Below are positions 1-64,000 of a stretch of DNA of 64,000 bases, piece by piece. Positions within the stretch are counted from its first letter, which is position 1. Every line of letters starts with the position of its first letter. Source of the DNA: an uncultured Bacillota bacterium (GTDB taxonomy: Bacteria; Bacillota; DTU025; MWDF01); NCBI GenBank assembly GCA_963823655.1, contig CAWGMK010000010.1:96001-160000 (forward strand), in the 5' to 3' direction. The notes beneath the pieces were generated by a model that had not been told where the DNA came from, did not search any database, and saw only the letters and a list, made by a program, of their open reading frames with translations. A program made the position numbers and the translations under genes.

Positions 1-3000
1 CGGGCGCCAGGGATGCCACCGGGACGGTCGGGCTGCAGACGAAGTTGTCGAGCTTCACCGTGAGCAGCTTGTCGGTCACGACCACATTGGTAAGCGGGTA
101 GTTGCCGATGTTGGTGGCCTTCACGGTGTACGTGATGACGTCGCCGACCGCGTCGTACGTCTGCACGTTGGAGGTCTTGACGATGGAGAGCTCGGACTCG
201 TAGACGCGCTCGTCATCGCAGACCGGCTTGGATGTCTGCGCGCTGATGGCGCAGGCCGTATTGGGGATGGACTTGTTGGCGTTGTCCACGTCAGCCTGGG
301 TGACGGTATACGTCGCCTTGCAGACGATGGCCTTGCCGGGTGCCAGGCTGGCCACCGGGAGGGTGACGGCCGCACCGTCAACGGTGCAGGCCCAGCTGGC
401 AAGTTGCGGGATGAGCGGGTCGCTGACGCCCACGTTGGTGAGCGTGGCGGCGCCGACATTGGTGGTCGTCACCGTGTAGGTGATGAGGTCACCGGCCTTC
501 GAGTAGAACGCCGGGCTGGCCGACTTCACCACGCTGAGCTTGGCGAACAGGTTCGTGAAGGTGCACTTCACGGTCTCGCCCGCGTCGAGCTTGAAGGTTG
601 CCTTGCGATCGACCAGGCTGCCCGAGCTTGGGTTCTGGCTCTGGCCGTCATCGCAGACGATCGAGTCGAGGACCCAGTCTGGGGTCACAGCTTCAGTCGA
701 GGTGTACGTGCCGGGCACGAGGTTGCCGACCACGATCTGGCCGTTGTCGGCGATGGAGCCAGCAGCGTCACCGGTGAAGGTGAACGTCTGAGGGGAGTCA
801 GCGGGGTTGGTCTGCTTCTCGACGATGATCGTGCCGCGCTGGGTGTTGGTGAAGACGCAGGTGACGGTCTCACCGGGATCGAGATCGATCTCGTCGGCGG
901 CCTCGGTGCCCTCGATGGAGCTCGTGCAGACCGTGCTGGTCAGATCCCAGCCGGCAGGCACGGTCTCGGAGACCGAGTAGGTGCCGGGGGTCAGGAACCC
1001 GCTGTCGTGCGGGGTCGTGGCATCGGCGAGCTGGAAGTCAGCGCCCCAGCTCGGGTCGAAGGTGAAGAGCTGCGGTGAGCCGCTCGGGTCCGTGACCTTG
1101 TCGACGATGATCGTGCCGCGCTGCGTATTGGTGAAGACGCAGGTGACGGTTTCACCGGCCGCGATGACCGCCTGCACGGTCGTGTCACCGGCGTCGAAGT
1201 CGGCGTCGCCCACGAAGCCTGCGCCGGTGCCGGTGCCGATCAGATGGCGGCCCCATTGGCGGTGCAGACGATGTTGGTGAGCGTGTAGCCGGGCTTCGCC
1301 GTCTCCGTCACGTACTTGGTCCCGAGTTCGAGACCGGTGAAGGGGAACGGGGCGTTGGCCGTCGGGTTGGTGACCGAGGTGTCGCGGTTGAACGGCGAGA
1401 GGGCCGAGCCTTCGACCGTGTAGGCGAAGGTCGCGGGGGCACCCACGGTGGTCTTCTCGATGTCCAGGGAGGCGTTCTGGGTGTTGGTGAAGACGCAGGT
1501 CGGGGTGTTCCCGGCCGCGATGACCGCCTGCACGGTCGTGTCACCGGCGTCGAAGTCGGCGTCGCCCACGAAGCCTGCGCCGGTGCCGGTGCCGATCGAG
1601 ATGGCGGCCCCATTGGCGGTGCAGACGATGTTGGTGAGCGTGTAGCCGGGCTTCGCCGTCTCCGTCACGTACTTGGTCCCGAGTTCGAGACCGGTGAAGG
1701 GGAACGGGGCGTTGGCCGTCGGGTTGGTGACCGAGGTGTCGCGGTTGAACGGCGAGAGGGCCGAGCCTTCGACCGTGTAGGCGAAGGTCGCGGGGGCACC
1801 CACGGTGGTCTTCTCGATGTCCAGGGAGGCGTTCTGGGTGTTGGTGAAGACGCAGGTCGGGGTGTTCCCGGCCGCGATGACCGCCTGCACGGTCGTGTCA
1901 CCGGCGTCGAAGTCGGCGTCGCCCACGAAGCCTGCGCCGGTGCCGGTGCCGATCGAGATGGCGGCCCCATTGGCGGTGCAGACGATGTTGGTGAGCGTGT
2001 AGCCGGGCTTCGCCGTCTCCGTCACGTACTTGGTCCCGAGTTCGAGACCGGTGAAGGGGAACGGGGCGTTGGCCGTCGGGTTGGTGACCGAGGTGTCGCG
2101 GTTGAACGGCGAGAGGGCCGAGCCTTCGACCGTGTAGGCGAAGGTCGCGGGGGCACCCACGGTGGTCTTCTCGATGTCCAGGGAGGCGTTCTGGGTGTTG
2201 GTGAAGACGCAGGTCGGGGTGTTCCCGGCCGCGATGACCGCCTGCACGGTCGTGTCACCGGCGTCGAAGTCGGCGTCGCCCACGAAGCCTGCGCCGGTGC
2301 CGGTGCCGATCGAGATGGCGGCCCCATTGGCGGTGCAGACGATGTTGGTGAGCGTGTAGCCGGGCTTCGCCGTCTCCGTCACGTACTTGGTCCCGAGTTC
2401 GAGACCGGTGAAGGGGAACGGGGCGTTGGCCGTCGGGTTGGTGACCGAGGTGTCGCGGTTGAACGGCGAGAGGGCCGAGCCTTCGACCGTGTAGGCGAAG
2501 GTCGCGGGGGCACCCACGGTGGTCTTCTCGATGTCCAGGGAGGCGTTCTGGGTGTTGGTGAAGACGCAGGTCGGGGTGTTCCCGGCCGCGATGACCGCCT
2601 GCACGGTCGTGTCACCGGCGTCGAAGTCGGCGTCGCCCACGAAGCCTGCGCCGGTGCCGGTGCCGATCGAGATGGCGGCCCCATTGGCGGTGCAGACGAT
2701 GTTGGTGAGCGTGTAGCCGGGCTTCGCCGTCTCCGTCACGTACTTGGTCCCGAGTTCGAGACCGGTGAAGGGGAACGGGGCGTTGGCCGTCGGGTTGGTG
2801 ACCGAGGTGTCGCGGTTGAACGGCGACGAGGGCCGAGCCTTCGACCGTGTAGGCGAAGGTCGCGGGGGCACCCACGGTGGTCTTCTCGATGTCCAGGGAG
2901 GCGTTCTGGGTGTTGCCGAAGTCGTTGTTGAGATAGGTCGGCGTCGTCGCGCTTACGGTCAGAGGACCGTAGTAGACCGTGGCAGGCGCCGTCTGGGTCC

Positions 3001-5081
3001 AGCCGTTCTGGTTGACTTCGTACACGTAGTAGGGGTCGTTCGCGGCGGTCGCCTTGATCGCATCCGGCGTGACCGAGAAGTAGTAGAAGCCAACGGGATC
3101 GATGGCACCGTTGCCATCCAGGTCGTCGGTCGTGCCGTTCGCGGTCTGGACACAGCCAAGGTTGCCGTTGTTCGGATTGCTGTCGCTGTCGAGACAGATC
3201 GTCCAATTGGCGAGGCCCGGCTCCCCGGCGTCCTTCGAGCCGTTCCCGTTCAGGTCGTGGAACTTCACACCGCTGATCTCGCCCTGGATGATCGCGTCCG
3301 GCGCGAGCTGGATGGATGTTGCGCCCGACCCGCCGATGTCGACGGTCGTCTGGAGCGAGCCGCCTGTCCAGGCACCAGCGCCGTTCGTCTTGCCTGCGCC
3401 CTGGTTGGGCACCTCGCCCGGCTTGGCGATGTACAGGCCGTAGTAGATCGCGGCGTAGCCGTTGCTGGTGGTCGTCCCCGTGTAGGTGAACGTGATGGTG
3501 ACGTGCCCATCCTTGGTGCCTGAGCCCGTGTATGTGACGGCGCTGACGCCGGTGATGTTCGCGTCTACCGTGAAGAACGAACCCGCATGCATCCCGCCGT
3601 TATTGGTGAACGAGCCGTCCTCCGTCGGCGTGATGGCAGGCGTGGCCCAGTCGAAGACGGTGGGCTGCCGGCTCAGGTTGTACTGCGTCATGTACGCGAA
3701 GCCACCGGCATCGGTGTTCTGCTGGTAGTAGTTGTACGTGACGTTGAACGAATAGGACTGCCCGTTCACGAGCTGCGCGTTGTTGGACGCCCCGTACATG
3801 AAGACGTGGGGGATGACCTCGCCTTCGAAGTAGTTGGACTTGTTGGCGTTGAGGATGTTGTTGTTCCAGTCGCCGGGCAGCGGCTCGTCCGACCAGTGCG
3901 CGTAGGGCTTGGAGAAGCTGCCGGCCGCAGCGGGCTCGATGATCGGCTCCAGGGCAACCTTGGCAGCAGCCGAGGAAACGAGCGGCTCCTCGACCACCGG
4001 CGCCTCTTCGACGACGGGCTCCGGCTCGACGACCGGAGCCTCCTCGACCAGCGGCGCCACCACCGGCTCGACGACCTGGGCGTCTTCGACCAGCGGCTCG
4101 ACGATGGCGTCGTTGCCCTTGCCGTTGTCTTCCTTGTCGCTGTCCTTGGGCTCCTCGGCAGGCGTCTCCTCGACGATCGGAACGTCTTCGACGACCGGCT
4201 CCTCGGCAGGCGTCGCCTCGACGACCGGGGCCTCTTCGACGACTGGCTCCTCGGCAGGCGTCTCCTCGACGACCGGGGCGTCGTTGCCCTTGCCGTTGTC
4301 CTCGCCCTTGGGCTCGTCCTGGGCCGGCTTGACGCCCTGGCCCTCGTTCGTCGCCCTTGGGCTCGTCCTGGGCCTGCTTGGGCTCGTCCTGGGCCTGCTT
4401 GTCGCTCAGGCCCGCGCTGTCGGTCTTATCGTTCCTGGGTTCGTCGGCAGCGGTCTTGTCGCCCTTGGGCTCGTCCTGCCTGGACTGCTCGTCAGCCTTG
4501 GAGCCGTCGTTCTTGGGCTCGTCCTGGGCCTGCTTCGGCTCGTCCTGGGCCTGCTGCTCCTCGGCCTGGGGCTGCGCTTCGACAGCAGCCGGTGGCTCCG
4601 GCGCGGGCGCCTCCTTGACGACGAGGCTGGCGGCATAGCGAAGATCACCCAGGGTGGCAACGATCTTGCCTTCACCCGCGGCGACCGCGCTCAGCTTGGT
4701 GCGCTTGCCGGTCTCGTCCTCTTCGATGGCCAGGCTGGCCAGCGGCGCCGCCGGCATCATTCAGGGACCACTCCGCCTGGACGGGCTGACAGCCGACGGC
4801 CGCCGGCTCCTGGTCGGCGCGCGAGCGGCAAGCGTGACGCCTGGGTCACACGTCCATGCGCTGACCTTCTGGGACTCGCCCACCGTCAGCTTCAGCGGAT
4901 CGGGATGCACGTACAGGTTGAGCGCGGGAGCCGCCGGCTGGGCAGATTCCGCCGCTGCCTGCTCGTCCTGCGCGATGACCAGCGCCGGTGTCAGCACCAG
5001 CGATGAGATCAGCAGGAAGGCCTGCAAGACGGCGGTGAGCGCCACCGGGCCGCGCAGTCGGCGCGATTCGGACCTCGACAT
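1..5081 (-). CDS. Large secreted repeat surface protein/adhesin: signal/TM, Glu/Pro-rich linker, SdrD-B-like domain, 119-aa repeats, DUF11/DUF7507-like domains. Frameshifted; runs off the window edge
   Basis: ATG at 5081 with GAGGAG RBS; hydrophobic N-terminus (LQAFLLISSLVLTPALVIAQ); ORF pieces 4761-5090, 3600-4760, 2612-4063 and 1240-2871 chain through indels; ISGVKFHDLNGNG..EPGLANWTI (SdrD-B-like); distal LSVVKS..ITYTVTTTNVG..VSDP..NTA domains. Confidence 0.8.
1155..2914. repeat. About 5 tandem copies of a 357-bp (119-aa) coding repeat, essentially identical
   Basis: ttggtgaagacgcaggtcgggg recurs at ~1484, 1841, 2198, 2555; the only differences seen are 1-nt indels near 1241 and 2826. Confidence 0.95.
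3975..4565. repeat. Low-complexity coding repeats (VVEE[AT]PAEEP-like units and 21-bp QAQDEPK units)
   Basis: Repeated gggctcgtcctgggcctgctt and ggctcctcggcaggcgtc motifs inside the surface-protein gene. Confidence 0.8.
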
Positions 5082-5486
5082 CGATACCACTCCTCTGTGT
5101 GTGGTGGCCCCCGAAACGTCCCAGGCAGTGGCCTGAGGGATGAATGCGCCCCATCGAGGTCACCCCGATCGAGCCGGGCGTCGGGATCGTGCTCGGTACG
5201 GACCGTCCGCCGTACGAAAGTCTCAGCCCTGAACGGGCGGATGGCAAGGACCGATAGTACCTCTGGGGGCACATGCGGTGCTCCCCGGCACCAAGAGTTG
5301 TGTGACCAATGGCCCTTGACGGCCCCAGACCCCCTCACGTCGGACCTCGACCGCACACCCTCGCATCCAACCTCGCCGTGAAGTGCACGCAGTCCACCAG
5401 AGCGCAGTACCGCTGGAACGGGTACCCCCGGGCTACCACCGGTGCACGAGCCATTCGGCCCCCAGGGCGTAGCATCGGGCGCTCGA

Positions 5487-6593
5487 ATGCGCGCCCTCTC
5501 TGCGGCCGTCGCCGCGCTTCTGCTGACCACGCTGGCGGCCAGCCTCCCCACGCAAGCCACGGCGACCGACTACCCCGCGCGCGATGCCGGCTACCACTCG
5601 TACCCGGAGATGGTCGAGCACATCCGGCAGGTGGCGGCCGCGCACCCGGACATCGTGCGGCTCTTCTCCATCGGCCAGAGCTTCGAGGGCCGCGAGCTCT
5701 GGGCGGCCGAGGTGTCCGACCAGCCGGGCACCGACGAGGGCGAGCCGGAGGTCCTCTTCGACGGCCTGCACCACGCGCGCGAGCATCTCAGCGCGGAGAT
5801 GACCATCGCCATCCTGGACCTGCTGGTCGGCCAGCTACGGCCAGGACACGCAGCTGGGCCGGCGGGTCACCCGGCTGGTGGACGAGCGGCGCACCTGGAT
5901 CGTCTTCATGGTCAACCCCGACGGCCTGGCCTACGACCTGGGCGGCTCCCCTATCGCTCCTGGCGCAAGAACCGCCAGCCGACGCCTGGGTCAGCTGGCG
6001 CCGACGGCGGACATCGGCACCGACCTCAATCGCAACTACGGCTACCGGTTCGGCTGCTGCGGCGCCTCGTCCGGCGACCCCGCCAGCCCCTACTACCGCG
6101 GCCCGCGGGCCTGGTCGGCGCCGGAGACGCGGGCCATGCGCGACTTCGTGCTGAGCCGCGTCGTGGACGGGCGGCAGCGCATCCGGACGCACATCACGTT
6201 CCACACCGCGGGCGAGATGGTGCTCTGGCCCTACAGCTACACGCGCGCGGACCGGCCGCCCGACATGCGCGCCATCGACCTGCGCGCCTTCCGGGCCATG
6301 GGCCGGGCCATGGCGGCCACCAACGGCTACACGCGCCATGCAGTCGAGCGCCATGTACCCCACCGACGGCGACCAGATCGACTGGATGTACGGCGCGCCA
6401 GGGCATCTTCTCGTTCACCTTCGAGCTGTACCCCAAGGGCGGCGGCACGCCGCGGCACCACTACCCGCCCGACGAGATCATCGGCCGGGAGACCCGGCGC
6501 AACCGCGAGGCCGTGCTGTACCTCATGGAGCAGGCGGCCTGTCCGTACGCGGTGCTCGGGGCGCGCGCTGCGGAACGCCACTGTACGCCCTGA
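5487..6593 (+). CDS. Secreted M14 zinc carboxypeptidase (carboxypeptidase T-like), frameshifted
   Basis: Signal peptide; motifs LHHAREH, VNPDG, WRKNR, DLNRNY, TFHTAG, TFELYP spread over three frames. Confidence 0.9.
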   Translation: MRALSAAVAALLLTTLAASLPTQATATDYPARDAGYHSYPEMVEHIRQVAAAHPDIVRLFSIGQSFEGRELWAAEVSDQPGTDEGEPEVLFDGLHHAREHLSAEMTIAILDLLVGQLRPGHAAGPAGHPAGGRAAHLDRLHGQPRRPGLRPGRLPYRSWRKNRQPTPGSAGADGGHRHRPQSQLRLPVRLLRRLVRRPRQPLLPRPAGLVGAGDAGHARLRAEPRRGRAAAHPDAHHVPHRGRDGALALQLHARGPAARHARHRPARLPGHGPGHGGHQRLHAPCSRAPCTPPTATRSTGCTARQGIFSFTFELYPKGGGTPRHHYPPDEIIGRETRRNREAVLYLMEQAACPYAVLGARAAERHCTP

Positions 6594-7024
6594 GGCGCGG
6601 TCCGAAGCCGGCGCGGTCGGGTCGCTCGCATCGCCGGAGTCGTCTCCCGACCAGTGACGCGGCCCGTGTCGCCGCCCTGGCCGGTGACGCGGCCAGTCGT
6701 CGCCGCCAGGGTCGCCGCCAGGTCGCCGCCAGTCGCCGAACCCTGCACCACAGGACAGTATCGACCGAGGCGTCCCGGCCAGAGCCCATGAGACCGCGGT
6801 CCCTTGGCCGCATGTGACATCCCACGTCACGCATGGCCAAAGGAACGCACCGAATCCGCCTCGCGTCGGCTCCCTGGCCCGCGCCGCCGGTCGATAGTGA
6901 CCTCCAGGTCAAGCGCGGCCGCGAGCCGCCCCTGGCCCGCGCGGCCGGTCGATGGTCGACCTGCGCAGCGTCGAGCGCGGCCGCGACGCCGCCTCAGGCC
7001 CGCGCCGCCGCCTCTGGCTCGCGA

Positions 7025-7375
7025 TGGTCGCGTTGCGATCGACGACCAGCCAGGCCTTGATGCGCAGGATCTCGGCGGGCGTCGGCACGCGCAGCGGCCC
7101 TGACGCCGTGCTGATCTCACGGGTCTCAAGGGGTGCCGACCGGCGCTGGTTGCGAACCGTCGTCATGATCCCGTCCAGGCGACCCATGATGACGACCGGG
7201 CTGTCGGCGGTCGGTCCGCCAGCCAGCGACAGCCTCCAGCGTGCGAGCACCTCGTCGAATCGGCCTGGGCACGACCATCACGTGGACTGCGTCCAGGGTC
7301 GTCGTGCACCCTCCGCGAGGCGCCGGACGGGCTGCGTGCCGGGACCTTCCGGGGGCACCGGCGACCCGCTACGAT
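7025..7375 (-). pseudogene. Fragment resembling an AbiEii-like nucleotidyltransferase family protein
   Basis: GRLDGIMTTVRNQRRSAPLE..LRVPTPAEILRIKAWLVVDRNAT resembles this family from memory; the similarity stops where an RDxxD motif is expected. Confidence 0.4.
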
Positions 7376-7467
7376 GGCGCCGTGCCCGACCCATCGTGTG
7401 CTGCTGGGGGGCGAAGACCTGAGCGGGTGAGGCGCCGTTGCGCCAGCCCGACACAGAGGAGGAGTGC

Positions 7468-8619
7468 ATGCGCAGGTTCACCACCGCATCCCTCGCGCTG
7501 ACCATCGCGGCGACCGGCATCCTGGCCGGCGCGCTCGCGGTGGCGGCGCAGGACGGATCCGACCTCAAGATCGGCCTCGTGACGGACGTCGGCACGATCG
7601 ACGACCGCAACTTCAACCAGTACTCGTGGGAAGGCGCCGTCGCTGGCGCGGAGGCCGTCGGGGCTGCCGGAGCCGCAGTACGCCATCAGCGCGCAGTCGG
7701 CTGACATCGGCCCGAACATCCAGGCCTTCGTGGACCAGGGCTACGACGTCATCGTGACGGTCGGCTTCGCGGCCGGCGCGGACACCATCAACGCCGCCCT
7801 GGCCAACCCGGACATCAGGTTCATCGGCGTGGACCAGGCCCCCTGCATCAACGAGGACGGCACACCCGGACGACAGCTTCACCTGCGCCGGCGACCCGGC
7901 CGCGCTCCTGCCGAACCTCCAGGGCATCAACTGGCGCGAGCAGCAGCCCGGCTACCTGGCCGGCATCGTGGCCGCCTCCGTCAGCGAGACGCGGCCACAT
8001 CGCCGCCGTCGGCGGCACGGCCGTCATCCCGGCCGTCGTCAACTACATCGAGGGCTACGCCAACGGCGCCAAGTCCATCAACCCTGATGCCGTCGTGACG
8101 GTGGTCTACGTGTCCGGCGCGCCCGGACACGGCGGCCTTCAATGACCCGGCCGGCGGCCAGTCCACCGCCCAGCAGCTGCTGGCCCAGGACCCGACATCG
8201 ACGTCATGTTCCAGGTCGCCGGCAAGACCGGCAACGGCGTCCTCCAGGCCGCCTGCGACGCGGGCATCTACGGCATCGGCGTGGACGTCGACCAGTTCCT
8301 CTCCACCCCGGAGACGGCCGCCTGCACGATCGTCAGCGCCGAGAAGAAGCTGACCAAGAACGTCGCCGACGCCATCGAGCGCATCGCGGCCGGCACGGAC
8401 CAGGGCGGCATCCTGCGCCTGGGCATCGACACCCAGGACGTGGGCCTCTCGCCCTTCCATGACTTCGAGAGCCTCATCACCCCTGAGACCGCTGACACGC
8501 TTGACGCTGCCGAAGCGGCGCTGGCCGACGGCTCGCTCAAGGCCTGCGAGGAGCAAGAGGGCAGCGGCGTTCTGCGTGCAGACGCTGCCGTAGACGACGC
8601 CCTTCCAGGAGTCACCTGA
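7468..8619 (+). CDS. BMP-family ABC transporter substrate-binding protein (nucleoside/sugar), frameshifted
   Basis: GAGGAGG RBS; IGLVTDVGTIDDRNFNQYSWEG, IVTVGF, FIGVDQ, FQVAGKTGNGV, IGVDVDQ, SAEKK. Confidence 0.9.
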
Positions 8620-8626
8620 GTCCTTG

Positions 8627-8661
8627 TCGAACGGGCCGACCCCCAGGGCCGGCCCGTTCGA
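8627..8661 (+). terminator. GC-rich stem-loop after the substrate-binding gene (terminator or mRNA-stabilising hairpin)
   Basis: tcgaacgggccg...cggcccgttcga inverted repeat; no U-tract. Confidence 0.55.
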
Positions 8662-8697
8662 GTACCCGAGGCAGGAGAGCATGGGAAGCCCCGCGAC

Positions 8698-10300
8698 GTG
8701 ACCGCGCTGGACACCACCCTGACGCCCGAGCGCATCAGCGCGCCGGCGCTCGAGATGCGCGGCATCACCAAGCGCTACCCGGGCGTCGTCGCCAACGACG
8801 GCATCGACCTCGACGTGCGGCCCGGCGAGATCCACGCCCTGCTCGGCGAGAACGGCGCCGGCAAGACGACGCTCATGAACGTCCTCTACGGCCTGGCCAC
8901 GCCGGACGCGGGCGAGATCCTGCTCGACGGGCAGGCCGTCGAGATCGCCGGCCCATCGGACGCCATCGACCGCGGCATCAGCATGGTCCACCAGCACTTC
9001 ATGCTCGTGCCCGGTCCTGACCGTGGCCGACAACATCCTGCTCGGCGAGGAGGCCATGCGCGGACCGCGTCTTCCTCGACCAGCAGCGAGGCGCGCCGGC
9101 GCATCCGCGAGCTGGGCGAGCGCTTCGGCTTCGAGATCGACCCCGACGCAGAAGGTCGGCGAGCTGTCGGTCGGCTGGCAGCAGCGGGTGGAGATCCTCA
9201 AGGCGCTCTACCGCGATGCGCGCATCCTGGTCCTCGACGAGCCGACGGCCGTCCTGACGCCGCAGGAGACCGACGAGATCTTCGGCGTCCTGCGGCGGCT
9301 GGCCGCCGAGGGCCACAGCATCATCTTCATCAGCCACAAGCTCTACGAGGTGCTGGAGATCGCCGACCGCATCACGGTCATCCGGCGCGGCAAGGTGGTC
9401 GGCAGTCGCATCCCGAGCCGAGACGAACGAGGACGACCTGGCCGAGCTGATGGTCGGCCGCGAGGTCCAGCTGACCGTCGACCGCGGCGCAGAGCCATCC
9501 GGGCGAGGTCATGCTCGCAGGTCGGCGGACCTGCGCGTGCCGCGACGACCGCGGCCGCGAGGTCGTCGATGGCGTCAGCTTCGAGGTGCGCGCGGGCGAG
9601 ATCCTGGGCATCGCCGGCGTCGCCGGCAACGGCCAGGACGAGCTGGTCGAGGCCATCACGGGCCTGCGCCAGCCGCACCGGCGGCACGGTCACGCTCGGC
9701 GGCGAGGACGTCACGCAGGCGATGGCCCGCGGGCCCTGCACGGGCAGGACGTCGCCTTCGTGCCCGGCCGACCGCCAGCGCTTCGGCCTGGTGCTCTCCT
9801 TCCCCATCGCCGACAACCTCGTCCTGACCGACTACTACGCGGCGCCCTACTCGCACGGGCATCGTCCGCGACGAGGCGGCCATCCTGGAACGCGCCGAGC
9901 GAGGCGATCGCGGAGTACGACGTCCGGACGCCGTCGTGCGACCGTCAACGCCGGGACGCTCTCCGGCGGCAACCAGCAGAAGGTCATCGTGGCCCGCGAG
10001 TTCGACCGCGACCTGCAAGCTGCTCGTGCTCGACCAGCCGACGCGCGGCCTGGACGTGGGCAGCATCGAGTTCATCCACCAGCAGGTCATCGCCAAGCGC
10101 GATGCGGGCACGGCCGTCCTGCTCGTCTCCGCGGAGCTGGACGAGGTCCTGGAGCTCTCCGACCGCATCGCGGTCATGTACCGCGGCGGATCGTGGCGGT
10201 CGTGGACGGTCGCACCGCCAACAAGGAGGAGGTCGGCCTGCTGATGGCGACCGGGGGCCGGAGCGAGGCGCCAGACGAGACCGGAGCCACAGGCCGATGA
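8698..10300 (+). CDS. ABC transporter ATP-binding protein with two ABC domains (CUT2/NupA-like), frameshifted
   Basis: GENGAGKTT Walker [50 protein letters not shown]. Confidence 0.92.
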
Positions 10301-11473
10301 GCCCCGACGAGAAGCCCATGAGCACCATCGATCGGCTCCTGAGCCGATCGCTGCGGGGCCAGCTGGCCGTGACGGGCGGCGCCATCGTCCTGGCCCTCGT
10401 CGTCGGCGCGGTGCTCATGATCCTGACCAGCCCCATCATCACTGGCAGCCTCGACCCATGGCTCTGGGCAGAGGCCTACCTGGCGCTGGTCGCAGGGCGC
10501 ACTGCTGAGCTCGAGCGGCCTGATCGACACGCTCGTCCGCGCCACGCCGCTCATCCTGGCGGGCCTCTCCGTGGGCCTCGGCTTCAAGGCCGGCCTGTTC
10601 AACATCGGCGCCCAGGGCCAGTTCCTCATGGGCGCCCTGGGCAGCGTCGCGGCTGGCATCGCCCTCGCGCGACGCGCCGTCCATCGTCGCCATCCCGCTC
10701 GCCCTCCTGGCCGGCGTGGCGGCGGGCGCGGCCTATGGCTTCATCCCGGGCTGCCTCAAGGCGTTCACCGGCGCCCACGAGGTGGTCATCACCATCATGC
10801 TCAACTACATCGCCCTCCAGATCGTCTCGTGGGCGGTCAGCGAGCCGCTCCGGGCCCGCGGCGCCACGTTCGCGCGGACGACGACGTCGGCGAGGCCGGC
10901 ATCCCGGTCCTGATCGGCACACGGGCACAGCTGCATCTGGCGTGCTCATCGCGCTGGCCGCCGTGCCCATCGTCTGGTGGCTCCTGTACCGCACCACGCT
11001 CGGCTTCGAGATCCGCACCGTGGGCGCCAACCCGGATGCGGCGCGCTACGCCGGCATGCGCCCGCGCCTGATCATCGTGCTCACGATGACGCTGCGCGGC
11101 CTGCTGGCCGGCCTGGCCGGCGCCATCGAGATCCTGGGCGTGCACGGACTACATGCCGGCCGCCTACGCCACCACGGTCGGCTTCGACGCCATCGCCGTG
11201 GCGCTGCTGGGCCGCGCCAACCCGTGGGGCATCCTGCTCGGCGGCCTGCTCTTCGGCGCCCTGCGCGCCGGCGCCCCGCTCATGCAGATCCAGGCCGGCG
11301 TCCCCGTCGAGATGATCGACATCCTGCAGGGCGTCATCCTGTTCTTCCTGGCCGCCGACCTCATCGTGCGCTGGGTCTTCCGGCTGCGCGAGACGCGGGG
11401 CGGCAGTGTCGACGAGCTGCAGACCGTGACCAGCAGCTACGGCGGTCGACCGCCACGCGGGGCTAGGCGCTAG
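10297..11473 (+). CDS. ABC transporter permease (nucleoside/sugar), frameshifted
   Basis: [54 protein letters not shown]. Confidence 0.9.
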
Positions 11474-11474
11474 C

Positions 11475-12552
11475 GTGGACGTCCTCTTCGACATCCCGGT
11501 CGTCGGGCTCTTCTTCCAGCTCGTCGACTACCTCATCGTCGTCCTGCCATCGACTGGCGCCGATCATCCTGGCCGCTCGCGGCGCCCATCGCCCTGGGCG
11601 CCTGTGCGGCCTCATGAACGAGCGCTCCGGCGTCGTCAACATCGGCATCGAGGGCATGATGCTCACGGCCGCCTTCGTCGGCTGGTTCGCGGCCTCGCTG
11701 GTCGTGCAGGTCTTCCCTGACCAGCCCAAGGCCGACTTCGCCTTCGGCGCCACGCCGGCGCTGCTCGTCGGGCTCGCTGGCCGCCCTGCTGACCGGGATG
11801 GCCGTCTCCGCGATCCACGCCTGGCTGTCCATCACCGTCCGGGCCGACCAGATCATCAGCGGCACGATCATCAACATCGTGGCCTTCGGCATCACCGGCT
11901 ACCTGAATCATCATCATCAGCGCGCTCGTCCCCGCCATCGGCCGGCAAGTTCGCACCGTTCGTGCCGCCCGCGTGGCTCACCGACCTGCCCTTCGTCGGC
12001 TGGCTCTTCGACATGTTCCTCAGCCAGGGGCCGATCGCGATGTCTGTCCTGCTGCTCGCCGTCGTGCTGCAGGTGCTGCTCTTCCGGTCGCGCTGGGGCC
12101 TGCGCACCCGGGCCGTGGGCGAGCACCCGAAGGCCGCCGAGACGGTCGGCATCGACGTCATCCGGCTGCGCTACCGCAACGTCATCCTGGGCGGCGTCTT
12201 CGCGGGCCTGGCGGGCGCCTGGTTCACCCTGGAGCTTCGGCACCAACGTTCCAGACCGGCATGACCGGCGGGCGCGGCTTCATCGCCCTGGCGGCGCTCA
12301 TCTTCGGCCGCTGGACGCCGCTGGGCTCGTTCGGCGCAGCGCTCCTGTTCGCGGCCGCCGGATCGCTCGAGCATCGCCATCCGCACCGTGCCGCCGACCG
12401 GCCAGCTGGGCGAGATCCTGACCGCGATCCCGGACCAGTTCTGGTCCGCCCTGCCCTACCTCGTGACCATCATCGTCCTGGCCGGGGTCGTGGGCCGCAG
12501 CGTGGCTCCGGCAGCGGTGGGCAAACCCTACGAGCGAGAGAGTGCCTCGTAG
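11475..12552 (+). CDS. Second ABC transporter permease, frameshifted
   Basis: [59 protein letters not shown]. Confidence 0.9.
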
Positions 12553-12887
12553 CCCGGACGAGCCGGAGCAGGCCGGGGCAGGGCCGGTCGTGACGCCGGT
12601 CCCCGTCCTTGACGCGGAGGGTGCGCGAGCGGTCCTGCGGGCGGCGCGGCGGATCGCGGTCGTGGGCGCCTCGCCCTACCCGTGGCGCGCTTCCAACGTC
12701 GTCATGGCGTACCTGCTCGAGCAGGACTACGAGTGCGTGCCCGTCAACCCAGAGGCTGCCAGCGTCCTGGGCCAACCCTGCTTCCCGACGCTGGAGGCGG
12801 CGGTCGCGGCCGGCGACGGTCGCCCCTTCGACATCGTGGACGTCTTTCGCCGGGCCGAGCACGCACCGGATATCGCTCGCTCGGCGG
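12542..12887 (+). pseudogene. CoA-binding protein (YccU-like), C-terminally truncated
   Basis: IAVVGAS..RASNVVMAYL..PVNP..DIVDVFRR; stops before the expected W[LM]QxG segment. Confidence 0.75.
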
Positions 12888-13498
12888 GCGTTGACGATGG
12901 CGGCGCCGGCCACGGTGGAGGTGGGTGCGACGCGCGTCGCGAAGCCATCCACCTCGACGGCGGCATCGCCCACGGCGCCGCCGTTGTCGATGGCCACGTC
13001 CACGAGCTCGTGGAGCCCGGCGGCCCCGGGTCCCGCGCCGAGCCGGACGACGCGTGGCGCAGGCTGGTGATGGCGATGGTCCGCACCCCGGCCTCGCTCG
13101 CCGCGCGCGCCATCTCGCGGCTGACCGCGTTGCTGCCCGAGTTGGACGCGATGAGCAGCACATCACCGGGCGCCATGGCGTGGTCCGCGGCCAGCGCAGC
13201 GGCGAGCCCGGGCAGCCGCTCCAGGGCCGTGCTGAGCGCCGTGCTCCCGTGAAGCGTCAGGCCCTCGAACAGGATGGCCGGACCCGGACCAGGCCGCCGG
13301 CGCGGTGGAACAGCTCCTCCCGCGATGATGGCGAGTGCCCGAACCGAAGCTGTGGATGGTCCCGCCGGCGGCGAGCGCATCGGCCATCAGCGAAGCCGCC
13401 GCGTCAATTCGCGGCCACTCCTCGGTGCCGAGGCGGGCGACGAGCTCCTCCGCGATCCGGAGGTAGCGCTGGCCGGCGGACGCACGCTCGCTCGTCAT
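12888..13498 (-). pseudogene. SIS (sugar isomerase) domain protein, frameshifted and C-terminally truncated
   Basis: IHSFGSG, SNSGSNAVSREMA, IAITS, AIDNGGAVGDA, STVAGAAIVNA; runs into the opposite-strand gene. Confidence 0.8.
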
Positions 13499-16400
13499 AA
13501 TACGGGTAATGTGGCCCTAGATATTACACTGTCTGATGCCCTTGATGGCATGACGCCCATTAATCCGCTTCCTATAATCCTGACAATTGGTCCTAGCGGA
13601 AATTCCTTGGATATAATCAATATCACCTATTCCAGGCCATGGTCTCCAGGTCAGCATCACAACATCGCGACAGTGACTACTCAATACGCGGGGGCGACTG
13701 CTCAAGACGATGCCTACTATTTCGGCATCATGCCCACCATTGAGATTGTCAAGGACGGCGCGTGGGTAGATGGCAATGCAGATGGACACCCTGATGCGGG
13801 AGAGCTCATAAACTATACATTTACCCTCTCCAACACAAGCAATGTTGATCTGCACATTGTTACAGTAACCGATCCACTGTTAACTGTTCATGGCGGTCCT
13901 ATCACGCTACATATGGGAGAAACGAACTCGACAACATTCACCGGTTCGTATGTGATAACCCAGGCGGACATTGAAGCAGGCTTCGTTTACAACATAGCGA
14001 CAGCGGATTCAGTTGAATCTCCTCCGGCTACCAGCGAAAAGACAGTCTTGCTGCCGCAGTATCCAGCGCTGTCGATTATAAAGAACGGCTTCTGGATCGA
14101 TGACAACGATGATGGAAACGCTGATCCGGGTGATCTGCTCAACTACTTCTTCACCGTAACTAACATAGGGAACGTTGCGCTCCACAATGTTGTGGTCACA
14201 GATCCTAAGGTGGTAGAAGTGGGCGGGCCTACGACACTGGATGTCGGCGAGGCGGACTCGACCACATTCATGGGCTCGTATGCGATAACCCAAGCCGACA
14301 TCGATGCCGGTTTCGTGTACAACATCGCCACCGCTGACTCCACTGAATCGCCTGCTGCCACCGGCGAAGAGACGGTCGCGCTACCTCAATACCCTCTGCT
14401 TTCGATAGTGAAGAACGGAGTTTGGGTGGATGGCGACGCGAACGGAAAAGCTGACCCAGGAGAGCTCGTCAATTACACCTTCACGGTAACTAACGTAGGC
14501 AATCTAACACTCCACAATGTGACGGTTACGGATCCTAAGATCACAGAGGTGGGTGGGCCTACGACTCTGGATGTCGGTGAGGTTGACTCAACCACGTTTA
14601 CCGGTTCGTATTCGATAACCCAGGCGGATATAGACGCCGGCTTCGTATACAACATCGCAACTGCAGACTCAACTGAGTCACCTGCAGCCACAGGTGAAAA
14701 GACTGTCATGTTGCCACAAAATCCGCTGCTTTCGATAGTGAAGAATGGCGCTTGGGCAGACGGCAACGCAGACGGCAACGCAGACCCGGGAGAGCTCATC
14801 AACTATACATTTGTAGTCACAAACCTCGGGAATGTGACGCTTCATAATGTTACAGTCACAGATCCCAAGATTATTGAAGTGGGCGGGCCGACCATCCTGG
14901 CAGTCGGCGAGGCAGACTCGAGCACATTCTCCGGCTCATATGCAATCACCCAGGAGGATATAGACGCCGGCATCGTCTACAACATCGCCACAGCGGACTC
15001 TACTGAATCGGGTGCCGCCAATGGCGAGAAGACCGTAACGTTGCCACAATACCCGCTGCTTTCGATAGTGAAGAACGGCACCTGGGTTGATGGCAACGCT
15101 GATGGCAATGCCGATCCCGGAGAGCTGATCAACTACACCTTCACGTTAACGAACACCGGTAATGTGACGCTTCATAATGTGACCGTTACGGATATAAGGA
15201 TTACGGAACTGGGCGGGCCTACGACCCTGGATGTCGGAGAGGTTGATTTCGACCACATTTACTGGTTCGTATGCAATAACCCAGGCGGACATCAACGCCG
15301 GCTTCGTATACAACATCGCCACCGCTGACTCCACTGAGTCGCCTGCCGCTACCGGCGAAAAGACAGTCGCACTGCCTCAATACCCACTGCTATCGATAGT
15401 GAAGAACGGAACTTGGGTGGATGGCGACGCGAACGGCAATGCAGACCCAGGAGAGCTCATCAACTACACATTCATAGTCACCAATCTCGGGAATGTAACT
15501 CTTCACAATGTAACTGTCACGGATCCGAAGATCGTAGAAGTGGGCGGGCCTACGACACTGGATGTCGGCGAGGCTGACTCGACCACATTCACAGGCTCGT
15601 ATGCGATAACCCAGGCGGACATCGACGCCGGCTTCGTGCACAACATCGCAACAGCTGACTCCACTGAGTCGCCTGCTGCTACCGGCGAGAAGACGGTCAC
15701 GCTGCCTCAGTACCCAAGGCTTTCAATAGTGAAGAATGGCGCTTGGGTTGATGGCAACGCTGACGGCAATGCCGACCCCGGTGAGCTCATCAATTACACC
15801 TTCACGGTAACGAACATAGGAAACGTGACGCTCCACAATGTAACTGTCACGGATCCTAAGATCACTGAAGTGGGCGGGCCTACGACCCTGGATGTCGGCG
15901 AGGCTGACTCGACCACATTTACAGGTTCGAATGCGATAACCCAGGCGGACATCGACGCCGGTTTCGTTTACAACATCGCAACAGCGGACTCCACTGAGTC
16001 GCCTGCTGCTACCGGCGAGAAGACCGTCACGCTGCCGCAATCACCAGCCCTGACTTTATTGAAGAATGGTGCTTGGGTTGATGGCAACGCGGACGGCAAC
16101 GCTGATCCTGGAGAGCTGATCAATTACACCTTCACGGTAACGAACATAGGAAATGTGACACTTCACAACGTGACCGTCACAGATCCTAAGATCGTTGAAG
16201 TGGGAGGGCCTACTACACTGGATGTCGGCGAGGCAGACTCGACCACATTTACAGGCTCATATGCGATAACCCAAGCAGACATAGACGCGGGCTTCGTCTA
16301 CAACAACGCTGTAGCCGATTCGAACGAATTCGAATTCCACGAATGGAAATAAGACCGTAACGCTGCCACAGTACCCGCTGCTTTCGATAGTGAAGAACGG

Positions 16401-19400
16401 CGCTTGGGTTGATGGCAACGCGGATGGCAACGCAGACCCCGGAGAGCTCATCAACTATACATTCATAGTCACGAACCTCGGGAATGTGACGCTTCATAAT
16501 GTGACAGTCACAGATCCTAAGATTGTAGAAGTGGGCGGGCCTACGACCCTGGATGTTGGCGAGGCAGACAATCGCCACATTCACAGGTTCGTATGCGATA
16601 ACCCAGGCGGACATCGACGCCGGCTTCGTATACAATATCGCAACAGCTGACTCCACTGAGTCGCCTGCTGCTACGGCGAGAAGACCGTCACGCTGCCTCA
16701 GTACCCAAGGCTTTCAATAGTGAAGAATGGCGCTTGGGCTGACGGCAACGCTGACGGCAATGCGGACCCCGGTGAGTTAATCAATTACACCTTCACAGTA
16801 ACGAACATAGGAAACGTGACGCTTCACAATGTAACAGTCACAGATCCTAAGATCGTTGAAGTGGGCGGGCCTACGACCTTGGATGTCGGCGAGGCAGACT
16901 CTAGCACATTTACCGGTTCATATGCGATAACCCAGGCAGACATCGACGCAGGCTTCGTATACAATATCGCAACAGCTGACTCGACTGAGTCGCCTGCCGC
17001 CAATGGCGAGAAGTACGTCACACTGCCGCAGTACCCGCTGCTTTCTATAGTGAAGGACGGAGCTTGGGTTGATGGCAACGCAGACGGCAATGCAGACCCA
17101 GGAGAACTTATTAATTACACCTTCGTAGTAACGAATGAGGGGAATGTGACACTTCACAATGTGAGAGTCACAGATGCAAAAATTGTGGAAGTGGGAGGGC
17201 CTATCACTCTGGATGTCGGCGAGTCTGACTCGAGCACATTCACCGGTTCGTATTCGATAACCCAGGCGGACATAGACGCGGGCATGGTATTTAACAGGGC
17301 AACAGCTGATTTGGACGAGTCGCATTCCACAAATAGCGAGATTACAATCCCGTTGCCGCAGTACCCGCACATGAGCATTAACAAGACCGCACTTGAGACA
17401 TCAGTCAGCACGCCTGGTTTGATCCACTACAATGTGGTTCTTACAAATGACGGCAATATCACCCTAAATGGAATTACGCTTGCCGATACCCTAGTTGCTA
17501 ATCCCGGGGCGAAAGTTGAATTGCAGACGGCCAACGATCAGCTAAACGTTGGCGAGACGTGGACCTGGACATATACATACTTTGTCAATCAGGCCGCAAT
17601 CAACCTGGGGGACAGCATAGTAAACACGGCGACGGCCAGCTACTATTTCCAGCAGCTGGAGCCCGTTAGCGACAGCGTAACGGTAAGCATAATCCAAAAC
17701 CCCGCATGGAGCCTTGATAAGACCGTGCTGGAGACCGAAATAAGCTCTCCGGGTGATTTGCATTACACAGTAGTGCTAAGTAACGACGGGAATGTCGACC
17801 TTACCGGTATAGTCCTGGTGGATACGCTGGTCGCAAATCCAGGAGCACCCGTAGAATTGCTATCAAGCAACGGCATCTTGAATGTAGGGGAGACATGGAC
17901 CTGGTCCTATACCTATTACGTAGACCAGGCGGCTATAAACCTCGGACAGTCTATCACCAACGGGGCAAGCGCAACATGTGCACAGTTGCAAACGCTTCCC
18001 GCAGGGGATGAGATTGCAGTGACCATTCTGCAAAACCCCGCATGGAGCATCGATAAGACGGCATCCGAGGAAACGGTGGGCGCACCAGGCGATTTGCACT
18101 ACACGGTCGTTCTAAGCAACGACGGAAATATCGACCTGACGGGGATAACCCTGGTTGACACATTGGTGCCTGATCCGGGCCTGCCTGTAGAATCGCTTTC
18201 AAGCAACGGCATCCTGAATGTGGGCGAGACGTGGACCTGGAGCTACATTTACACCGTAGGCTGGGATGCTCTCTACCTCGGTGACGATGTAGAAAACACA
18301 GCGACCGCAAACAGCGACCAGCTGGAAGGCTATCCTGTCTCAAGCGGGTTCTCCGTGGTAGTAATCCAGGATCCGAACTGGCAGCCGGGACTTGAGATCA
18401 CAAAAGAAGCAACCCCCGGCTCCGCAGCAGTGGGCGACATAGTCACATACCGGGTCAGCATCTTTAACGACAGCGAATTGCCCTCACCTATGACTGCTTA
18501 CGATGTAGTCCTGGTAGACGACCTGCCAGACGGCTTCAGTTATATTGCAGGCACATCACACCTGGATGGGGTGCTTATCGCCGACCCGATAGTGTCGGGT
18601 TCAGAGGTATCGTGGCCCATAGGGGACATAGAGATGGAAGAGGGCCACGTACTGACCTATAAAGTTGGAATAGGCGCTGGAGCGCTCAATGGGGATGGCA
18701 TCAACTACGTAACCGCAATCGGTATTGGCGAAGCCAGCTTCCCGTTCGAGATAGGTCCCGCCTCAGCTCAAGTAATAATAACCGGACCCGCGTTCTCATC
18801 GCATGGGGCCATCTTAGGCAAGGTGTTCCATGATAAGGATGCGGACGGTATGCAGGACAAGGACGAACCGGGCATTGCAAACGCCGAAGTGATCATGGAC
18901 GATGGCATGAGCGCTCGCACCGATGAAGAGGGCCAGTACCATATCGGCCAGGTTAAGCCCGGAGTGCGTTCCATTAAGCTCAATCTGGGATCCCTGCCGG
19001 CAGGGTCGACGCTCACAAACAGCTTCAAGGATGTAACGGGCATATCGGCATCGTTCTTCGTAGATGTGCTGCCATCAGGAGTGGCAAGGGCCGACTTCGC
19101 AGTAGGCATGCCCAGTCAGGCGAAGGAGCCTGTAGGAAGGCCGGGTGGCTCAGAGCCGCTAATCATAACAGGGACAATCGAGCTTACCCACAACGTGAGC
19201 GGTTTCGACGGCTCCTATATAAGGGCCAGGGCGTTCCTGATGAAGAGGTTCGAGGGAGGCTCCCTGGTGCTTAGGTACGATATGCAGCAGGGCATTGCGG
19301 ACGGATTGTATTCGGACGCGTCGGATGATCCGATGTACAGCCTGTACGGCGATGGCTCGGGCACAACGAACCTCGCCCCGTCATCAAGCCCGTTCTATGC

Positions 19401-21444
19401 GAAGCTTGATTCGAAGTACTTCGACATCGCATGGAGCGACTTCCAGCCCGCGTTCGAGTCGGTCGAGCTGGCAAGCTTCATGACCAAGATGACGGGAGGC
19501 CAGGCTTCAATAAAAGTAGGAGGCTTCTCGCTAGAAGGCTTCGTAGCCCCCACAAGGGCAGGCATGCAGACCGACAGGATAGCAGGAAACGGCACCTCGG
19601 GATACTTCTTCCTGGATGACTACCCTGTAGTAACGGGCAGCGAGACAATCTACGTAATCCGTACGAGGTTCTACGATGAAAGCATAATACTCGACAGGAA
19701 GCTTCTCATTCGCAACCTGGACTACAAGATCGATTACTCGACAGGCTCCATACTGCTCACAGACGCCATGCCGTCATACGATGAGGAGGGCAACAAGTAC
19801 TTCCTCGAAGTGACATACTCGATTACGGGCGGCGATTACGACGGGCTTGCGGCAGGCATCAGGGCGCATGCGGACTTTGGGGCCTTCGACCTTGGGGCGA
19901 CTACCGCGATAAGCAACAAGAGCGGTGGAGTCAGTACGGTAGTAGGGGCGGATATGGGCCTCGACTTCGGCGAGGCGTTCACCTTCGACGCAGAAGGCGC
20001 AGTATCCTTCGCCTCAGGGATATATGGAGGATATGCCGTAAAGGCAGGCGCCGCATCCAGGATAGGCAAGGTCGAACTGAGAGTAGAAGCAGGAGCGAGC
20101 GACGGAGGCTTCGTAAAGCCGGGTGAGACGGCCACAATGCCAAGGCAGATCACTCTGTACGGCTCGGCCGGAATTGATCCTGCTGAAGCGCTCATACTGT
20201 CGCTTACCAGCAATAATGCCTGGAAGGGTCTGGACTACAGCTTCAGCAGCGAAAACAAGCTGACAGCTGGATACAAGCTGCCTTTGAAGTTCGGCGTGGC
20301 GCTAGGCATGATCACCTCATTCACCTATACAGAGACGCCTGACACGAAGGGTGCGATATTCGACGCATTCGCTGAGATAACACCAATTCCTCAGCTGGTC
20401 ATCAAGGCATTTGCGCAGATAGCCAAGGTCGGGGAGCCCATCGACACTGACGGAGACTACAGCCTGTCGATCTCATACAAACCCGATTCGAAGCTTGCAG
20501 TGACCCTGGCTTATTTGACCGGCGTAAATGGTGTCGAGAGATATCATACGATCTCACTTGCCGCAGACCTTGCAGTAACTGAGAAGGGCCGCATCTACGG
20601 CAGACTTAGCCTGCCGTTCGGCTCCAGGGCTGCCAACGTCCTGAGCCTGGGCTACAACGACTCCTATCAGCTAATAAAAGGGCTTGTAGCAACGTTCTCG
20701 ATGGAAGGCTCGCTCAGCCTTGGCGGACCCGAGATCATAGTGCCAGACTCAGCGAAGGTTGCAGCCTCCGCATCCTTGGAGTATGTCGCCAAGTCCGGCT
20801 TCAGGGCATACCTCAAGCAGGAGATAACCTACGGCAGCGCAGGGCTGACATCGTTGACATTGCTCAATCTGAACGGCAAGGCTACGAATTGGCTGAGCAT
20901 AGAAGGAAGCGCTGCGGCATACTACGGCAACTCGCCAACCAGGGAGGGGCTGCCGCTTACCGCGGAAGCAGGGCTGTCGCTTGCGATAAGGCCCGAGAAC
21001 ACGGTCATAACGGGCCTGTTCAAGGCAAACACCAAGTACTTCGCAGGCGAGGTGTTCGAGGAACCCGTGATGGCCCTGGTTACGACAGCGACTACAGACT
21101 GGACCCTCGAAGCCGGAAGATACCTGTCGGTTACTGCGAAGGCGGGCTACAAGCTGGCAGCGGAGGGTGCGATCGGTGAATCGTTGGCGCTAAATCACAT
21201 CATATTGCTGCAATCCGGAGCTTCGCTGCACATAACAAGGACGACTGATGTGGAAGCCTTCATAAGGACGATCGGATGGACCGGCAACTGGAAGCTGGGC
21301 TACAGCGTCCAGGTTGTACAGAAGATATTCAACCTGTTCAGTGTCGCGATAGGATACAATTCACAGGATCTGTCCGACACCGATATAGTAGATCAGAAAC
21401 CTTGGTCCGAAGGGTTCTACATCAAGGCCATGTTCAAGTTCTAG
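13499..21444 (+). CDS. Giant DUF11/DUF7507-repeat surface protein with SdrD-B-like domain and predicted C-terminal outer-membrane beta-barrel; 5' end missing, frameshifts in the repeats
   Basis: ORFs 13274-15328 (from 13499), 15231-16352, 16390-16650 and 16720-21444 carry the same repeats; ILGKVFHDKDADGMQDKDEPGI; C-terminal ~760 aa of amphipathic strands ending GFYIKAMFKF. Confidence 0.85.
13735..17370 (+). repeat. 11 tandem 330-bp (110-aa) repeats with synonymous divergence
   Basis: K[ND]GxW starts at ~13751, 14081, 14411, 14741, 15071, 15402, 15732, 16062, 16393, 16723, 17053. Confidence 0.92.
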
Positions 21445-21460
21445 CAGGTCTCGAAATATG

Positions 21461-21502
21461 GATGAGGGCCGCCCTGGTTTTAAGCCAGGGCGGCTTCCTC
21501 AT
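21461..21502 (+). terminator. Stem-loop terminator after the giant surface protein gene
   Basis: gccgccctgg-ttttaag-ccagggcggc flanked by atgagg/cctcat. Confidence 0.7.
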
Positions 21503-21872
21503 GATGTTACCGATTCCGTTGCTCTAAAAGGCTTTCCCATCGTATAGGAGGACATATTAGTCCGCGCCACGGGAAGAGATGACGAAATTACCTCAAATGT
21601 GGGGAAAGCCGCTCTACGCTATCAATTGTACCCGCATAAGTCCAGATCAACGCAAATGCCTTCCCTTTCCATTTATGGGTTTCTGTTTTCCCGAAAACAT
21701 CATAATTCGTCGTCGTATGGCAGATGAAATGCTTTGATAATCGTATTGTTCGAGAAGATGTATCTAGATTAATACAAAGCATAAGGCTAGTTATCGCCCT
21801 TATTGATGAGAGAGTATAATCGATGATAGTTAATAGTATTTTATTTAATACAATTATCCGGAGGTCCCATAT

Positions 21873-23689
21873 TTGAAGGTTGCTGGCAATAAGGCGCTGT
21901 TGATCATTTCCATTGTCGCTGTCCTAACAATCTTTGCGGCCCCTGCATCTGCGGCGTGGCCTCTCCAGGCGGAATGGATACCAGCTCTCGGTCCTAATTG
22001 GACCAATATAACGGACCCCTCCGACCAGCAGTCGGCGTACCTGGACTGCGTGGTTGATACGATGCAGCCTTTAAGCAGGCAAGCGGCGTCTTATTGGTTT
22101 TTCGACGGGATCTATATGTACTTCCGGATGATACTGGACGGAGATCCGCTCAGGTATCAGGGCATCACAGCCGCTGGAATGAAGCCCTTCGGGTGGGCGG
22201 TCCTTATAGAGAGCACAGGCGATATGTATCCTGATTATGCCATAGGGATCAACGGAACCGGATCTTCCGATACCATAAGTTCAATGTACAATATCACTCA
22301 GGACTTCACCATGGACGGGGCGACAGGCTGGACGCAGTCTGCCACAACCCCGGTTTTAAACGGTGGCTTCTGGTATCTTCTGAACGGCATGGTCAGAAGC
22401 GGAGTATCCGGCGGGAACACAAACGGCACCCCCGATTATTACTTGGACATCATGGTTCCCCTGACATGGCTGTCAAGGATGGCCAATACCACGCCTCCTG
22501 CTGCTGTTACATCGAGCACTCCCATAAAAATTGCCTTTGGAACGGATGCCAGCGGACAGAATATCGGCAAGGACCTAGTCGGCCAGTCAAGCCTAATAGA
22601 TATTGGCAGCTATTTCACTAGCGTCGCCTCCCGTGACTCCTGGCGGAGGATACGGGCTGCTTTACGATGGAAGGCACACAAGTACGGCAAACCACGGCAT
22701 TTGGTACAGAGGCGAAATGCTTACCGTATCAGGTTCCGGCTGGCCGGTTTCGACACAAATACCCCCATATACAGGCTATATTCAGGTCAGAATCGTAGGG
22801 CCTACCGGCATACAATACGATATCCCATCGCCTGGAGTGCCTACTACGACCGGTGGAGTAGTCATCCCTTCAGGGCATATGGACCATACCGTCCACTGCA
22901 CCTGCCGGGGTCTATTCAATCTATGTGATGCAGCCAAACAGCACCGTCTATATGTTGAAGGACACCTTTACTGTTGAAGTGGTGACCATTGACCTTTCTT
23001 CCAGCACCAAATCGGTCTCGCCTGCTTCAGGCGTGGCGTCTGACCAGCTTACATACACTATAGTGGTAACAAATACCGGAAGCAGCACGGCGACGGGCGT
23101 AGTGCTTACTGACGCCATACCGGCCTTAACTTCATATGTAGCGAATTCATCCACGATGAATGGCTCACCGCTTACTGATGTGGGAGGGGCTAGCCCGTTC
23201 ATAGGAGGCTATACGGTTTCGCCATTGGCTCCCAATGCATCTGCAACATTTACGTTCAGGGTGACCATAAGCCCGAGCGCCCCTGATCAGACGGTGATTA
23301 CCAACACAGCAAGCATTCGATGGAACAGCATGACGATTACAAAGACTGCGACAGCGCTCGTGAATGCGCCGCTGATGACGATAACAAAGAGCGTGAATCC
23401 GACGACGGGTGTGTTGCCGGGCGCAGTGCTTACTTACTCTGTCACATTCACCAATGTAGGGCACTCCAACGCCACAGCTATTGAGGTCATCGATAGCATC
23501 CCTTCGGATACGACATACGTACCCGGCAGCTACACTTCCAGCGCAGGAGGGACTTTCACGTTCCAACACGCTCTGGCAGGTGCTTTCGACGCTTCTGATA
23601 CATTGCCGGTCACTGCGATCAAGTATTCTATTACCCCCCTTGTGCCGGGGGCGTCGGTCACTTTCACTTTCCAGGTCACAGTAAAATAA
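21873..23689 (+). CDS. Secreted protein: unique N-terminal domain, one complete DUF11, one C-terminal incomplete DUF11 (putative tip adhesin); frameshifted
   Basis: GGAGG RBS, TTG start, signal peptide ..APASA; ORFs 21873-22928, 22603-22977, 22925-23689; ends TFTFQVTVK*. Confidence 0.8.
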
Positions 23690-23706
23690 CATCCTGATTT
23701 CTGGAG

Positions 23707-24828
23707 TTGATGCAATTGTTCGGGAAAAGTTCCGGTCTTAGAATATTTGTCTCAATGCTGTCATTTATTTGCCTGTTGGCCGCAGCATCGGGCGCTTCTC
23801 AGACTATGCCTGTGAAAGGCTTGTACCTGGGAACTTTCAATGTGCTTGAGGGCTGGGATGGTTTCGGCATCCTGTCCGCTGAGGAGCCTATCGCTAAGGC
23901 GTCCAAGAACATGCCAATTATGCAAATCCTGGATGCCGCAGGGAAGCTTGTTGAAACGGCACAATGGGACGGGAGCGGTCCAAAAGTGTCCGCTGACGGA
24001 AATGAGTGGACCATGAACCTGACCGCAAACATTGGCTTCAAGAAGCATTCTTTCGAGTTGAAGAGCTCATGGACAGACAAGACTAAGCTTAGTGCGGGAT
24101 TGATAAAGCTAACGGTTACGACGCTGGGAGAGCCGGCTGATGCGGCGAAATACTCGTACGTGCTGAGATTCCCGGGCTCAGGTTCGTGGGTATCAAAGGA
24201 TGGAAAAGCCGCGGCAGTAGCGTCTATTGAAGGCTTTAAGGACAACCTTGCTGCCTACATCGCCATTGCTCCGGCAGACAATTCATGCACATTCAAATCG
24301 AAGCAGATGTCAAAGAGCGATTCCGGCAAAGTCGACAGGAAGCTCTTCTACATTGAGGCATCATCCTCTCCCGCAAAACAGGGTGAGACGCCAAATCCAT
24401 TGATCATGGGCATCTATATGACGAGGGTAATGGCCTGGTCTTACGAGCCGGTCTTGGACCTTTCTTCTGCCATAAGCTCGGGAAAAGCCGAGCCAGATGT
24501 GAGGATATTCGGCACCGTGGACAAGCAGACTGCAAGTCCGGGGGAGAGCCTTAACTATACGTATTTCCTTCTTAACGCCGGAATGGATGAGGCGACGGAT
24601 TTAAGCGTCACCATCCCAATATCAGAGAAAACGGGGTTGATTATCAGCTCGATTTCCGGCAGCCCCGGCATAGCCAAGCTTCAGCCATCGGGAAAAGAAG
24701 TCGAAGTCGTACAGAATGGCCAGTTATCAGGCGAACCAGATATGGGCATCAAGTCTATCCAGTGGAGCCCCAAGGGGAATCTCCGCCCAGGGGAGACTAT
24801 CAGTATTTCATTCAGCATAGCAATTTAG
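23707..24828 (+). CDS. Secreted protein with C-terminal incomplete, degenerate DUF11 domain
   Basis: Signal peptide; VDKQTASPGESLNYTYFLLNAG..IQW..LRPGETISISFSIAI*. Confidence 0.8.
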   Translation: MMQLFGKSSGLRIFVSMLSFICLLAAASGASQTMPVKGLYLGTFNVLEGWDGFGILSAEEPIAKASKNMPIMQILDAAGKLVETAQWDGSGPKVSADGNEWTMNLTANIGFKKHSFELKSSWTDKTKLSAGLIKLTVTTLGEPADAAKYSYVLRFPGSGSWVSKDGKAAAVASIEGFKDNLAAYIAIAPADNSCTFKSKQMSKSDSGKVDRKLFYIEASSSPAKQGETPNPLIMGIYMTRVMAWSYEPVLDLSSAISSGKAEPDVRIFGTVDKQTASPGESLNYTYFLLNAGMDEATDLSVTIPISEKTGLIISSISGSPGIAKLQPSGKEVEVVQNGQLSGEPDMGIKSIQWSPKGNLRPGETISISFSIAI

Positions 24829-24849
24829 TCAATTAAGGGAGGTAATGTT

Positions 24850-26622
24850 TTGAAGACAACACTTACTAAGGCATTGGCCGTTGCACTATTGATAGTAGCA
24901 ATGGCGGCTGTTTCGGTCACCGCGACCGGAACGCTTGCTGGAACGCTGATTAATAACAGCGCAACGGTAAATTACAAGGACGTGAACAATAACTCAAAGA
25001 CTGCTGTAACTTCGAATACGGTTACTACAACTGTAAATCCTGTTTGCGGCGTTGATGTTGACCCCTGACGCCGGTCACGCGGAAACCGTAGAGGATAAAA
25101 TCAGGGAATATGCATTCATTATAACCAACACAGGCAATGACTACGACTCATTCAGTCTGGCGCTTTCAGGAGTGCCTGCCGGATGGACTGCCGTCATATA
25201 TCACGATGCGAATGGTGACGGCGTTCTTGATCCAGGCTGAAACGACGTAACCAGCAGCACCGGAACGCTTGGATCCGACCTCCCCGACAATCATCGGGCA
25301 TACAAGGGTTGATCATTACGATGTGATCGTCCAGGTCACTGCGCCTGCGGCACCTACCGTCGTGAACCAGACGGCCAATATCACACTGACCGCGACTTGC
25401 ACCCATGCACCCTGCGCACCCGAGCCCGAAGACAGATACTTCCACAATAGCAATGACTGTTCAGACAGGCAATAATGTCGGTGACTAAGACATGCTGAGC
25501 AATTCCAACCCGATGCCCCTTGAGCCGTTCGACTACTACAATAACAGTTTCAAACTCGGGCCTTGTACAGGCATATGATGTTGTTGTAACAGACACCCTT
25601 TCAGGCAACCTTCCTATATAGGTCCCGTATGGTATGACGCGGACGGCACTGGATCTGTATCTTCGGAAGTCAGGTTGCCCGGCGCCTATTCGGCAGGCGT
25701 AATCACAGTAACATTCCCAGCCTTGGGGCAGGCGTCAACGCAACAATCAGCTTCGAGGTCCAGGTAACGGCCGAAGATCCCGTATGACAACGCAGATAGT
25801 AAACTCGGCGAATGTGGCATATGACGATGCTGACGTTAACGATTATCACTTCACAGTAACTGACGATGTGACAATAACCGTCGCCAACCGCGCCGGAGTG
25901 GACATCGAAGCCAATTACACAGCAGTATACCGACCCTGGTGACGTTCTGATGGTTCCTTTCACCATTCAGAACACCGGTAACGGTCCTGACGTGATGGAG
26001 ATAACAACATCGCAAGTCGGCGCGCTTTCATTGACATGGACGATCTACTTTGATGCCGATGCAAGCGGAACATATATCCACCGGCGACACGCTAGTCGTA
26101 AATACCAATGCGTCAGGTGGAATTGATACAGGATCAATGATCAAGGATCAGATAAATCAGGTATGTCGCAGTAGCAACTGTGCCAGCAGGAGCAGTTGAC
26201 GCTTCAGTCGATGCATTGACTATAACTGCAACGACAACGACGGCACCGATAACTCATGATGCAATAACAATCACACATACTGTGAAGGCGCCGATACTGA
26301 CGATAACCAAGGCTGTTGACAAAGCTACGGCAAATCCTGGCGAAACACTGACCTACACGATAACAGTCACGAATATCGGTACAGGTAACGCGACGGGTGT
26401 AGTGATCACGGACGACATCAATGCAATCCTGGACTATGTGACTATGTCCCTGGTTCCATAAAAGTGGACGCAGTCGCTCAGTCGGATGCCGACGATGATC
26501 CTGGACTACTCCTCATACACACAGCCGGCGTGGTTACGGTAAATATACCCACAATTGACGGCACGCTTACTCCTACTCCGAATGTAGACTATGTGATAAC
26601 GTTCCAAGTCACCGTAAAGTAA
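24850..26622 (+). CDS. Secreted DUF11 protein, putative major pilin; heavily frameshifted in this assembly
   Basis: AAGGGAGG RBS; signal peptide; mature start TGTLAGTLINNSATVNY; last domain ILTITKAVDKATANPGETLTYTITVTNIG..VITDD; read directly at 26581-26622: NVDYVITFQVTVK*. Confidence 0.8.
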
Positions 26623-26663
26623 CTTGGGCAATCTGCGCTGCTAAAACCTGTAAGTATGGGACG

Positions 26664-26687
26664 GCCTCCGGCGATAGTGCCGGAGGC
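26664..26687 (+). promoter_or_regulatory. Intergenic GC-rich hairpin without U-tract
   Basis: gcctccggc-gatagt-gccggaggc. Confidence 0.6.
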
Positions 26688-26711
26688 GCGGCCCAACAGG
26701 AGGCTCTATAG

Positions 26712-29700
26712 ATGAACCGTGGCCGTATCTTGACCTATATATCGATTATCCTGCTGGTGCTCCTCATACAGCCTGTTTCGGCAAGGCCTCCTGTTGAGAT
26801 GCCCACAAGGGCGGGGACCGCAATCACCAACCAGGCTAAAGTGGAGTACAACAACCTTGGAGGGGAGGCCTTCCAGGCATCAAGCAACATAGTGATGACC
26901 ATCGTATCCGTAGTCCCCGGCGTGGATATTACTGATGGGTCCCATGTGGCATCTGCCCCTGGTAACGTAGTCATATTCCATCACATGCTCACTAATACGG
27001 GAAACGCGCCTGAAGCGATCAACATAGACGTGGCTAACGCCGCAGGTTTTTTATTCGAAATATTCCACGACTCCGACCTGGACATGGCTTTGACATCATC
27101 GGACGCCCCGTTTTCTGACACCAACGGGGACGCCCTTCCAGATACAGGGATAGTCGACCTCGGTACTTCGGTGTCGATGTTCCTGAAGGTCACGATACCC
27201 TCAAACGCACCGCTTACCATCGAAGCCCTTTTTGGAATAACGGCATCCAGCAGCCTTGACAGCTCCGTTTCGGACTATGCAGAGGATCTAATCTCGGTGG
27301 ACGAGGCCAGACCCTTCATCGATGTTTACAACAGCCCGCAATATGCCTATTTGGGCACAGAGTACAAGTTTGACATAGCCTTCGGCAACACCGGCGACAT
27401 TGCGTTCACATCGGCAACGCTAGTTACAACAATTCCGGACGGGCTCGAATTCGTATCCACCAATAGCGGATACGCATACGATGTAGCCGGAAAGACCATT
27501 ACCTGGTTCTTGGGTGACATCGAACCGGGAGCATCCGGCAGCTTTAGCGTTACTGTGAGGGTAATCTCAGCCGGCCCGGGAATAACATACGTGAAAAATG
27601 AAGCGACTTTAGGCGGAGGTAGCGGTACCAGCCTTTATGACTTCGAGAATACAGGATTGGTCACCACGGCTCCGGCTACGATTGTCCTTGTCGCAAATCC
27701 GGACGTGATAGTAGGAGACGGAATCTCACAATCACTTCTGACAGCAACCGTTCTAGATGCGATAGGAAATCCAGTACCGGACGGAACGCCTGTGGCATTC
27801 GGCACTGAGGCAGGGACATTCCTGCCCAACGGGCTCGCCTCATTTACTGGCATTACGACCGGCGGCATAGCCCAGGTGATACTTGTGGCGCCGCTAATCC
27901 ACGGTTTCGAACCTGTCTCCAATCTTGTGGAAGTGGAAGCGGGCACGCCTGAGACCGGGGAAGCATACGATACCGTGACGATCACATTCTCGCCTGCGGG
28001 AATACTGGGCATCGTCTGGAACTCTAATCTGAACCAGCCTGTACCGGATATCCTTGTGGAACTTCTCGACGGCGATGGCATAGTCATATACTCGACCATT
28101 ACCGGCTCCGACGGAAGGTACATGCTGATAGCCCCCGCAATCGGGCAATACATGGTACGAGTGCACACAAATGAACCTGAAGGCCGCGGCCTTATTGAAA
28201 TGGCAGTGGACGTGCAGGAGGTTCAAGGCGCGATATGGAGCACACCATGCGCGATATTGGGCAGCGCCTTCGTTGATATCGCGGACTTGGCGCTGGCATC
28301 ATCGCTTCAACCACTGGCTGGCGCAGTAATTGGCTTATACAAGGATGGAGCCCTTATTGGCCAGGCAGTTGCTGACGAGTTCGGCGAGTTCGAATTCCTG
28401 AATCTGCCGCTGGGCGATTATGTGCTCAAGGCAATGACACCTTCTGGAAATACTGGTTTCAGCGGCGCATCCCTCGTCTACAACGGTGAAGTCCTTATCG
28501 CAGAATATATCGAGCTGTACGAAGCGGGCAAAGTATATGATGCAGCTAACCTGGCGCCCATCCCGGGTGCCGAGGTGACGCTCCTTTACGCAACAGGCCC
28601 GATGGCAGGCACCCCTGTGCCGCTTCCTGCGACACCTTCTCTGCTGCCGCAGGACAATCCTGCATATACTGACCTGCTAGGCCACTATATATTCTTCACC
28701 GAACAGGGAGAGTACATCCTCAAAGCAACCGCTTTCGGCTATGAGGACTTCCTATCCGGACCGTTCACTCTGGCGGGTCCTGTCGTAAATGCCTGGATAC
28801 CCATGCAGCTCATAACGTCTTCTTCATTGGGAATTAAGAAGCTGTCGAGCAGGTCGGCGGCGTCTCCAAGCGAATCGGTGAAGTTCACATTGAGCTGGAG
28901 CAACACATCGGGCGCCCCGCTTTCAGGAGTGCAGATGGTGGACAAGCTTCCTGTGGAGTTGACAGTGCAGGAGGACACCATCACCGGCGGCGGCATCTAT
29001 GATCCGATTGAGCACACGATTACCTGGTACTACGGCAACATCAACGCTTCTGCGGAGCTTCGAACCGAAGCCTATTTCGCCACCGTGGCAGAGGGCGTCG
29101 ATGACGGGACAGAGCTATTGAACAGAGTCGAGGTATTCTCTGAGGATGGAGCCAAGGCCGCCTCTTCAGTGCTTGTCCTAATTGCCAGGAAGCCCGGTAT
29201 AGAAGTATCCAAAGAGGCCGGATCAACAAGAGTCAGCACGGGCGACATAGTAACCTACAGGGTTGATGTTCACAATAGCGACGAAGTGCCTGCCCCCATG
29301 ACAGCATTCGATGTTGTGGTAGAGGACGTCCTTCCTGCAGGATTCTCTTACATACAAGGTTCAACTTATCTGGACGGGGTCCATGCGGCTGATCCTTCCA
29401 TCACAGGTTCGACGCTTTGCTGGGCATTGGGCGACATTTTAGTGGGCGAATCCCGCTCCATTGTCTATAAGGCTGGAGTCGGTCCCGGCGCAATCTTAGG
29501 CTCAGACAGCGTAAACTCGGCCATGGTTTTCGGGACGGGAGAGAACGGCTATCCATTTGAAGCGGGTCCTGCATCGGCAAGCGTGCTTGTAACCGGACCT
29601 GCATTCTCCTCGCTTGGCTCGATTATCGGCAAAGTGTTCAATGACAAGGATGAGGACGGCTACCAGGACAAGGATGAGCAAGGCATTGACGGCGCCGAGC

Positions 29701-32700
29701 TAATTATGGATGACGGCATGAGGGTATTGACCGACAAGGATGGCCTGTATCATATAGGCCAAGTCAAGCCGGGTGTGCGCTCGATAAAGCTGAACAAGTC
29801 CTCCTTACCTTTCAAGGGAGAAATGACCAACAGCTTCAAGGATGCGACGGGGATCTCGTCATCGTTCTTCGTCGATGTGTATCCATCCGGAATCTCCAGG
29901 GCTGATTTTGCCGTAAAGAATATCAATACCACGGCTTCGCACAGCTTGAAGATGAGCATAGATGCAGGCGGTATGGTGCCCGTCAGTGAAGGCAAATCCA
30001 CCGTCTTGGTAAAGATAAACTATGTTAACGACGGAAACGCAAAGATGGACAACGCGCTGATATCTTTGGCCGCAGTTTCCGGAGATGAATTCGCGAAGGT
30101 GTCCGTTATGGGAGCTGAAGATGCGAAGGTAAAGGATCTCTTGCCGGGGCAGTCGGGAGAGGCAAGCTTCTTCGTATCGGTAACAGGCATAAGCCAGGAT
30201 TACTCCAGCCTGTTGATTGGAGCCGCGGCATACATACCGGGAACAGACGGCGACGCATCTAGCCCTCCTGGATAGGGCGAGCGATGTGGCAGTCCTCTAT
30301 GTGAAGGGCCCTGCTGCCTCGACGGCAGGCTTCTCCATAGAAGTACCCGGTCCGGTGTCCCTCGCCCAAATCGGTCACATCTCCATCAAGACCGTTTCCC
30401 CGCTTGCCACAAATACAAAACTAATGGTCAATGGGGCCGTAGTTTCGAAGGATAGTGTAGGCTCCACTACGAGGGACGGCATACAGGACAAGCTGATACT
30501 TGAATACATAAGCGTTGAGATCAGCACCGGTATCAATGTCATTGAGCTGGTAAATGAGGTAAATGGACGGACCGTGGCTAACGGCCGTAGTGCTCAAAGC
30601 AGGCCAAGCAGATAAATTGATCCTGGCCCACATTCCGACGGGGGAAGGCCTGAATATCGGCTCAAAGATCGCAGCATCAGCCCTTGCAGTGGACAAAGCG
30701 GGTCTTCCTGCAGGAAGGTTCGCTGGGGCGTCCTTTACAGCCTCAGGTGCAGAGTTCATAGGCACGGATGCAAAGCCTCAGGACGATGGCTTCCAGCCGG
30801 GCGCCGGGGAGTTGGGCAACTATGACCTTCTGATGTCCGTAACTGACTCAGATACCAATCTGGCCCTTACAGGCATGATCGGTGACAACAGCACCGAAGC
30901 TGACCTTTCAAGTATCAGGCCTCTTTCCAAGGCGGCCTTCGTTTCCGGCACGATTAGAGCTAACCCACAACTTGAGCGATTTCCAAAGCTCATACATCAA
31001 GGCAAGGGCATTCCTGCGCAAAGAGTTCGCAGGCGGCGTGCTCACACTTAGATACGACTCCGAGCAGGGAACGGTGGACGGCCTTTACTCTGACGCGGCA
31101 GAAGATACCATGTACAGCCTATATGGCGACTCATCGTCAATAAGCAACGCGAGCCCGTCGGCAAGCCCGTTCTATGCGAGATTCTCGGCAAGCGGCATCT
31201 ACGCCATGTGGGGCGATTTCCAGCCTCTATACCAGGGGGCGGAGCTGTCGAGCTTCAAATCGAAGTTCACAGGCCTTTCTGCCGGGGTGAGCATCAAGGG
31301 CTTCAGCCTTGGAGCATTCGTCGCACCTTTGAAGGACGGCATCAGCACCGAGCGCATAGAAGCTGACGGGACATCAGGATATTTCTTCCTCGATGGCTAC
31401 CCGCTGCTCGCGGGCAGCGAGGCAGTATATGCGATATTGGTAAGCCCTGATGAGGAGGGCATAGTCCTCGAAAGGATAACTTTCAAACGGGCAATCGACT
31501 ATACGATAGATTACGAAACGGGATCCATACTGTTATCCAAACCGTTGCCTTCAACCGACTCCTTGGGAAACAAGTATTTCCTGGAGGTAGTGTATACGAC
31601 GCCCGGAACCGGTATCACCGGCCTTGTGGCCGGCGGCAGGCTACATGCAGACTTCGGAGCCGCCGACGCAGGAATCACTGCGGCTATCCAGAGCGATTTC
31701 ATAAGCTCGGATGCGGTAGTCGGAGCCGACTTCGGACTTGACCTGGGCCAGGCATTTAGGCTCAAAGCAGAAGCCGGCGCATCTTTCTCCGATGGGGTTT
31801 ACGGCGGATATGCGGTTAAAGCGGGGGCAACTTCGAAGATCGGCGTTATTTCGCTGGCTCTGGAAGCATTGGCCACCGACGGCGGGTTCAAAAAGCCAGG
31901 TGAAAGCATCGCCATGAACAGGCAAGTAGGTCTGGTCGGCAAGGCTGAGGTGGACAAAACCAGTCCGATAATCCTGTCGCTGACTTCGGCCAACTACTGG
32001 AAGGGCGCAGCATACGATTTCTCGAGCGACAATAAGCTGAAAGCAGGCTACAGGCTGCCTCTGAAGTTTGACATAGCATTAGGCCTTCAGACATCGTTCA
32101 CATATGATGGCCTTACTGACACCAAGGGTGCCATCTTCGATGCATTCGTTGAGCTTGCTCCGATACCTGAGCTGACTATTGCCGCATACGCCCAGATAGC
32201 CAGGATTGGTTCCCCCAAGGACAGCGACGGGGACTACAGCCTGGCGATTACCTACAAGCCGAACTCGAAGATAGGTATCAGCTTGTCTTATTCAACCGGC
32301 CTGAATGTACAAGACAGGTACCACACTATAGCCCTCTCGGCTGATGTAGCAGTTACGAAGATGGGGAAGGTGTTCGGGAAGGTTAACGTGCCGTTGGCGA
32401 CAGGCTCTGCTAAGGTTCTAAGCCTCGGATACCAGGATGGTTACAAATTATGCGAAGGATTGCAGACGAATTTCCTGATTGAAGGCGCAATCGGCTTCAA
32501 GGGGACGGGCATAGAGCAAAGCGCTACGAAGGTATCGGCGGCCGGCGCGCTGGAATACGCCGCCAAGTCGGGGTTCAAAGCCTACCTCAAACAGGAAGTG
32601 GCATTCCATGCGGCTGAGGGTTTCAAGTCGCTTACAATGCTCACCCTGAGCGGAAAACCTGCGGACTGGCTCAGCGTAGAGGCTACGGCGGCTGGCTATT

Positions 32701-33221
32701 ACGGCAATTCCCCAAGCAGGGAAGGGCTGCCCCTTACAGCGGAGGCGAGCCTGTCGTTGGCTGCCCGTCCTGAAAACACCATATATACCGGGCTGCTGAA
32801 AATAGGAGCAGAATATTTCAGAGGAGAGCACCTTGGAGTGGATGAAGCGGCGGTAGTCGCAACTGCGGTAACGGATTGGACCCTGGAGGCCGGCAAATTC
32901 CTTTCGCTCTTGGCGAAGGTAGGTTACAAGCTTGCTGCCGAGGGCCCGATAGGCGAGGATCTTTCATTGAACAACATCCTGCTTCTGCAGGGCGGCTCCT
33001 CGCTCCACATAACAAAAACAACCGATATCGAGGGCTTTGTAAGGGCGATAGGCTGGGCAGACAACTGGAAGTTCGGTTACAGCGTGCAGATCGTGCAGAA
33101 GTTATTCAACCTTTTCAGCGTGGCGGCAGGTTACAACTCCAGAGACCTTGCCGATACAGACATAGCTGATCAGAAACCTTGGAACGAGGGATTCTACCTC
33201 AAGGCCCTTATTAAGTTCTAA
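26712..33221 (+). CDS. Giant secreted multi-Ig protein (DUF11, Big_1/invasin-like, carboxypeptidase-regulatory-like, SdrD-B-like) with predicted C-terminal beta-barrel; frameshifted ~30.2-31.0 kb
   Basis: AGGAGG RBS; signal peptide; AGTAITNQAKVEY; GDGISQSLLTATVLDAIGNPVPDGTPVAF (Big_1-like); C-terminal part paralogous to 18.4-21.4 kb; ends GFYLKALIKF. Confidence 0.85.
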
Positions 33222-33249
33222 CTACTTATAAATCCAACAAAATCCAGTG

Positions 33250-33286
33250 AGGGGTTGGCATCTAGTATGCTGCCCCTTTTCTTTTG
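33250..33286 (+). terminator. Probable intrinsic terminator
   Basis: agggg-ttggcat...atgctg-cccct followed by tttctttt. Confidence 0.55.
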
Positions 33287-33303
33287 CTCCCAATCCGCTC
33301 CTA

Positions 33304-33344
33304 TTGACAAAAATCTTAAGAATGCGATAATGATAATCGTTATC
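33304..33344 (+). promoter_or_regulatory. Sigma70/A promoter overlapped by a Fur box
   Basis: TTGACA at 33304; TGc-GATAAT at 33323-33331; GATAATGATAATCGTTATC (33326-33344) matches 18/19 of the canonical Fur box; lies upstream of feoAB-fur. Confidence 0.9.
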
Positions 33345-33369
33345 ACTATATAAAAGGGGGGACAGCCAC

Positions 33370-33603
33370 ATGGGAGCTTTCAGACTCAGAAAAGGCCAGA
33401 CTGCCAGGATATGTAGCATCGATGTTGAGCACAGGTCTGCTCCCCATCTAATAGAAATGGGATTTACCCCGGGGTCTTCTTTTGAAGTAATAGGGGCATC
33501 GCCCTTTGGCGATCCTCTAATGCTAAGGCTGAGAGGATATTCCGTAGCCGTAAGGATGAGGGACCTGGCCGCCTTGACAGTGGAAGGCATAGCGGAGGCT
33601 TAG
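33370..33603 (+). CDS. feoA: Ferrous iron transport protein A
   Basis: LIEMGFTPG..SPFGDPLMLRLRGYSVAVR. Confidence 0.92.
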   Translation: MGAFRLRKGQTARICSIDVEHRSAPHLIEMGFTPGSSFEVIGASPFGDPLMLRLRGYSVAVRMRDLAALTVEGIAEA

Positions 33604-35430
33604 ATGAAAGAGGCAAACATGGGCTTAAGAGTCGTTCTCGCCGGCAATCCGAACAGCGGGAAGACAACTTTGTTTAACGCCCTAACTGGCAGTAATCAGC
33701 AGGTAGGAAACTGGCCCGGTGTTACTGTGGAAAAGAAAGAAGGAGCTTACTCCTTTTCCGGGTCGGACTACAGCGTGATCGACCTCCCGGGCACATACTC
33801 CCTCGAACCGGGCACCCCGGAGCAAAGGCTGGCGGGGGAATACCTATCCGGCGGGGGAATTGACCTGATCATAAATACCGTGGATGCCGGCAACCTCTCC
33901 AGGAGCATGTTCCTTACGCTTCAGCTGATGAACAAAGGTATTCCCATGCTCATCGCGGTCAACTTCATGGATGAGGCCGAGAAGACCGGTCTGAAAATAG
34001 ACTTAGCCAAGCTTGAAAGCCGGCTGGGCGTAAAAGTAGTACCCATCTCAGCATTAAAAGGGGATGGCATATCGGAGCTTAGGAGCGCGGCTGCCGAGGC
34101 AATCAAGTCAGGCGTGGCCCCCAAGCCTATTTTCGCATGCTCAAAGGGATGCTCCGGCTGCAGCGCCGCAATCGAAGGGTTTTCATGCATAGACTCAATG
34201 TTCGCCGACTGCGTATCGGCCGCCGAGCCCAAAGGGGCGCTTGCGCTCTTCGACAGGGTTGCGCTTAATAGGTGGCTCGCAATACCTGTTTTCGCCGCGA
34301 TAATGGCGGGGGTATTCACCCTTACCTTCGGCCCTGTTGTAGGCAAGGCTTCGGATCTGATCGACTGGATAGTGAATGTTAAGGCCATTGAGCTGGCAAA
34401 AGCAGCGCTTGCATCGATAGCGGCGCCCAACTGGCTTATCGGTCTGGTAGCGGACGGCGCAATCGGCGGGGCCGGATCTGTGCTGATCTTCCTTCCGCAA
34501 ATAGCCATGCTTTTCTTCCTGCTGTCCCTGCTTGAGGGCACCGGCTACATGGCAAGGGCCGCTTTCGTGATGGACCGCGCCCTGTCATGGCTGGGCTTAA
34601 GCGGAAAAAGCTTCGTTACACTGCTGATGGGCTTCGGATGTACGGTTCCTTCCATAATGGCATCGCGAATCCTTGAGGATGAGGCTGAAAGGAAGCTGTC
34701 CGTCGTGGTTGCACCTTTCATATCTTGCAGCGCGCGCATGCCGATATATGTCCTTATCGCAGGCGCGTTCTTCGGTTCGAAGGCCGGCCTTGCCGCAGCT
34801 TCGATGTATCTTCTGGGGATACTTGTGATGGTGCTCTCGGCCCTGCTTCTAAGCAAAACCGTCTTCAGGAGCCGCTCGGCGGGCTCTTTCGTGCTTGAGA
34901 TACCACCTTACCGCATGCCTCGCCTAAGATATCTCGCGATGTCGACCTGGCACAAGACCAAGGACTTCATTGTAAGGGCGGGCACTTTGATCGTGCTGGT
35001 GTCGGTCGGCATTTGGATTATGGGCAACCTTAGCTTCTCCCTTAAAGTCGTGGCAGATCCTTCGCAAAGCATGTTGGCTACGCTAGGAAGGTTCATCGTG
35101 CCTGTCCTAAGGCCTCTGGGCCTTGGGGACTGGAGGATTGGTGTGGCCCTTCTTTCAGGTGTTGCCGCCAAGGAGATCGTAGCCTCGACCATAACCCAGT
35201 TGGCGGGATCCGGCAGGGAGGCGATGATGTCGATGGGCCTTACTGCGGCTTCTGCGCTATCGTTTATGGCCTTCTCATTGTTGTATGTGCCTTGCGCAGC
35301 TACAATAGTGGTAATGAAAAGAGAGCTCGGAGGCGCCAGGCAGGCGGCGCTGGCCGTTGCCTACGGAATAGCGGTCGCATGGACGGTGTCATTCATAATC
35401 TACAGGATAGGGACCCTGATCCTGGGCTAG
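33604..35430 (+). CDS. feoB: Ferrous iron transporter B (short form)
   Basis: GNPNSGKTT, VGNWPGVTVE, DLPGTYSL, GYMARAAF, GFGCTVP, SCSARMP, AKEIV, LYVPCAAT. Confidence 0.95.
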   Translation: MKEANMGLRVVLAGNPNSGKTTLFNALTGSNQQVGNWPGVTVEKKEGAYSFSGSDYSVIDLPGTYSLEPGTPEQRLAGEYLSGGGIDLIINTVDAGNLSRSMFLTLQLMNKGIPMLIAVNFMDEAEKTGLKIDLAKLESRLGVKVVPISALKGDGISELRSAAAEAIKSGVAPKPIFACSKGCSGCSAAIEGFSCIDSMFADCVSAAEPKGALALFDRVALNRWLAIPVFAAIMAGVFTLTFGPVVGKASDLIDWIVNVKAIELAKAALASIAAPNWLIGLVADGAIGGAGSVLIFLPQIAMLFFLLSLLEGTGYMARAAFVMDRALSWLGLSGKSFVTLLMGFGCTVPSIMASRILEDEAERKLSVVVAPFISCSARMPIYVLIAGAFFGSKAGLAAASMYLLGILVMVLSALLLSKTVFRSRSAGSFVLEIPPYRMPRLRYLAMSTWHKTKDFIVRAGTLIVLVSVGIWIMGNLSFSLKVVADPSQSMLATLGRFIVPVLRPLGLGDWRIGVALLSGVAAKEIVASTITQLAGSGREAMMSMGLTAASALSFMAFSLLYVPCAATIVVMKRELGGARQAALAVAYGIAVAWTVSFIIYRIGTLILG

Positions 35431-35439
35431 GAGGATAAC

Positions 35440-35877
35440 ATGCAAGAGGAACTGCGCACAGGTTCAGAAAGGCACTCGGAGCACAGGAAGCTCGTACTTG
35501 AGTGCATAACTTCTGCAGGAGGCAGGCATCTTACTGCGGAGCAGGTCTTCGAAGAGGTGAAAGGCGTCCACCCGGGGATAGGGATCGCCACCGTGTACAG
35601 AAATCTGAAGCACCTGGAAGAGTCCGGCTCCATTGTTAAATCCATAGTCAGCGAGAGCGGCGCCTCAGTATACGAGGTGGCGGGTCCCGAGGGCTCCCAT
35701 TCGCACCATCATCTGATATGCCTTTCGTGCGGCAAAGTCGAGGACCTGGGAACTGACCTTTTAGACGCCATAGAAAAGCACGTTGAGGACAAGAACGGTT
35801 TCAAGGTCAAGGACCACCGCCTTCAGATCTTCGGCGTATGCAAGTCTTGCTTCGAGGAAAAATCCCGGGGCTGCTGA
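35440..35877 (+). CDS. fur: Fur-family transcriptional regulator
   Basis: HLTAEQV, IGIATVYRNL, HHHLICLSCG, GVCKSC. Confidence 0.9.
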   Translation: MQEELRTGSERHSEHRKLVLECITSAGGRHLTAEQVFEEVKGVHPGIGIATVYRNLKHLEESGSIVKSIVSESGASVYEVAGPEGSHSHHHLICLSCGKVEDLGTDLLDAIEKHVEDKNGFKVKDHRLQIFGVCKSCFEEKSRGC

Positions 35878-36021
35878 TCGAGGCAAAATGCAGCAAACCT
35901 TTCCAATTAGCAAATAACTTGGCGGCTTGGGCCGATTGAATCCTCCCATTTGCCTTTGAAGGTAAATCGGGGCTTTTTGACGAATATGAAAAGATAAATA
36001 TCCGGTGAAAGGAGCATTTGC

Positions 36022-36540
36022 ATGGAAAAGCAGTTGGCAGCCCTCAACTTCGCACTGGGCATGGAGAAGGAAGGCAAGGCCTTTTTTGAGAAGGCGGCCG
36101 CCTCCGCCAGAAACCTTGGCGCCAAGCAGGCGTTCACGGACCTTGCTCATATGGAAGAGGGCCACATAGCGTATATACAGGCGAATATCGAAAGCCTTAC
36201 AAAGGGCGGAAAATGGACTGTGGTGCCCTCCGAAGGCATGGACCAGGCCAAGATGGGCAAGGCCGTCTTCCACGCCAGAGGCGAGGGGAAAGGGCCGGAG
36301 CCAGAGCTGGCAATCAGTGCGCTAACAACAGACCTGTCGGCAATCAGGATAGCGATTGCCATAGAAAACGACCTTTTCGGCTTCTATGCCAGAGCTTCAG
36401 AACACTCCGTTGAAAGGGACGCGAAAGCCGTATTCACGAAGCTATCGAACTGGGAGAAGGGGCACAGGGAGCTGCTTGAGGAGCAGTACGAGGGGATGAA
36501 GGAAGGCTTCTGGTCGGAGATGGGCTTCTCGCCGTTCTGA
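36022..36540 (+). CDS. Ferritin-like/rubrerythrin-family protein
   Basis: Two E..ExxH sets (MEKEG..EEGH; IEND..EKGH). Confidence 0.85.
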   Translation: MEKQLAALNFALGMEKEGKAFFEKAAASARNLGAKQAFTDLAHMEEGHIAYIQANIESLTKGGKWTVVPSEGMDQAKMGKAVFHARGEGKGPEPELAISALTTDLSAIRIAIAIENDLFGFYARASEHSVERDAKAVFTKLSNWEKGHRELLEEQYEGMKEGFWSEMGFSPF

Positions 36541-36560
36541 TCTTTATTGCTTTGAAAATT

Positions 36561-36599
36561 GGCAAGGGGGGCTTTTATGAGCCCCCCTTGCCCTATTTT
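36561..36599. terminator. Terminator between convergent genes
   Basis: ggcaaggggggc-ttttatga-gccccccttgcc. Confidence 0.85.
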
Positions 36600-36630
36600 G
36601 GCCGATTTGGCCTGGAGCAGCCTGGAAAGC

Positions 36631-38007
36631 TTAGAGCAATACCAGCGACATTAACGCAATAGAGAGGATCGAAACGATGCCGACGAACAGAGTGCCGCCG
36701 GTCTGAAGCTTATATGCCTGGTTGACGTCCATGTCGGAGAATTGTGATACGACCCAGAAGTAGGAGTCGTTGGCATGGGACACAACCATGGAGCCGGCGC
36801 CGATCGCAATTGTAACGAGGGCCCTTGCCATATTGCTGTCGAAGCCCAAAGACGGCATCAGCGGAGCAAGTATGGCGGATGTTGTTATCAAAGCGACCGT
36901 TGAAGAGCCCTGGGCGGTCTTGATTGCGGCCGCGATGATAAAGGGCAGGAAAATCCCCAAGTTGTATTTCGACAGAATGTCGCCAAGCACCCCGCCTATT
37001 CCTGTAGCCTGGAGCACCGCGCCGAACGAACCGCCTGCCGCGGTGATTACAAGTATTACCGCCGAATCCTTGATGGCCTCACTCACCCAGTCACCGTATA
37101 CTTGCTTGTTGATCTTGGTGGCGAGCGTCATGGCAAGGAAAACGCCGAGGATGAGGGCGAAGTTGGGGTTGCCTATGAACACCAAAATCGTCTTCAGGGT
37201 GCCTGTGCCGAAGGGGTTGGTATTGAAGTTCGCTACAGATCTTAGGGCTATTAGCAATATTGGGATGAGGATGGGCATGAAAGCTGCGAACGTGCCGGGA
37301 AGCCTTCCGAACTTCTTCAGCATCTCCTCATAGCTCATGCTTGCCTTGGGCTTGATGTCGATCTTGGAACCTACCTTCAGGGCATACAGCCAGCCTGCAA
37401 GAGTTGCGGGAATCGACGCGACAAGGCCGAGAAGGATGACCAGCCCGAGGTCGGCTCCGAGGTTGCCGGCTGCGGCGATGGGCCCCGGCGTAGGCGGCAC
37501 CATCGTATGGGTTGCGTAAAGCCCCATAGATAGCGCAGTCCCCATGACCGCAAGTGAAATACCCCCGGACTGGGCCAGCGCCCTGTTCAGGGACGATAGG
37601 ATTACGAATCCGCTGTCGCAGAAGACGGGAATTGATACGACATAACCGGAGAAGGCCATCGCAAGCGGCGAGTTCTTCTTGCCGACGAGCTTGAGCATGG
37701 TGCGGGCCATGACAACTGCAGCTCCGGTCTTCTCAAGTATGGTCCCTATGATTGTGCCAGCGACGATTACGATGCCGATGTTCGTCAGCGTGCTGCCGAA
37801 CCCGTTCGCAATCGTCTCAATAATTCCCGGAGTGGTCTTACCGTCGACTGTCTTCGGGATAAGAGGGGGATTTGTTGCCAGCAGGCCCACGAAAAGGGCA
37901 GCAAGAAGCAGTACGAGGAAAGCATTCATCTGTACTTTGCCTGTCATGATGACTATGAAAACTATCGCGATGACGAGCAGCAGAATTAACCAGGTGCCAC
38001 TGAACAC
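36631..38007 (-). CDS. GntP-family permease
   Basis: IPVFCDSGFVIL, PPTPGP, AQGSSTVA, SHANDSYFWVV. Confidence 0.92.
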   Translation of the reverse strand: MFSGTWLILLLVIAIVFIVIMTGKVQMNAFLVLLLAALFVGLLATNPPLIPKTVDGKTTPGIIETIANGFGSTLTNIGIVIVAGTIIGTILEKTGAAVVMARTMLKLVGKKNSPLAMAFSGYVVSIPVFCDSGFVILSSLNRALAQSGGISLAVMGTALSMGLYATHTMVPPTPGPIAAAGNLGADLGLVILLGLVASIPATLAGWLYALKVGSKIDIKPKASMSYEEMLKKFGRLPGTFAAFMPILIPILLIALRSVANFNTNPFGTGTLKTILVFIGNPNFALILGVFLAMTLATKINKQVYGDWVSEAIKDSAVILVITAAGGSFGAVLQATGIGGVLGDILSKYNLGIFLPFIIAAAIKTAQGSSTVALITTSAILAPLMPSLGFDSNMARALVTIAIGAGSMVVSHANDSYFWVVSQFSDMDVNQAYKLQTGGTLFVGIVSILSIALMSLVLL

Positions 38008-38216
38008 TTGCTAAACACCTCCCCTTATGAATGACCTATATGTGGTCGATAAGTAATTCTTCCTCATATTCAGGATTCCTCCAACTATAGGCGTGCACGT
38101 GGACTAAATTGCCGTAAAAGAGCTCCCTGCGATCCATGGTTGCGCCTGCCCATCCTCGCCTTATACTCCCGGGCAAAAGCATGGTAAAATTTACTTTCAG
38201 GCTATGGAGGTGTGAT

Positions 38217-38834
38217 TTGGACCTTCTTTTCATAAGGCATGGAGAAAGCTATGCGAATACTGACCGGGTGTTCTCTAATACGGGATGGAGGCACGGGTTA
38301 ACCGAAAAAGGCTTTTTGCAGGCAGAGGCCGCGGCAGCAGAGATGGAACCCTTCTTCGGGAGGCCTTCAAGGATATACAGCAGCGGGCTTAAAAGGGCAT
38401 ACGAGACCGCATCGGTAATCTCGGCGGCAAATGCGATCGAGCACAGGATACTGCCAGAGCTTGCCGAGGTGTCGGTAGGCATACTTGAGGGCAGGTCGGA
38501 CGCGGCAGGCTGGAGGATACATAACACAGTCTGGGACAAGTGGTTCCAGACGGGGGACCTCCAAGCAAGGGTGCCGGGGGGCGAGAGCCTTTTGGATGCG
38601 ATATCCAAATTCCGTGCGGTCATCTCAAGGCTCGGGGAGGAGGAGGGTGAAGACGCCAGGCTTATGCTTGTAAGCCACGGCGGCTTTATACTGGCAGGCC
38701 TTCTCAATCTCGTGTACAACGTGCCGGATTTCATCCCTCGCCGGGGGCATTTGGCGAATTGCGACATGATTCACCTGAGGGAAGTCGGCGGAGTGCTGAC
38801 TTTTCAAGGTTTCAAGTCGGTTTCGGCGCGGTAA
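38217..38834 (+). CDS. Histidine phosphatase family protein
   Basis: IRHGES, GLTEKG, RAYETA, PGGES, VSHGG; TTG start after GGAGG. Confidence 0.88.
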   Translation: MDLLFIRHGESYANTDRVFSNTGWRHGLTEKGFLQAEAAAAEMEPFFGRPSRIYSSGLKRAYETASVISAANAIEHRILPELAEVSVGILEGRSDAAGWRIHNTVWDKWFQTGDLQARVPGGESLLDAISKFRAVISRLGEEEGEDARLMLVSHGGFILAGLLNLVYNVPDFIPRRGHLANCDMIHLREVGGVLTFQGFKSVSAR

Positions 38835-38995
38835 TTTTGGGGCTTAAATCACGAAATATGCGAGATGCTGTACAATTAAAGCGAAAATCTTTCGATATTC
38901 ATTTTTTACCGATATGATTCTTGCAGGATAATCAAGATTTTCGACGTAGTTTTATTAGTGAAGCAAACCACCGTCCTTTGAAGGGTGTTGATATT

Positions 38996-39502
38996 TTGGA
39001 CTCCGAGAAGATGAAAGCCGTACATACCGTCGGAAACCGTGTCCTGTTGAACGAGTTCCTCACTGACGTTTTCCACCATATCCTCAAGTTCGAGGAATAT
39101 GCGTTGAGCAGGCAGGGAGTCGGCGACTTGTCGATACAGGAGATGCACCTGATTGAAAAGCTCGGTCCGGACAAGGAGCTGAGGATGAGCCAGATAGCCA
39201 ATGTGCTTGGCGTCACGCTCGGCACTATGACAGTCGCCGCGGACAGGCTCGATAAAAAGGGCTATGTCGTAAGGCAGAGGCTGGATGACGACCGCAGGGT
39301 AGTCAAGCTCAGACTCACCGATAAGGGCAAAGAGGCTTTTCACTTCCATGAGGAGTTCCACCTGAAGATGGCCGATATGGTGCTGCAGGGGCTTTCCCCT
39401 CTGGAAGAGGAGACGCTCACCCAGGCGCTGTCCAACTTAAGGGATTTCTTCATGGGGCTTGACTACAGGAAGCTGAAGAAAAAGGGAAAGAAGCCGGAAT
39501 AG
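38996..39502 (+). CDS. MarR-family transcriptional regulator
   Basis: MSQIANVLGVTLGTMT..RLDKKGYV.R..DDRRVV.L.LTDKG; start codon uncertain. Confidence 0.9.
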   Translation: MDSEKMKAVHTVGNRVLLNEFLTDVFHHILKFEEYALSRQGVGDLSIQEMHLIEKLGPDKELRMSQIANVLGVTLGTMTVAADRLDKKGYVVRQRLDDDRRVVKLRLTDKGKEAFHFHEEFHLKMADMVLQGLSPLEEETLTQALSNLRDFFMGLDYRKLKKKGKKPE

Positions 39503-39522
39503 ATTTTCAGGGGAGGTAAAAC

Positions 39523-40290
39523 ATGAAGAGATTGTTGCAGGTATTAAATATTCTGGGCTATCTTGCGGTTGTGGGCGTCAATGCGCTTGCAGTGCTTCTT
39601 CCCATCAACAACAAGACGACGGAAGAACTGTCAGACATGTATCCGAACCTTTTCGTACCTGCAGGCCTTACATTTTCCATCTGGGGCGTAATCTACATCC
39701 TTCTTCTGATATTTACGATTTATCAGGCGGCGGATCTTCTGGGCGGAAAGTCCAATAGGACGGAATTCGTCGCTAAGACAGGGCTTTTGTATCTGATAAC
39801 AAGCCTTCTTAACGTCGGCTGGATACTGGCCTGGCATTACGAGCAGATATTGCTTTCCGTAGTAATCATGCTCGGCTTCCTGGTAACGCTCATCGCTTTG
39901 TATTTGAGGATCGGGCAGAAGTTCCAAAGCTTCGGCGAGAGGTTCATGGCACAAGTACCGATCGGAGTCTATCTTGGCTGGATATCCGTCGCCACCATTG
40001 CCAATGTAACCGCGCTTCTGGTCAGCCTCGGCTGGAACGGCTTCGGCATCAGCGAGGAGATCTGGGCGATAGTCATGATAGGCGCCGCGGCGCTTCTAGG
40101 TGTGCTTATGAGGATATTGAAAGGCGAAATAGCATATGGGTTGGTCGTCATATGGGCGCTTGCAGGCATTGCCATCAAACGCCTTGGCACAGAGCCGGTT
40201 TTCATAAGCGTCGCTTACATGGCAATCTGCGGCGCGGCGGTCGTGCTCCTCTCATTCCTAATAAGAAAGAAGAAGTCGATCTTCCGCTAA
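39523..40290 (+). CDS. TspO/MBR-like tryptophan-rich membrane protein
   Basis: PAGLTFSIWGVIY, LNVGWI, YLGWISVATIAN; multiple TM segments. Confidence 0.75.
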   Translation: MKRLLQVLNILGYLAVVGVNALAVLLPINNKTTEELSDMYPNLFVPAGLTFSIWGVIYILLLIFTIYQAADLLGGKSNRTEFVAKTGLLYLITSLLNVGWILAWHYEQILLSVVIMLGFLVTLIALYLRIGQKFQSFGERFMAQVPIGVYLGWISVATIANVTALLVSLGWNGFGISEEIWAIVMIGAAALLGVLMRILKGEIAYGLVVIWALAGIAIKRLGTEPVFISVAYMAICGAAVVLLSFLIRKKKSIFR

Positions 40291-40310
40291 TCGCGCGCAG
40301 AGGTAAATTC

Positions 40311-40336
40311 AGGGCGGCCGATCGGCCGCCCTTTTT
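40311..40336. terminator. Terminator between convergent genes
   Basis: agggcggccg-at-cggccgccct then tttt. Confidence 0.7.
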
Positions 40337-40343
40337 ACATGAA

Positions 40344-41108
40344 CTAGATCTTTACCGCCACTGCCATCAGCTCGTATTCGTCCGGGTCTATCGGGCGCCT
40401 TCCCCAATTGCCGGCGGTGCCTCCCCAGATGTGTTCTGTCCTAAGGCCGCACTCCTTGAACATCAAGGATATCTCGCCACCCGTGAAGGCTTTCTCCCCT
40501 ACCATCTGAGCTGCAAGATCCGGGCTAATCTCGGGGTCTACCTCGGAAAGCGAGTGCCACTCCACGATATTCACCGGGTCGAACCTGCCGCTTGCGATGT
40601 CGGCTGCCCCATATTGCCTGATCAGCTTCAAGGCGCTAAGCGCGGTGACTATGAACTTGCCGCCCGGGCGAATGACCTTTGCGGCGTTGGCAAACACGGA
40701 GATTGCCTGTTGCATGGGCTCATCTCCGGAGCCAATTAGCCCTAGGGAGCCCTCGCAAAGACAGATGGCCGCATCGAACTGCCCGGCAAGCCCGAACTCC
40801 TCAGGGTATCCGCCTGTGGCGTCGGCCTTCAGAAATTTGATATCAAGGCCCGCTGCCGATGCCTTTTTCCGGGCGATTTCAAGCATTCCGTCCGATAGGT
40901 CCAGGCCGGTCATCTCATACCCCATACCGGTCAATGCTATGCTGTGCCGGCCTGTGCCGCAGCCGATGTCGAGGATCCTGCGGTGCTCCCCTATTGGCAG
41001 CAGCTCAGAAAGGAATTCGCACTCGGCAATCGTTGCGAAAGTGAATGCGTTCTCGTCGTAGCGCTTTGAATGGCTGTCGAAGAATGTCTGCCAGGCCTTC
41101 TTATGCAT
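40344..41108 (-). CDS. Class I SAM-dependent methyltransferase
   Basis: ILDIGCGTGRH, GLDLSDGML, FDAAICL. Confidence 0.9.
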   Translation of the reverse strand: MHKKAWQTFFDSHSKRYDENAFTFATIAECEFLSELLPIGEHRRILDIGCGTGRHSIALTGMGYEMTGLDLSDGMLEIARKKASAAGLDIKFLKADATGGYPEEFGLAGQFDAAICLCEGSLGLIGSGDEPMQQAISVFANAAKVIRPGGKFIVTALSALKLIRQYGAADIASGRFDPVNIVEWHSLSEVDPEISPDLAAQMVGEKAFTGGEISLMFKECGLRTEHIWGGTAGNWGRRPIDPDEYELMAVAVKI

Positions 41109-41196
41109 AAGAGCAACCTCCGTCCTTCATCGAAACCTAGTGCAGCAGGGGGCGAATACCATTACAATCGTAGTATATACTTATGGCGGTGATAGA

Positions 41197-41904
41197 ATGG
41201 CCACAGTAAAAGTAAAATTCATAGGCCATAGCGGGTTTCTAGTCGAAACGGGCGGCAGATTCCTGCTCTTCGACCTGTATAAGGACGAGGCAGGTGTGCT
41301 TTCGCAGGGCTTGCCCTTCGAAGGCGCCGGCGCGGTATTCGTCTCGCACAGCCACGGCGATCATTTCAACCCTAAGGTCTTCGGCCTAGGGGTAACAGGC
41401 AGCACCAGCTTCATAATCGATGAAGGAGTCAGGGCTCCTAAGACCGACTGCGAGCTGTTCAGGCTGTCGCCGGGAAAAAGCGCGGACCTGGGATGGGCTA
41501 CAGTTCGGGCATTCGGCTCAACGGATGAGGGATGCTCTTTCCTTGTGGATGTCGGCGGCATCAGGATATTCCATGCCGGGGACCTGAACGACTGGTACTG
41601 GGAGGACGAATCCACGCCCGAAGAACTTCTAAACGACGAGGCCCGCTTCATGCAGGAGCTTGGGAAAATCGCGGGCAATGAAGTGGACATCGCATTCTTC
41701 CCGGTGGATCTGAGGCTGGGCAGGCATGCTGCCAGAGGCGCCATCCGGTTTGCCGAGGCAGTAAGGCCGAAGTTCATCTTTCCGATGCACGTAAACGGCA
41801 GGCTTGATGCGAATCTGCTGCCCAAAGCCCTCCTTGAGAAGGGGATTAGGGCCGCTAGCATATATATGGAGAATCCGGGCGATGAGGTTTTAATAGAGCC
41901 CTAG
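41197..41904 (+). CDS. MBL-fold metallo-hydrolase
   Basis: GHSGF, SHSHGDH, HAGDLN, PMH. Confidence 0.88.
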   Translation: MATVKVKFIGHSGFLVETGGRFLLFDLYKDEAGVLSQGLPFEGAGAVFVSHSHGDHFNPKVFGLGVTGSTSFIIDEGVRAPKTDCELFRLSPGKSADLGWATVRAFGSTDEGCSFLVDVGGIRIFHAGDLNDWYWEDESTPEELLNDEARFMQELGKIAGNEVDIAFFPVDLRLGRHAARGAIRFAEAVRPKFIFPMHVNGRLDANLLPKALLEKGIRAASIYMENPGDEVLIEP

Positions 41905-41938
41905 AGTACAAATCGGGGCGTAAAATTGGGAGGTAACC

Positions 41939-42310
41939 ATGGAATTCAGGATCGTCCACTCGAACATCAATGTAACTGACCTGGAAAGGTCGCTGCGCTT
42001 CTACAAAGAGGCACTTGGGCTGACTGAGATGCGGCGCAAGGATGGGGCTGACGGCTCCTACAAGATAGCATTCCTCAAAGACGTGGTGGGGGAATACTTC
42101 CTGGAGCTGACCTGGCTTGCCGATAAGAAGGGGCCCTATGACCTGGGGGATAACGAATCCCACATCGCATTCAGGACGGATGATTACGAGGCGGCTTATG
42201 CCCTTCATTCGAAGATGGGCTGCATATGCTACGAGAACAAGGCGATGGGGATCTATTTCATAGAAGATCCGGACGGCTACTGGCTGGAAGTGCTGCCGAC
42301 CAGGAAATGA
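41939..42310 (+). CDS. gloA: Lactoylglutathione lyase / VOC family protein
   Basis: HSNINVTDLERSLRFY, LELTW, HIAF, FIEDPDGYWLE. Confidence 0.8.
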   Translation: MEFRIVHSNINVTDLERSLRFYKEALGLTEMRRKDGADGSYKIAFLKDVVGEYFLELTWLADKKGPYDLGDNESHIAFRTDDYEAAYALHSKMGCICYENKAMGIYFIEDPDGYWLEVLPTRK

Positions 42311-42321
42311 GGGGCTAACAG

Positions 42322-42792
42322 ATGGTAAAGACAGTTGTATGCTACTCGCGCTCGGGGAAAACACTTAGAGCAGCGGAGGAACTGGCAAAAGGGCTTGGCG
42401 CAAGGTTAATCGAGATCAAGGAGGCGAACCCGAAGAAGGGCTTCTTCGGCTTCATGGAATGCGGCATGTACGCGACCTTCAGATGGCCGTCCAAAATCCT
42501 GCCTCTGGACCTGCCCGGCGAAAAGCCTTCTCTTACCGTAATATGCGGCCCGATATGGGCAGGTAAGATGTCCGCCCCCGTAAGGGCATTTCTTCTAAAA
42601 AACAAGGATAAGATCGATGATGTAGCCTACATCCTTACGCGCGGCGACCAGAAGAACGATTATTTGGGCGCGATGGACGAGATGGACTCCATATTGGGCA
42701 AGAGGAGGAAGGGCGGCTTGAGCCTTGCGGCTGATTTGCCCCCGACCGCTGTGGCGTCCAGGGTGAAGTCCTTCTCGGACAGCTTGAGATAG
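42322..42792 (+). CDS. Flavodoxin-like protein
   Basis: YSRSGKT..A; GPIWAG..PVRAFL. Confidence 0.75.
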   Translation: MVKTVVCYSRSGKTLRAAEELAKGLGARLIEIKEANPKKGFFGFMECGMYATFRWPSKILPLDLPGEKPSLTVICGPIWAGKMSAPVRAFLLKNKDKIDDVAYILTRGDQKNDYLGAMDEMDSILGKRRKGGLSLAADLPPTAVASRVKSFSDSLR

Positions 42793-43016
42793 GCTTATCT
42801 AAGCACAGTTGATAAGAGTTGGCCTCAGAAACTGCGCTGTGAAGCATGCCGGGTGTGTATAACGGCTTGCTTTTCGCGCCGCTTTTGGGCGTATCAACGA
42901 AAATTATCCGCTTCGAATATTTCGGCGCCTGTTTATTCGTTAAGTTATATGGCTTCGATTATCAAGAGGAACCTACAATGGTATAATATCTTGGTATGGA
43001 TCTTGGAGGTGCTAGT

Positions 43017-43874
43017 GTGGAAAACGAGGAGAAAGAGCTGAAGCCGGAAGTGCCCGTCGGCACAGAGGCAGAGGCTGTCCCTGAGAAGGTTTTGGATGAG
43101 GCCCATGAGGCAGAAGTCGTTGAGGTAGCAGTGCCGGAGGGCATAGAAGCCGAGGCGGACGAAACGGTCGCTGCCTGCGAGGCTAATCTGCAGGGTTCAT
43201 CCGAAGAGGGCGAGCAGGTCGTAGAACCAGCGGCCGATGTGGTAGAGCCAGTGCCGGCGAAGAAGGGAAAGGCTTTCATGTCCGTTGTCCTGGAGTATCT
43301 CCAATCGATAGTCATGGCGTTTTTGATCGCAATCGTGATAATGGCATTCCTGGGCCGCTCCTATATGGTTGAGGGGGCGTCCATGGAGCAGACTCTCTTC
43401 AACAACGAGAGGGTGCTGGTCGAGAAGGTCAGCTATTACGTAAGCTCACCTAAAAGAGGCGACATCGTCGTACTCATGAATCCCAGGCAGCAGAAGTACG
43501 GCAACTGGTTTTTGGACACATTCGGCTTCGTAAAGGACATATTCGTGGTCGACATGTCCACAAGGCCTTACATAAAAAGGATAATCGGCATCACGGGAGA
43601 TACCGTCGAGGTGAAATCGGGCAAGGCGTACCTGAACGGGGAAATGCTCGAAGAGCCATACGTTAGCGAGGAGATCTGGTGGGACTTCGGCCCCACTACG
43701 GTGCCCGAGGGCTATGTATTCGTAATGGGAGACAACCGCAACCACAGCGACGACAGCAGGGGCTCCGTCGGCTTCCTTGAGACCGGGCGCATCCTTGGCA
43801 AGGCGGTCGTGAGGTTCTGGCCTATCAACAAGATGACGGTTTTCACAAGGCCGGATGTATTGAAGAACAGATAA
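43017..43874 (+). CDS. lepB: Signal peptidase I with acidic N-terminal extension
   Basis: GASMEQTL, RGDIVV, YIKRIIG, MGDNRNHSDDSR. Confidence 0.93.
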   Translation: MENEEKELKPEVPVGTEAEAVPEKVLDEAHEAEVVEVAVPEGIEAEADETVAACEANLQGSSEEGEQVVEPAADVVEPVPAKKGKAFMSVVLEYLQSIVMAFLIAIVIMAFLGRSYMVEGASMEQTLFNNERVLVEKVSYYVSSPKRGDIVVLMNPRQQKYGNWFLDTFGFVKDIFVVDMSTRPYIKRIIGITGDTVEVKSGKAYLNGEMLEEPYVSEEIWWDFGPTTVPEGYVFVMGDNRNHSDDSRGSVGFLETGRILGKAVVRFWPINKMTVFTRPDVLKNR

Positions 43875-43891
43875 AGGCCCTTTTCAAATCC

Positions 43892-43923
43892 ACCGGCCCG
43901 ATTTATCTCGGGCCGGTTTTTTC
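43892..43923 (+). terminator. Intrinsic terminator
   Basis: accggcccga-tttatc-tcgggccggt then ttttt. Confidence 0.85.
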
Positions 43924-43973
43924 TTAGCTAGCATTACCGCATGTTAGAATACTGCTTGGAACGGGGTGTTTAC

Positions 43974-44720
43974 ATGGACTGTGCACTTATCGAGGCTCAG
44001 ATAGTCGAATGGCTAGGATCCAAGGCGGCGGAAGCCGGCAGCAAGGGCTTCGTCTTCGGCCTTTCCGGTGGAATTGATTCCGCGCTCGTCGCAGCCCTTG
44101 CCGCGAAGGCGATGAAGGGCAGCTGCCTCGGGCTAATTATGCCCTGCGATTCGCATCCTTTAGATGCAGAACATGCCGTGCTCGTTGCTGAGACATTCGG
44201 CATAAGCACCAAAATCGTAGACCTATCAAGCGCGCATAAAAGCCTTATGTCGGAGTTCAGAAGAGGCGCCGAAAAGGAGCCGTCCAGGCTTGCCGCGGCA
44301 AACCTGAAGCCCAGGCTGAGGATGGCCAGCCTCTACTTCTACGCCAATGAGCTCAACTATATGGTCCTTGGCACCGGCAACAGGAGCGAGTGGTATGTGG
44401 GCTACAGCACCAAGTACGGGGACGGCGGCGTAGATGTGCAGCCGATCATAGGCCTTCTCAAAACACAGGTGGCCGAACTTTCCAGGCACCTGGGAGTGCC
44501 GGAGGAGATAGTCACCAAGACACCCACGGCAGGGCTCTGGCAGGGCCAGACCGACGAGGGGGAGATGGGCTTCACATATGCCCAGCTGGACAGATACATC
44601 GCGACAGGTGTTGCCGACGATGAGGTTAAGGCGAAGATCGACAGGATGCACAGGGGTTCAAGGCACAAGTTCGCCCTGGCTCCGTCCCCGATAGAGCCCG
44701 AAAAGGGCATAATGCTTTAA
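43974..44720 (+). CDS. nadE: NH3-dependent NAD+ synthetase
   Basis: GLSGGIDSA, NLKPRLRM, GTGNRSE, GYSTKYGDG, PTAGLWQGQTDE. Confidence 0.95.
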   Translation: MDCALIEAQIVEWLGSKAAEAGSKGFVFGLSGGIDSALVAALAAKAMKGSCLGLIMPCDSHPLDAEHAVLVAETFGISTKIVDLSSAHKSLMSEFRRGAEKEPSRLAAANLKPRLRMASLYFYANELNYMVLGTGNRSEWYVGYSTKYGDGGVDVQPIIGLLKTQVAELSRHLGVPEEIVTKTPTAGLWQGQTDEGEMGFTYAQLDRYIATGVADDEVKAKIDRMHRGSRHKFALAPSPIEPEKGIML

Positions 44721-44730
44721 AGCAGGAGCT

Positions 44731-45303
44731 GTGTGCGAAAGTTGGCTCAAAATCCTGTGGAGGAAATTCATATCCGGCTTTGGCGTCTACGACCTTGTGG
44801 TCATAGGCTTCATAGCAGCGCTGGGGATTGCCGCCAAAAGCGTCATAGGCCCCCTTGCCCATCTTGTGACTGTGCCCATCGGCATACCCGGCGGTGCGCT
44901 TGCAGGTGGCTTCTATATGCTCTGGCTGGTGCTGGCAAGGGCTTTTACGGCAAAGAGAGGGGCGGCCCTTCTGGCGGCGCTCGTACAGGCGATAATAGTG
45001 CTTATAACAGGCTCGTTCGGCTCCCACGGGGCGCTGACCCTGCTGACCTATACTCTGCCCGGCTTGGCGTGCGAGCTAGCCATGCTCCCGTACAGCCCGG
45101 ATGGCGACGGCAAGCTGTTGTGGTGCAGCCTTGGCGGGATCGCGGCGAACCTTACTGGCGTTGTTGCGTCCAACATAGCGTTTTTCAGGCTGCCTGCCCT
45201 GGCTCTGGCGCTCATGGCGGCAACGGCCGCGTTCTCGGGTGCGGCGGGGGGAGCCGCGGCATACGCGGCAACGACAAAGCTCAAGGCCGTTCTGGGTAGA
45301 TGA
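44731..45303 (+). CDS. ECF transporter S component
   Basis: ~190-aa hydrophobic protein (GGFYMLWLVLA..KRGAALLAALVQ) heading an A/A'/T cluster. Confidence 0.75.
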   Translation: MCESWLKILWRKFISGFGVYDLVVIGFIAALGIAAKSVIGPLAHLVTVPIGIPGGALAGGFYMLWLVLARAFTAKRGAALLAALVQAIIVLITGSFGSHGALTLLTYTLPGLACELAMLPYSPDGDGKLLWCSLGGIAANLTGVVASNIAFFRLPALALALMAATAAFSGAAGGAAAYAATTKLKAVLGR

Positions 45304-45319
45304 TGACTGGAGGAATAAG

Positions 45320-45835
45320 ATGAAAAGCAAGGACAGGCTGGCAATAGGCATCATAGTCCTCTTCGGGCTGGTTATGGTGGTACTCGGCGCCGTGAATTCC
45401 TGCGCAACCGACCAGAAGCTTGAAGGGGCGCTGGAAATATATCTTAACGGGGAGAAAGTCGCCACATTGAGCGCGGCTGACCTGTCAGCCCTGAAAAGCT
45501 CCACATTCAAGGCCGTTATAAGAAGCTCTAGCGAGGGCACGAGCGAGGCCGAGTTCACCGGCGTGCTCGTCTACGATATCGCGGCAAAGGCGGTTCCGAG
45601 CATCGCGGACGGCTTCAAGGCGATAATCGTAAAGGCGGAGGACGGCTACCAGACGGTGTTGAGCAAGGATGAGGCGCTGCTTAAGGACAATGCTTACATC
45701 TGCTTTCTCATGAACGGGGCCCCTATAAAAGGCAAGCTGCAGAAGGGCCACGGACCTTTGCGCCTGATCATCCGCAATGACGAGTTTGGCCAGCGCTGGG
45801 TGAAGTACGTAAACAGGATCGAGATAAGAAAGTGA
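45320..45835 (+). CDS. Membrane-anchored protein with molybdopterin-binding oxidoreductase-like fold
   Basis: N-terminal TM; FTGV..AEDGY..NGAPI..GPLRLII..RWVKYVNRIEI. Confidence 0.75.
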   Translation: MKSKDRLAIGIIVLFGLVMVVLGAVNSCATDQKLEGALEIYLNGEKVATLSAADLSALKSSTFKAVIRSSSEGTSEAEFTGVLVYDIAAKAVPSIADGFKAIIVKAEDGYQTVLSKDEALLKDNAYICFLMNGAPIKGKLQKGHGPLRLIIRNDEFGQRWVKYVNRIEIRK

Positions 45836-46518
45836 GCGTGCTGGCGCTGCACGGCATCAGCTTTCGCTACAAGTCGGCTAAAAAGCCGATATTGTGCGGG
45901 CTTGATCTCGTTTTGGAGCGCGGCGAGTGCGTAATGGTCTCAGGGCCGTCAGGGGGCGGAAAAAGCACGCTATGCCTTATAGCTTCCACCATAATCCCCA
46001 CAAGGATTGCAGGCGAGCTTGCCGGAAGCGCCGAGCTGATGGGCGAAAGCACAGCCAAGCTGGGCCCGGCGGGGGCCTCGCATCACCTGGCGTTCGTAAT
46101 GCAAGAACCTGAATACTCTATGATAATGCCCACTGTGGAAGAGGAGCTGGCCTTCGGCCTGGAGAGCAGGAGCTGGCCTGCCGGCGAGATCTCAGCTCGC
46201 GTTGAGGAGCTCATCGAGGCCTTCGGGCTTGGTTCGCTTCTGGGAAGGAATCCCGTGAAGCTCTCCGGCGGGGAGAAGCAGGCAGTGGCAATCGCCGCGG
46301 CAATCGCCCCGAAGCCCACCCTTCTTATCCTAGATGAGGCCTTCTCCGGCCTGGACAACGAGAGATACGCCCTTGCCCAGGTACAGATTAAGAAGCTGAA
46401 GGATGAAGGCTCGGCAATGCTTCTGGTTGAACACACCGCCAATGGCAGAAGCGTTCATTCATGGGTGGACAGGCAGCTGCTGCTTGAAGGCGGATTGCTG
46501 GCGGAGGTGGCGCGGTGA
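45832..46518 (+). CDS. ECF ATPase (A)
   Basis: GPSGGGKST, VMQEPE, EEELAFG, LSGGEKQ, LDE. Confidence 0.88.
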   Translation: MSVLALHGISFRYKSAKKPILCGLDLVLERGECVMVSGPSGGGKSTLCLIASTIIPTRIAGELAGSAELMGESTAKLGPAGASHHLAFVMQEPEYSMIMPTVEEELAFGLESRSWPAGEISARVEELIEAFGLGSLLGRNPVKLSGGEKQAVAIAAAIAPKPTLLILDEAFSGLDNERYALAQVQIKKLKDEGSAMLLVEHTANGRSVHSWVDRQLLLEGGLLAEVAR

Positions 46519-47193
46519 AGGAAGTAAGATTCGATGCCGTGCATTACTCCTATCCTCCCGACAGGAACGGGGAGCCTGGCAGGAAGGTGTTCTCAGGGCT
46601 CACCATTGAGCTTGAGCCGGGAAATGTGTACGTAATGACCGGGCCAAATGGCAGCGGGAAGAGCACCTTGGCAAGGCTTATGGCAGGCATAATTCATCCG
46701 GATGAGGGCAAGGTTTCAATCGGCGGCAAGGATGTTTTGGCATTGAGCCTTCCTGAGGTAGGCAGGTCGGTAGGGCTCGTGATGCAGGATCCCTCAAGGC
46801 AGCTTATCATGCAGAAGCCCGCGGATGAGATAGCATTCGGGCTAGTCCACAACGGAACTGGGAGGGAAGAGGCCCTTAAGATCGCCGAGAAGGTGCTTGA
46901 AGAGTACTGCTTGACGCGGGGCGTCAGGGACGTTTACCCAGAGGCTGTCTAAGGGCGAGCAGGTTAGGCTGGCGATGGCATCTGTCGCGGCGCTCAATCC
47001 CGACTGGCTGGTACTGGATGAGTCTTTCGCAAGCCTAGATTCCGGCACAAGCAGCATAATCATGGCCAAGCTCAGGCAGATGGTGCAAAAAGGAGCCGGC
47101 GCGCTGGTCATATCCCACTCCGGGCTTATCTTAGAAGAGCTTAAGGGCATAAGGATAGATATGCAGAAGGGGGGCGCGGCGCTTGTGGGCTGA
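46515..47193 (+). CDS. ECF ATPase (A'), frameshifted near 46920
   Basis: GPNGSGKST, VMQDP, EIAFG; LSKGEQ and VLDE in the second frame. Confidence 0.85.
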
Positions 47194-47914
47194 TATCGAC
47201 CCCAGGCCGAAGCTTTTTGCGGCCCTGTGCCTGTCCTCCATGGCCCTGATGGCAAGGCAGGCGGGCTCCTCGATCCTGCTTCTGCTGCTTAGCATCGCTG
47301 CATTCATGGCCTTCGGCGTGGATCTGCGAAGGCCGGCAAAGGCTCTGGTGCGCCTCGCCCCTGTGTTGATGACAGTTGCCCTTATCCAGATACTGCTCAT
47401 CAAAAGCGGGGATGTGCTGGTGAGCGCAGGCGTCATCCGGATCGTCACGACAGGCGGGCTGAGAGCTGCGCTGTTCATGGCCGTAAGAGTGGGAGTCATC
47501 GCAAGTTGCGGCTTTATCATAGGAAGCATAGGCTTTTCGGATTTTCTTCTGGCGATGAAGGCGATAAGGGTGCCTTACGAGCTGTCATTCATTTCAGCGA
47601 TGGGTGCGAAGCTTCTTCCACTTCTGGCTGAGCAGATGAAGGATTCTCTGGTATCGGCACAGCTCAGAGGCGCAAATTTATCTAAGATGGGGCTTATGGC
47701 CAGGTTCAGGCTTTACACCGATGTGCTGATGCCCGCCACAGTGACTTCGATAATGAGGGCTGAGCAGATATCCTGGTCGCTGGAGCTGAAAGGTTTCGAT
47801 CCGGGCAAGCCCCGCACATACTGGCGCAGGCTTGACATGTCTACGGGGGATTGGTTGGTCTTTCCCGCCTGCCTGATTGCCATTGGCGCGTTTCTGATTT
47901 TGAATTATGCCTGA
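47183..47914 (+). CDS. ECF transmembrane T component
   Basis: DPRPKL, AQLRG, LELKGF. Confidence 0.85.
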   Translation: MWADIDPRPKLFAALCLSSMALMARQAGSSILLLLLSIAAFMAFGVDLRRPAKALVRLAPVLMTVALIQILLIKSGDVLVSAGVIRIVTTGGLRAALFMAVRVGVIASCGFIIGSIGFSDFLLAMKAIRVPYELSFISAMGAKLLPLLAEQMKDSLVSAQLRGANLSKMGLMARFRLYTDVLMPATVTSIMRAEQISWSLELKGFDPGKPRTYWRRLDMSTGDWLVFPACLIAIGAFLILNYA

Positions 47915-47926
47915 TAGGAGGCCATC

Positions 47927-48439
47927 ATGAAAGTTTTTGCCGTATCCGGTCTTCATGGCACAGGGAAGACCACCGTTGTGGAAAACTTGGTCAGGGAGCT
48001 CTCTTCAAGAGGGCTAAGAGTCGGCACGGTCAAGGATATACATTATGAGGGCTTCTCTATGGACAAGGAGGGCACCAATACCTGGAGGCACATGCAAGCG
48101 GGAGCCTGCATGGTGGCGGCCCGCGGGCTCAGGGAGACCGATTTTCTTATACCCGCCAGATTGGCCATGGCCGACATCGTCCGGAAGTTCGACACCGACG
48201 TTGTCATAATCGAGGGGGGACATGAGGAGGATTACCCGAGGATTACATGTGCCACGATGCCTGAGGACGCCGATTTGAGAATAGATGCACGTACCTTCGC
48301 AATATCGGGTTGCCTTGCCGAATGCATGGCGGAATATCGAGGTTTCAGGGTGTTCAATTGCCTGATCGAGGCAGGGCTACTTGCCGACCTGGCGCTTGCC
48401 TCATCGCTTGAGCTTGGCACTAAGGGAAGCGAAGTATGA
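47927..48439 (+). CDS. mobB: Molybdopterin-guanine dinucleotide biosynthesis protein B
   Basis: GLHGTGKTT, VGTVKDIH, DKEGTNTWRH..AGA, IIEG. Confidence 0.85.
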   Translation: MKVFAVSGLHGTGKTTVVENLVRELSSRGLRVGTVKDIHYEGFSMDKEGTNTWRHMQAGACMVAARGLRETDFLIPARLAMADIVRKFDTDVVIIEGGHEEDYPRITCATMPEDADLRIDARTFAISGCLAECMAEYRGFRVFNCLIEAGLLADLALASSLELGTKGSEV

Positions 48440-49270
48440 GGGCCGACGCGATTGATTTGAAGATTGCGCCTCTGGCCGGGGCTGTCGTTAGCGTGATGGC
48501 CGAAGCGGATGGCAGGATATCCAGCGAGGAGGCGCTTTCGGTACTTCCCGGCTTCGAAGGGGCTTTCAGGCTCAATTCGAGGAAAGGCACCTGCTTTGAG
48601 ATTAGGTTTGCCGGTTCGCCGTCAATCTTCGCCAAGTTCCTGGAAAATGAGCAGAAGGCGGAGAATGAGAGAGTTTGCGCAAGGCTCCTTAACGATTGCG
48701 GCATCAGCTGCCCGGCGGTGCTGGCAAGATCCGGCAAAGCGATCGCAAGGCGCTTCATAGAGGGGAATACGGCATCGGACGAGCTGGATACGATACAGTC
48801 CTGGGGCGATTGCCCGGCTGCGCTAAAACTGTGCGGCAAGATAGGCGGCATGTTGCGCCAGGTGCATGGGATAAGCACTGAATGAAGCAGCGTCGTTGGC
48901 ACTTAACGATTTGAATTTGAAGAACTTCATTGTATCCCGAAGAGGAGAGCTGAGCCTCATAGACCTCGAGGATGCGGGCGTTGGGCAGGCAGCGGTGGAC
49001 CTGGGGGCGCTTATAGTGCACATCCTGACCCACAGGCCGAGCTTCTCGGAGCTCTCCTGGCAGATGGCCGAGGCCGCCTTCGATGGTTATTGCGGCCCTA
49101 CAGGCCCCGATTTCGGCCTCGAGGAGTGGAAGGAAGGCCTGGATACTGCAATCAGGGATGCATCCATTAGGAGGAAAGACCCGACTCTTGTAGAACAAAT
49201 GCCGGGGATACTTGCGCGCGCATCAGAATGGAGACTGCCAAAAAGCGAAGGGAGCCGGTTGACGCGATGA
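48436..49270 (+). CDS. APH/choline-kinase-like phosphotransferase, frameshifted near 48880
   Basis: FAKF, RFIEG, LRQVH, NDLNLKNFIV, LIDLE, DLG. Confidence 0.7.
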
Positions 49271-49812
49271 AGGCCAAGGAGCTTACGCTCGGTGCTCTTT
49301 TCACGGCCCTGATGATAGCGGGGGCTTACATCGCCTTGCCGACCCCTCTCCTGCCTGTGACATTTCAGCCGTTTTTCAGCGTGCTTGCAGGCTCGATATT
49401 AGGGCCCAAGCTAGGTAGCATGTCTGTTGCGGCATATATTGCGATCGGCCTTGCCGGAGTACCCGTATTCGCGGGCTTCACAGGAGGCATCGGCAAAGTG
49501 CTTTCGCCTTCATTCGGTTTCATACTGGGCTTTTTCGGAGCGGCCTTAATCACGGGCGCAATGCTCAATAAAAAGGAGGCCACTTTTAGAAGTGTGGCGC
49601 TGGCTTCCACCGCCGGCATCCTCGCAATATACCTGATAGGTGTGCCATACATGTATGGCGTTTTCACGCTTGTGTCCGGCAAGGATGTGACTTTTACCGC
49701 GGTCGCGATTTCTATGGTGCCGTTCTTCATTAAGGATCTGGTACTTTCATTGGCTGCAGCTGGCCTTGCGGTTAGGCTCATACCTGTCGCCAGGATGGCA
49801 GTCAGGTCCTGA
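49267..49812 (+). CDS. bioY: Biotin transporter BioY
   Basis: PVTFQ, YIAIGLAGVPVFAG, PSFGFILGF, IYLIG. Confidence 0.92.
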   Translation: MKAKELTLGALFTALMIAGAYIALPTPLLPVTFQPFFSVLAGSILGPKLGSMSVAAYIAIGLAGVPVFAGFTGGIGKVLSPSFGFILGFFGAALITGAMLNKKEATFRSVALASTAGILAIYLIGVPYMYGVFTLVSGKDVTFTAVAISMVPFFIKDLVLSLAAAGLAVRLIPVARMAVRS

Positions 49813-49837
49813 TTCCCGCCCCCGTTCAAGAAGGCGT

Positions 49838-50464
49838 TTAGGCCTTCGCAACATTGCCCTGTTTCTTCAGTGGGAGCGTTATGCCCATATAGATCATCAC
49901 ACACCCTACTATTACGCTAAGGGCTTTGATTACGCCGTCCGGCAGGAAACCCTTCATGAAGCCTCCCAGAACCGCCACAAGGCCCAGTGAAAGGGCCGTG
50001 GACAGGGCGCAACCGATGCCGAAGTATACCAGCTGGGCGCCCGAAAGGCGCTCTTTTGCCACTTGCGAGGAGAAGACCCCTCCCCAGAAGATTATGGTAA
50101 GCGGATTGGATGCGGTAAGCAGGAAGCCGCGCATAAAGTTGCCACCTGCGGATGACTCTTTGAACAGCGCGATTTTGGGCAGCAAGGAATAGCCGAAGGC
50201 GCCAGCTAACGCATCAGCGCCGAATGCTATCAGCACAAGCCCGCCGAATAGCAATAGCGCTTTCCGGACCGAGTCCTTCTTAAGGAAAGCGGCCATCCCG
50301 AAGCCGGCAAGGGTTATGTAGATGGCGTCAACGAGAGTAATCGATGCCATAACGACCAGCCCGGGGATTATTCCCTCTTTGCTTGAAGTGTTGAAGACCA
50401 GCAGGCACATTGGGCCCACTACAAGCTGCAGCAGCATACCGAATTTCAAGCCGCGAAGTATCAT
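49838..50464 (-). CDS. LysE-family translocator
   Basis: VGPMCLLV, GFLLTASNPLTIIFW. Confidence 0.88.
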   Translation of the reverse strand: MILRGLKFGMLLQLVVGPMCLLVFNTSSKEGIIPGLVVMASITLVDAIYITLAGFGMAAFLKKDSVRKALLLFGGLVLIAFGADALAGAFGYSLLPKIALFKESSAGGNFMRGFLLTASNPLTIIFWGGVFSSQVAKERLSGAQLVYFGIGCALSTALSLGLVAVLGGFMKGFLPDGVIKALSVIVGCVMIYMGITLPLKKQGNVAKA

Positions 50465-50513
50465 GAATTACCTTCCATCCGCATATTTGCCCATTTAGGA
50501 TTTCAGGGCAGTG

Positions 50514-51245
50514 CTATCTACCAGAAAGCTTTAATATCGCCTCTTCCATTTTCAAAGCATCATACCACGACTGCCTCAAGATTACCGTACCGTCCTTGCC
50601 TATTAGATAGGCGATGTTCGGCGCGGGCCCGTAAGTGAACCAGACGGGGTTGTCGAACTCATCTACAAGAACCGGTATGCGGATATGGGACTCCTCGATG
50701 GTCTTTTTGGCAAGTGAGACCCTTTGATCGTAACTTTGCGGCTGAAGAACCGGGGCGCCATTCTCGTCCTTGCTGAAAGCAGCCGGCCACTCCTTGGTCG
50801 AATATGGGCTTACAGAGCCTACAGGATGGGCCTCTATTGTGTAGATGATCAGGAAGTGTGCAATGTCCTTGAACTTCCCGTGAAGCTTGTCTGTGGCAGC
50901 CAACCGCTGCCTGAAGGGCGGTCAGGTGAAAGAGCCTATGATCAGGACGACAGGCTTTTCGGAAAGCAGGTCCGATAATGTGTGGCTTACACCCTCAGTG
51001 TCCTTCAAAGTGAAATCGACCGCCATTTGAGCCTGTGCGATGCCGACCCTGGAAAATGACGCCTGCCCCGGAAGCGGCAAGCCCCTTAGGAGCACCCCGG
51101 GCAATGAAGGCGAAATGCCTGCTTCTTTGCCAATCAAAAGGCCGGCAAAAGCGGGACCTGGCAGAAGAAGGCATACGGCAGAGGCCAGCGCCGCTACAAG
51201 CAGCAATCGGAATATCCACATTGAAGAAACCCTTCGCGCTTTCAT
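50514..51245 (-). CDS. Secreted deiodinase-like / thioredoxin-fold selenoprotein (UGA=Sec at 50922-50924)
   Basis: ORFs 50922-51281 and 50514-50903 are in frame across one TGA: DFTLKD..KPVVLIIGSFT-U-PPFR..IYTIEAHP..R..A..VLVD..YGPAPN; ATG at 51245 after GGAGG. Confidence 0.85.
50895..50911 (-). promoter_or_regulatory. Putative bacterial SECIS hairpin
   Basis: GGCAGC-GGUUG-GCUGCC begins 11 nt after the in-frame UGA. Confidence 0.65.
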
Positions 51246-51309
51246 ATTGACCCCTCCCGTTTGATTATCTTTGAGTAGCATAATTCTTTACTTGACTGCA
51301 AATGCCCCG

Positions 51310-52582
51310 CTAAAGTCCTAATGAGGCCCTCATCTTGCCGAAAAGAGCCGTGTTATCGTAGTAGCCTTGGAAAAGACCTTCGCCTGGCCCCCGGGCGCTT
51401 ACGACTACGGGCACTGCCGTGTGCGAGCTGGTCCCCCAGGAGATGTTGGCCCTTGCCGATACCATCCTGCCGATCTCCCTTGCCGGATCGGAGGACGCGG
51501 CGATTAGCTCCATGCCGTCGCCCTCAGTATGGCTCAGATGAGCCTGCGAAGACAGAATTGAATATAGGCTGCTCCAGTCCGAGGCGGCATCGGCTGCCAT
51601 TTGGGATGCGCTGGAGCGCACGCTCTTCAGATATGGAATTCCGATCTTGTAGCCGGCCGCGGCCCCCAAGGAGAGCCCGCCGGTCTCGTGGTCGGCTGCG
51701 ACTATCACCAAAGTGTCGCCACGGGTACGCGCATAGTCAAGGCAAACGGCAACAGCTTCGTCGGTTGACAGCATCTCCGCTAATGCGCCTGCCGCGTCGT
51801 TATCGTGCGACATCCGGTCTACCGCACCCGATTCCACAAGCAACATGAACGGCTTATCGGATTCTTCCAGCAGGGCAAGCCCCTCCTTGAGCATGTCAGT
51901 GAGCCTGGCCTCATCCTTCTGCCTGTCAATTTCCGGGGTGAGCTCCTCGTCCGCGAGAAGGCAGATGGCGGGTAAGCTGGCGGAAGCCCTTAAAGAGGGG
52001 AGGCTGTAGTAAAATGCGGGTCCCTTCCTTTGAGCAGGCTCGCCTTTATCCGCATTGTCCGATGCCGGCTTTATATAGGACCTGCCGCCGCCGATCATTA
52101 AGTCTATGCCCGATGAGAGCAGCTGGGTCGATATGTTCTTCTTGGCAGTGCGGTCGAACTCGCTTGCGTACATGGCGGCGCACGTTGCGTCGTACAATGC
52201 CGATGTCGTAATTATGCCGGTATTCATGCCTTTGGCCTCTGCCAGCTCCATGATGCTGGTAAGCTCGTCCAGCTCCTTGTCGTAACCCAAGACGCCGTTG
52301 TAGGTCTTCTTTCCGCAGAACATGGCGGTGGCCGAGGCGGCAGAGTCGGTGATGTCCAAATCGACGCTAGACGTCAGCATAAGCCCAATAAAAGGCATGT
52401 TGTTCATGACAAGCCCTTTGTCCAAAGCAAGCTCCCCGAGCTGCCTGTGGGAAGGTCCCATGCCGTCCACTATGAAGATGATGAGATTTCCTGGCGGGGG
52501 CGGCCGAGTAAACTGCACCAGAAAGGATCATAAGGCCCGCCAGCAACGTCAGGAATATGCGGAAAAGGGTACTTTTGCGCAT
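51310..52582 (-). CDS. Alkaline phosphatase, frameshift just after the signal peptide
   Basis: IVDGMG, TDSAASATA, VESGAVDRMSHDND, ADHETGG, HT; signal peptide lies in ORF 52367-52582. Confidence 0.9.
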
Positions 52583-52681
52583 CGCTGCCTCCCGGCTTGT
52601 AATAGCCTGATTTTACACCAATGGAGGCGAATCCAAATACCCTCATGTTATAATCCCCTCTGAAGGGAAGGTAATGAAACA

Positions 52682-53683
52682 ATGAGAAGAAGAGTTCTGC
52701 TTATCCTGCTTGCAGCGTTGCTCGCTGCATCATTTACGACTTTTGCAGCGCCTCCCACCTACCACGATGTAAGGCCGGGCTACGGCGTAAGCGGGATAGG
52801 ATGGCTTTCGGATTACAACCCGACGCTTTTGGGCACCAACGGCGACACGATGGTGTTCTGCCTTGACAGCGGAAAGCCCGGTATGGACGTGTTTGTGCTT
52901 GGCGGCACGCACGCCAATGAGATAGCCGGAATACTAACAGCCACGCTTCTTGTGGAAAGGGCTGAGGTAAAGGCCGGTCGCCTTTTCGTTATTCCTCATG
53001 CGAACAACAGCGCATCAATGACGGCCGACACAAGAGGGGGCGGCAAGCTCACCAAAGTAGAGATACAAGCCCTGTCCGGCACAAGGGTTTTCGCATACGG
53101 GGACAGGTACACGAGGGTGGAAGACCAACCAGATTTCGCAAAAGAACCCCTTGGGGCCGAATCCCGCAACTTGAACAGGGTGTATCCAGGCAAACCGGAT
53201 GGGACGCTTACTGAGAAGATAGCATACGGCATTATGCAGCTCATCGCCAAGGAGAGCATAGATGTGGCCATAGATCTGCATGAGGCCAATCCGACCAGCA
53301 CGCTGGGTTGGACTATCATCTCCCCCAACGAGACTCTGGATGTGGCAGTGCTTACCGCTTTCGAGCTGGAGGACAAGGGGATAAGGATGAGCCCCGACAG
53401 GAGCGGTCCCGGTTTCGCAGGCTACAGCCACTGGGAGTGGAGCAGGCTGGGGGCGGCGGCATTCCTGCTGGAGACCGTGAATCCTGGGATGGAGACCGGC
53501 AAGATGGCAGATCCTGTCGTAAGCGAGACATATCCAATCGCCAAAAGGGTTGGAATTGACCTTGAGACAATACTGATGCTGATAAAATACCGGGCGGAGC
53601 TTACGGGCGGGTCTTTTGTAGTAGAAGGCGTGCCCAGCTATGCCGATCTGATGAAGAACGGGCTGGCCAGTTATCTGAGATAA
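52682..53683 (+). CDS. Secreted succinylglutamate desuccinylase/aspartoacylase-family (M14-like) hydrolase
   Basis: GGTHANE, RNLNRVYPG, IDLHEA, LET. Confidence 0.85.
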   Translation: MRRRVLLILLAALLAASFTTFAAPPTYHDVRPGYGVSGIGWLSDYNPTLLGTNGDTMVFCLDSGKPGMDVFVLGGTHANEIAGILTATLLVERAEVKAGRLFVIPHANNSASMTADTRGGGKLTKVEIQALSGTRVFAYGDRYTRVEDQPDFAKEPLGAESRNLNRVYPGKPDGTLTEKIAYGIMQLIAKESIDVAIDLHEANPTSTLGWTIISPNETLDVAVLTAFELEDKGIRMSPDRSGPGFAGYSHWEWSRLGAAAFLLETVNPGMETGKMADPVVSETYPIAKRVGIDLETILMLIKYRAELTGGSFVVEGVPSYADLMKNGLASYLR

Positions 53684-53700
53684 GGCCTTAAGATAGAACG

Positions 53701-53740
53701 AAGCCGCGCTCTCCTCTTTTTGTGAGGTGAGCGCGGCTTT
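53701..53740. terminator. Terminator between convergent genes
   Basis: aagccgcgctc...gagcgcggctt. Confidence 0.75.
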
Positions 53741-53755
53741 AGATTTCTCCAAGGG

Positions 53756-54922
53756 CTAGTAGATCTTGTCTATCCTCTGGATTATGGCGTCTGCGAACCT
53801 AATGGCGCGGTCCATGATCTCCTTGTCCATCTTATCGAAAGTGTCTGAAGGCATATGCCAATGGGGGGCGAAGCCGTCCCTTTCAAGGCCGATCAGAGTT
53901 ATCGCCGGAATGCCGTTTATTATCGAATTGCTCGCCTCGGTGCACCCACCGGTGAGGACCGAAGGATAGGCGTTGAATTCCGGGCCGCCGGCTACTGATT
54001 TAACAATTTCAAGAAGCTTCCTGTCGGGCCTGAGCGGCAGAAGCAGCCCCTCCTTCACAATATAGGACGGGCCAGCGCAGCCTAGCATCTCGAAGTTAAG
54101 AGTCATAGGGTTTATGAACTCCGCCTTGTGCGTCTTGAAGAAGTGCACAGCCCCTTCGTGCAGGGATTCTTCGCTTCCTGAACAGACCAGCCAGAGGCGG
54201 GTATTGTCCAGAGGATGCGCTTTGAACCATTCGGCGAATGTCAGCACAAGGCCGGCGCCCGTGGCATTGTCGTTGGCTCCGGCTGTGTACGGCGAAAGGT
54301 CCGCCTCCAGGGTTATTGCGATGAGTGACAGCGCTGCCAACAGGGATATGAAGCAAATCCTCCATACGATAAGCCCCGTGGACGGCCAGATGAGGGAGAG
54401 GCCGAACAGCACGGTCTGGACTACCAGCAGCCCCATCGCCACATTTGACCAGACGGCATAGATCTTCCTCCACTGCTTGGACGAGAAAATCAGCGGCGTG
54501 CGCTGCGTATCGATGTGGCCCATGAGAATCAGCTCGCGCTTAACAGTCCCCTTGGGATCCTGTTTCGCGTATACATTACGGCTTAAGTTCCTTGAGCCGA
54601 AGGCGCGCATGAGATTGGACCGCAGAAGCAGCTCCTGGAATTCCGACACAAGGGCAAACGCCGAGATTATGAACGCGACGAAAGGCATCCTCAGATATAT
54701 GAGGTAGGCAATGGCGAAGAGTATTGCCACTACCATATGAGGCCTGAATACCGAAGACTGGCTTACGAACTGCTCGACGACGGGCTCGTGGCCCATCTGC
54801 CTGAACTGCCCTTCGCAGTACTTGGCGCCCTTTTCCTCTTCCTTGCTGCCCGAGCCCCTGGCCCCTATCTTCGAAGATAGCCCTTCGACATGGGCAAGCC
54901 AGGTCTGAACCCTAAGATCCAT
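53756..54922 (-). CDS. Membrane-associated M28-family peptidase
   Basis: GHIDT, GANDNATG, GSEE, NFEMLG, WHMPSDT. Confidence 0.88.
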   Translation of the reverse strand: MDLRVQTWLAHVEGLSSKIGARGSGSKEEEKGAKYCEGQFRQMGHEPVVEQFVSQSSVFRPHMVVAILFAIAYLIYLRMPFVAFIISAFALVSEFQELLLRSNLMRAFGSRNLSRNVYAKQDPKGTVKRELILMGHIDTQRTPLIFSSKQWRKIYAVWSNVAMGLLVVQTVLFGLSLIWPSTGLIVWRICFISLLAALSLIAITLEADLSPYTAGANDNATGAGLVLTFAEWFKAHPLDNTRLWLVCSGSEESLHEGAVHFFKTHKAEFINPMTLNFEMLGCAGPSYIVKEGLLLPLRPDRKLLEIVKSVAGGPEFNAYPSVLTGGCTEASNSIINGIPAITLIGLERDGFAPHWHMPSDTFDKMDKEIMDRAIRFADAIIQRIDKIY

Positions 54923-54950
54923 ATTTTCTCCCCCTTTAGGTCCGATTCAA

Positions 54951-54980
54951 TTGCAATTACATTATCACACAATGTATGAT
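54951..54980 (+). promoter_or_regulatory. Putative sigmaA promoter for the riboswitch leader
   Basis: TTGCAA-18 nt-TATGAT immediately 5' of the RNA motif. Confidence 0.55.
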
Positions 54981-54994
54981 TCCGAGTAAGAAAA

Positions 54995-55097
54995 CCGCGC
55001 TCCGAGCCGGAGGGCCTAAAGCGAGAATGGCCAAGGATCTCCGGCCGATAGGGCCAGGGCGGAAACACCCTGACCTCCCTTTTGGAAAGGATTGCGG
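54995..55097 (+). ncRNA. Moco RNA motif riboswitch lacking P3 (Tuco-type)
   Basis: CUCCGAGC..CCUAA..AUGG..GGCCG..AGGG..GAAA-capped stem..CCUCCC.UUUUGGAAAGG in the expected order; lies upstream of Moco-fold genes. Confidence 0.85.
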
Positions 55098-55113
55098 GGG
55101 GCTTGCATTTATT

Positions 55114-55150
55114 TGCCGTGCCTTCCGATTGGGGGCACGGCATTTGTTTT
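55114..55150 (+). terminator. Intrinsic terminator acting as the riboswitch expression platform
   Basis: tgccgtgccttc-cgatt-gggggcacggca followed by tttgtttt, just before the RBS. Confidence 0.8.
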
Positions 55151-55162
55151 GGAGGTGCCAGG

Positions 55163-56131
55163 ATGAAACCGGCGATTAGAATCAGGGCTATTGTGCTGGT
55201 CTGCCTTTCTTTAGCGCTTATGGCATTAGCCTTATCGGCCCAGGCCGCAGAGAAGGTGCAGATTAAGCTTACCGACAGGTTGGGCACATCCCAGATCGTA
55301 AATGTTTCGGCCCTGCCGCAGCTGACATACAAGGCGGCATACAAGCGTTCATCAGGGACGATAGTCGGCCCGTTCACTTACACAGGACCCTCCATGATGT
55401 CCATACTGGCACTTATGGGCGGCGTCCATAAAGGCGATGCCGTGCAGCTCATTTCCGACGATGGCTACAGGATGAGCCTTACTTTCGAGCAGTTGTCGGG
55501 GGAAGTCACTGTATACGACGAGAAGGGTGAAGCCCTTGACGAATTCAAGCGCCCGGTGATGATGCTTGCCCTTTCATCAGATAATCCCGCATTTGCTGCC
55601 GGCAACCCCAGAGCCATATACGCTGGTCCTGAGACGCCGCTGACCGATGGACACACGTGGGTCAAGAGCATAGTAGAAATCAAGGTCATCCCGCTGGTCA
55701 AAGAGTGGGTGCTGGAGCTGAAAGGCGCAGTACAGGCCAGGATGGACAGGTCCACATTCGAAAGCCTTGCCACTTGCCCCGTTTCCCCGCACCCGGGATC
55801 GGAGTTCGGAACAGAAGCATCCGCATATGCGGGCACACCGCTTTGGACTCTTGTGTCCGTGGTGGACAATGTCGAGGCCGAGAACGCGCATTACACATTC
55901 GACAGAAAGCTCGCCAAAGAGGGCTATATCGTCAGGGTCATATCGAAAGACGGCACCTACCTGGACATCCGCTCCCAGGATATGGCGGATGAGCCCGGTA
56001 TATTCATGGCTTTCACCAAAGGTGGAGCCCTGCTCTCTGAAGAAGAGGGGCCCCTTATGCTAACAGGGCCCAAGGTCGGCAAACCCCTCAAGAACATAGT
56101 GGCGATAGAGCTTATAGGCTTGAATAAATAG
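55163..56131 (+). CDS. Secreted protein with two molybdopterin-binding oxidoreductase-like domains
   Basis: Signal peptide; YTG..SDDGY..PR..WVKSIVEIKV and YAGTPL..SKDG..GPL..KNIVAIEL. Confidence 0.75.
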   Translation: MKPAIRIRAIVLVCLSLALMALALSAQAAEKVQIKLTDRLGTSQIVNVSALPQLTYKAAYKRSSGTIVGPFTYTGPSMMSILALMGGVHKGDAVQLISDDGYRMSLTFEQLSGEVTVYDEKGEALDEFKRPVMMLALSSDNPAFAAGNPRAIYAGPETPLTDGHTWVKSIVEIKVIPLVKEWVLELKGAVQARMDRSTFESLATCPVSPHPGSEFGTEASAYAGTPLWTLVSVVDNVEAENAHYTFDRKLAKEGYIVRVISKDGTYLDIRSQDMADEPGIFMAFTKGGALLSEEEGPLMLTGPKVGKPLKNIVAIELIGLNK

Positions 56132-56142
56132 GAGGCATTGAC

Positions 56143-56661
56143 ATGAAAAGAAAGTTCCTGGTATCAGTCATTATCCTTACGGTTATGTCCGTATCCCTGG
56201 CCGTTATGGCGGCGGGTCCGGCAGTTAAGCTCGTAAAAGGCGACGCGGCTCCGGTAGTAGCGGAGCTCGAGAAGCTCGAAAAGGTTGAGGGTCTGGCCCT
56301 GTACAAGAACTCCAAGGGGGTAATCTCCGGTCCCTTCAAAATCAAGGGAGTGAAGCTGTCAGAGGCGCTCAAGCTTGTGGGCGGAATGACGGCTGACGAG
56401 AAGCTGGTCATCACGTCCTCCGACGGCTATTTGACCGAGCTCACCTTCGCCCAGGCCAATGGCGAATTGGCGGTCACCAAGGCAGATGGATCGCCCGTCG
56501 AAGAGAAGCTCTCTGTAGTGCCCGTGCTGATCACCTGGTCGGAGCCCGCCATGGAGAAGGACCTGCCAAGGCTCGCCTTCATAACACAGGCAGGTCACAT
56601 CACCGAGAGCAAGTACTGGGCGCGCAATGTAGTAGAGATAAAAGTGGTTCCGGCGAAATAG
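56143..56661 (+). CDS. Secreted single-domain paralogue of the preceding protein
   Basis: GPFKIKGV..SSDGY..LTFAQ..PR..WARNVVEIKV aligns with the first domain of 55163-56131. Confidence 0.75.
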   Translation: MKRKFLVSVIILTVMSVSLAVMAAGPAVKLVKGDAAPVVAELEKLEKVEGLALYKNSKGVISGPFKIKGVKLSEALKLVGGMTADEKLVITSSDGYLTELTFAQANGELAVTKADGSPVEEKLSVVPVLITWSEPAMEKDLPRLAFITQAGHITESKYWARNVVEIKVVPAK

Positions 56662-56683
56662 GGAAGATTTAGCTGCCAGTTTT

Positions 56684-56719
56684 GGGGCGCCTTTCGGTCG
56701 TACGAAGGGCGCCCTTTTC
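56684..56719 (+). terminator. Intrinsic terminator
   Basis: ggggcgcctttcg...cgaagggcgccc then tttt. Confidence 0.8.
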
Positions 56720-56825
56720 AACATAAGCGCATTGAAAAAGGTTATAATTTATCTGTTAAGATGCTGTAATAAACCGCCTGGCCCCTCGTAAAGGAGCGCA
56801 CAGGCGCATTTACGGAGGTGCACTG

Positions 56826-58589
56826 ATGGCAGATTCCCTCCGAATTTCGATAATTCAGATGGGGGCATATGACATACTAAGTCCGCACCATGCGGACAAT
56901 GAGATGTTCTACATGCTTGAGATGGAGAAGGACTTCAAACCGGACATCATCCTTCTTCCCGAGTGCGCCTGGCCGGGCTATTTCCTCTCCGGCTGGGACT
57001 ACTCCATGCAGGAGAAATCGGATGATATTAGAGCCAGGCTCGCCCAGACGGCAAGGAGGCTCGACTGCTTCATAGTTGCCGGACTGCCGGAGCCGGATAA
57101 GAGCGGGCCCACAGCCCAGATGCTCCCCTTCAACGAGGGCTGGATGCAGCCAGAGCCATCGCCCCTGTTCAATTCCGCGATCGCGTGGAACAAGCAGGGC
57201 AAGGTGGTCGCTTCGGGCCATAAGATCAATTTGTGGCACTTCGATTCACGTTGGTTCATGAAGGGTGAATCGCCGGCCTCCTTCCGCACGAAATGGGGAA
57301 AAGTAGGCCTTATAGTCTGCGCGGACGCGAGGGTCCCCGGCATAGTGGAGACGCTTACAGAGGACGGCTGCCGCCTGGTATTGAACTGCACCAACTGGGT
57401 AACGTCCGGACCAGACAGGTCGAGGCTCACAAACCCCCAGGCGGACTACCTGATAAGAGTCAGGGCGGTCGAGAACAACGTATGGATCGCTTCGTCCAAC
57501 AAGGTGGGCCTGGAAGACGGCCTCATAGCCTTCTGCGGGGGCTCGCAGCTCGTATCCCCTGAAGGGGTTACGGTAAGCAGGGCTTCGTCCGACAGGATAG
57601 AGACCATAAGGGCGGAGATACCTCTCGATGAGCAGGGCAGGATAGCTCTGCCGGAGCCCAAGATCGAAAGGATCAGCAACGCGGCATACTACGACGCAGC
57701 CGTTACAGGCCTTTCCGTACAGCCTGCCGCTGAGCCGACGGCCGAAACTCCCCTGGCGTCCGGAGATAGTGAAGACGGAGCGGCCAGCGGCGATAAAGGC
57801 CTGAAGATTCAAGGTTATTGCCCGAGGCCCTCATATCCCTACATGGCGGTGGTCCAGCAGTCTCCGGAATCGGCAGGGCAGCCCGGCACAGGGCTGATTG
57901 CCAAGGCAGCGGTGAAAAGGCTGGCTGCTAAGATAGATGCGCTCGATGCGGACATTGTGGTGTTCTCCGGGACTTTCGCGGCCCTTCCGGGCCCGGATCC
58001 CCAGGCCGGGGCGCTATTAAATGAGCCCGGCATAAGGAAACGCCTGCTGGTAATACCGTACGGAAGGTGCGCCAAGTGCGGAAACCCTATTGGAGGGGCG
58101 GACGTCTGCTTTGATGGCAAGTCCCTTCAGCAATACGGCGCTTTGAGCGTCAGGGAGGCCACCAGAGGCTGCCCCAGGTGCGGCAACGGGGATTCCGTGG
58201 CGCTGGCACCTGTAGTGCAGACTCCTTTCGGCCCGCTGGGGCTCGTCCTCGGCAGGGAGGGGCACGAGCACAGGTTGATAGCGAACCTCGCCGGCATGGG
58301 AGTGGGCATGTTCGCATGGATAACATCGGGCCTGGTACATGAGCATGAGATTGTGGCTCGGGCAAGGGCGATGGAAAGCAGGGTCTGGGTGGCCACTGCC
58401 AACCCGGCGCGCATAGTAGGGAAAGCGGACGGCCCGGAGGCACATTCTGGGCTCAGCCTCATTGCAGAGCCCGATGGAAGGGTAGCTTCATGCGCATTCC
58501 CGGACGAAGAGCAGATCATATGCTCCTACTGCGATTTGTGCCTGACTGAAAGGGCCGAGGCCGTTCCAGGCACGCTTGCAACAAGATAG
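56826..58589 (+). CDS. Carbon-nitrogen hydrolase (nitrilase superfamily) with a second degenerate domain
   Basis: Domain 1 has LPE, HKINL and IVCAD (E-K-C triad) plus RAVEN; domain 2 has TPFGPLG and RAMES. Confidence 0.85.
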   Translation: MADSLRISIIQMGAYDILSPHHADNEMFYMLEMEKDFKPDIILLPECAWPGYFLSGWDYSMQEKSDDIRARLAQTARRLDCFIVAGLPEPDKSGPTAQMLPFNEGWMQPEPSPLFNSAIAWNKQGKVVASGHKINLWHFDSRWFMKGESPASFRTKWGKVGLIVCADARVPGIVETLTEDGCRLVLNCTNWVTSGPDRSRLTNPQADYLIRVRAVENNVWIASSNKVGLEDGLIAFCGGSQLVSPEGVTVSRASSDRIETIRAEIPLDEQGRIALPEPKIERISNAAYYDAAVTGLSVQPAAEPTAETPLASGDSEDGAASGDKGLKIQGYCPRPSYPYMAVVQQSPESAGQPGTGLIAKAAVKRLAAKIDALDADIVVFSGTFAALPGPDPQAGALLNEPGIRKRLLVIPYGRCAKCGNPIGGADVCFDGKSLQQYGALSVREATRGCPRCGNGDSVALAPVVQTPFGPLGLVLGREGHEHRLIANLAGMGVGMFAWITSGLVHEHEIVARARAMESRVWVATANPARIVGKADGPEAHSGLSLIAEPDGRVASCAFPDEEQIICSYCDLCLTERAEAVPGTLATR

Positions 58590-58612
58590 TCCCGAAAAAC
58601 GGAGGTCCGGCG

Positions 58613-59539
58613 ATGAGAAGGTCTTCGATAATTGCACTTATTGTCCTTTTGGCGATGATGGCAGTTCAGTCCACAGGATGCACAGCGGGGTATAAGCCGA
58701 AGGTTGTAGTGCTGAACGGCGTCACGGGCCTGGGGCTGGCGAAGCTGTTGGGGAGCCCGGATTACGAGGTCGAGGTTGGCAAATCGGCGGACGTGGCGGT
58801 TGCAAGGCTCACTTCCAAGACCGCTGACGCTGCGGCCCTTCCCGTATCAACTGCCGCGCTGCTTCGAAGCAAAGGCACTGCCATAAGATTGGCCGCTATC
58901 ACCAACTATGGCTCCCTATACATCCTTACTTCCGGCAAAAACGTGGATATACCCTCCATAGCGGCATCCTTCCTCGGGGTTCCCGGCAGGGGCACGATGC
59001 CCGACGTAACGATGAGCATGCTGCTTTCGGAGTACAAAGTACAAGGCACCGGAGTGCAGTACTATTCCTCGCCAGCCGAGCTTGCCAACCTTCTTGCAGC
59101 CGGCAGGGTGGAGGCGGCGCTTCTTCCCGAGCCGTGGGTCAGCCAGGTACTTTCGGCAAACAGCTCGCTTAAAATTGCCGTAGATATGCAGAAGGCTTTC
59201 AAGGACGCCTATGGCTTCGACTATCCGCTAAGCTGCGTCGTTGTGAGCGAAAGCTTCGCAACCGACAGGCCGGCAGAGCTCAAGAAACTGCTTGAGGACA
59301 TCAAGGCGAGCGTCGCTTGGGTCGTGTCGAACCCGGCGAAGGCCGCACTGGTCGCCGAGGAGAGGCTCTCGATGGAGAAAGGCGCGACCGAAGCTGCGAT
59401 CCCGCGCTGCAATTTCGAATACCTGGATGGTCTTAAAGCCAGGGAAGCCGCCCTTGCCTTCTACAGTAAGGTGCTTTCCGTATCGCCTGCCATGATCGGA
59501 GGGAAGCTCCCCGATGAGGCGTTCTACATCTCGAAATAG
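58613..59539 (+). CDS. ABC transporter substrate-binding lipoprotein (SsuA/TauA/NlpA-like)
   Basis: STGC lipobox; ALLPEPW; LPDEAFY. Confidence 0.82.
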   Translation: MRRSSIIALIVLLAMMAVQSTGCTAGYKPKVVVLNGVTGLGLAKLLGSPDYEVEVGKSADVAVARLTSKTADAAALPVSTAALLRSKGTAIRLAAITNYGSLYILTSGKNVDIPSIAASFLGVPGRGTMPDVTMSMLLSEYKVQGTGVQYYSSPAELANLLAAGRVEAALLPEPWVSQVLSANSSLKIAVDMQKAFKDAYGFDYPLSCVVVSESFATDRPAELKKLLEDIKASVAWVVSNPAKAALVAEERLSMEKGATEAAIPRCNFEYLDGLKAREAALAFYSKVLSVSPAMIGGKLPDEAFYISK

Positions 59540-60287
59540 CTTTTATACGGCGGCGGGGCTAGCCCTGTTGATTGCCATATGGTGGGCAGGATCGCTTATC
59601 ATCGGCAGCGTCATCCTGCTGCCCACGCCTGCTGAGGCATGGCTTGCTCTGCTGAGGATTTCTGCAAAGCCGGGCTTCCTTTCGGATCTGGGGGCAACGG
59701 GCCTTCGCGTCCTGATCGCATTCGCCCTATCATTCGCCCTGGGGCTGCTTGCAGGCGTTGCGTCCGGCATGTCCGGTGCGGCAAAAGGGATGCTTTCGCC
59801 GTTATTGGCTGCCCTTCGGACGATCCCCTTCATATCACTCTCTGTGCTTTCGATAATCTGGTTCCCGTCAGGCACCGTGCCCATCTTCGTGGCGTTTTTA
59901 ATGGCATTTCCGATCGTCGCATCTGATGTATCGGAGGGGCTGGGCTCAGTCGATGCGGGGCTTATCGAGATGTCCCGAGTTTTCAAGGTGAGCCGCACAA
60001 AGATGCTAAGGAGACTTTACCTTCCGTCCATAGCCCCGTATCTTGTGTCCGCAAGCGCGCAGTCGCTGGGCATGTCATGGAAGATCGTAGTCTCCGCCGA
60101 AGTGCTCTCAATACCTGCAAAAGGAATCGGAGCGCGGATGGACGCGGCGCGAGCCTTCCTTGAGACTCCAGAGCTTTTCGCCTGGACTTTGCTGCTCGTA
60201 ATCCTGGGCTTTCTGGCCGACCTCGCCCTGGGGGCAATGATGGCAAGGGCTTTCAGGAGGAAGGAGGGAAAGCTTTGGCAGGAGTGA
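59514..60287 (+). CDS. ABC transporter permease (SsuC/TauC-like)
   Basis: LLPTP, LIEMSRVF, SWKIVVSAE, GIG. Confidence 0.87.
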   Translation: MRRSTSRNSFYTAAGLALLIAIWWAGSLIIGSVILLPTPAEAWLALLRISAKPGFLSDLGATGLRVLIAFALSFALGLLAGVASGMSGAAKGMLSPLLAALRTIPFISLSVLSIIWFPSGTVPIFVAFLMAFPIVASDVSEGLGSVDAGLIEMSRVFKVSRTKMLRRLYLPSIAPYLVSASAQSLGMSWKIVVSAEVLSIPAKGIGARMDAARAFLETPELFAWTLLLVILGFLADLALGAMMARAFRRKEGKLWQE

Positions 60288-61006
60288 TCATAAAGGGCCT
60301 ACGGAAGGCCTTTGACGGGGTGGACGTCTTCTCGGGCGTGGGGCTTGAGCTTACAGAGGGGAAAATAACAGCGATACTCGGGCCTTCCGGAAGGGGCAAG
60401 ACCACGCTGCTGAGGATAATCTGCGGCCTTGATAAGCAGACGGACGGGCAAGTGCAGATGCCTGAAGGCGCCACATGTTCCGTTGCCTTCCAGGAGCCGA
60501 GGCTAATCCCTTGGCTTACGATCGGAGAGAACATGTCCTACTGCCTTGGGGATGCAGGCATGGCCGCGGCAAGCTCCTGGCTTGCAGAGCTGGGGCTTGG
60601 GGATTTCGCCGACAGATTCCCGTGCAGCATGTCCGGCGGTGAAAGGCAGAGGGCGAACCTCGCAAGGGCGCTTGCGGCAAAATCATCACTGCTGCTTCTC
60701 GATGAACCTTTTAACTCAATCGGGCTTGGCATGAAAGCAGAGCTGCTGCCAAGGCTGAGGGCGAAGTTCGCAAACGAGGGCAGGACGGTCGCAATGGTCA
60801 CTCACAGCCCGGTAGATGTGGCGCTGATGGCCGACAGGTTCTATCTAATGGACGGGGACGGAATGGGCGCGCAGGGCCCGTTCGGGCTTAATATCGAAGG
60901 TGTGGAAAGAGACCTCGCAGATGAGGCCATGGGACAAGAGGTCCACAGGTTGATGCTGCTTATGGCGTCTTTGGGGACGGGGGTGCAAAAGGCGGATGGG
61001 CGATAA
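60275..61006 (+). CDS. ABC transporter ATP-binding protein (SsuB/TauB-like)
   Basis: GPSGRGKTT, FQEPRLIPW, MSGGERQR, LDEPF, VTH. Confidence 0.9.
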   Translation: MAGVIIKGLRKAFDGVDVFSGVGLELTEGKITAILGPSGRGKTTLLRIICGLDKQTDGQVQMPEGATCSVAFQEPRLIPWLTIGENMSYCLGDAGMAAASSWLAELGLGDFADRFPCSMSGGERQRANLARALAAKSSLLLLDEPFNSIGLGMKAELLPRLRAKFANEGRTVAMVTHSPVDVALMADRFYLMDGDGMGAQGPFGLNIEGVERDLADEAMGQEVHRLMLLMASLGTGVQKADGR

Positions 61007-61716
61007 TCCGGAGAGGTTCGCAAGGGAAGAGCTCCTGGTAGGAAAAGAGGGCATCGAGAAGCTGGCCTCAAGCCACGTCGCGGTCTTCGGCATCGGTGGC
61101 GTTGGTTCGTTCTGCGCTGAGGCCCTGGTAAGAGCAGGTATAGGAGAGATTACATTCGTAGATTCGGATACTGTGCAGGAGAGCAATTCCAACAGGCAGC
61201 TTGTCGCGCTTGTCAGCACTCTGGGCCGCGCGAAAGTCGATGTGATGGCAGAAAGGGCGCTGGACATCAACCCTGAACCTGAAAGTCCATGCGATAAAGG
61301 CGTGGTTCGGGCCCGATAACGCGGAGCAGATGCTCTCATCCGGGTTCGATTACGTGGCGGATGCGATAGACAGCGTGGAATCCAAGCTGGAACTCATCCG
61401 GAAGTGCCATGAAAAGGGGATTATGATAGCCTCCTCGATGGGCGCCGGCAACAAGCTCGACGCGACCGGCTTCAAAATCGCGGACATCTCCTCCACACAT
61501 ACTTGCCCGCTTGCAAAGGCCATAAGGACGAGGCTCAAGCGCGAGGGGATAACAAACGGGATAACAGTCGTATTCTCGGAGACTGAGCCTGTAAGGAGGG
61601 CCCCAGGGCCTCCTGGCAGCATATCTTTCGTGCCGCCGGTCGCAGGCCTGCTTTTGGCCCAGGTCATAATTAGGGGGCTGCTGGAGAGGGAGGCCGTGCC
61701 TGAGGGTTCAATTTAA
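60996..61716 (+). CDS. tcdA: tRNA threonylcarbamoyladenosine dehydratase (ThiF family), frameshifted near 61280
   Basis: GIGGVGS, SNSNRQL, DAIDS, SSMGAGNK, CPLAK, GSISFVP. Confidence 0.88.
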
Positions 61717-61743
61717 AAAGCCCGCCTTCTTTTAAGGCGGGCC
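61716..61743. terminator. Terminator between convergent genes
   Basis: aaaa-gcccgcctt-ctttt-aaggcgggc. Confidence 0.75.
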
Positions 61744-61762
61744 TGATAAGAGCTTAACTATC

Positions 61763-62978
61763 TTATTTCAAAGTCCATTCTGACTTCTGGCTCACTCCTG
61801 TTATAGGGTCTATGACCTTGTCTTCCATCCAGTAGACGAGCACGCCGTCGTTCGATCTGTATACCCAAGCCCTCTTGAAGTTCTTGCCGAACTCGAAGAT
61901 GCCAATCCTGTTGGTGCCGTCCTTGGCAAGACCGATGTAGCTTACCTCTAGCACTGTGTTCGTGATGGGGTCCTTGTCCAGGACCTGGCCCTCGCGAAGC
62001 TTGGCATATTGCGCCAATCGGCAGCCAGAACGAGCCGCTCAGCTGGGATAAGCCGATGCTTATCTTTGACTCGTAGGATTCCTTTTCGCTGTATATCCGG
62101 GAAATGTTTGCGGTTATGAGGTTCTGCTCGACCTTCTCGATTTTGAATTGCATCAGCGCGGGGACTGACAGCCCCGGCCCCGACTTGGGGCTCCAGGTCT
62201 GGATATTGCCCTCATAGGCGAGGCTAAGTCCCGCCTTGGCGAACCCCGGCAGCACCGCGCCCGACCAGGGGAGGATCATATAGCGCATGGAATAGAACTC
62301 AACTGCGTTGATTTCGACTTCCGCGCCTGCTTTGGGCCTTGTCACCCTGGCGCTGTAAAGCAGCAGCCCGGTGGACTTCTCTACAATCCATACATAGAAC
62401 GCGTCGGTCTGCTCGGTTGATTCATAGGATATCTTAACCGCCTGATACTCTTGGCTGTATATCTTCCACGTGGTGTTCTCCATCTTGAGCCCAGGCTTCG
62501 CCGGGGCCGGGGCTTTTATAAGGTCAGGGTGGAGCCAGAACGAACCCATGCCGGAAGGCGAGATATCGCTCGTATCTTCCCAGGGCAGGAAGGCCATATC
62601 GAAGAATGCAGTGCTCGAAGAGGCCGTGAGCTTTCCTGATACTCCGGTGATATCGGTCCTGACTAGCATCGGGTTCACCGAGATCTGTTCGGGTTTCTGC
62701 AGCGTAAGCTCCGAAAGCTTTAAGACTGCCGCGGATTCGGACTTGCTCAGCTTGCCTGATGATGTACGATAATAGACCCTAAGCCCCTCTTTAAGCCATG
62801 AGGGGGCGGAGAGGCTATTGATTCCGGGAAACAGGCTCAACAGGATTTCGCTTCCCTGCGCGCTGTCCTTGGCATCTGCAGCCGTTGCCACAGGGGCCGC
62901 CATGGAAGGCAGGAGCGCCGATGAAGCGAATACCGCCGCTACTATAAGCAGGATGAGGATTTTCGCGGGGGTTCTCAT
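61763..62978 (-). CDS. Secreted hypothetical protein with internal duplication; frameshift near 62015
   Basis: GAGGAG RBS and signal peptide; C-terminus continues in ORF 61763-62017. Confidence 0.7.
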
Positions 62979-63138
62979 TACAAATTCCTCCTATAGACCG
63001 AGGTGCAGGATTAAGCACCATTGGTACCGAATGTAACCTTATCAAATATCCATCGTATCTATATTATATTACGTGTCGGAGGGCAAATACCTCTCACTGT
63101 GTGTGATATTTGCCCAAGGCGGGCGGAGGACGGCTATA

Positions 63139-64000
63139 TTGAAGAAGGTTTTGCTGGCATCTTTCATTACGATTCTTCTCTTCACCTCCGGGTGCGTCCC
63201 GCAGGAGAACTGCCGCGTGAGCCTGTACGGAGAGGTTGTCGATGCGGCCACCGGCATGGGCCTGCCTGACGTCAAGGTGCAGGTCCTGGATGGTTCGTAT
63301 TATTGCGAGAGCGGCTCGGACGGTTCATATGAGATGCCTGTGATAAATATGAAGCCGGGGAAAGTAGTCCTGGTTTTCAGCAAGTCAGGATTCGGATCCG
63401 TTACCAAGGAAGTTGCAGTGTCTAGAAGCGGAAGCATACGAGTGGACGCGTCGCTTTTTGGCGAATCGGCCGGTGATGCCCTCGTAGAGTTTCAAGTTCA
63501 CGCTTATAAACGACTATGAGCCGGGGGCGGCCCCCAGATCAGCAGCCTCCTCCTATAAGTCAGTATTTGTTGAAGCCGGCGAACCATTGGAAGCAACTGC
63601 TGTTGTAGTATATCCCAGGGCAGGGAGCAAGTTCTCCGAGACTATGGAATCTCTTCAAAAGTTAGAAGCGGAGCTTATCGAAACGGACGCCGAGATGGGC
63701 TATTTGTTAGTTGGCGTCCCGGATGGCGTTGACTCATACGAATATGCTCAGATATTGGGCTCGCAGCCCTGGGCAGAAGATGCGGAGCCCGATTATATAT
63801 GTTTCCCTACAGGAGGTTATGTGCCCGACGACCCGTTGTGGCCATTGCAGTGGGGGCCTAGGGCCATGAGCATGCACAGGGCATGGATGTACGGCATACC
63901 TGCGGCTCCGGTAATCGTCGCAGTCGTTGACACAGGGGTGGACACGACGCACCCTGACCTTGAGGCAAGGTGCCTGCCTATGCTCAATGCGATAAACACG
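63139..64000 (+). CDS. Lipoprotein S8 (subtilisin-like) peptidase with N-terminal carboxypeptidase-regulatory-like domain; frameshift near 63515; runs off the window
   Basis: FTSGC lipobox; GEVVDAATG; later AEPDY, PDDPLWPLQWG, VIVAVVDTGVDTTHPDL (catalytic Asp motif). Confidence 0.8.

Follow-up and report, generated by a model that had tools for sequence, protein, structure and literature searches.

What might be built by four adjoining genes, three of which stop partway through a domain and two of which open with what looks like its missing part? They lie on the + strand of the window (the whole 64,000-nucleotide stretch analyzed here, from an uncultured Bacillota bacterium) and encode a putative tip protein (21873-23689), a 373-aa protein (23707-24828), a putative pilin (24850-26622), and a putative base protein (26712-33221). 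The reading favored here, with a probability of about 0.7, is that together they form a self-assembling, covalently locked surface fiber of a two-membrane bacterium, based on a naturally split CnaA-type domain.

Gene Cluster and Domain Layout

The tip protein begins with a signal peptide and a ~350-aa N-terminal domain matching no known family, followed by a complete DUF11/CLIPPER domain with a TVITNTASIRW strand (22979-23371) and a last domain (23372-23686) ending after the F.V.V strand, the frame terminating ...TFTFQVTVK with its stop at 23689; it is an acceptor without a donor. The secreted 373-aa protein, whose gene (23707-24828, +) is intact, has a last domain (~24499-24825) truncated at the same point (...ISFSIAI, stop ending at 24828). 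The pilin is both donor and acceptor: a donor hairpin (24910-25038) directly follows its signal peptide (mature N-terminus TGTLAGTLINNSATVNY...TSNTVTTTV), and a truncated acceptor domain (26297-26619) terminates ...VITFQVTVK at 26619, followed by the stop codon (26620-26622). In the base protein a signal peptide and donor hairpin (~26799-26909; mature N-terminus RAGTAITNQAKVEY...SSNIVMTIV) precede a stalk and a C-terminal barrel domain. Inspected by eye, the signal peptides show no lipobox, the mark of lipoprotein precursors such as those from which the type V pili of Bacteroidia form by protease-triggered strand exchange. An initial annotation had described three consecutive genes stopping right after the F.V.V strand, N-terminal hairpins in the pilin and base proteins, and a complete DUF11 domain with its final hairpin in the tip protein; all three features were verified where they had been placed.

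Against Pfam DUF11 (PF01345, cut-off 24.6 bits), the C-terminal part of the tip protein scores 85.2 bits and the base protein 107.5, with the 373-aa protein below the cut-off at 20.6. The tip protein also matches TIGR04226 (positions 4-105 of 123).

Frameshifts in the Window Copy

Within 11 kb, the window copy contains 18 frameshifts and one stop, confirming that the reading frames need repair, as had been anticipated: two frameshifts in the tip gene (~22626, ~22864), 13 in the pilin gene (which also has the in-frame stop, at 25238, and in which the frameshift at ~26438 divides the acceptor domain), and three in the base gene (~30261, ~30583, ~30956). Every frameshift is an extra base, and for five of the 13 in the pilin there are contigs from other runs without exactly those bases. 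Because all are extra bases, missing from the related contigs that cover the sites, the frameshifts are probably assembly errors; if real, they would mean a nonfunctional system in this strain. Could the cluster then consist of decayed pseudogenes, or be an assembly artifact, with no function in this organism? The density of lesions and the apparently chimeric state of the contig 8 kb upstream would fit, but the idea is scarcely credible: besides the extra-base pattern and the clean sites in other contigs, the translated frames of the pilin are still 73.5% identical to their closest intact homolog (P0006, 587 aa), both the 373-aa gene and another pilin locus, on contig C6, are intact, and a broken window copy leaves the family-wide pattern untouched.

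A Domain Divided Between Proteins

That pattern was evaluated with a profile of 150 positions made from the complete internal DUF11/CLIPPER domain of 47 pilin homologs; its source is the same pilins that were tested, though their internal domain alone. In all 47, the C-terminal domain corresponds to positions 2-111, the match ending at the last residue, and the mature N-terminus to positions 112-150. Tip proteins (8/8) end at position 110/111 and have no donor; base proteins (7/7) begin with positions 113-147 and have no truncated domain, their internal domains reaching positions 122-139. The truncation point and the N-terminal hairpin are kept in homologs, as are the roles that had been proposed from the window alone: acceptor only for tips, both for pilins, donor only for bases. 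The terminal domains, stopping at 110/111 of 150, do not qualify as complete DUF11 domains within one polypeptide.

The window proteins behave in the same way, with the last domain of the tip matching positions 3-111 (iE 6e-20), the pilin N-terminus 108-149 (iE 1.4e-9), the pilin C-terminal pieces 4-50 and 50-111, the base N-terminus 112-141 (iE 3.9e-6), and the last domain of the 373-aa protein 4-109. Across the whole genome the profile matches 18 of the 17,040 stop-to-stop ORFs that are 60 aa or longer, and donor- or acceptor-like matches occur only at this locus and at the small second locus on contig C6. Judged from these alignments, the complementarity is beyond chance.

It might still be asked whether the N-terminal motif directs sorting or secretion, or caps the protein's own open domain, with the truncated domains being stable seven-strand variants and no link forming between subunits. 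The motif lies right behind the signal peptide, a common place for sorting motifs, and a “closed,” self-capped state of TafA has been modeled, according to the portion of the tafi paper that was available (PMC11821415). This remains improbable: the motif aligns to exactly the missing part (112-150), with an invariant isopeptide Asn, and the pilin hairpin leads directly into domain 1, the open domain lying three domains further along. Tips lack the hairpin and bases lack the open domain, and self-capping therefore cannot satisfy either.

The Isopeptide Triad

The Lys, Asp, and Asn of the DUF11/CLIPPER triad are present, divided between chains. The proposed isopeptide Lys and catalytic Asp of the tip protein are Lys155 (23387-23389) and Asp190 (23492-23494) of its truncated domain, at profile positions 8 and 42, and are invariant in 8/8 tip proteins from three phyla. 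The pilin acceptor has its Lys at 26309-26311 and Asp at 26411-26413; the donor residues are Asn36 of the pilin (24955-24957) and Asn40 of the base (26829-26831). Among homologs, all 47 pilins and 53/54 bases have the donor Asn, 48/49 pilins have the acceptor Asp, and 46/49 have the acceptor Lys (44 by alignment, plus P0040 and P0053 by eye), with Glu in its place in two (P0009 and P0014). In the unsplit internal domain, by comparison, the triad is intact in just 32/47 and wholly or mostly gone in 15/47. The residue placement predicted in the initial annotation, with Lys and Asp on one subunit and Asn on the next, is therefore kept more strictly where the domain is split than where it is whole; a triad strict at the junction and dispensable within a chain amounts to a natural experiment on the purpose of isopeptide bonds. 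The profile matches PDB 3kpt (E 1.2e-5) across the Asp and Asn motifs and PDB 9ifr (E 7.3e-4) across the Lys and Asp motifs, the 9ifr Asp position as counted here being one residue off the published numbering.

Complementation in trans could in principle be non-covalent, with Lys, Asp, and Asn serving only in packing: chaperone-usher, type V, and TasA fibers need no cross-links for their stability, Glu replaces Lys in two pilins, and the small acceptor family manages without the triad. The stricter conservation of the triad at the split argues against this, as does homology to domains with a solved bond (the 3kpt and 9ifr matches; PMC12617251, in the part of that report that was available), and a purely non-covalent fiber is considered very unlikely.

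Proposed Assembly

In the covalent fiber model, the last domains of the tip and pilin lack the final beta-hairpin, which, bearing the Asn, is at the mature N-terminus of the pilin and base. The hairpin of subunit n+1 would enter the open domain of subunit n and complete its fold, bringing the Asn of the hairpin next to the Lys and Asp of the acceptor, whereupon a spontaneous Lys-Asn isopeptide bond would lock the joint. Donor/acceptor logic would make the fiber order tip (acceptor only), repeated pilin (both), and base (donor only), with the C-terminal barrel of the base sitting in the outer membrane. Crossing of the outer membrane might be via the large barrel; this is an inference, and there is no evidence on the route taken by folded subunits. 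Sequence data establish the split, complementarity, residue conservation, gene order, and distribution; strand insertion in trans, the Lys-Asn bond, and polymer length are only inferred from them, there being no structural model.

One possibility is that the same chemistry operates without a long fiber, a single tip, perhaps along with one pilin or a few, docking covalently on the base as an extendable adhesin stalk. The base already has a stalk of ~1400 aa, there are no polymer-length data, and some genomes have loci without a base (tip and pilin, or small acceptor and pilin). Such a short assembly is nevertheless unlikely, given that a reactive donor and acceptor on the pilin in 47/47 homologs is the requirement of a repeating unit, and that the well-conserved pilin family is kept as a separate gene (~540-625 aa).

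The 373-aa protein does not fit as a fourth structural link. Its truncated domain is as had been described, but a covalent subunit role could not be upheld: in its last domain Gly takes the place of the Lys and Ile that of the Asp, and without these residues it is excluded as a covalent subunit. Its short counterparts are likewise without Lys and mostly without Asp. A gene of this type adjoins the pilin gene at 9 of the 10 pilin loci examined, the exception being the tip and pilin locus of genome G005. Its role can only be inferred: it may act as a cap or chaperone, keeping the donor hairpin reversibly bound before handover to a reactive acceptor.

The Base Barrel and Other Assembly Machinery

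The stalk of the base protein contains DUF11, Big_1/invasin-like, CarboxypepD_reg, and SdrD_B domains. Its C-terminal domain of ~750 aa (~30960-33218, ending ...GFYLKALIKF) has at least 23 amphipathic beta segments, and the C-terminal ...KF is found in all five Bacillota copies. The region has no Pfam match at E ≤ 0.01 (at E ≤ 10 there is a weak BBP2 match in one of seven members) and no PDB relative at E ≤ 1. It does not meet the definition of a recognized autotransporter or intimin barrel of type V secretion, and is far bigger than a 12-strand barrel, the size used for comparison. The barrel family comprises 4001 clusters at 50% identity; of its best 150 relatives 100 are at least 1500 aa long, and at least 54 of these begin with a donor. 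The same barrel (57% identical) ends a second protein in the window, behind many DUF7507 repeats (13520-21444, +), with frame breaks near 15300 and 16350-16660; its 5' end is cut by a GC break at ~13450-13520, which would hide a donor hairpin if there is one.

No usher (PF00577) or PapD-like chaperone (PF00345) match was found in the organism's own genome, which is 97% complete, extending to the whole genome an absence that had been noted for the window; Omp85 is present. The only sortase match (C10:88164-88526) is inside a 70% GC stretch of its contig that looks foreign. The cluster has neither of the features that define a sortase-assembled pilus, a pilus sortase and a C-terminal LPxTG-type signal: the tip, pilin, and 373-aa proteins end right after the F.V.V strand, leaving no sorting signal.

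Comparison with Known Systems

No description of this split-domain pilus system was found in the literature. The initial annotation had known of no characterized system like it; this holds for the fold and the envelope context, which alone are new here, and not for the principle, since a donor strand combined with a spontaneous inter-subunit isopeptide bond is documented in what was available of two reports. In the Sulfolobus acidocaldarius thread (Saci_0406), an N-terminal donor strand completes the next subunit and a sortase-free isopeptide bond, formed by the N-terminal amine and an Asn, links subunits n and n+2 (PMC9715654); in Clostridium perfringens BsaA, Asn is the donor, Lys the acceptor, and an acidic residue the catalyst, and oligomers are lost in mutants (PMC11580942). 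The cluster shares with both an N-terminal donor element and acceptor residues on the neighbor, in its case at the level of sequence only. Their folds differ from that of the cluster (a thread head domain and a TasA-like domain, as far as the same partial sources go), their hosts are an archaeon and a monoderm with no outer-membrane barrel anchor, and they donate one strand where the cluster would donate a hairpin. DUF11/CLIPPER itself (PDB 9IFR), a CnaA-like domain with a Lys-Asp-Asn isopeptide bond, is of the same family and has the same motifs as the cluster proteins; its triad is in one chain and its bond intramolecular, according to the available part of the source (PMC12617251), whereas the terminal domain of the cluster is cut between the F.V.V and Asn strands and its halves placed on different proteins.

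Chaperone-usher pili (Fim, Pap) have the same polarity, with a groove-only tip, a repeating subunit with both elements, and an extension-only terminator, and are likewise anchored in the outer membrane. The cluster differs in the two strands that it would donate, in a link that is presumably covalent, in a terminator fused to a barrel, and in the lack of an usher or PapD in the genome. Sortase-assembled pili (BcpA, PDB 3kpt; RrgB, TIGR04226) are covalent fibers with homologous isopeptide Ig-like domains, joined by Thr-Lys transpeptidation; the bond of the cluster would instead be autocatalytic inside the completed domain, and the cluster proteins have no sorting signal, nor does the part of the genome that is the organism's own have a sortase. 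SpyTag/SpyCatcher and isopeptag are man-made splits of isopeptide Ig-like domains that ligate spontaneously, where the split in the cluster is natural.

Distribution and Implications

The gene order was found again in five phyla. The intact module occurs in genomes of the same genus and in MAGs labeled Deltaproteobacteria, Acidobacteria, and Gemmatimonadota; the module is also in MAGs labeled Latescibacterota and, with its pilin broken into pieces, on an Acinetobacter plasmid. A broader proposal, held only tentatively and at slightly less than even odds, is that these represent a phylogenetically wide, unrecognized pilus class that two-membrane bacteria assemble without chaperone-usher or sortase systems, with split CnaA/CLIPPER polymerization, a triad-less holder, and a barrel terminator. 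Such a fiber would resemble a SpyTag/SpyCatcher chain of natural origin. It would span diderm Bacillota, Desulfobacterota, Acidobacteriota, Gemmatimonadota, Latescibacterota, and Pseudomonadota including Acinetobacter. Under this proposal the irreversible isopeptide bond would be the driving force of handover from the triad-less paralog, and the giant barrel fused to the terminator may double as an export pore.

If the covalent fiber model is correct, it would be a new route of fiber assembly in Gram-negative-type envelopes, without chaperone-usher, sortase, or type IV machinery or ATP, powered by folding and an autocatalytic amide bond. Thousands of “DUF11 domain-containing” proteins and unannotated barrels would then acquire a function (4001 clusters in the barrel family alone), and the Acinetobacter plasmid would be seen to encode a possible adhesion structure. 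Pilin donors and base donors differ systematically, so that they could be used in protein ligation as orthogonal tag/catcher pairs of natural origin. In Paenibacillus there is a two-gene version without signal peptides, which, if the broader proposal holds, would take the principle to spore formers.

Gene locus and domain content

The + strand carries four consecutive head-to-tail genes between 21873 and 33221, each product beginning with a signal peptide: a tip-like protein (21873-23689) containing DUF11, an intact 373-aa protein (23707-24828), a pilin (24850-26622) encoded between the 373-aa gene and the base gene, and a very long base protein (26712-33221), also containing DUF11. Pfam scores for DUF11 are 85.2 bits in the tip and 107.5 bits in the base (cut-off 24.6). 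The base also matches CarboxypepD_reg and SdrD_B, with weaker Big_1/invasin-like matches; no Pfam family was matched by the first 350 residues of the tip or by the C-terminal 779 residues of the base. The NCBIfam model TIGR04226, named “isopeptide-forming domain-containing fimbrial protein”, covers the last domain of the tip over model positions 4-105 of 123 only.

The reading with the most support, inferred from sequence, is hairpin complementation in trans together with a Lys-Asn bond. An N-terminal donor hairpin would complete the acceptor (last) domain of a neighboring subunit, this complementation would lead to an autocatalytic Lys-Asn bond, and the resulting order would be tip, then repeated pilin, then base, a polarity inferred from which proteins carry which half.

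A DUF11 domain divided between subunits

The division was assessed with a 150-position profile of a complete internal DUF11 domain, cut from an alignment of 47 full-length pilin homologues, themselves taken from the 53 best matches of a homologue search. All 47 pilins have a C-terminal domain that matches profile positions ~2-111, with the match ending at the last residue, and a mature N-terminus (residues ~15-85) that matches positions ~112-150 (47/47; i-Evalues 5e-5 to 1e-9). The two pieces complement each other exactly, the cut falling in the loop that joins the F.V.V strand to the Asn strand. The truncation point and the N-terminal “missing” hairpin proposed in the initial annotation are thus borne out, as is its assignment of the tip as acceptor only and the base as donor-carrying: the last domain stops at position 110/111 in all eight tips, whose internal domains extend to 131-148, and the N-terminal start of the bases corresponds to positions 113-148 in seven of seven. 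With the same profile, the window's own fragments show the same donor/acceptor matches as the homologues. Across the whole genome 18 of 17,040 ORFs match the profile, with donor- or acceptor-like matches at this locus and at one on another contig (C6) only.

Pfam finds no DUF11 in the bare N-terminal 46-50-mers even at E<=10, and only the purpose-built profile reveals the match. Two less likely explanations of this pattern need to be considered. The N-terminal motif might be a sorting or self-capping element; on the other side are the exact fit of the two pieces and the tips, which carry an acceptor only. Alternatively, the product might be a short modular adhesin instead of a long fibre, against which can be set the presence of donor and acceptor together in all 47 pilins.

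Conservation of the isopeptide residues

Crystallography (PDB 9IFR) has shown that DUF11, renamed CLIPPER, is CnaA-like and contains a Lys-Asp-Asn isopeptide bond (PMC12617251); the residue count used here for its Asp differs by one from the number in that paper. The sole query to reach solved structures was the alignment of complete family domains, which matches 9ifr across the Lys and Asp motifs (E 7.3e-4) and 3kpt across the Asp and Asn motifs (E 1.2e-5), and also reaches 3rkp, which has Ala at the position of the 3kpt Asp. 3kpt is Bacillus cereus BcpA, and 3rkp its Asp mutant. PDB sequence searches with the tip C-terminal alignment or a single sequence gave no match, and at E<=1 there was none for the tip N-domain, the 373-aa protein or the barrel.

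In profile numbering, the triad is Lys 8, Asp 42 and Asn 122. Lys and Asp had been predicted to lie in one subunit and Asn in the next, and this is how the residues are placed: at the split junction the donor Asn is kept in 47/47 pilins and in 53/54 base-family N-termini, the acceptor Asp in 48/49, and the acceptor Lys in 44/49 by alignment plus two by inspection; tips keep both Lys155 and Asp190 (8/8). The unsplit internal domain of the same pilins has the full K-D-N in 32 of 47, the other 15 having lost all or most of it. The triad can therefore be spared within the chain and is almost obligatory at the joint, a contrast that a load-bearing inter-subunit bond would predict. A less likely reading is that complementation is non-covalent; this would suit the two pilins (P0009, P0014) with Glu at the acceptor Lys position, and has to be reconciled with the near-complete retention of the triad at the other junctions.

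The pilins with this Glu (locus L015 on G005:C23; P0009 and P0014) retain Asp and the donor Asn. L015 is a tip and pilin locus without a small acceptor and without a base.

The 373-aa protein and other small acceptors

Three consecutive genes had been put forward as truncated acceptors. Truncation holds for all three, and covalent capacity fails for the 373-aa protein, in which the Lys is replaced. This protein and its relatives stop at the same truncation point, with Gly (or Glu, Ala, Ser) at the Lys position; since that position is substituted and Asp is kept in just 2 of the 18 members examined, the small acceptor is, judging by these residues, not a covalent subunit. It is inferred to cap or chaperone the donor hairpin reversibly. 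Its gene adjoins the pilin gene in 9 of 10 pilin loci examined, immediately upstream wherever coordinates were read. A non-covalent alternative tip cannot be excluded. Outside this Bacillota lineage the equivalent is a signal peptide plus a single truncated domain (156-198 aa); the 373-aa form, which has an additional N-domain, is narrowly distributed (6 clusters; 6 of 401 genomes of the phylum).

Frameshifts in the window copy

A frameshift-aware alignment of the window pilin with its closest intact homologue (P0006, 587 aa) gives 427 identities in 581 aligned residues, with 13 frameshifts and one in-frame stop at 25238. Two further frameshifts occur in the tip gene (~22626 and ~22864) and three in the base gene (~30261, ~30583 and ~30956). 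Taken at face value, these would suggest that the locus is dead in this organism, an unlikely reading. No RNA data set was among the listed carriers of the pilin stretch. All 18 frameshifts (tip, pilin and base) are caused by extra bases, and in related contigs exactly one base is absent at 25059, 25269, 25408, 25492, 25502 and 26077, accounting for 5 of the 13 pilin sites (contigs from four runs, compared at >=85% likeness; the other eight sites were unlisted or uncovered). The errors are all insertions, protein similarity persists whichever frame is read, and relatives lack these bases. Together this points to assembly error rather than decay, on the strength of related-strain contigs only and without source reads: the highest share of the stretch's sampled words in any public run was 0.13. 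In the same genome the 373-aa gene in the window is intact, as is a second small-acceptor and pilin locus on C6 (181996-184851).

Programmed frameshifting was considered and rejected: the sites are scattered, away from slippery runs, and missing in relatives.

Distribution

Of six other genomes from this genus, four have the operon intact, with ORFs of ~490-630, 370-375, 568-590 and 2160-2170 aa. In all four, the tip, 370-aa protein and pilin end right behind the F.V.V strand, and the pilin and base start with GT.AGT.I.N.A...Y.....SN.V.T.V behind an Ala-x-Ala type cleavage site. The gene order and donor/acceptor pattern on which the initial annotation was built also recur farther afield: tip, small acceptor, pilin and base genes are found together in MAGs labelled Deltaproteobacteria (L039), Acidobacteria (L103, tip gene last) and Gemmatimonadota (L054), in part on a Latescibacterota contig (L040), and on Acinetobacter haemolyticus plasmid CP085288.1 (L115, 190024-203531), where the pilin is fragmented and the module is interrupted by an OmpA-family gene. 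Pilin homologue sources include Marinimicrobia and Lentisphaerae MAGs, and their annotation is never finer than “DUF11 domain-containing protein”.

CP085288.1 is a mobilizable plasmid of a cultured gammaproteobacterium. Its locus encodes a small acceptor, a pilin as six short, apparently broken CDSs, a 2008-aa base, an OmpA-family protein and a 978-aa tip-like protein, all of them annotated as no more than DUF11 or hypothetical.

A different arrangement is seen in eight loci from Paenibacillus, Cohnella and one Bacillota MAG (L049, L052, L058, L064, L080, L093, L112, L114), in each of which a DUF11 protein of ~2250 aa ends right behind the F.V.V strand (8/8). The next gene begins at or over the stop codon, without a signal peptide, and opens ..V.NQS.V.F...YSNTV.TP.VGP, resembling the missing hairpin; the DUF11 profile matches weakly in two of the eight (iE 0.3-0.9) and not in the other six. 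With only this weak profile support, spore-forming monoderms may have a comparable split, here between two genes.

The base barrel and the cell envelope

The last ~750 residues of the base contain at least 23 amphipathic beta segments and end in ...KF in all five Bacillota copies; no matching Pfam or PDB family was found for this region. A profile search among 1.84 billion representatives returned 4001 clusters at E<=1e-3 (1935 at E<=1e-30). Among the best 150 of the 4001, 100 are >=1500 aa, at least 54 of which begin with the donor hairpin; forms of 950-1499 aa have it at their start in 0 of 32 cases. A cultured, non-pathogenic bacterium with a barrel-family match, on a plasmid, is Pacificitalea manganoxidans. 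A separate class of ~1000-1100 aa has the barrel and lacks the hairpin (0/32), and some relatives of the barrel region also have an OmpA-like (PF00691) domain; the proteins noted for these two groups are P0277-P0279, P0287, P0292 and P0293, and P0167, P0201, P0233 and others. From its size, the barrel is a candidate export pore for the subunits, which is speculation.

The organism's genome, 97% complete, has an Omp85 gene (C10:441658-442536) and no LpxC, usher or PapD match. With Omp85 present and no match for LpxC, the outer membrane may lack lipid A. Relatives carry the labels Bacillota or Clostridia MAG.

Relation to known systems

The principle of donor complementation plus an inter-subunit isopeptide is already known: the Sulfolobus thread combines donor-strand complementation with such a bond (PMC9715654), and in C. 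perfringens BsaA, Asn35, Lys74 and Glu56 act across subunits, with mutants in support (PMC11580942). Chaperone-usher pili follow the same polarity logic, with a groove only at the tip and an extension only at the terminator (PMC11821415). The initial annotation knew of no characterised system like this one, without excluding that one exists; the principle does have precedents, in contrast to a split DUF11/CLIPPER pilus, no description of which was found in the literature searched (subscription journals and supplements were outside its scope). Four features are new: the fold itself, in which one part of a split CnaA/CLIPPER domain is donated as a hairpin of two strands; the setting in a host with an outer membrane, where the terminator is fused to a barrel; an acceptor partner that lacks the triad; and the breadth of the family. 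There is a fair chance, on this sequence-based evidence, that the split-domain fibre would merit the name of a new pilus class.

Flanking sequence and contig composition

Upstream of the fibre genes, 13520-21444 encodes a second giant protein, in which roughly twelve near-identical DUF7507 (CLIPPER_2) repeats precede a C-terminal barrel of the same kind (57% identical). Its N-terminus, where a donor hairpin would mark it as a second base, is lost at a GC break, and the reading frame has breaks near 15300 and 16350-16660. At this break (13450-13520) GC falls from ~0.71 to ~0.49 within ~100 bases, inside a coding frame; GC is ~70% over the first 110 kb of contig C10 and ~54% over the remainder, and the contig probably joins DNA from two organisms. 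The only sortase match of the genome (C10:88164) lies inside that 70% GC first 110 kb and adjoins DUF11 proteins with a C-terminal membrane anchor. Directly 3' of the fibre genes (33370-35877) are feoA-like, feoB and Fur-family regulator genes, named by eye from translations and unrelated to the fibre.
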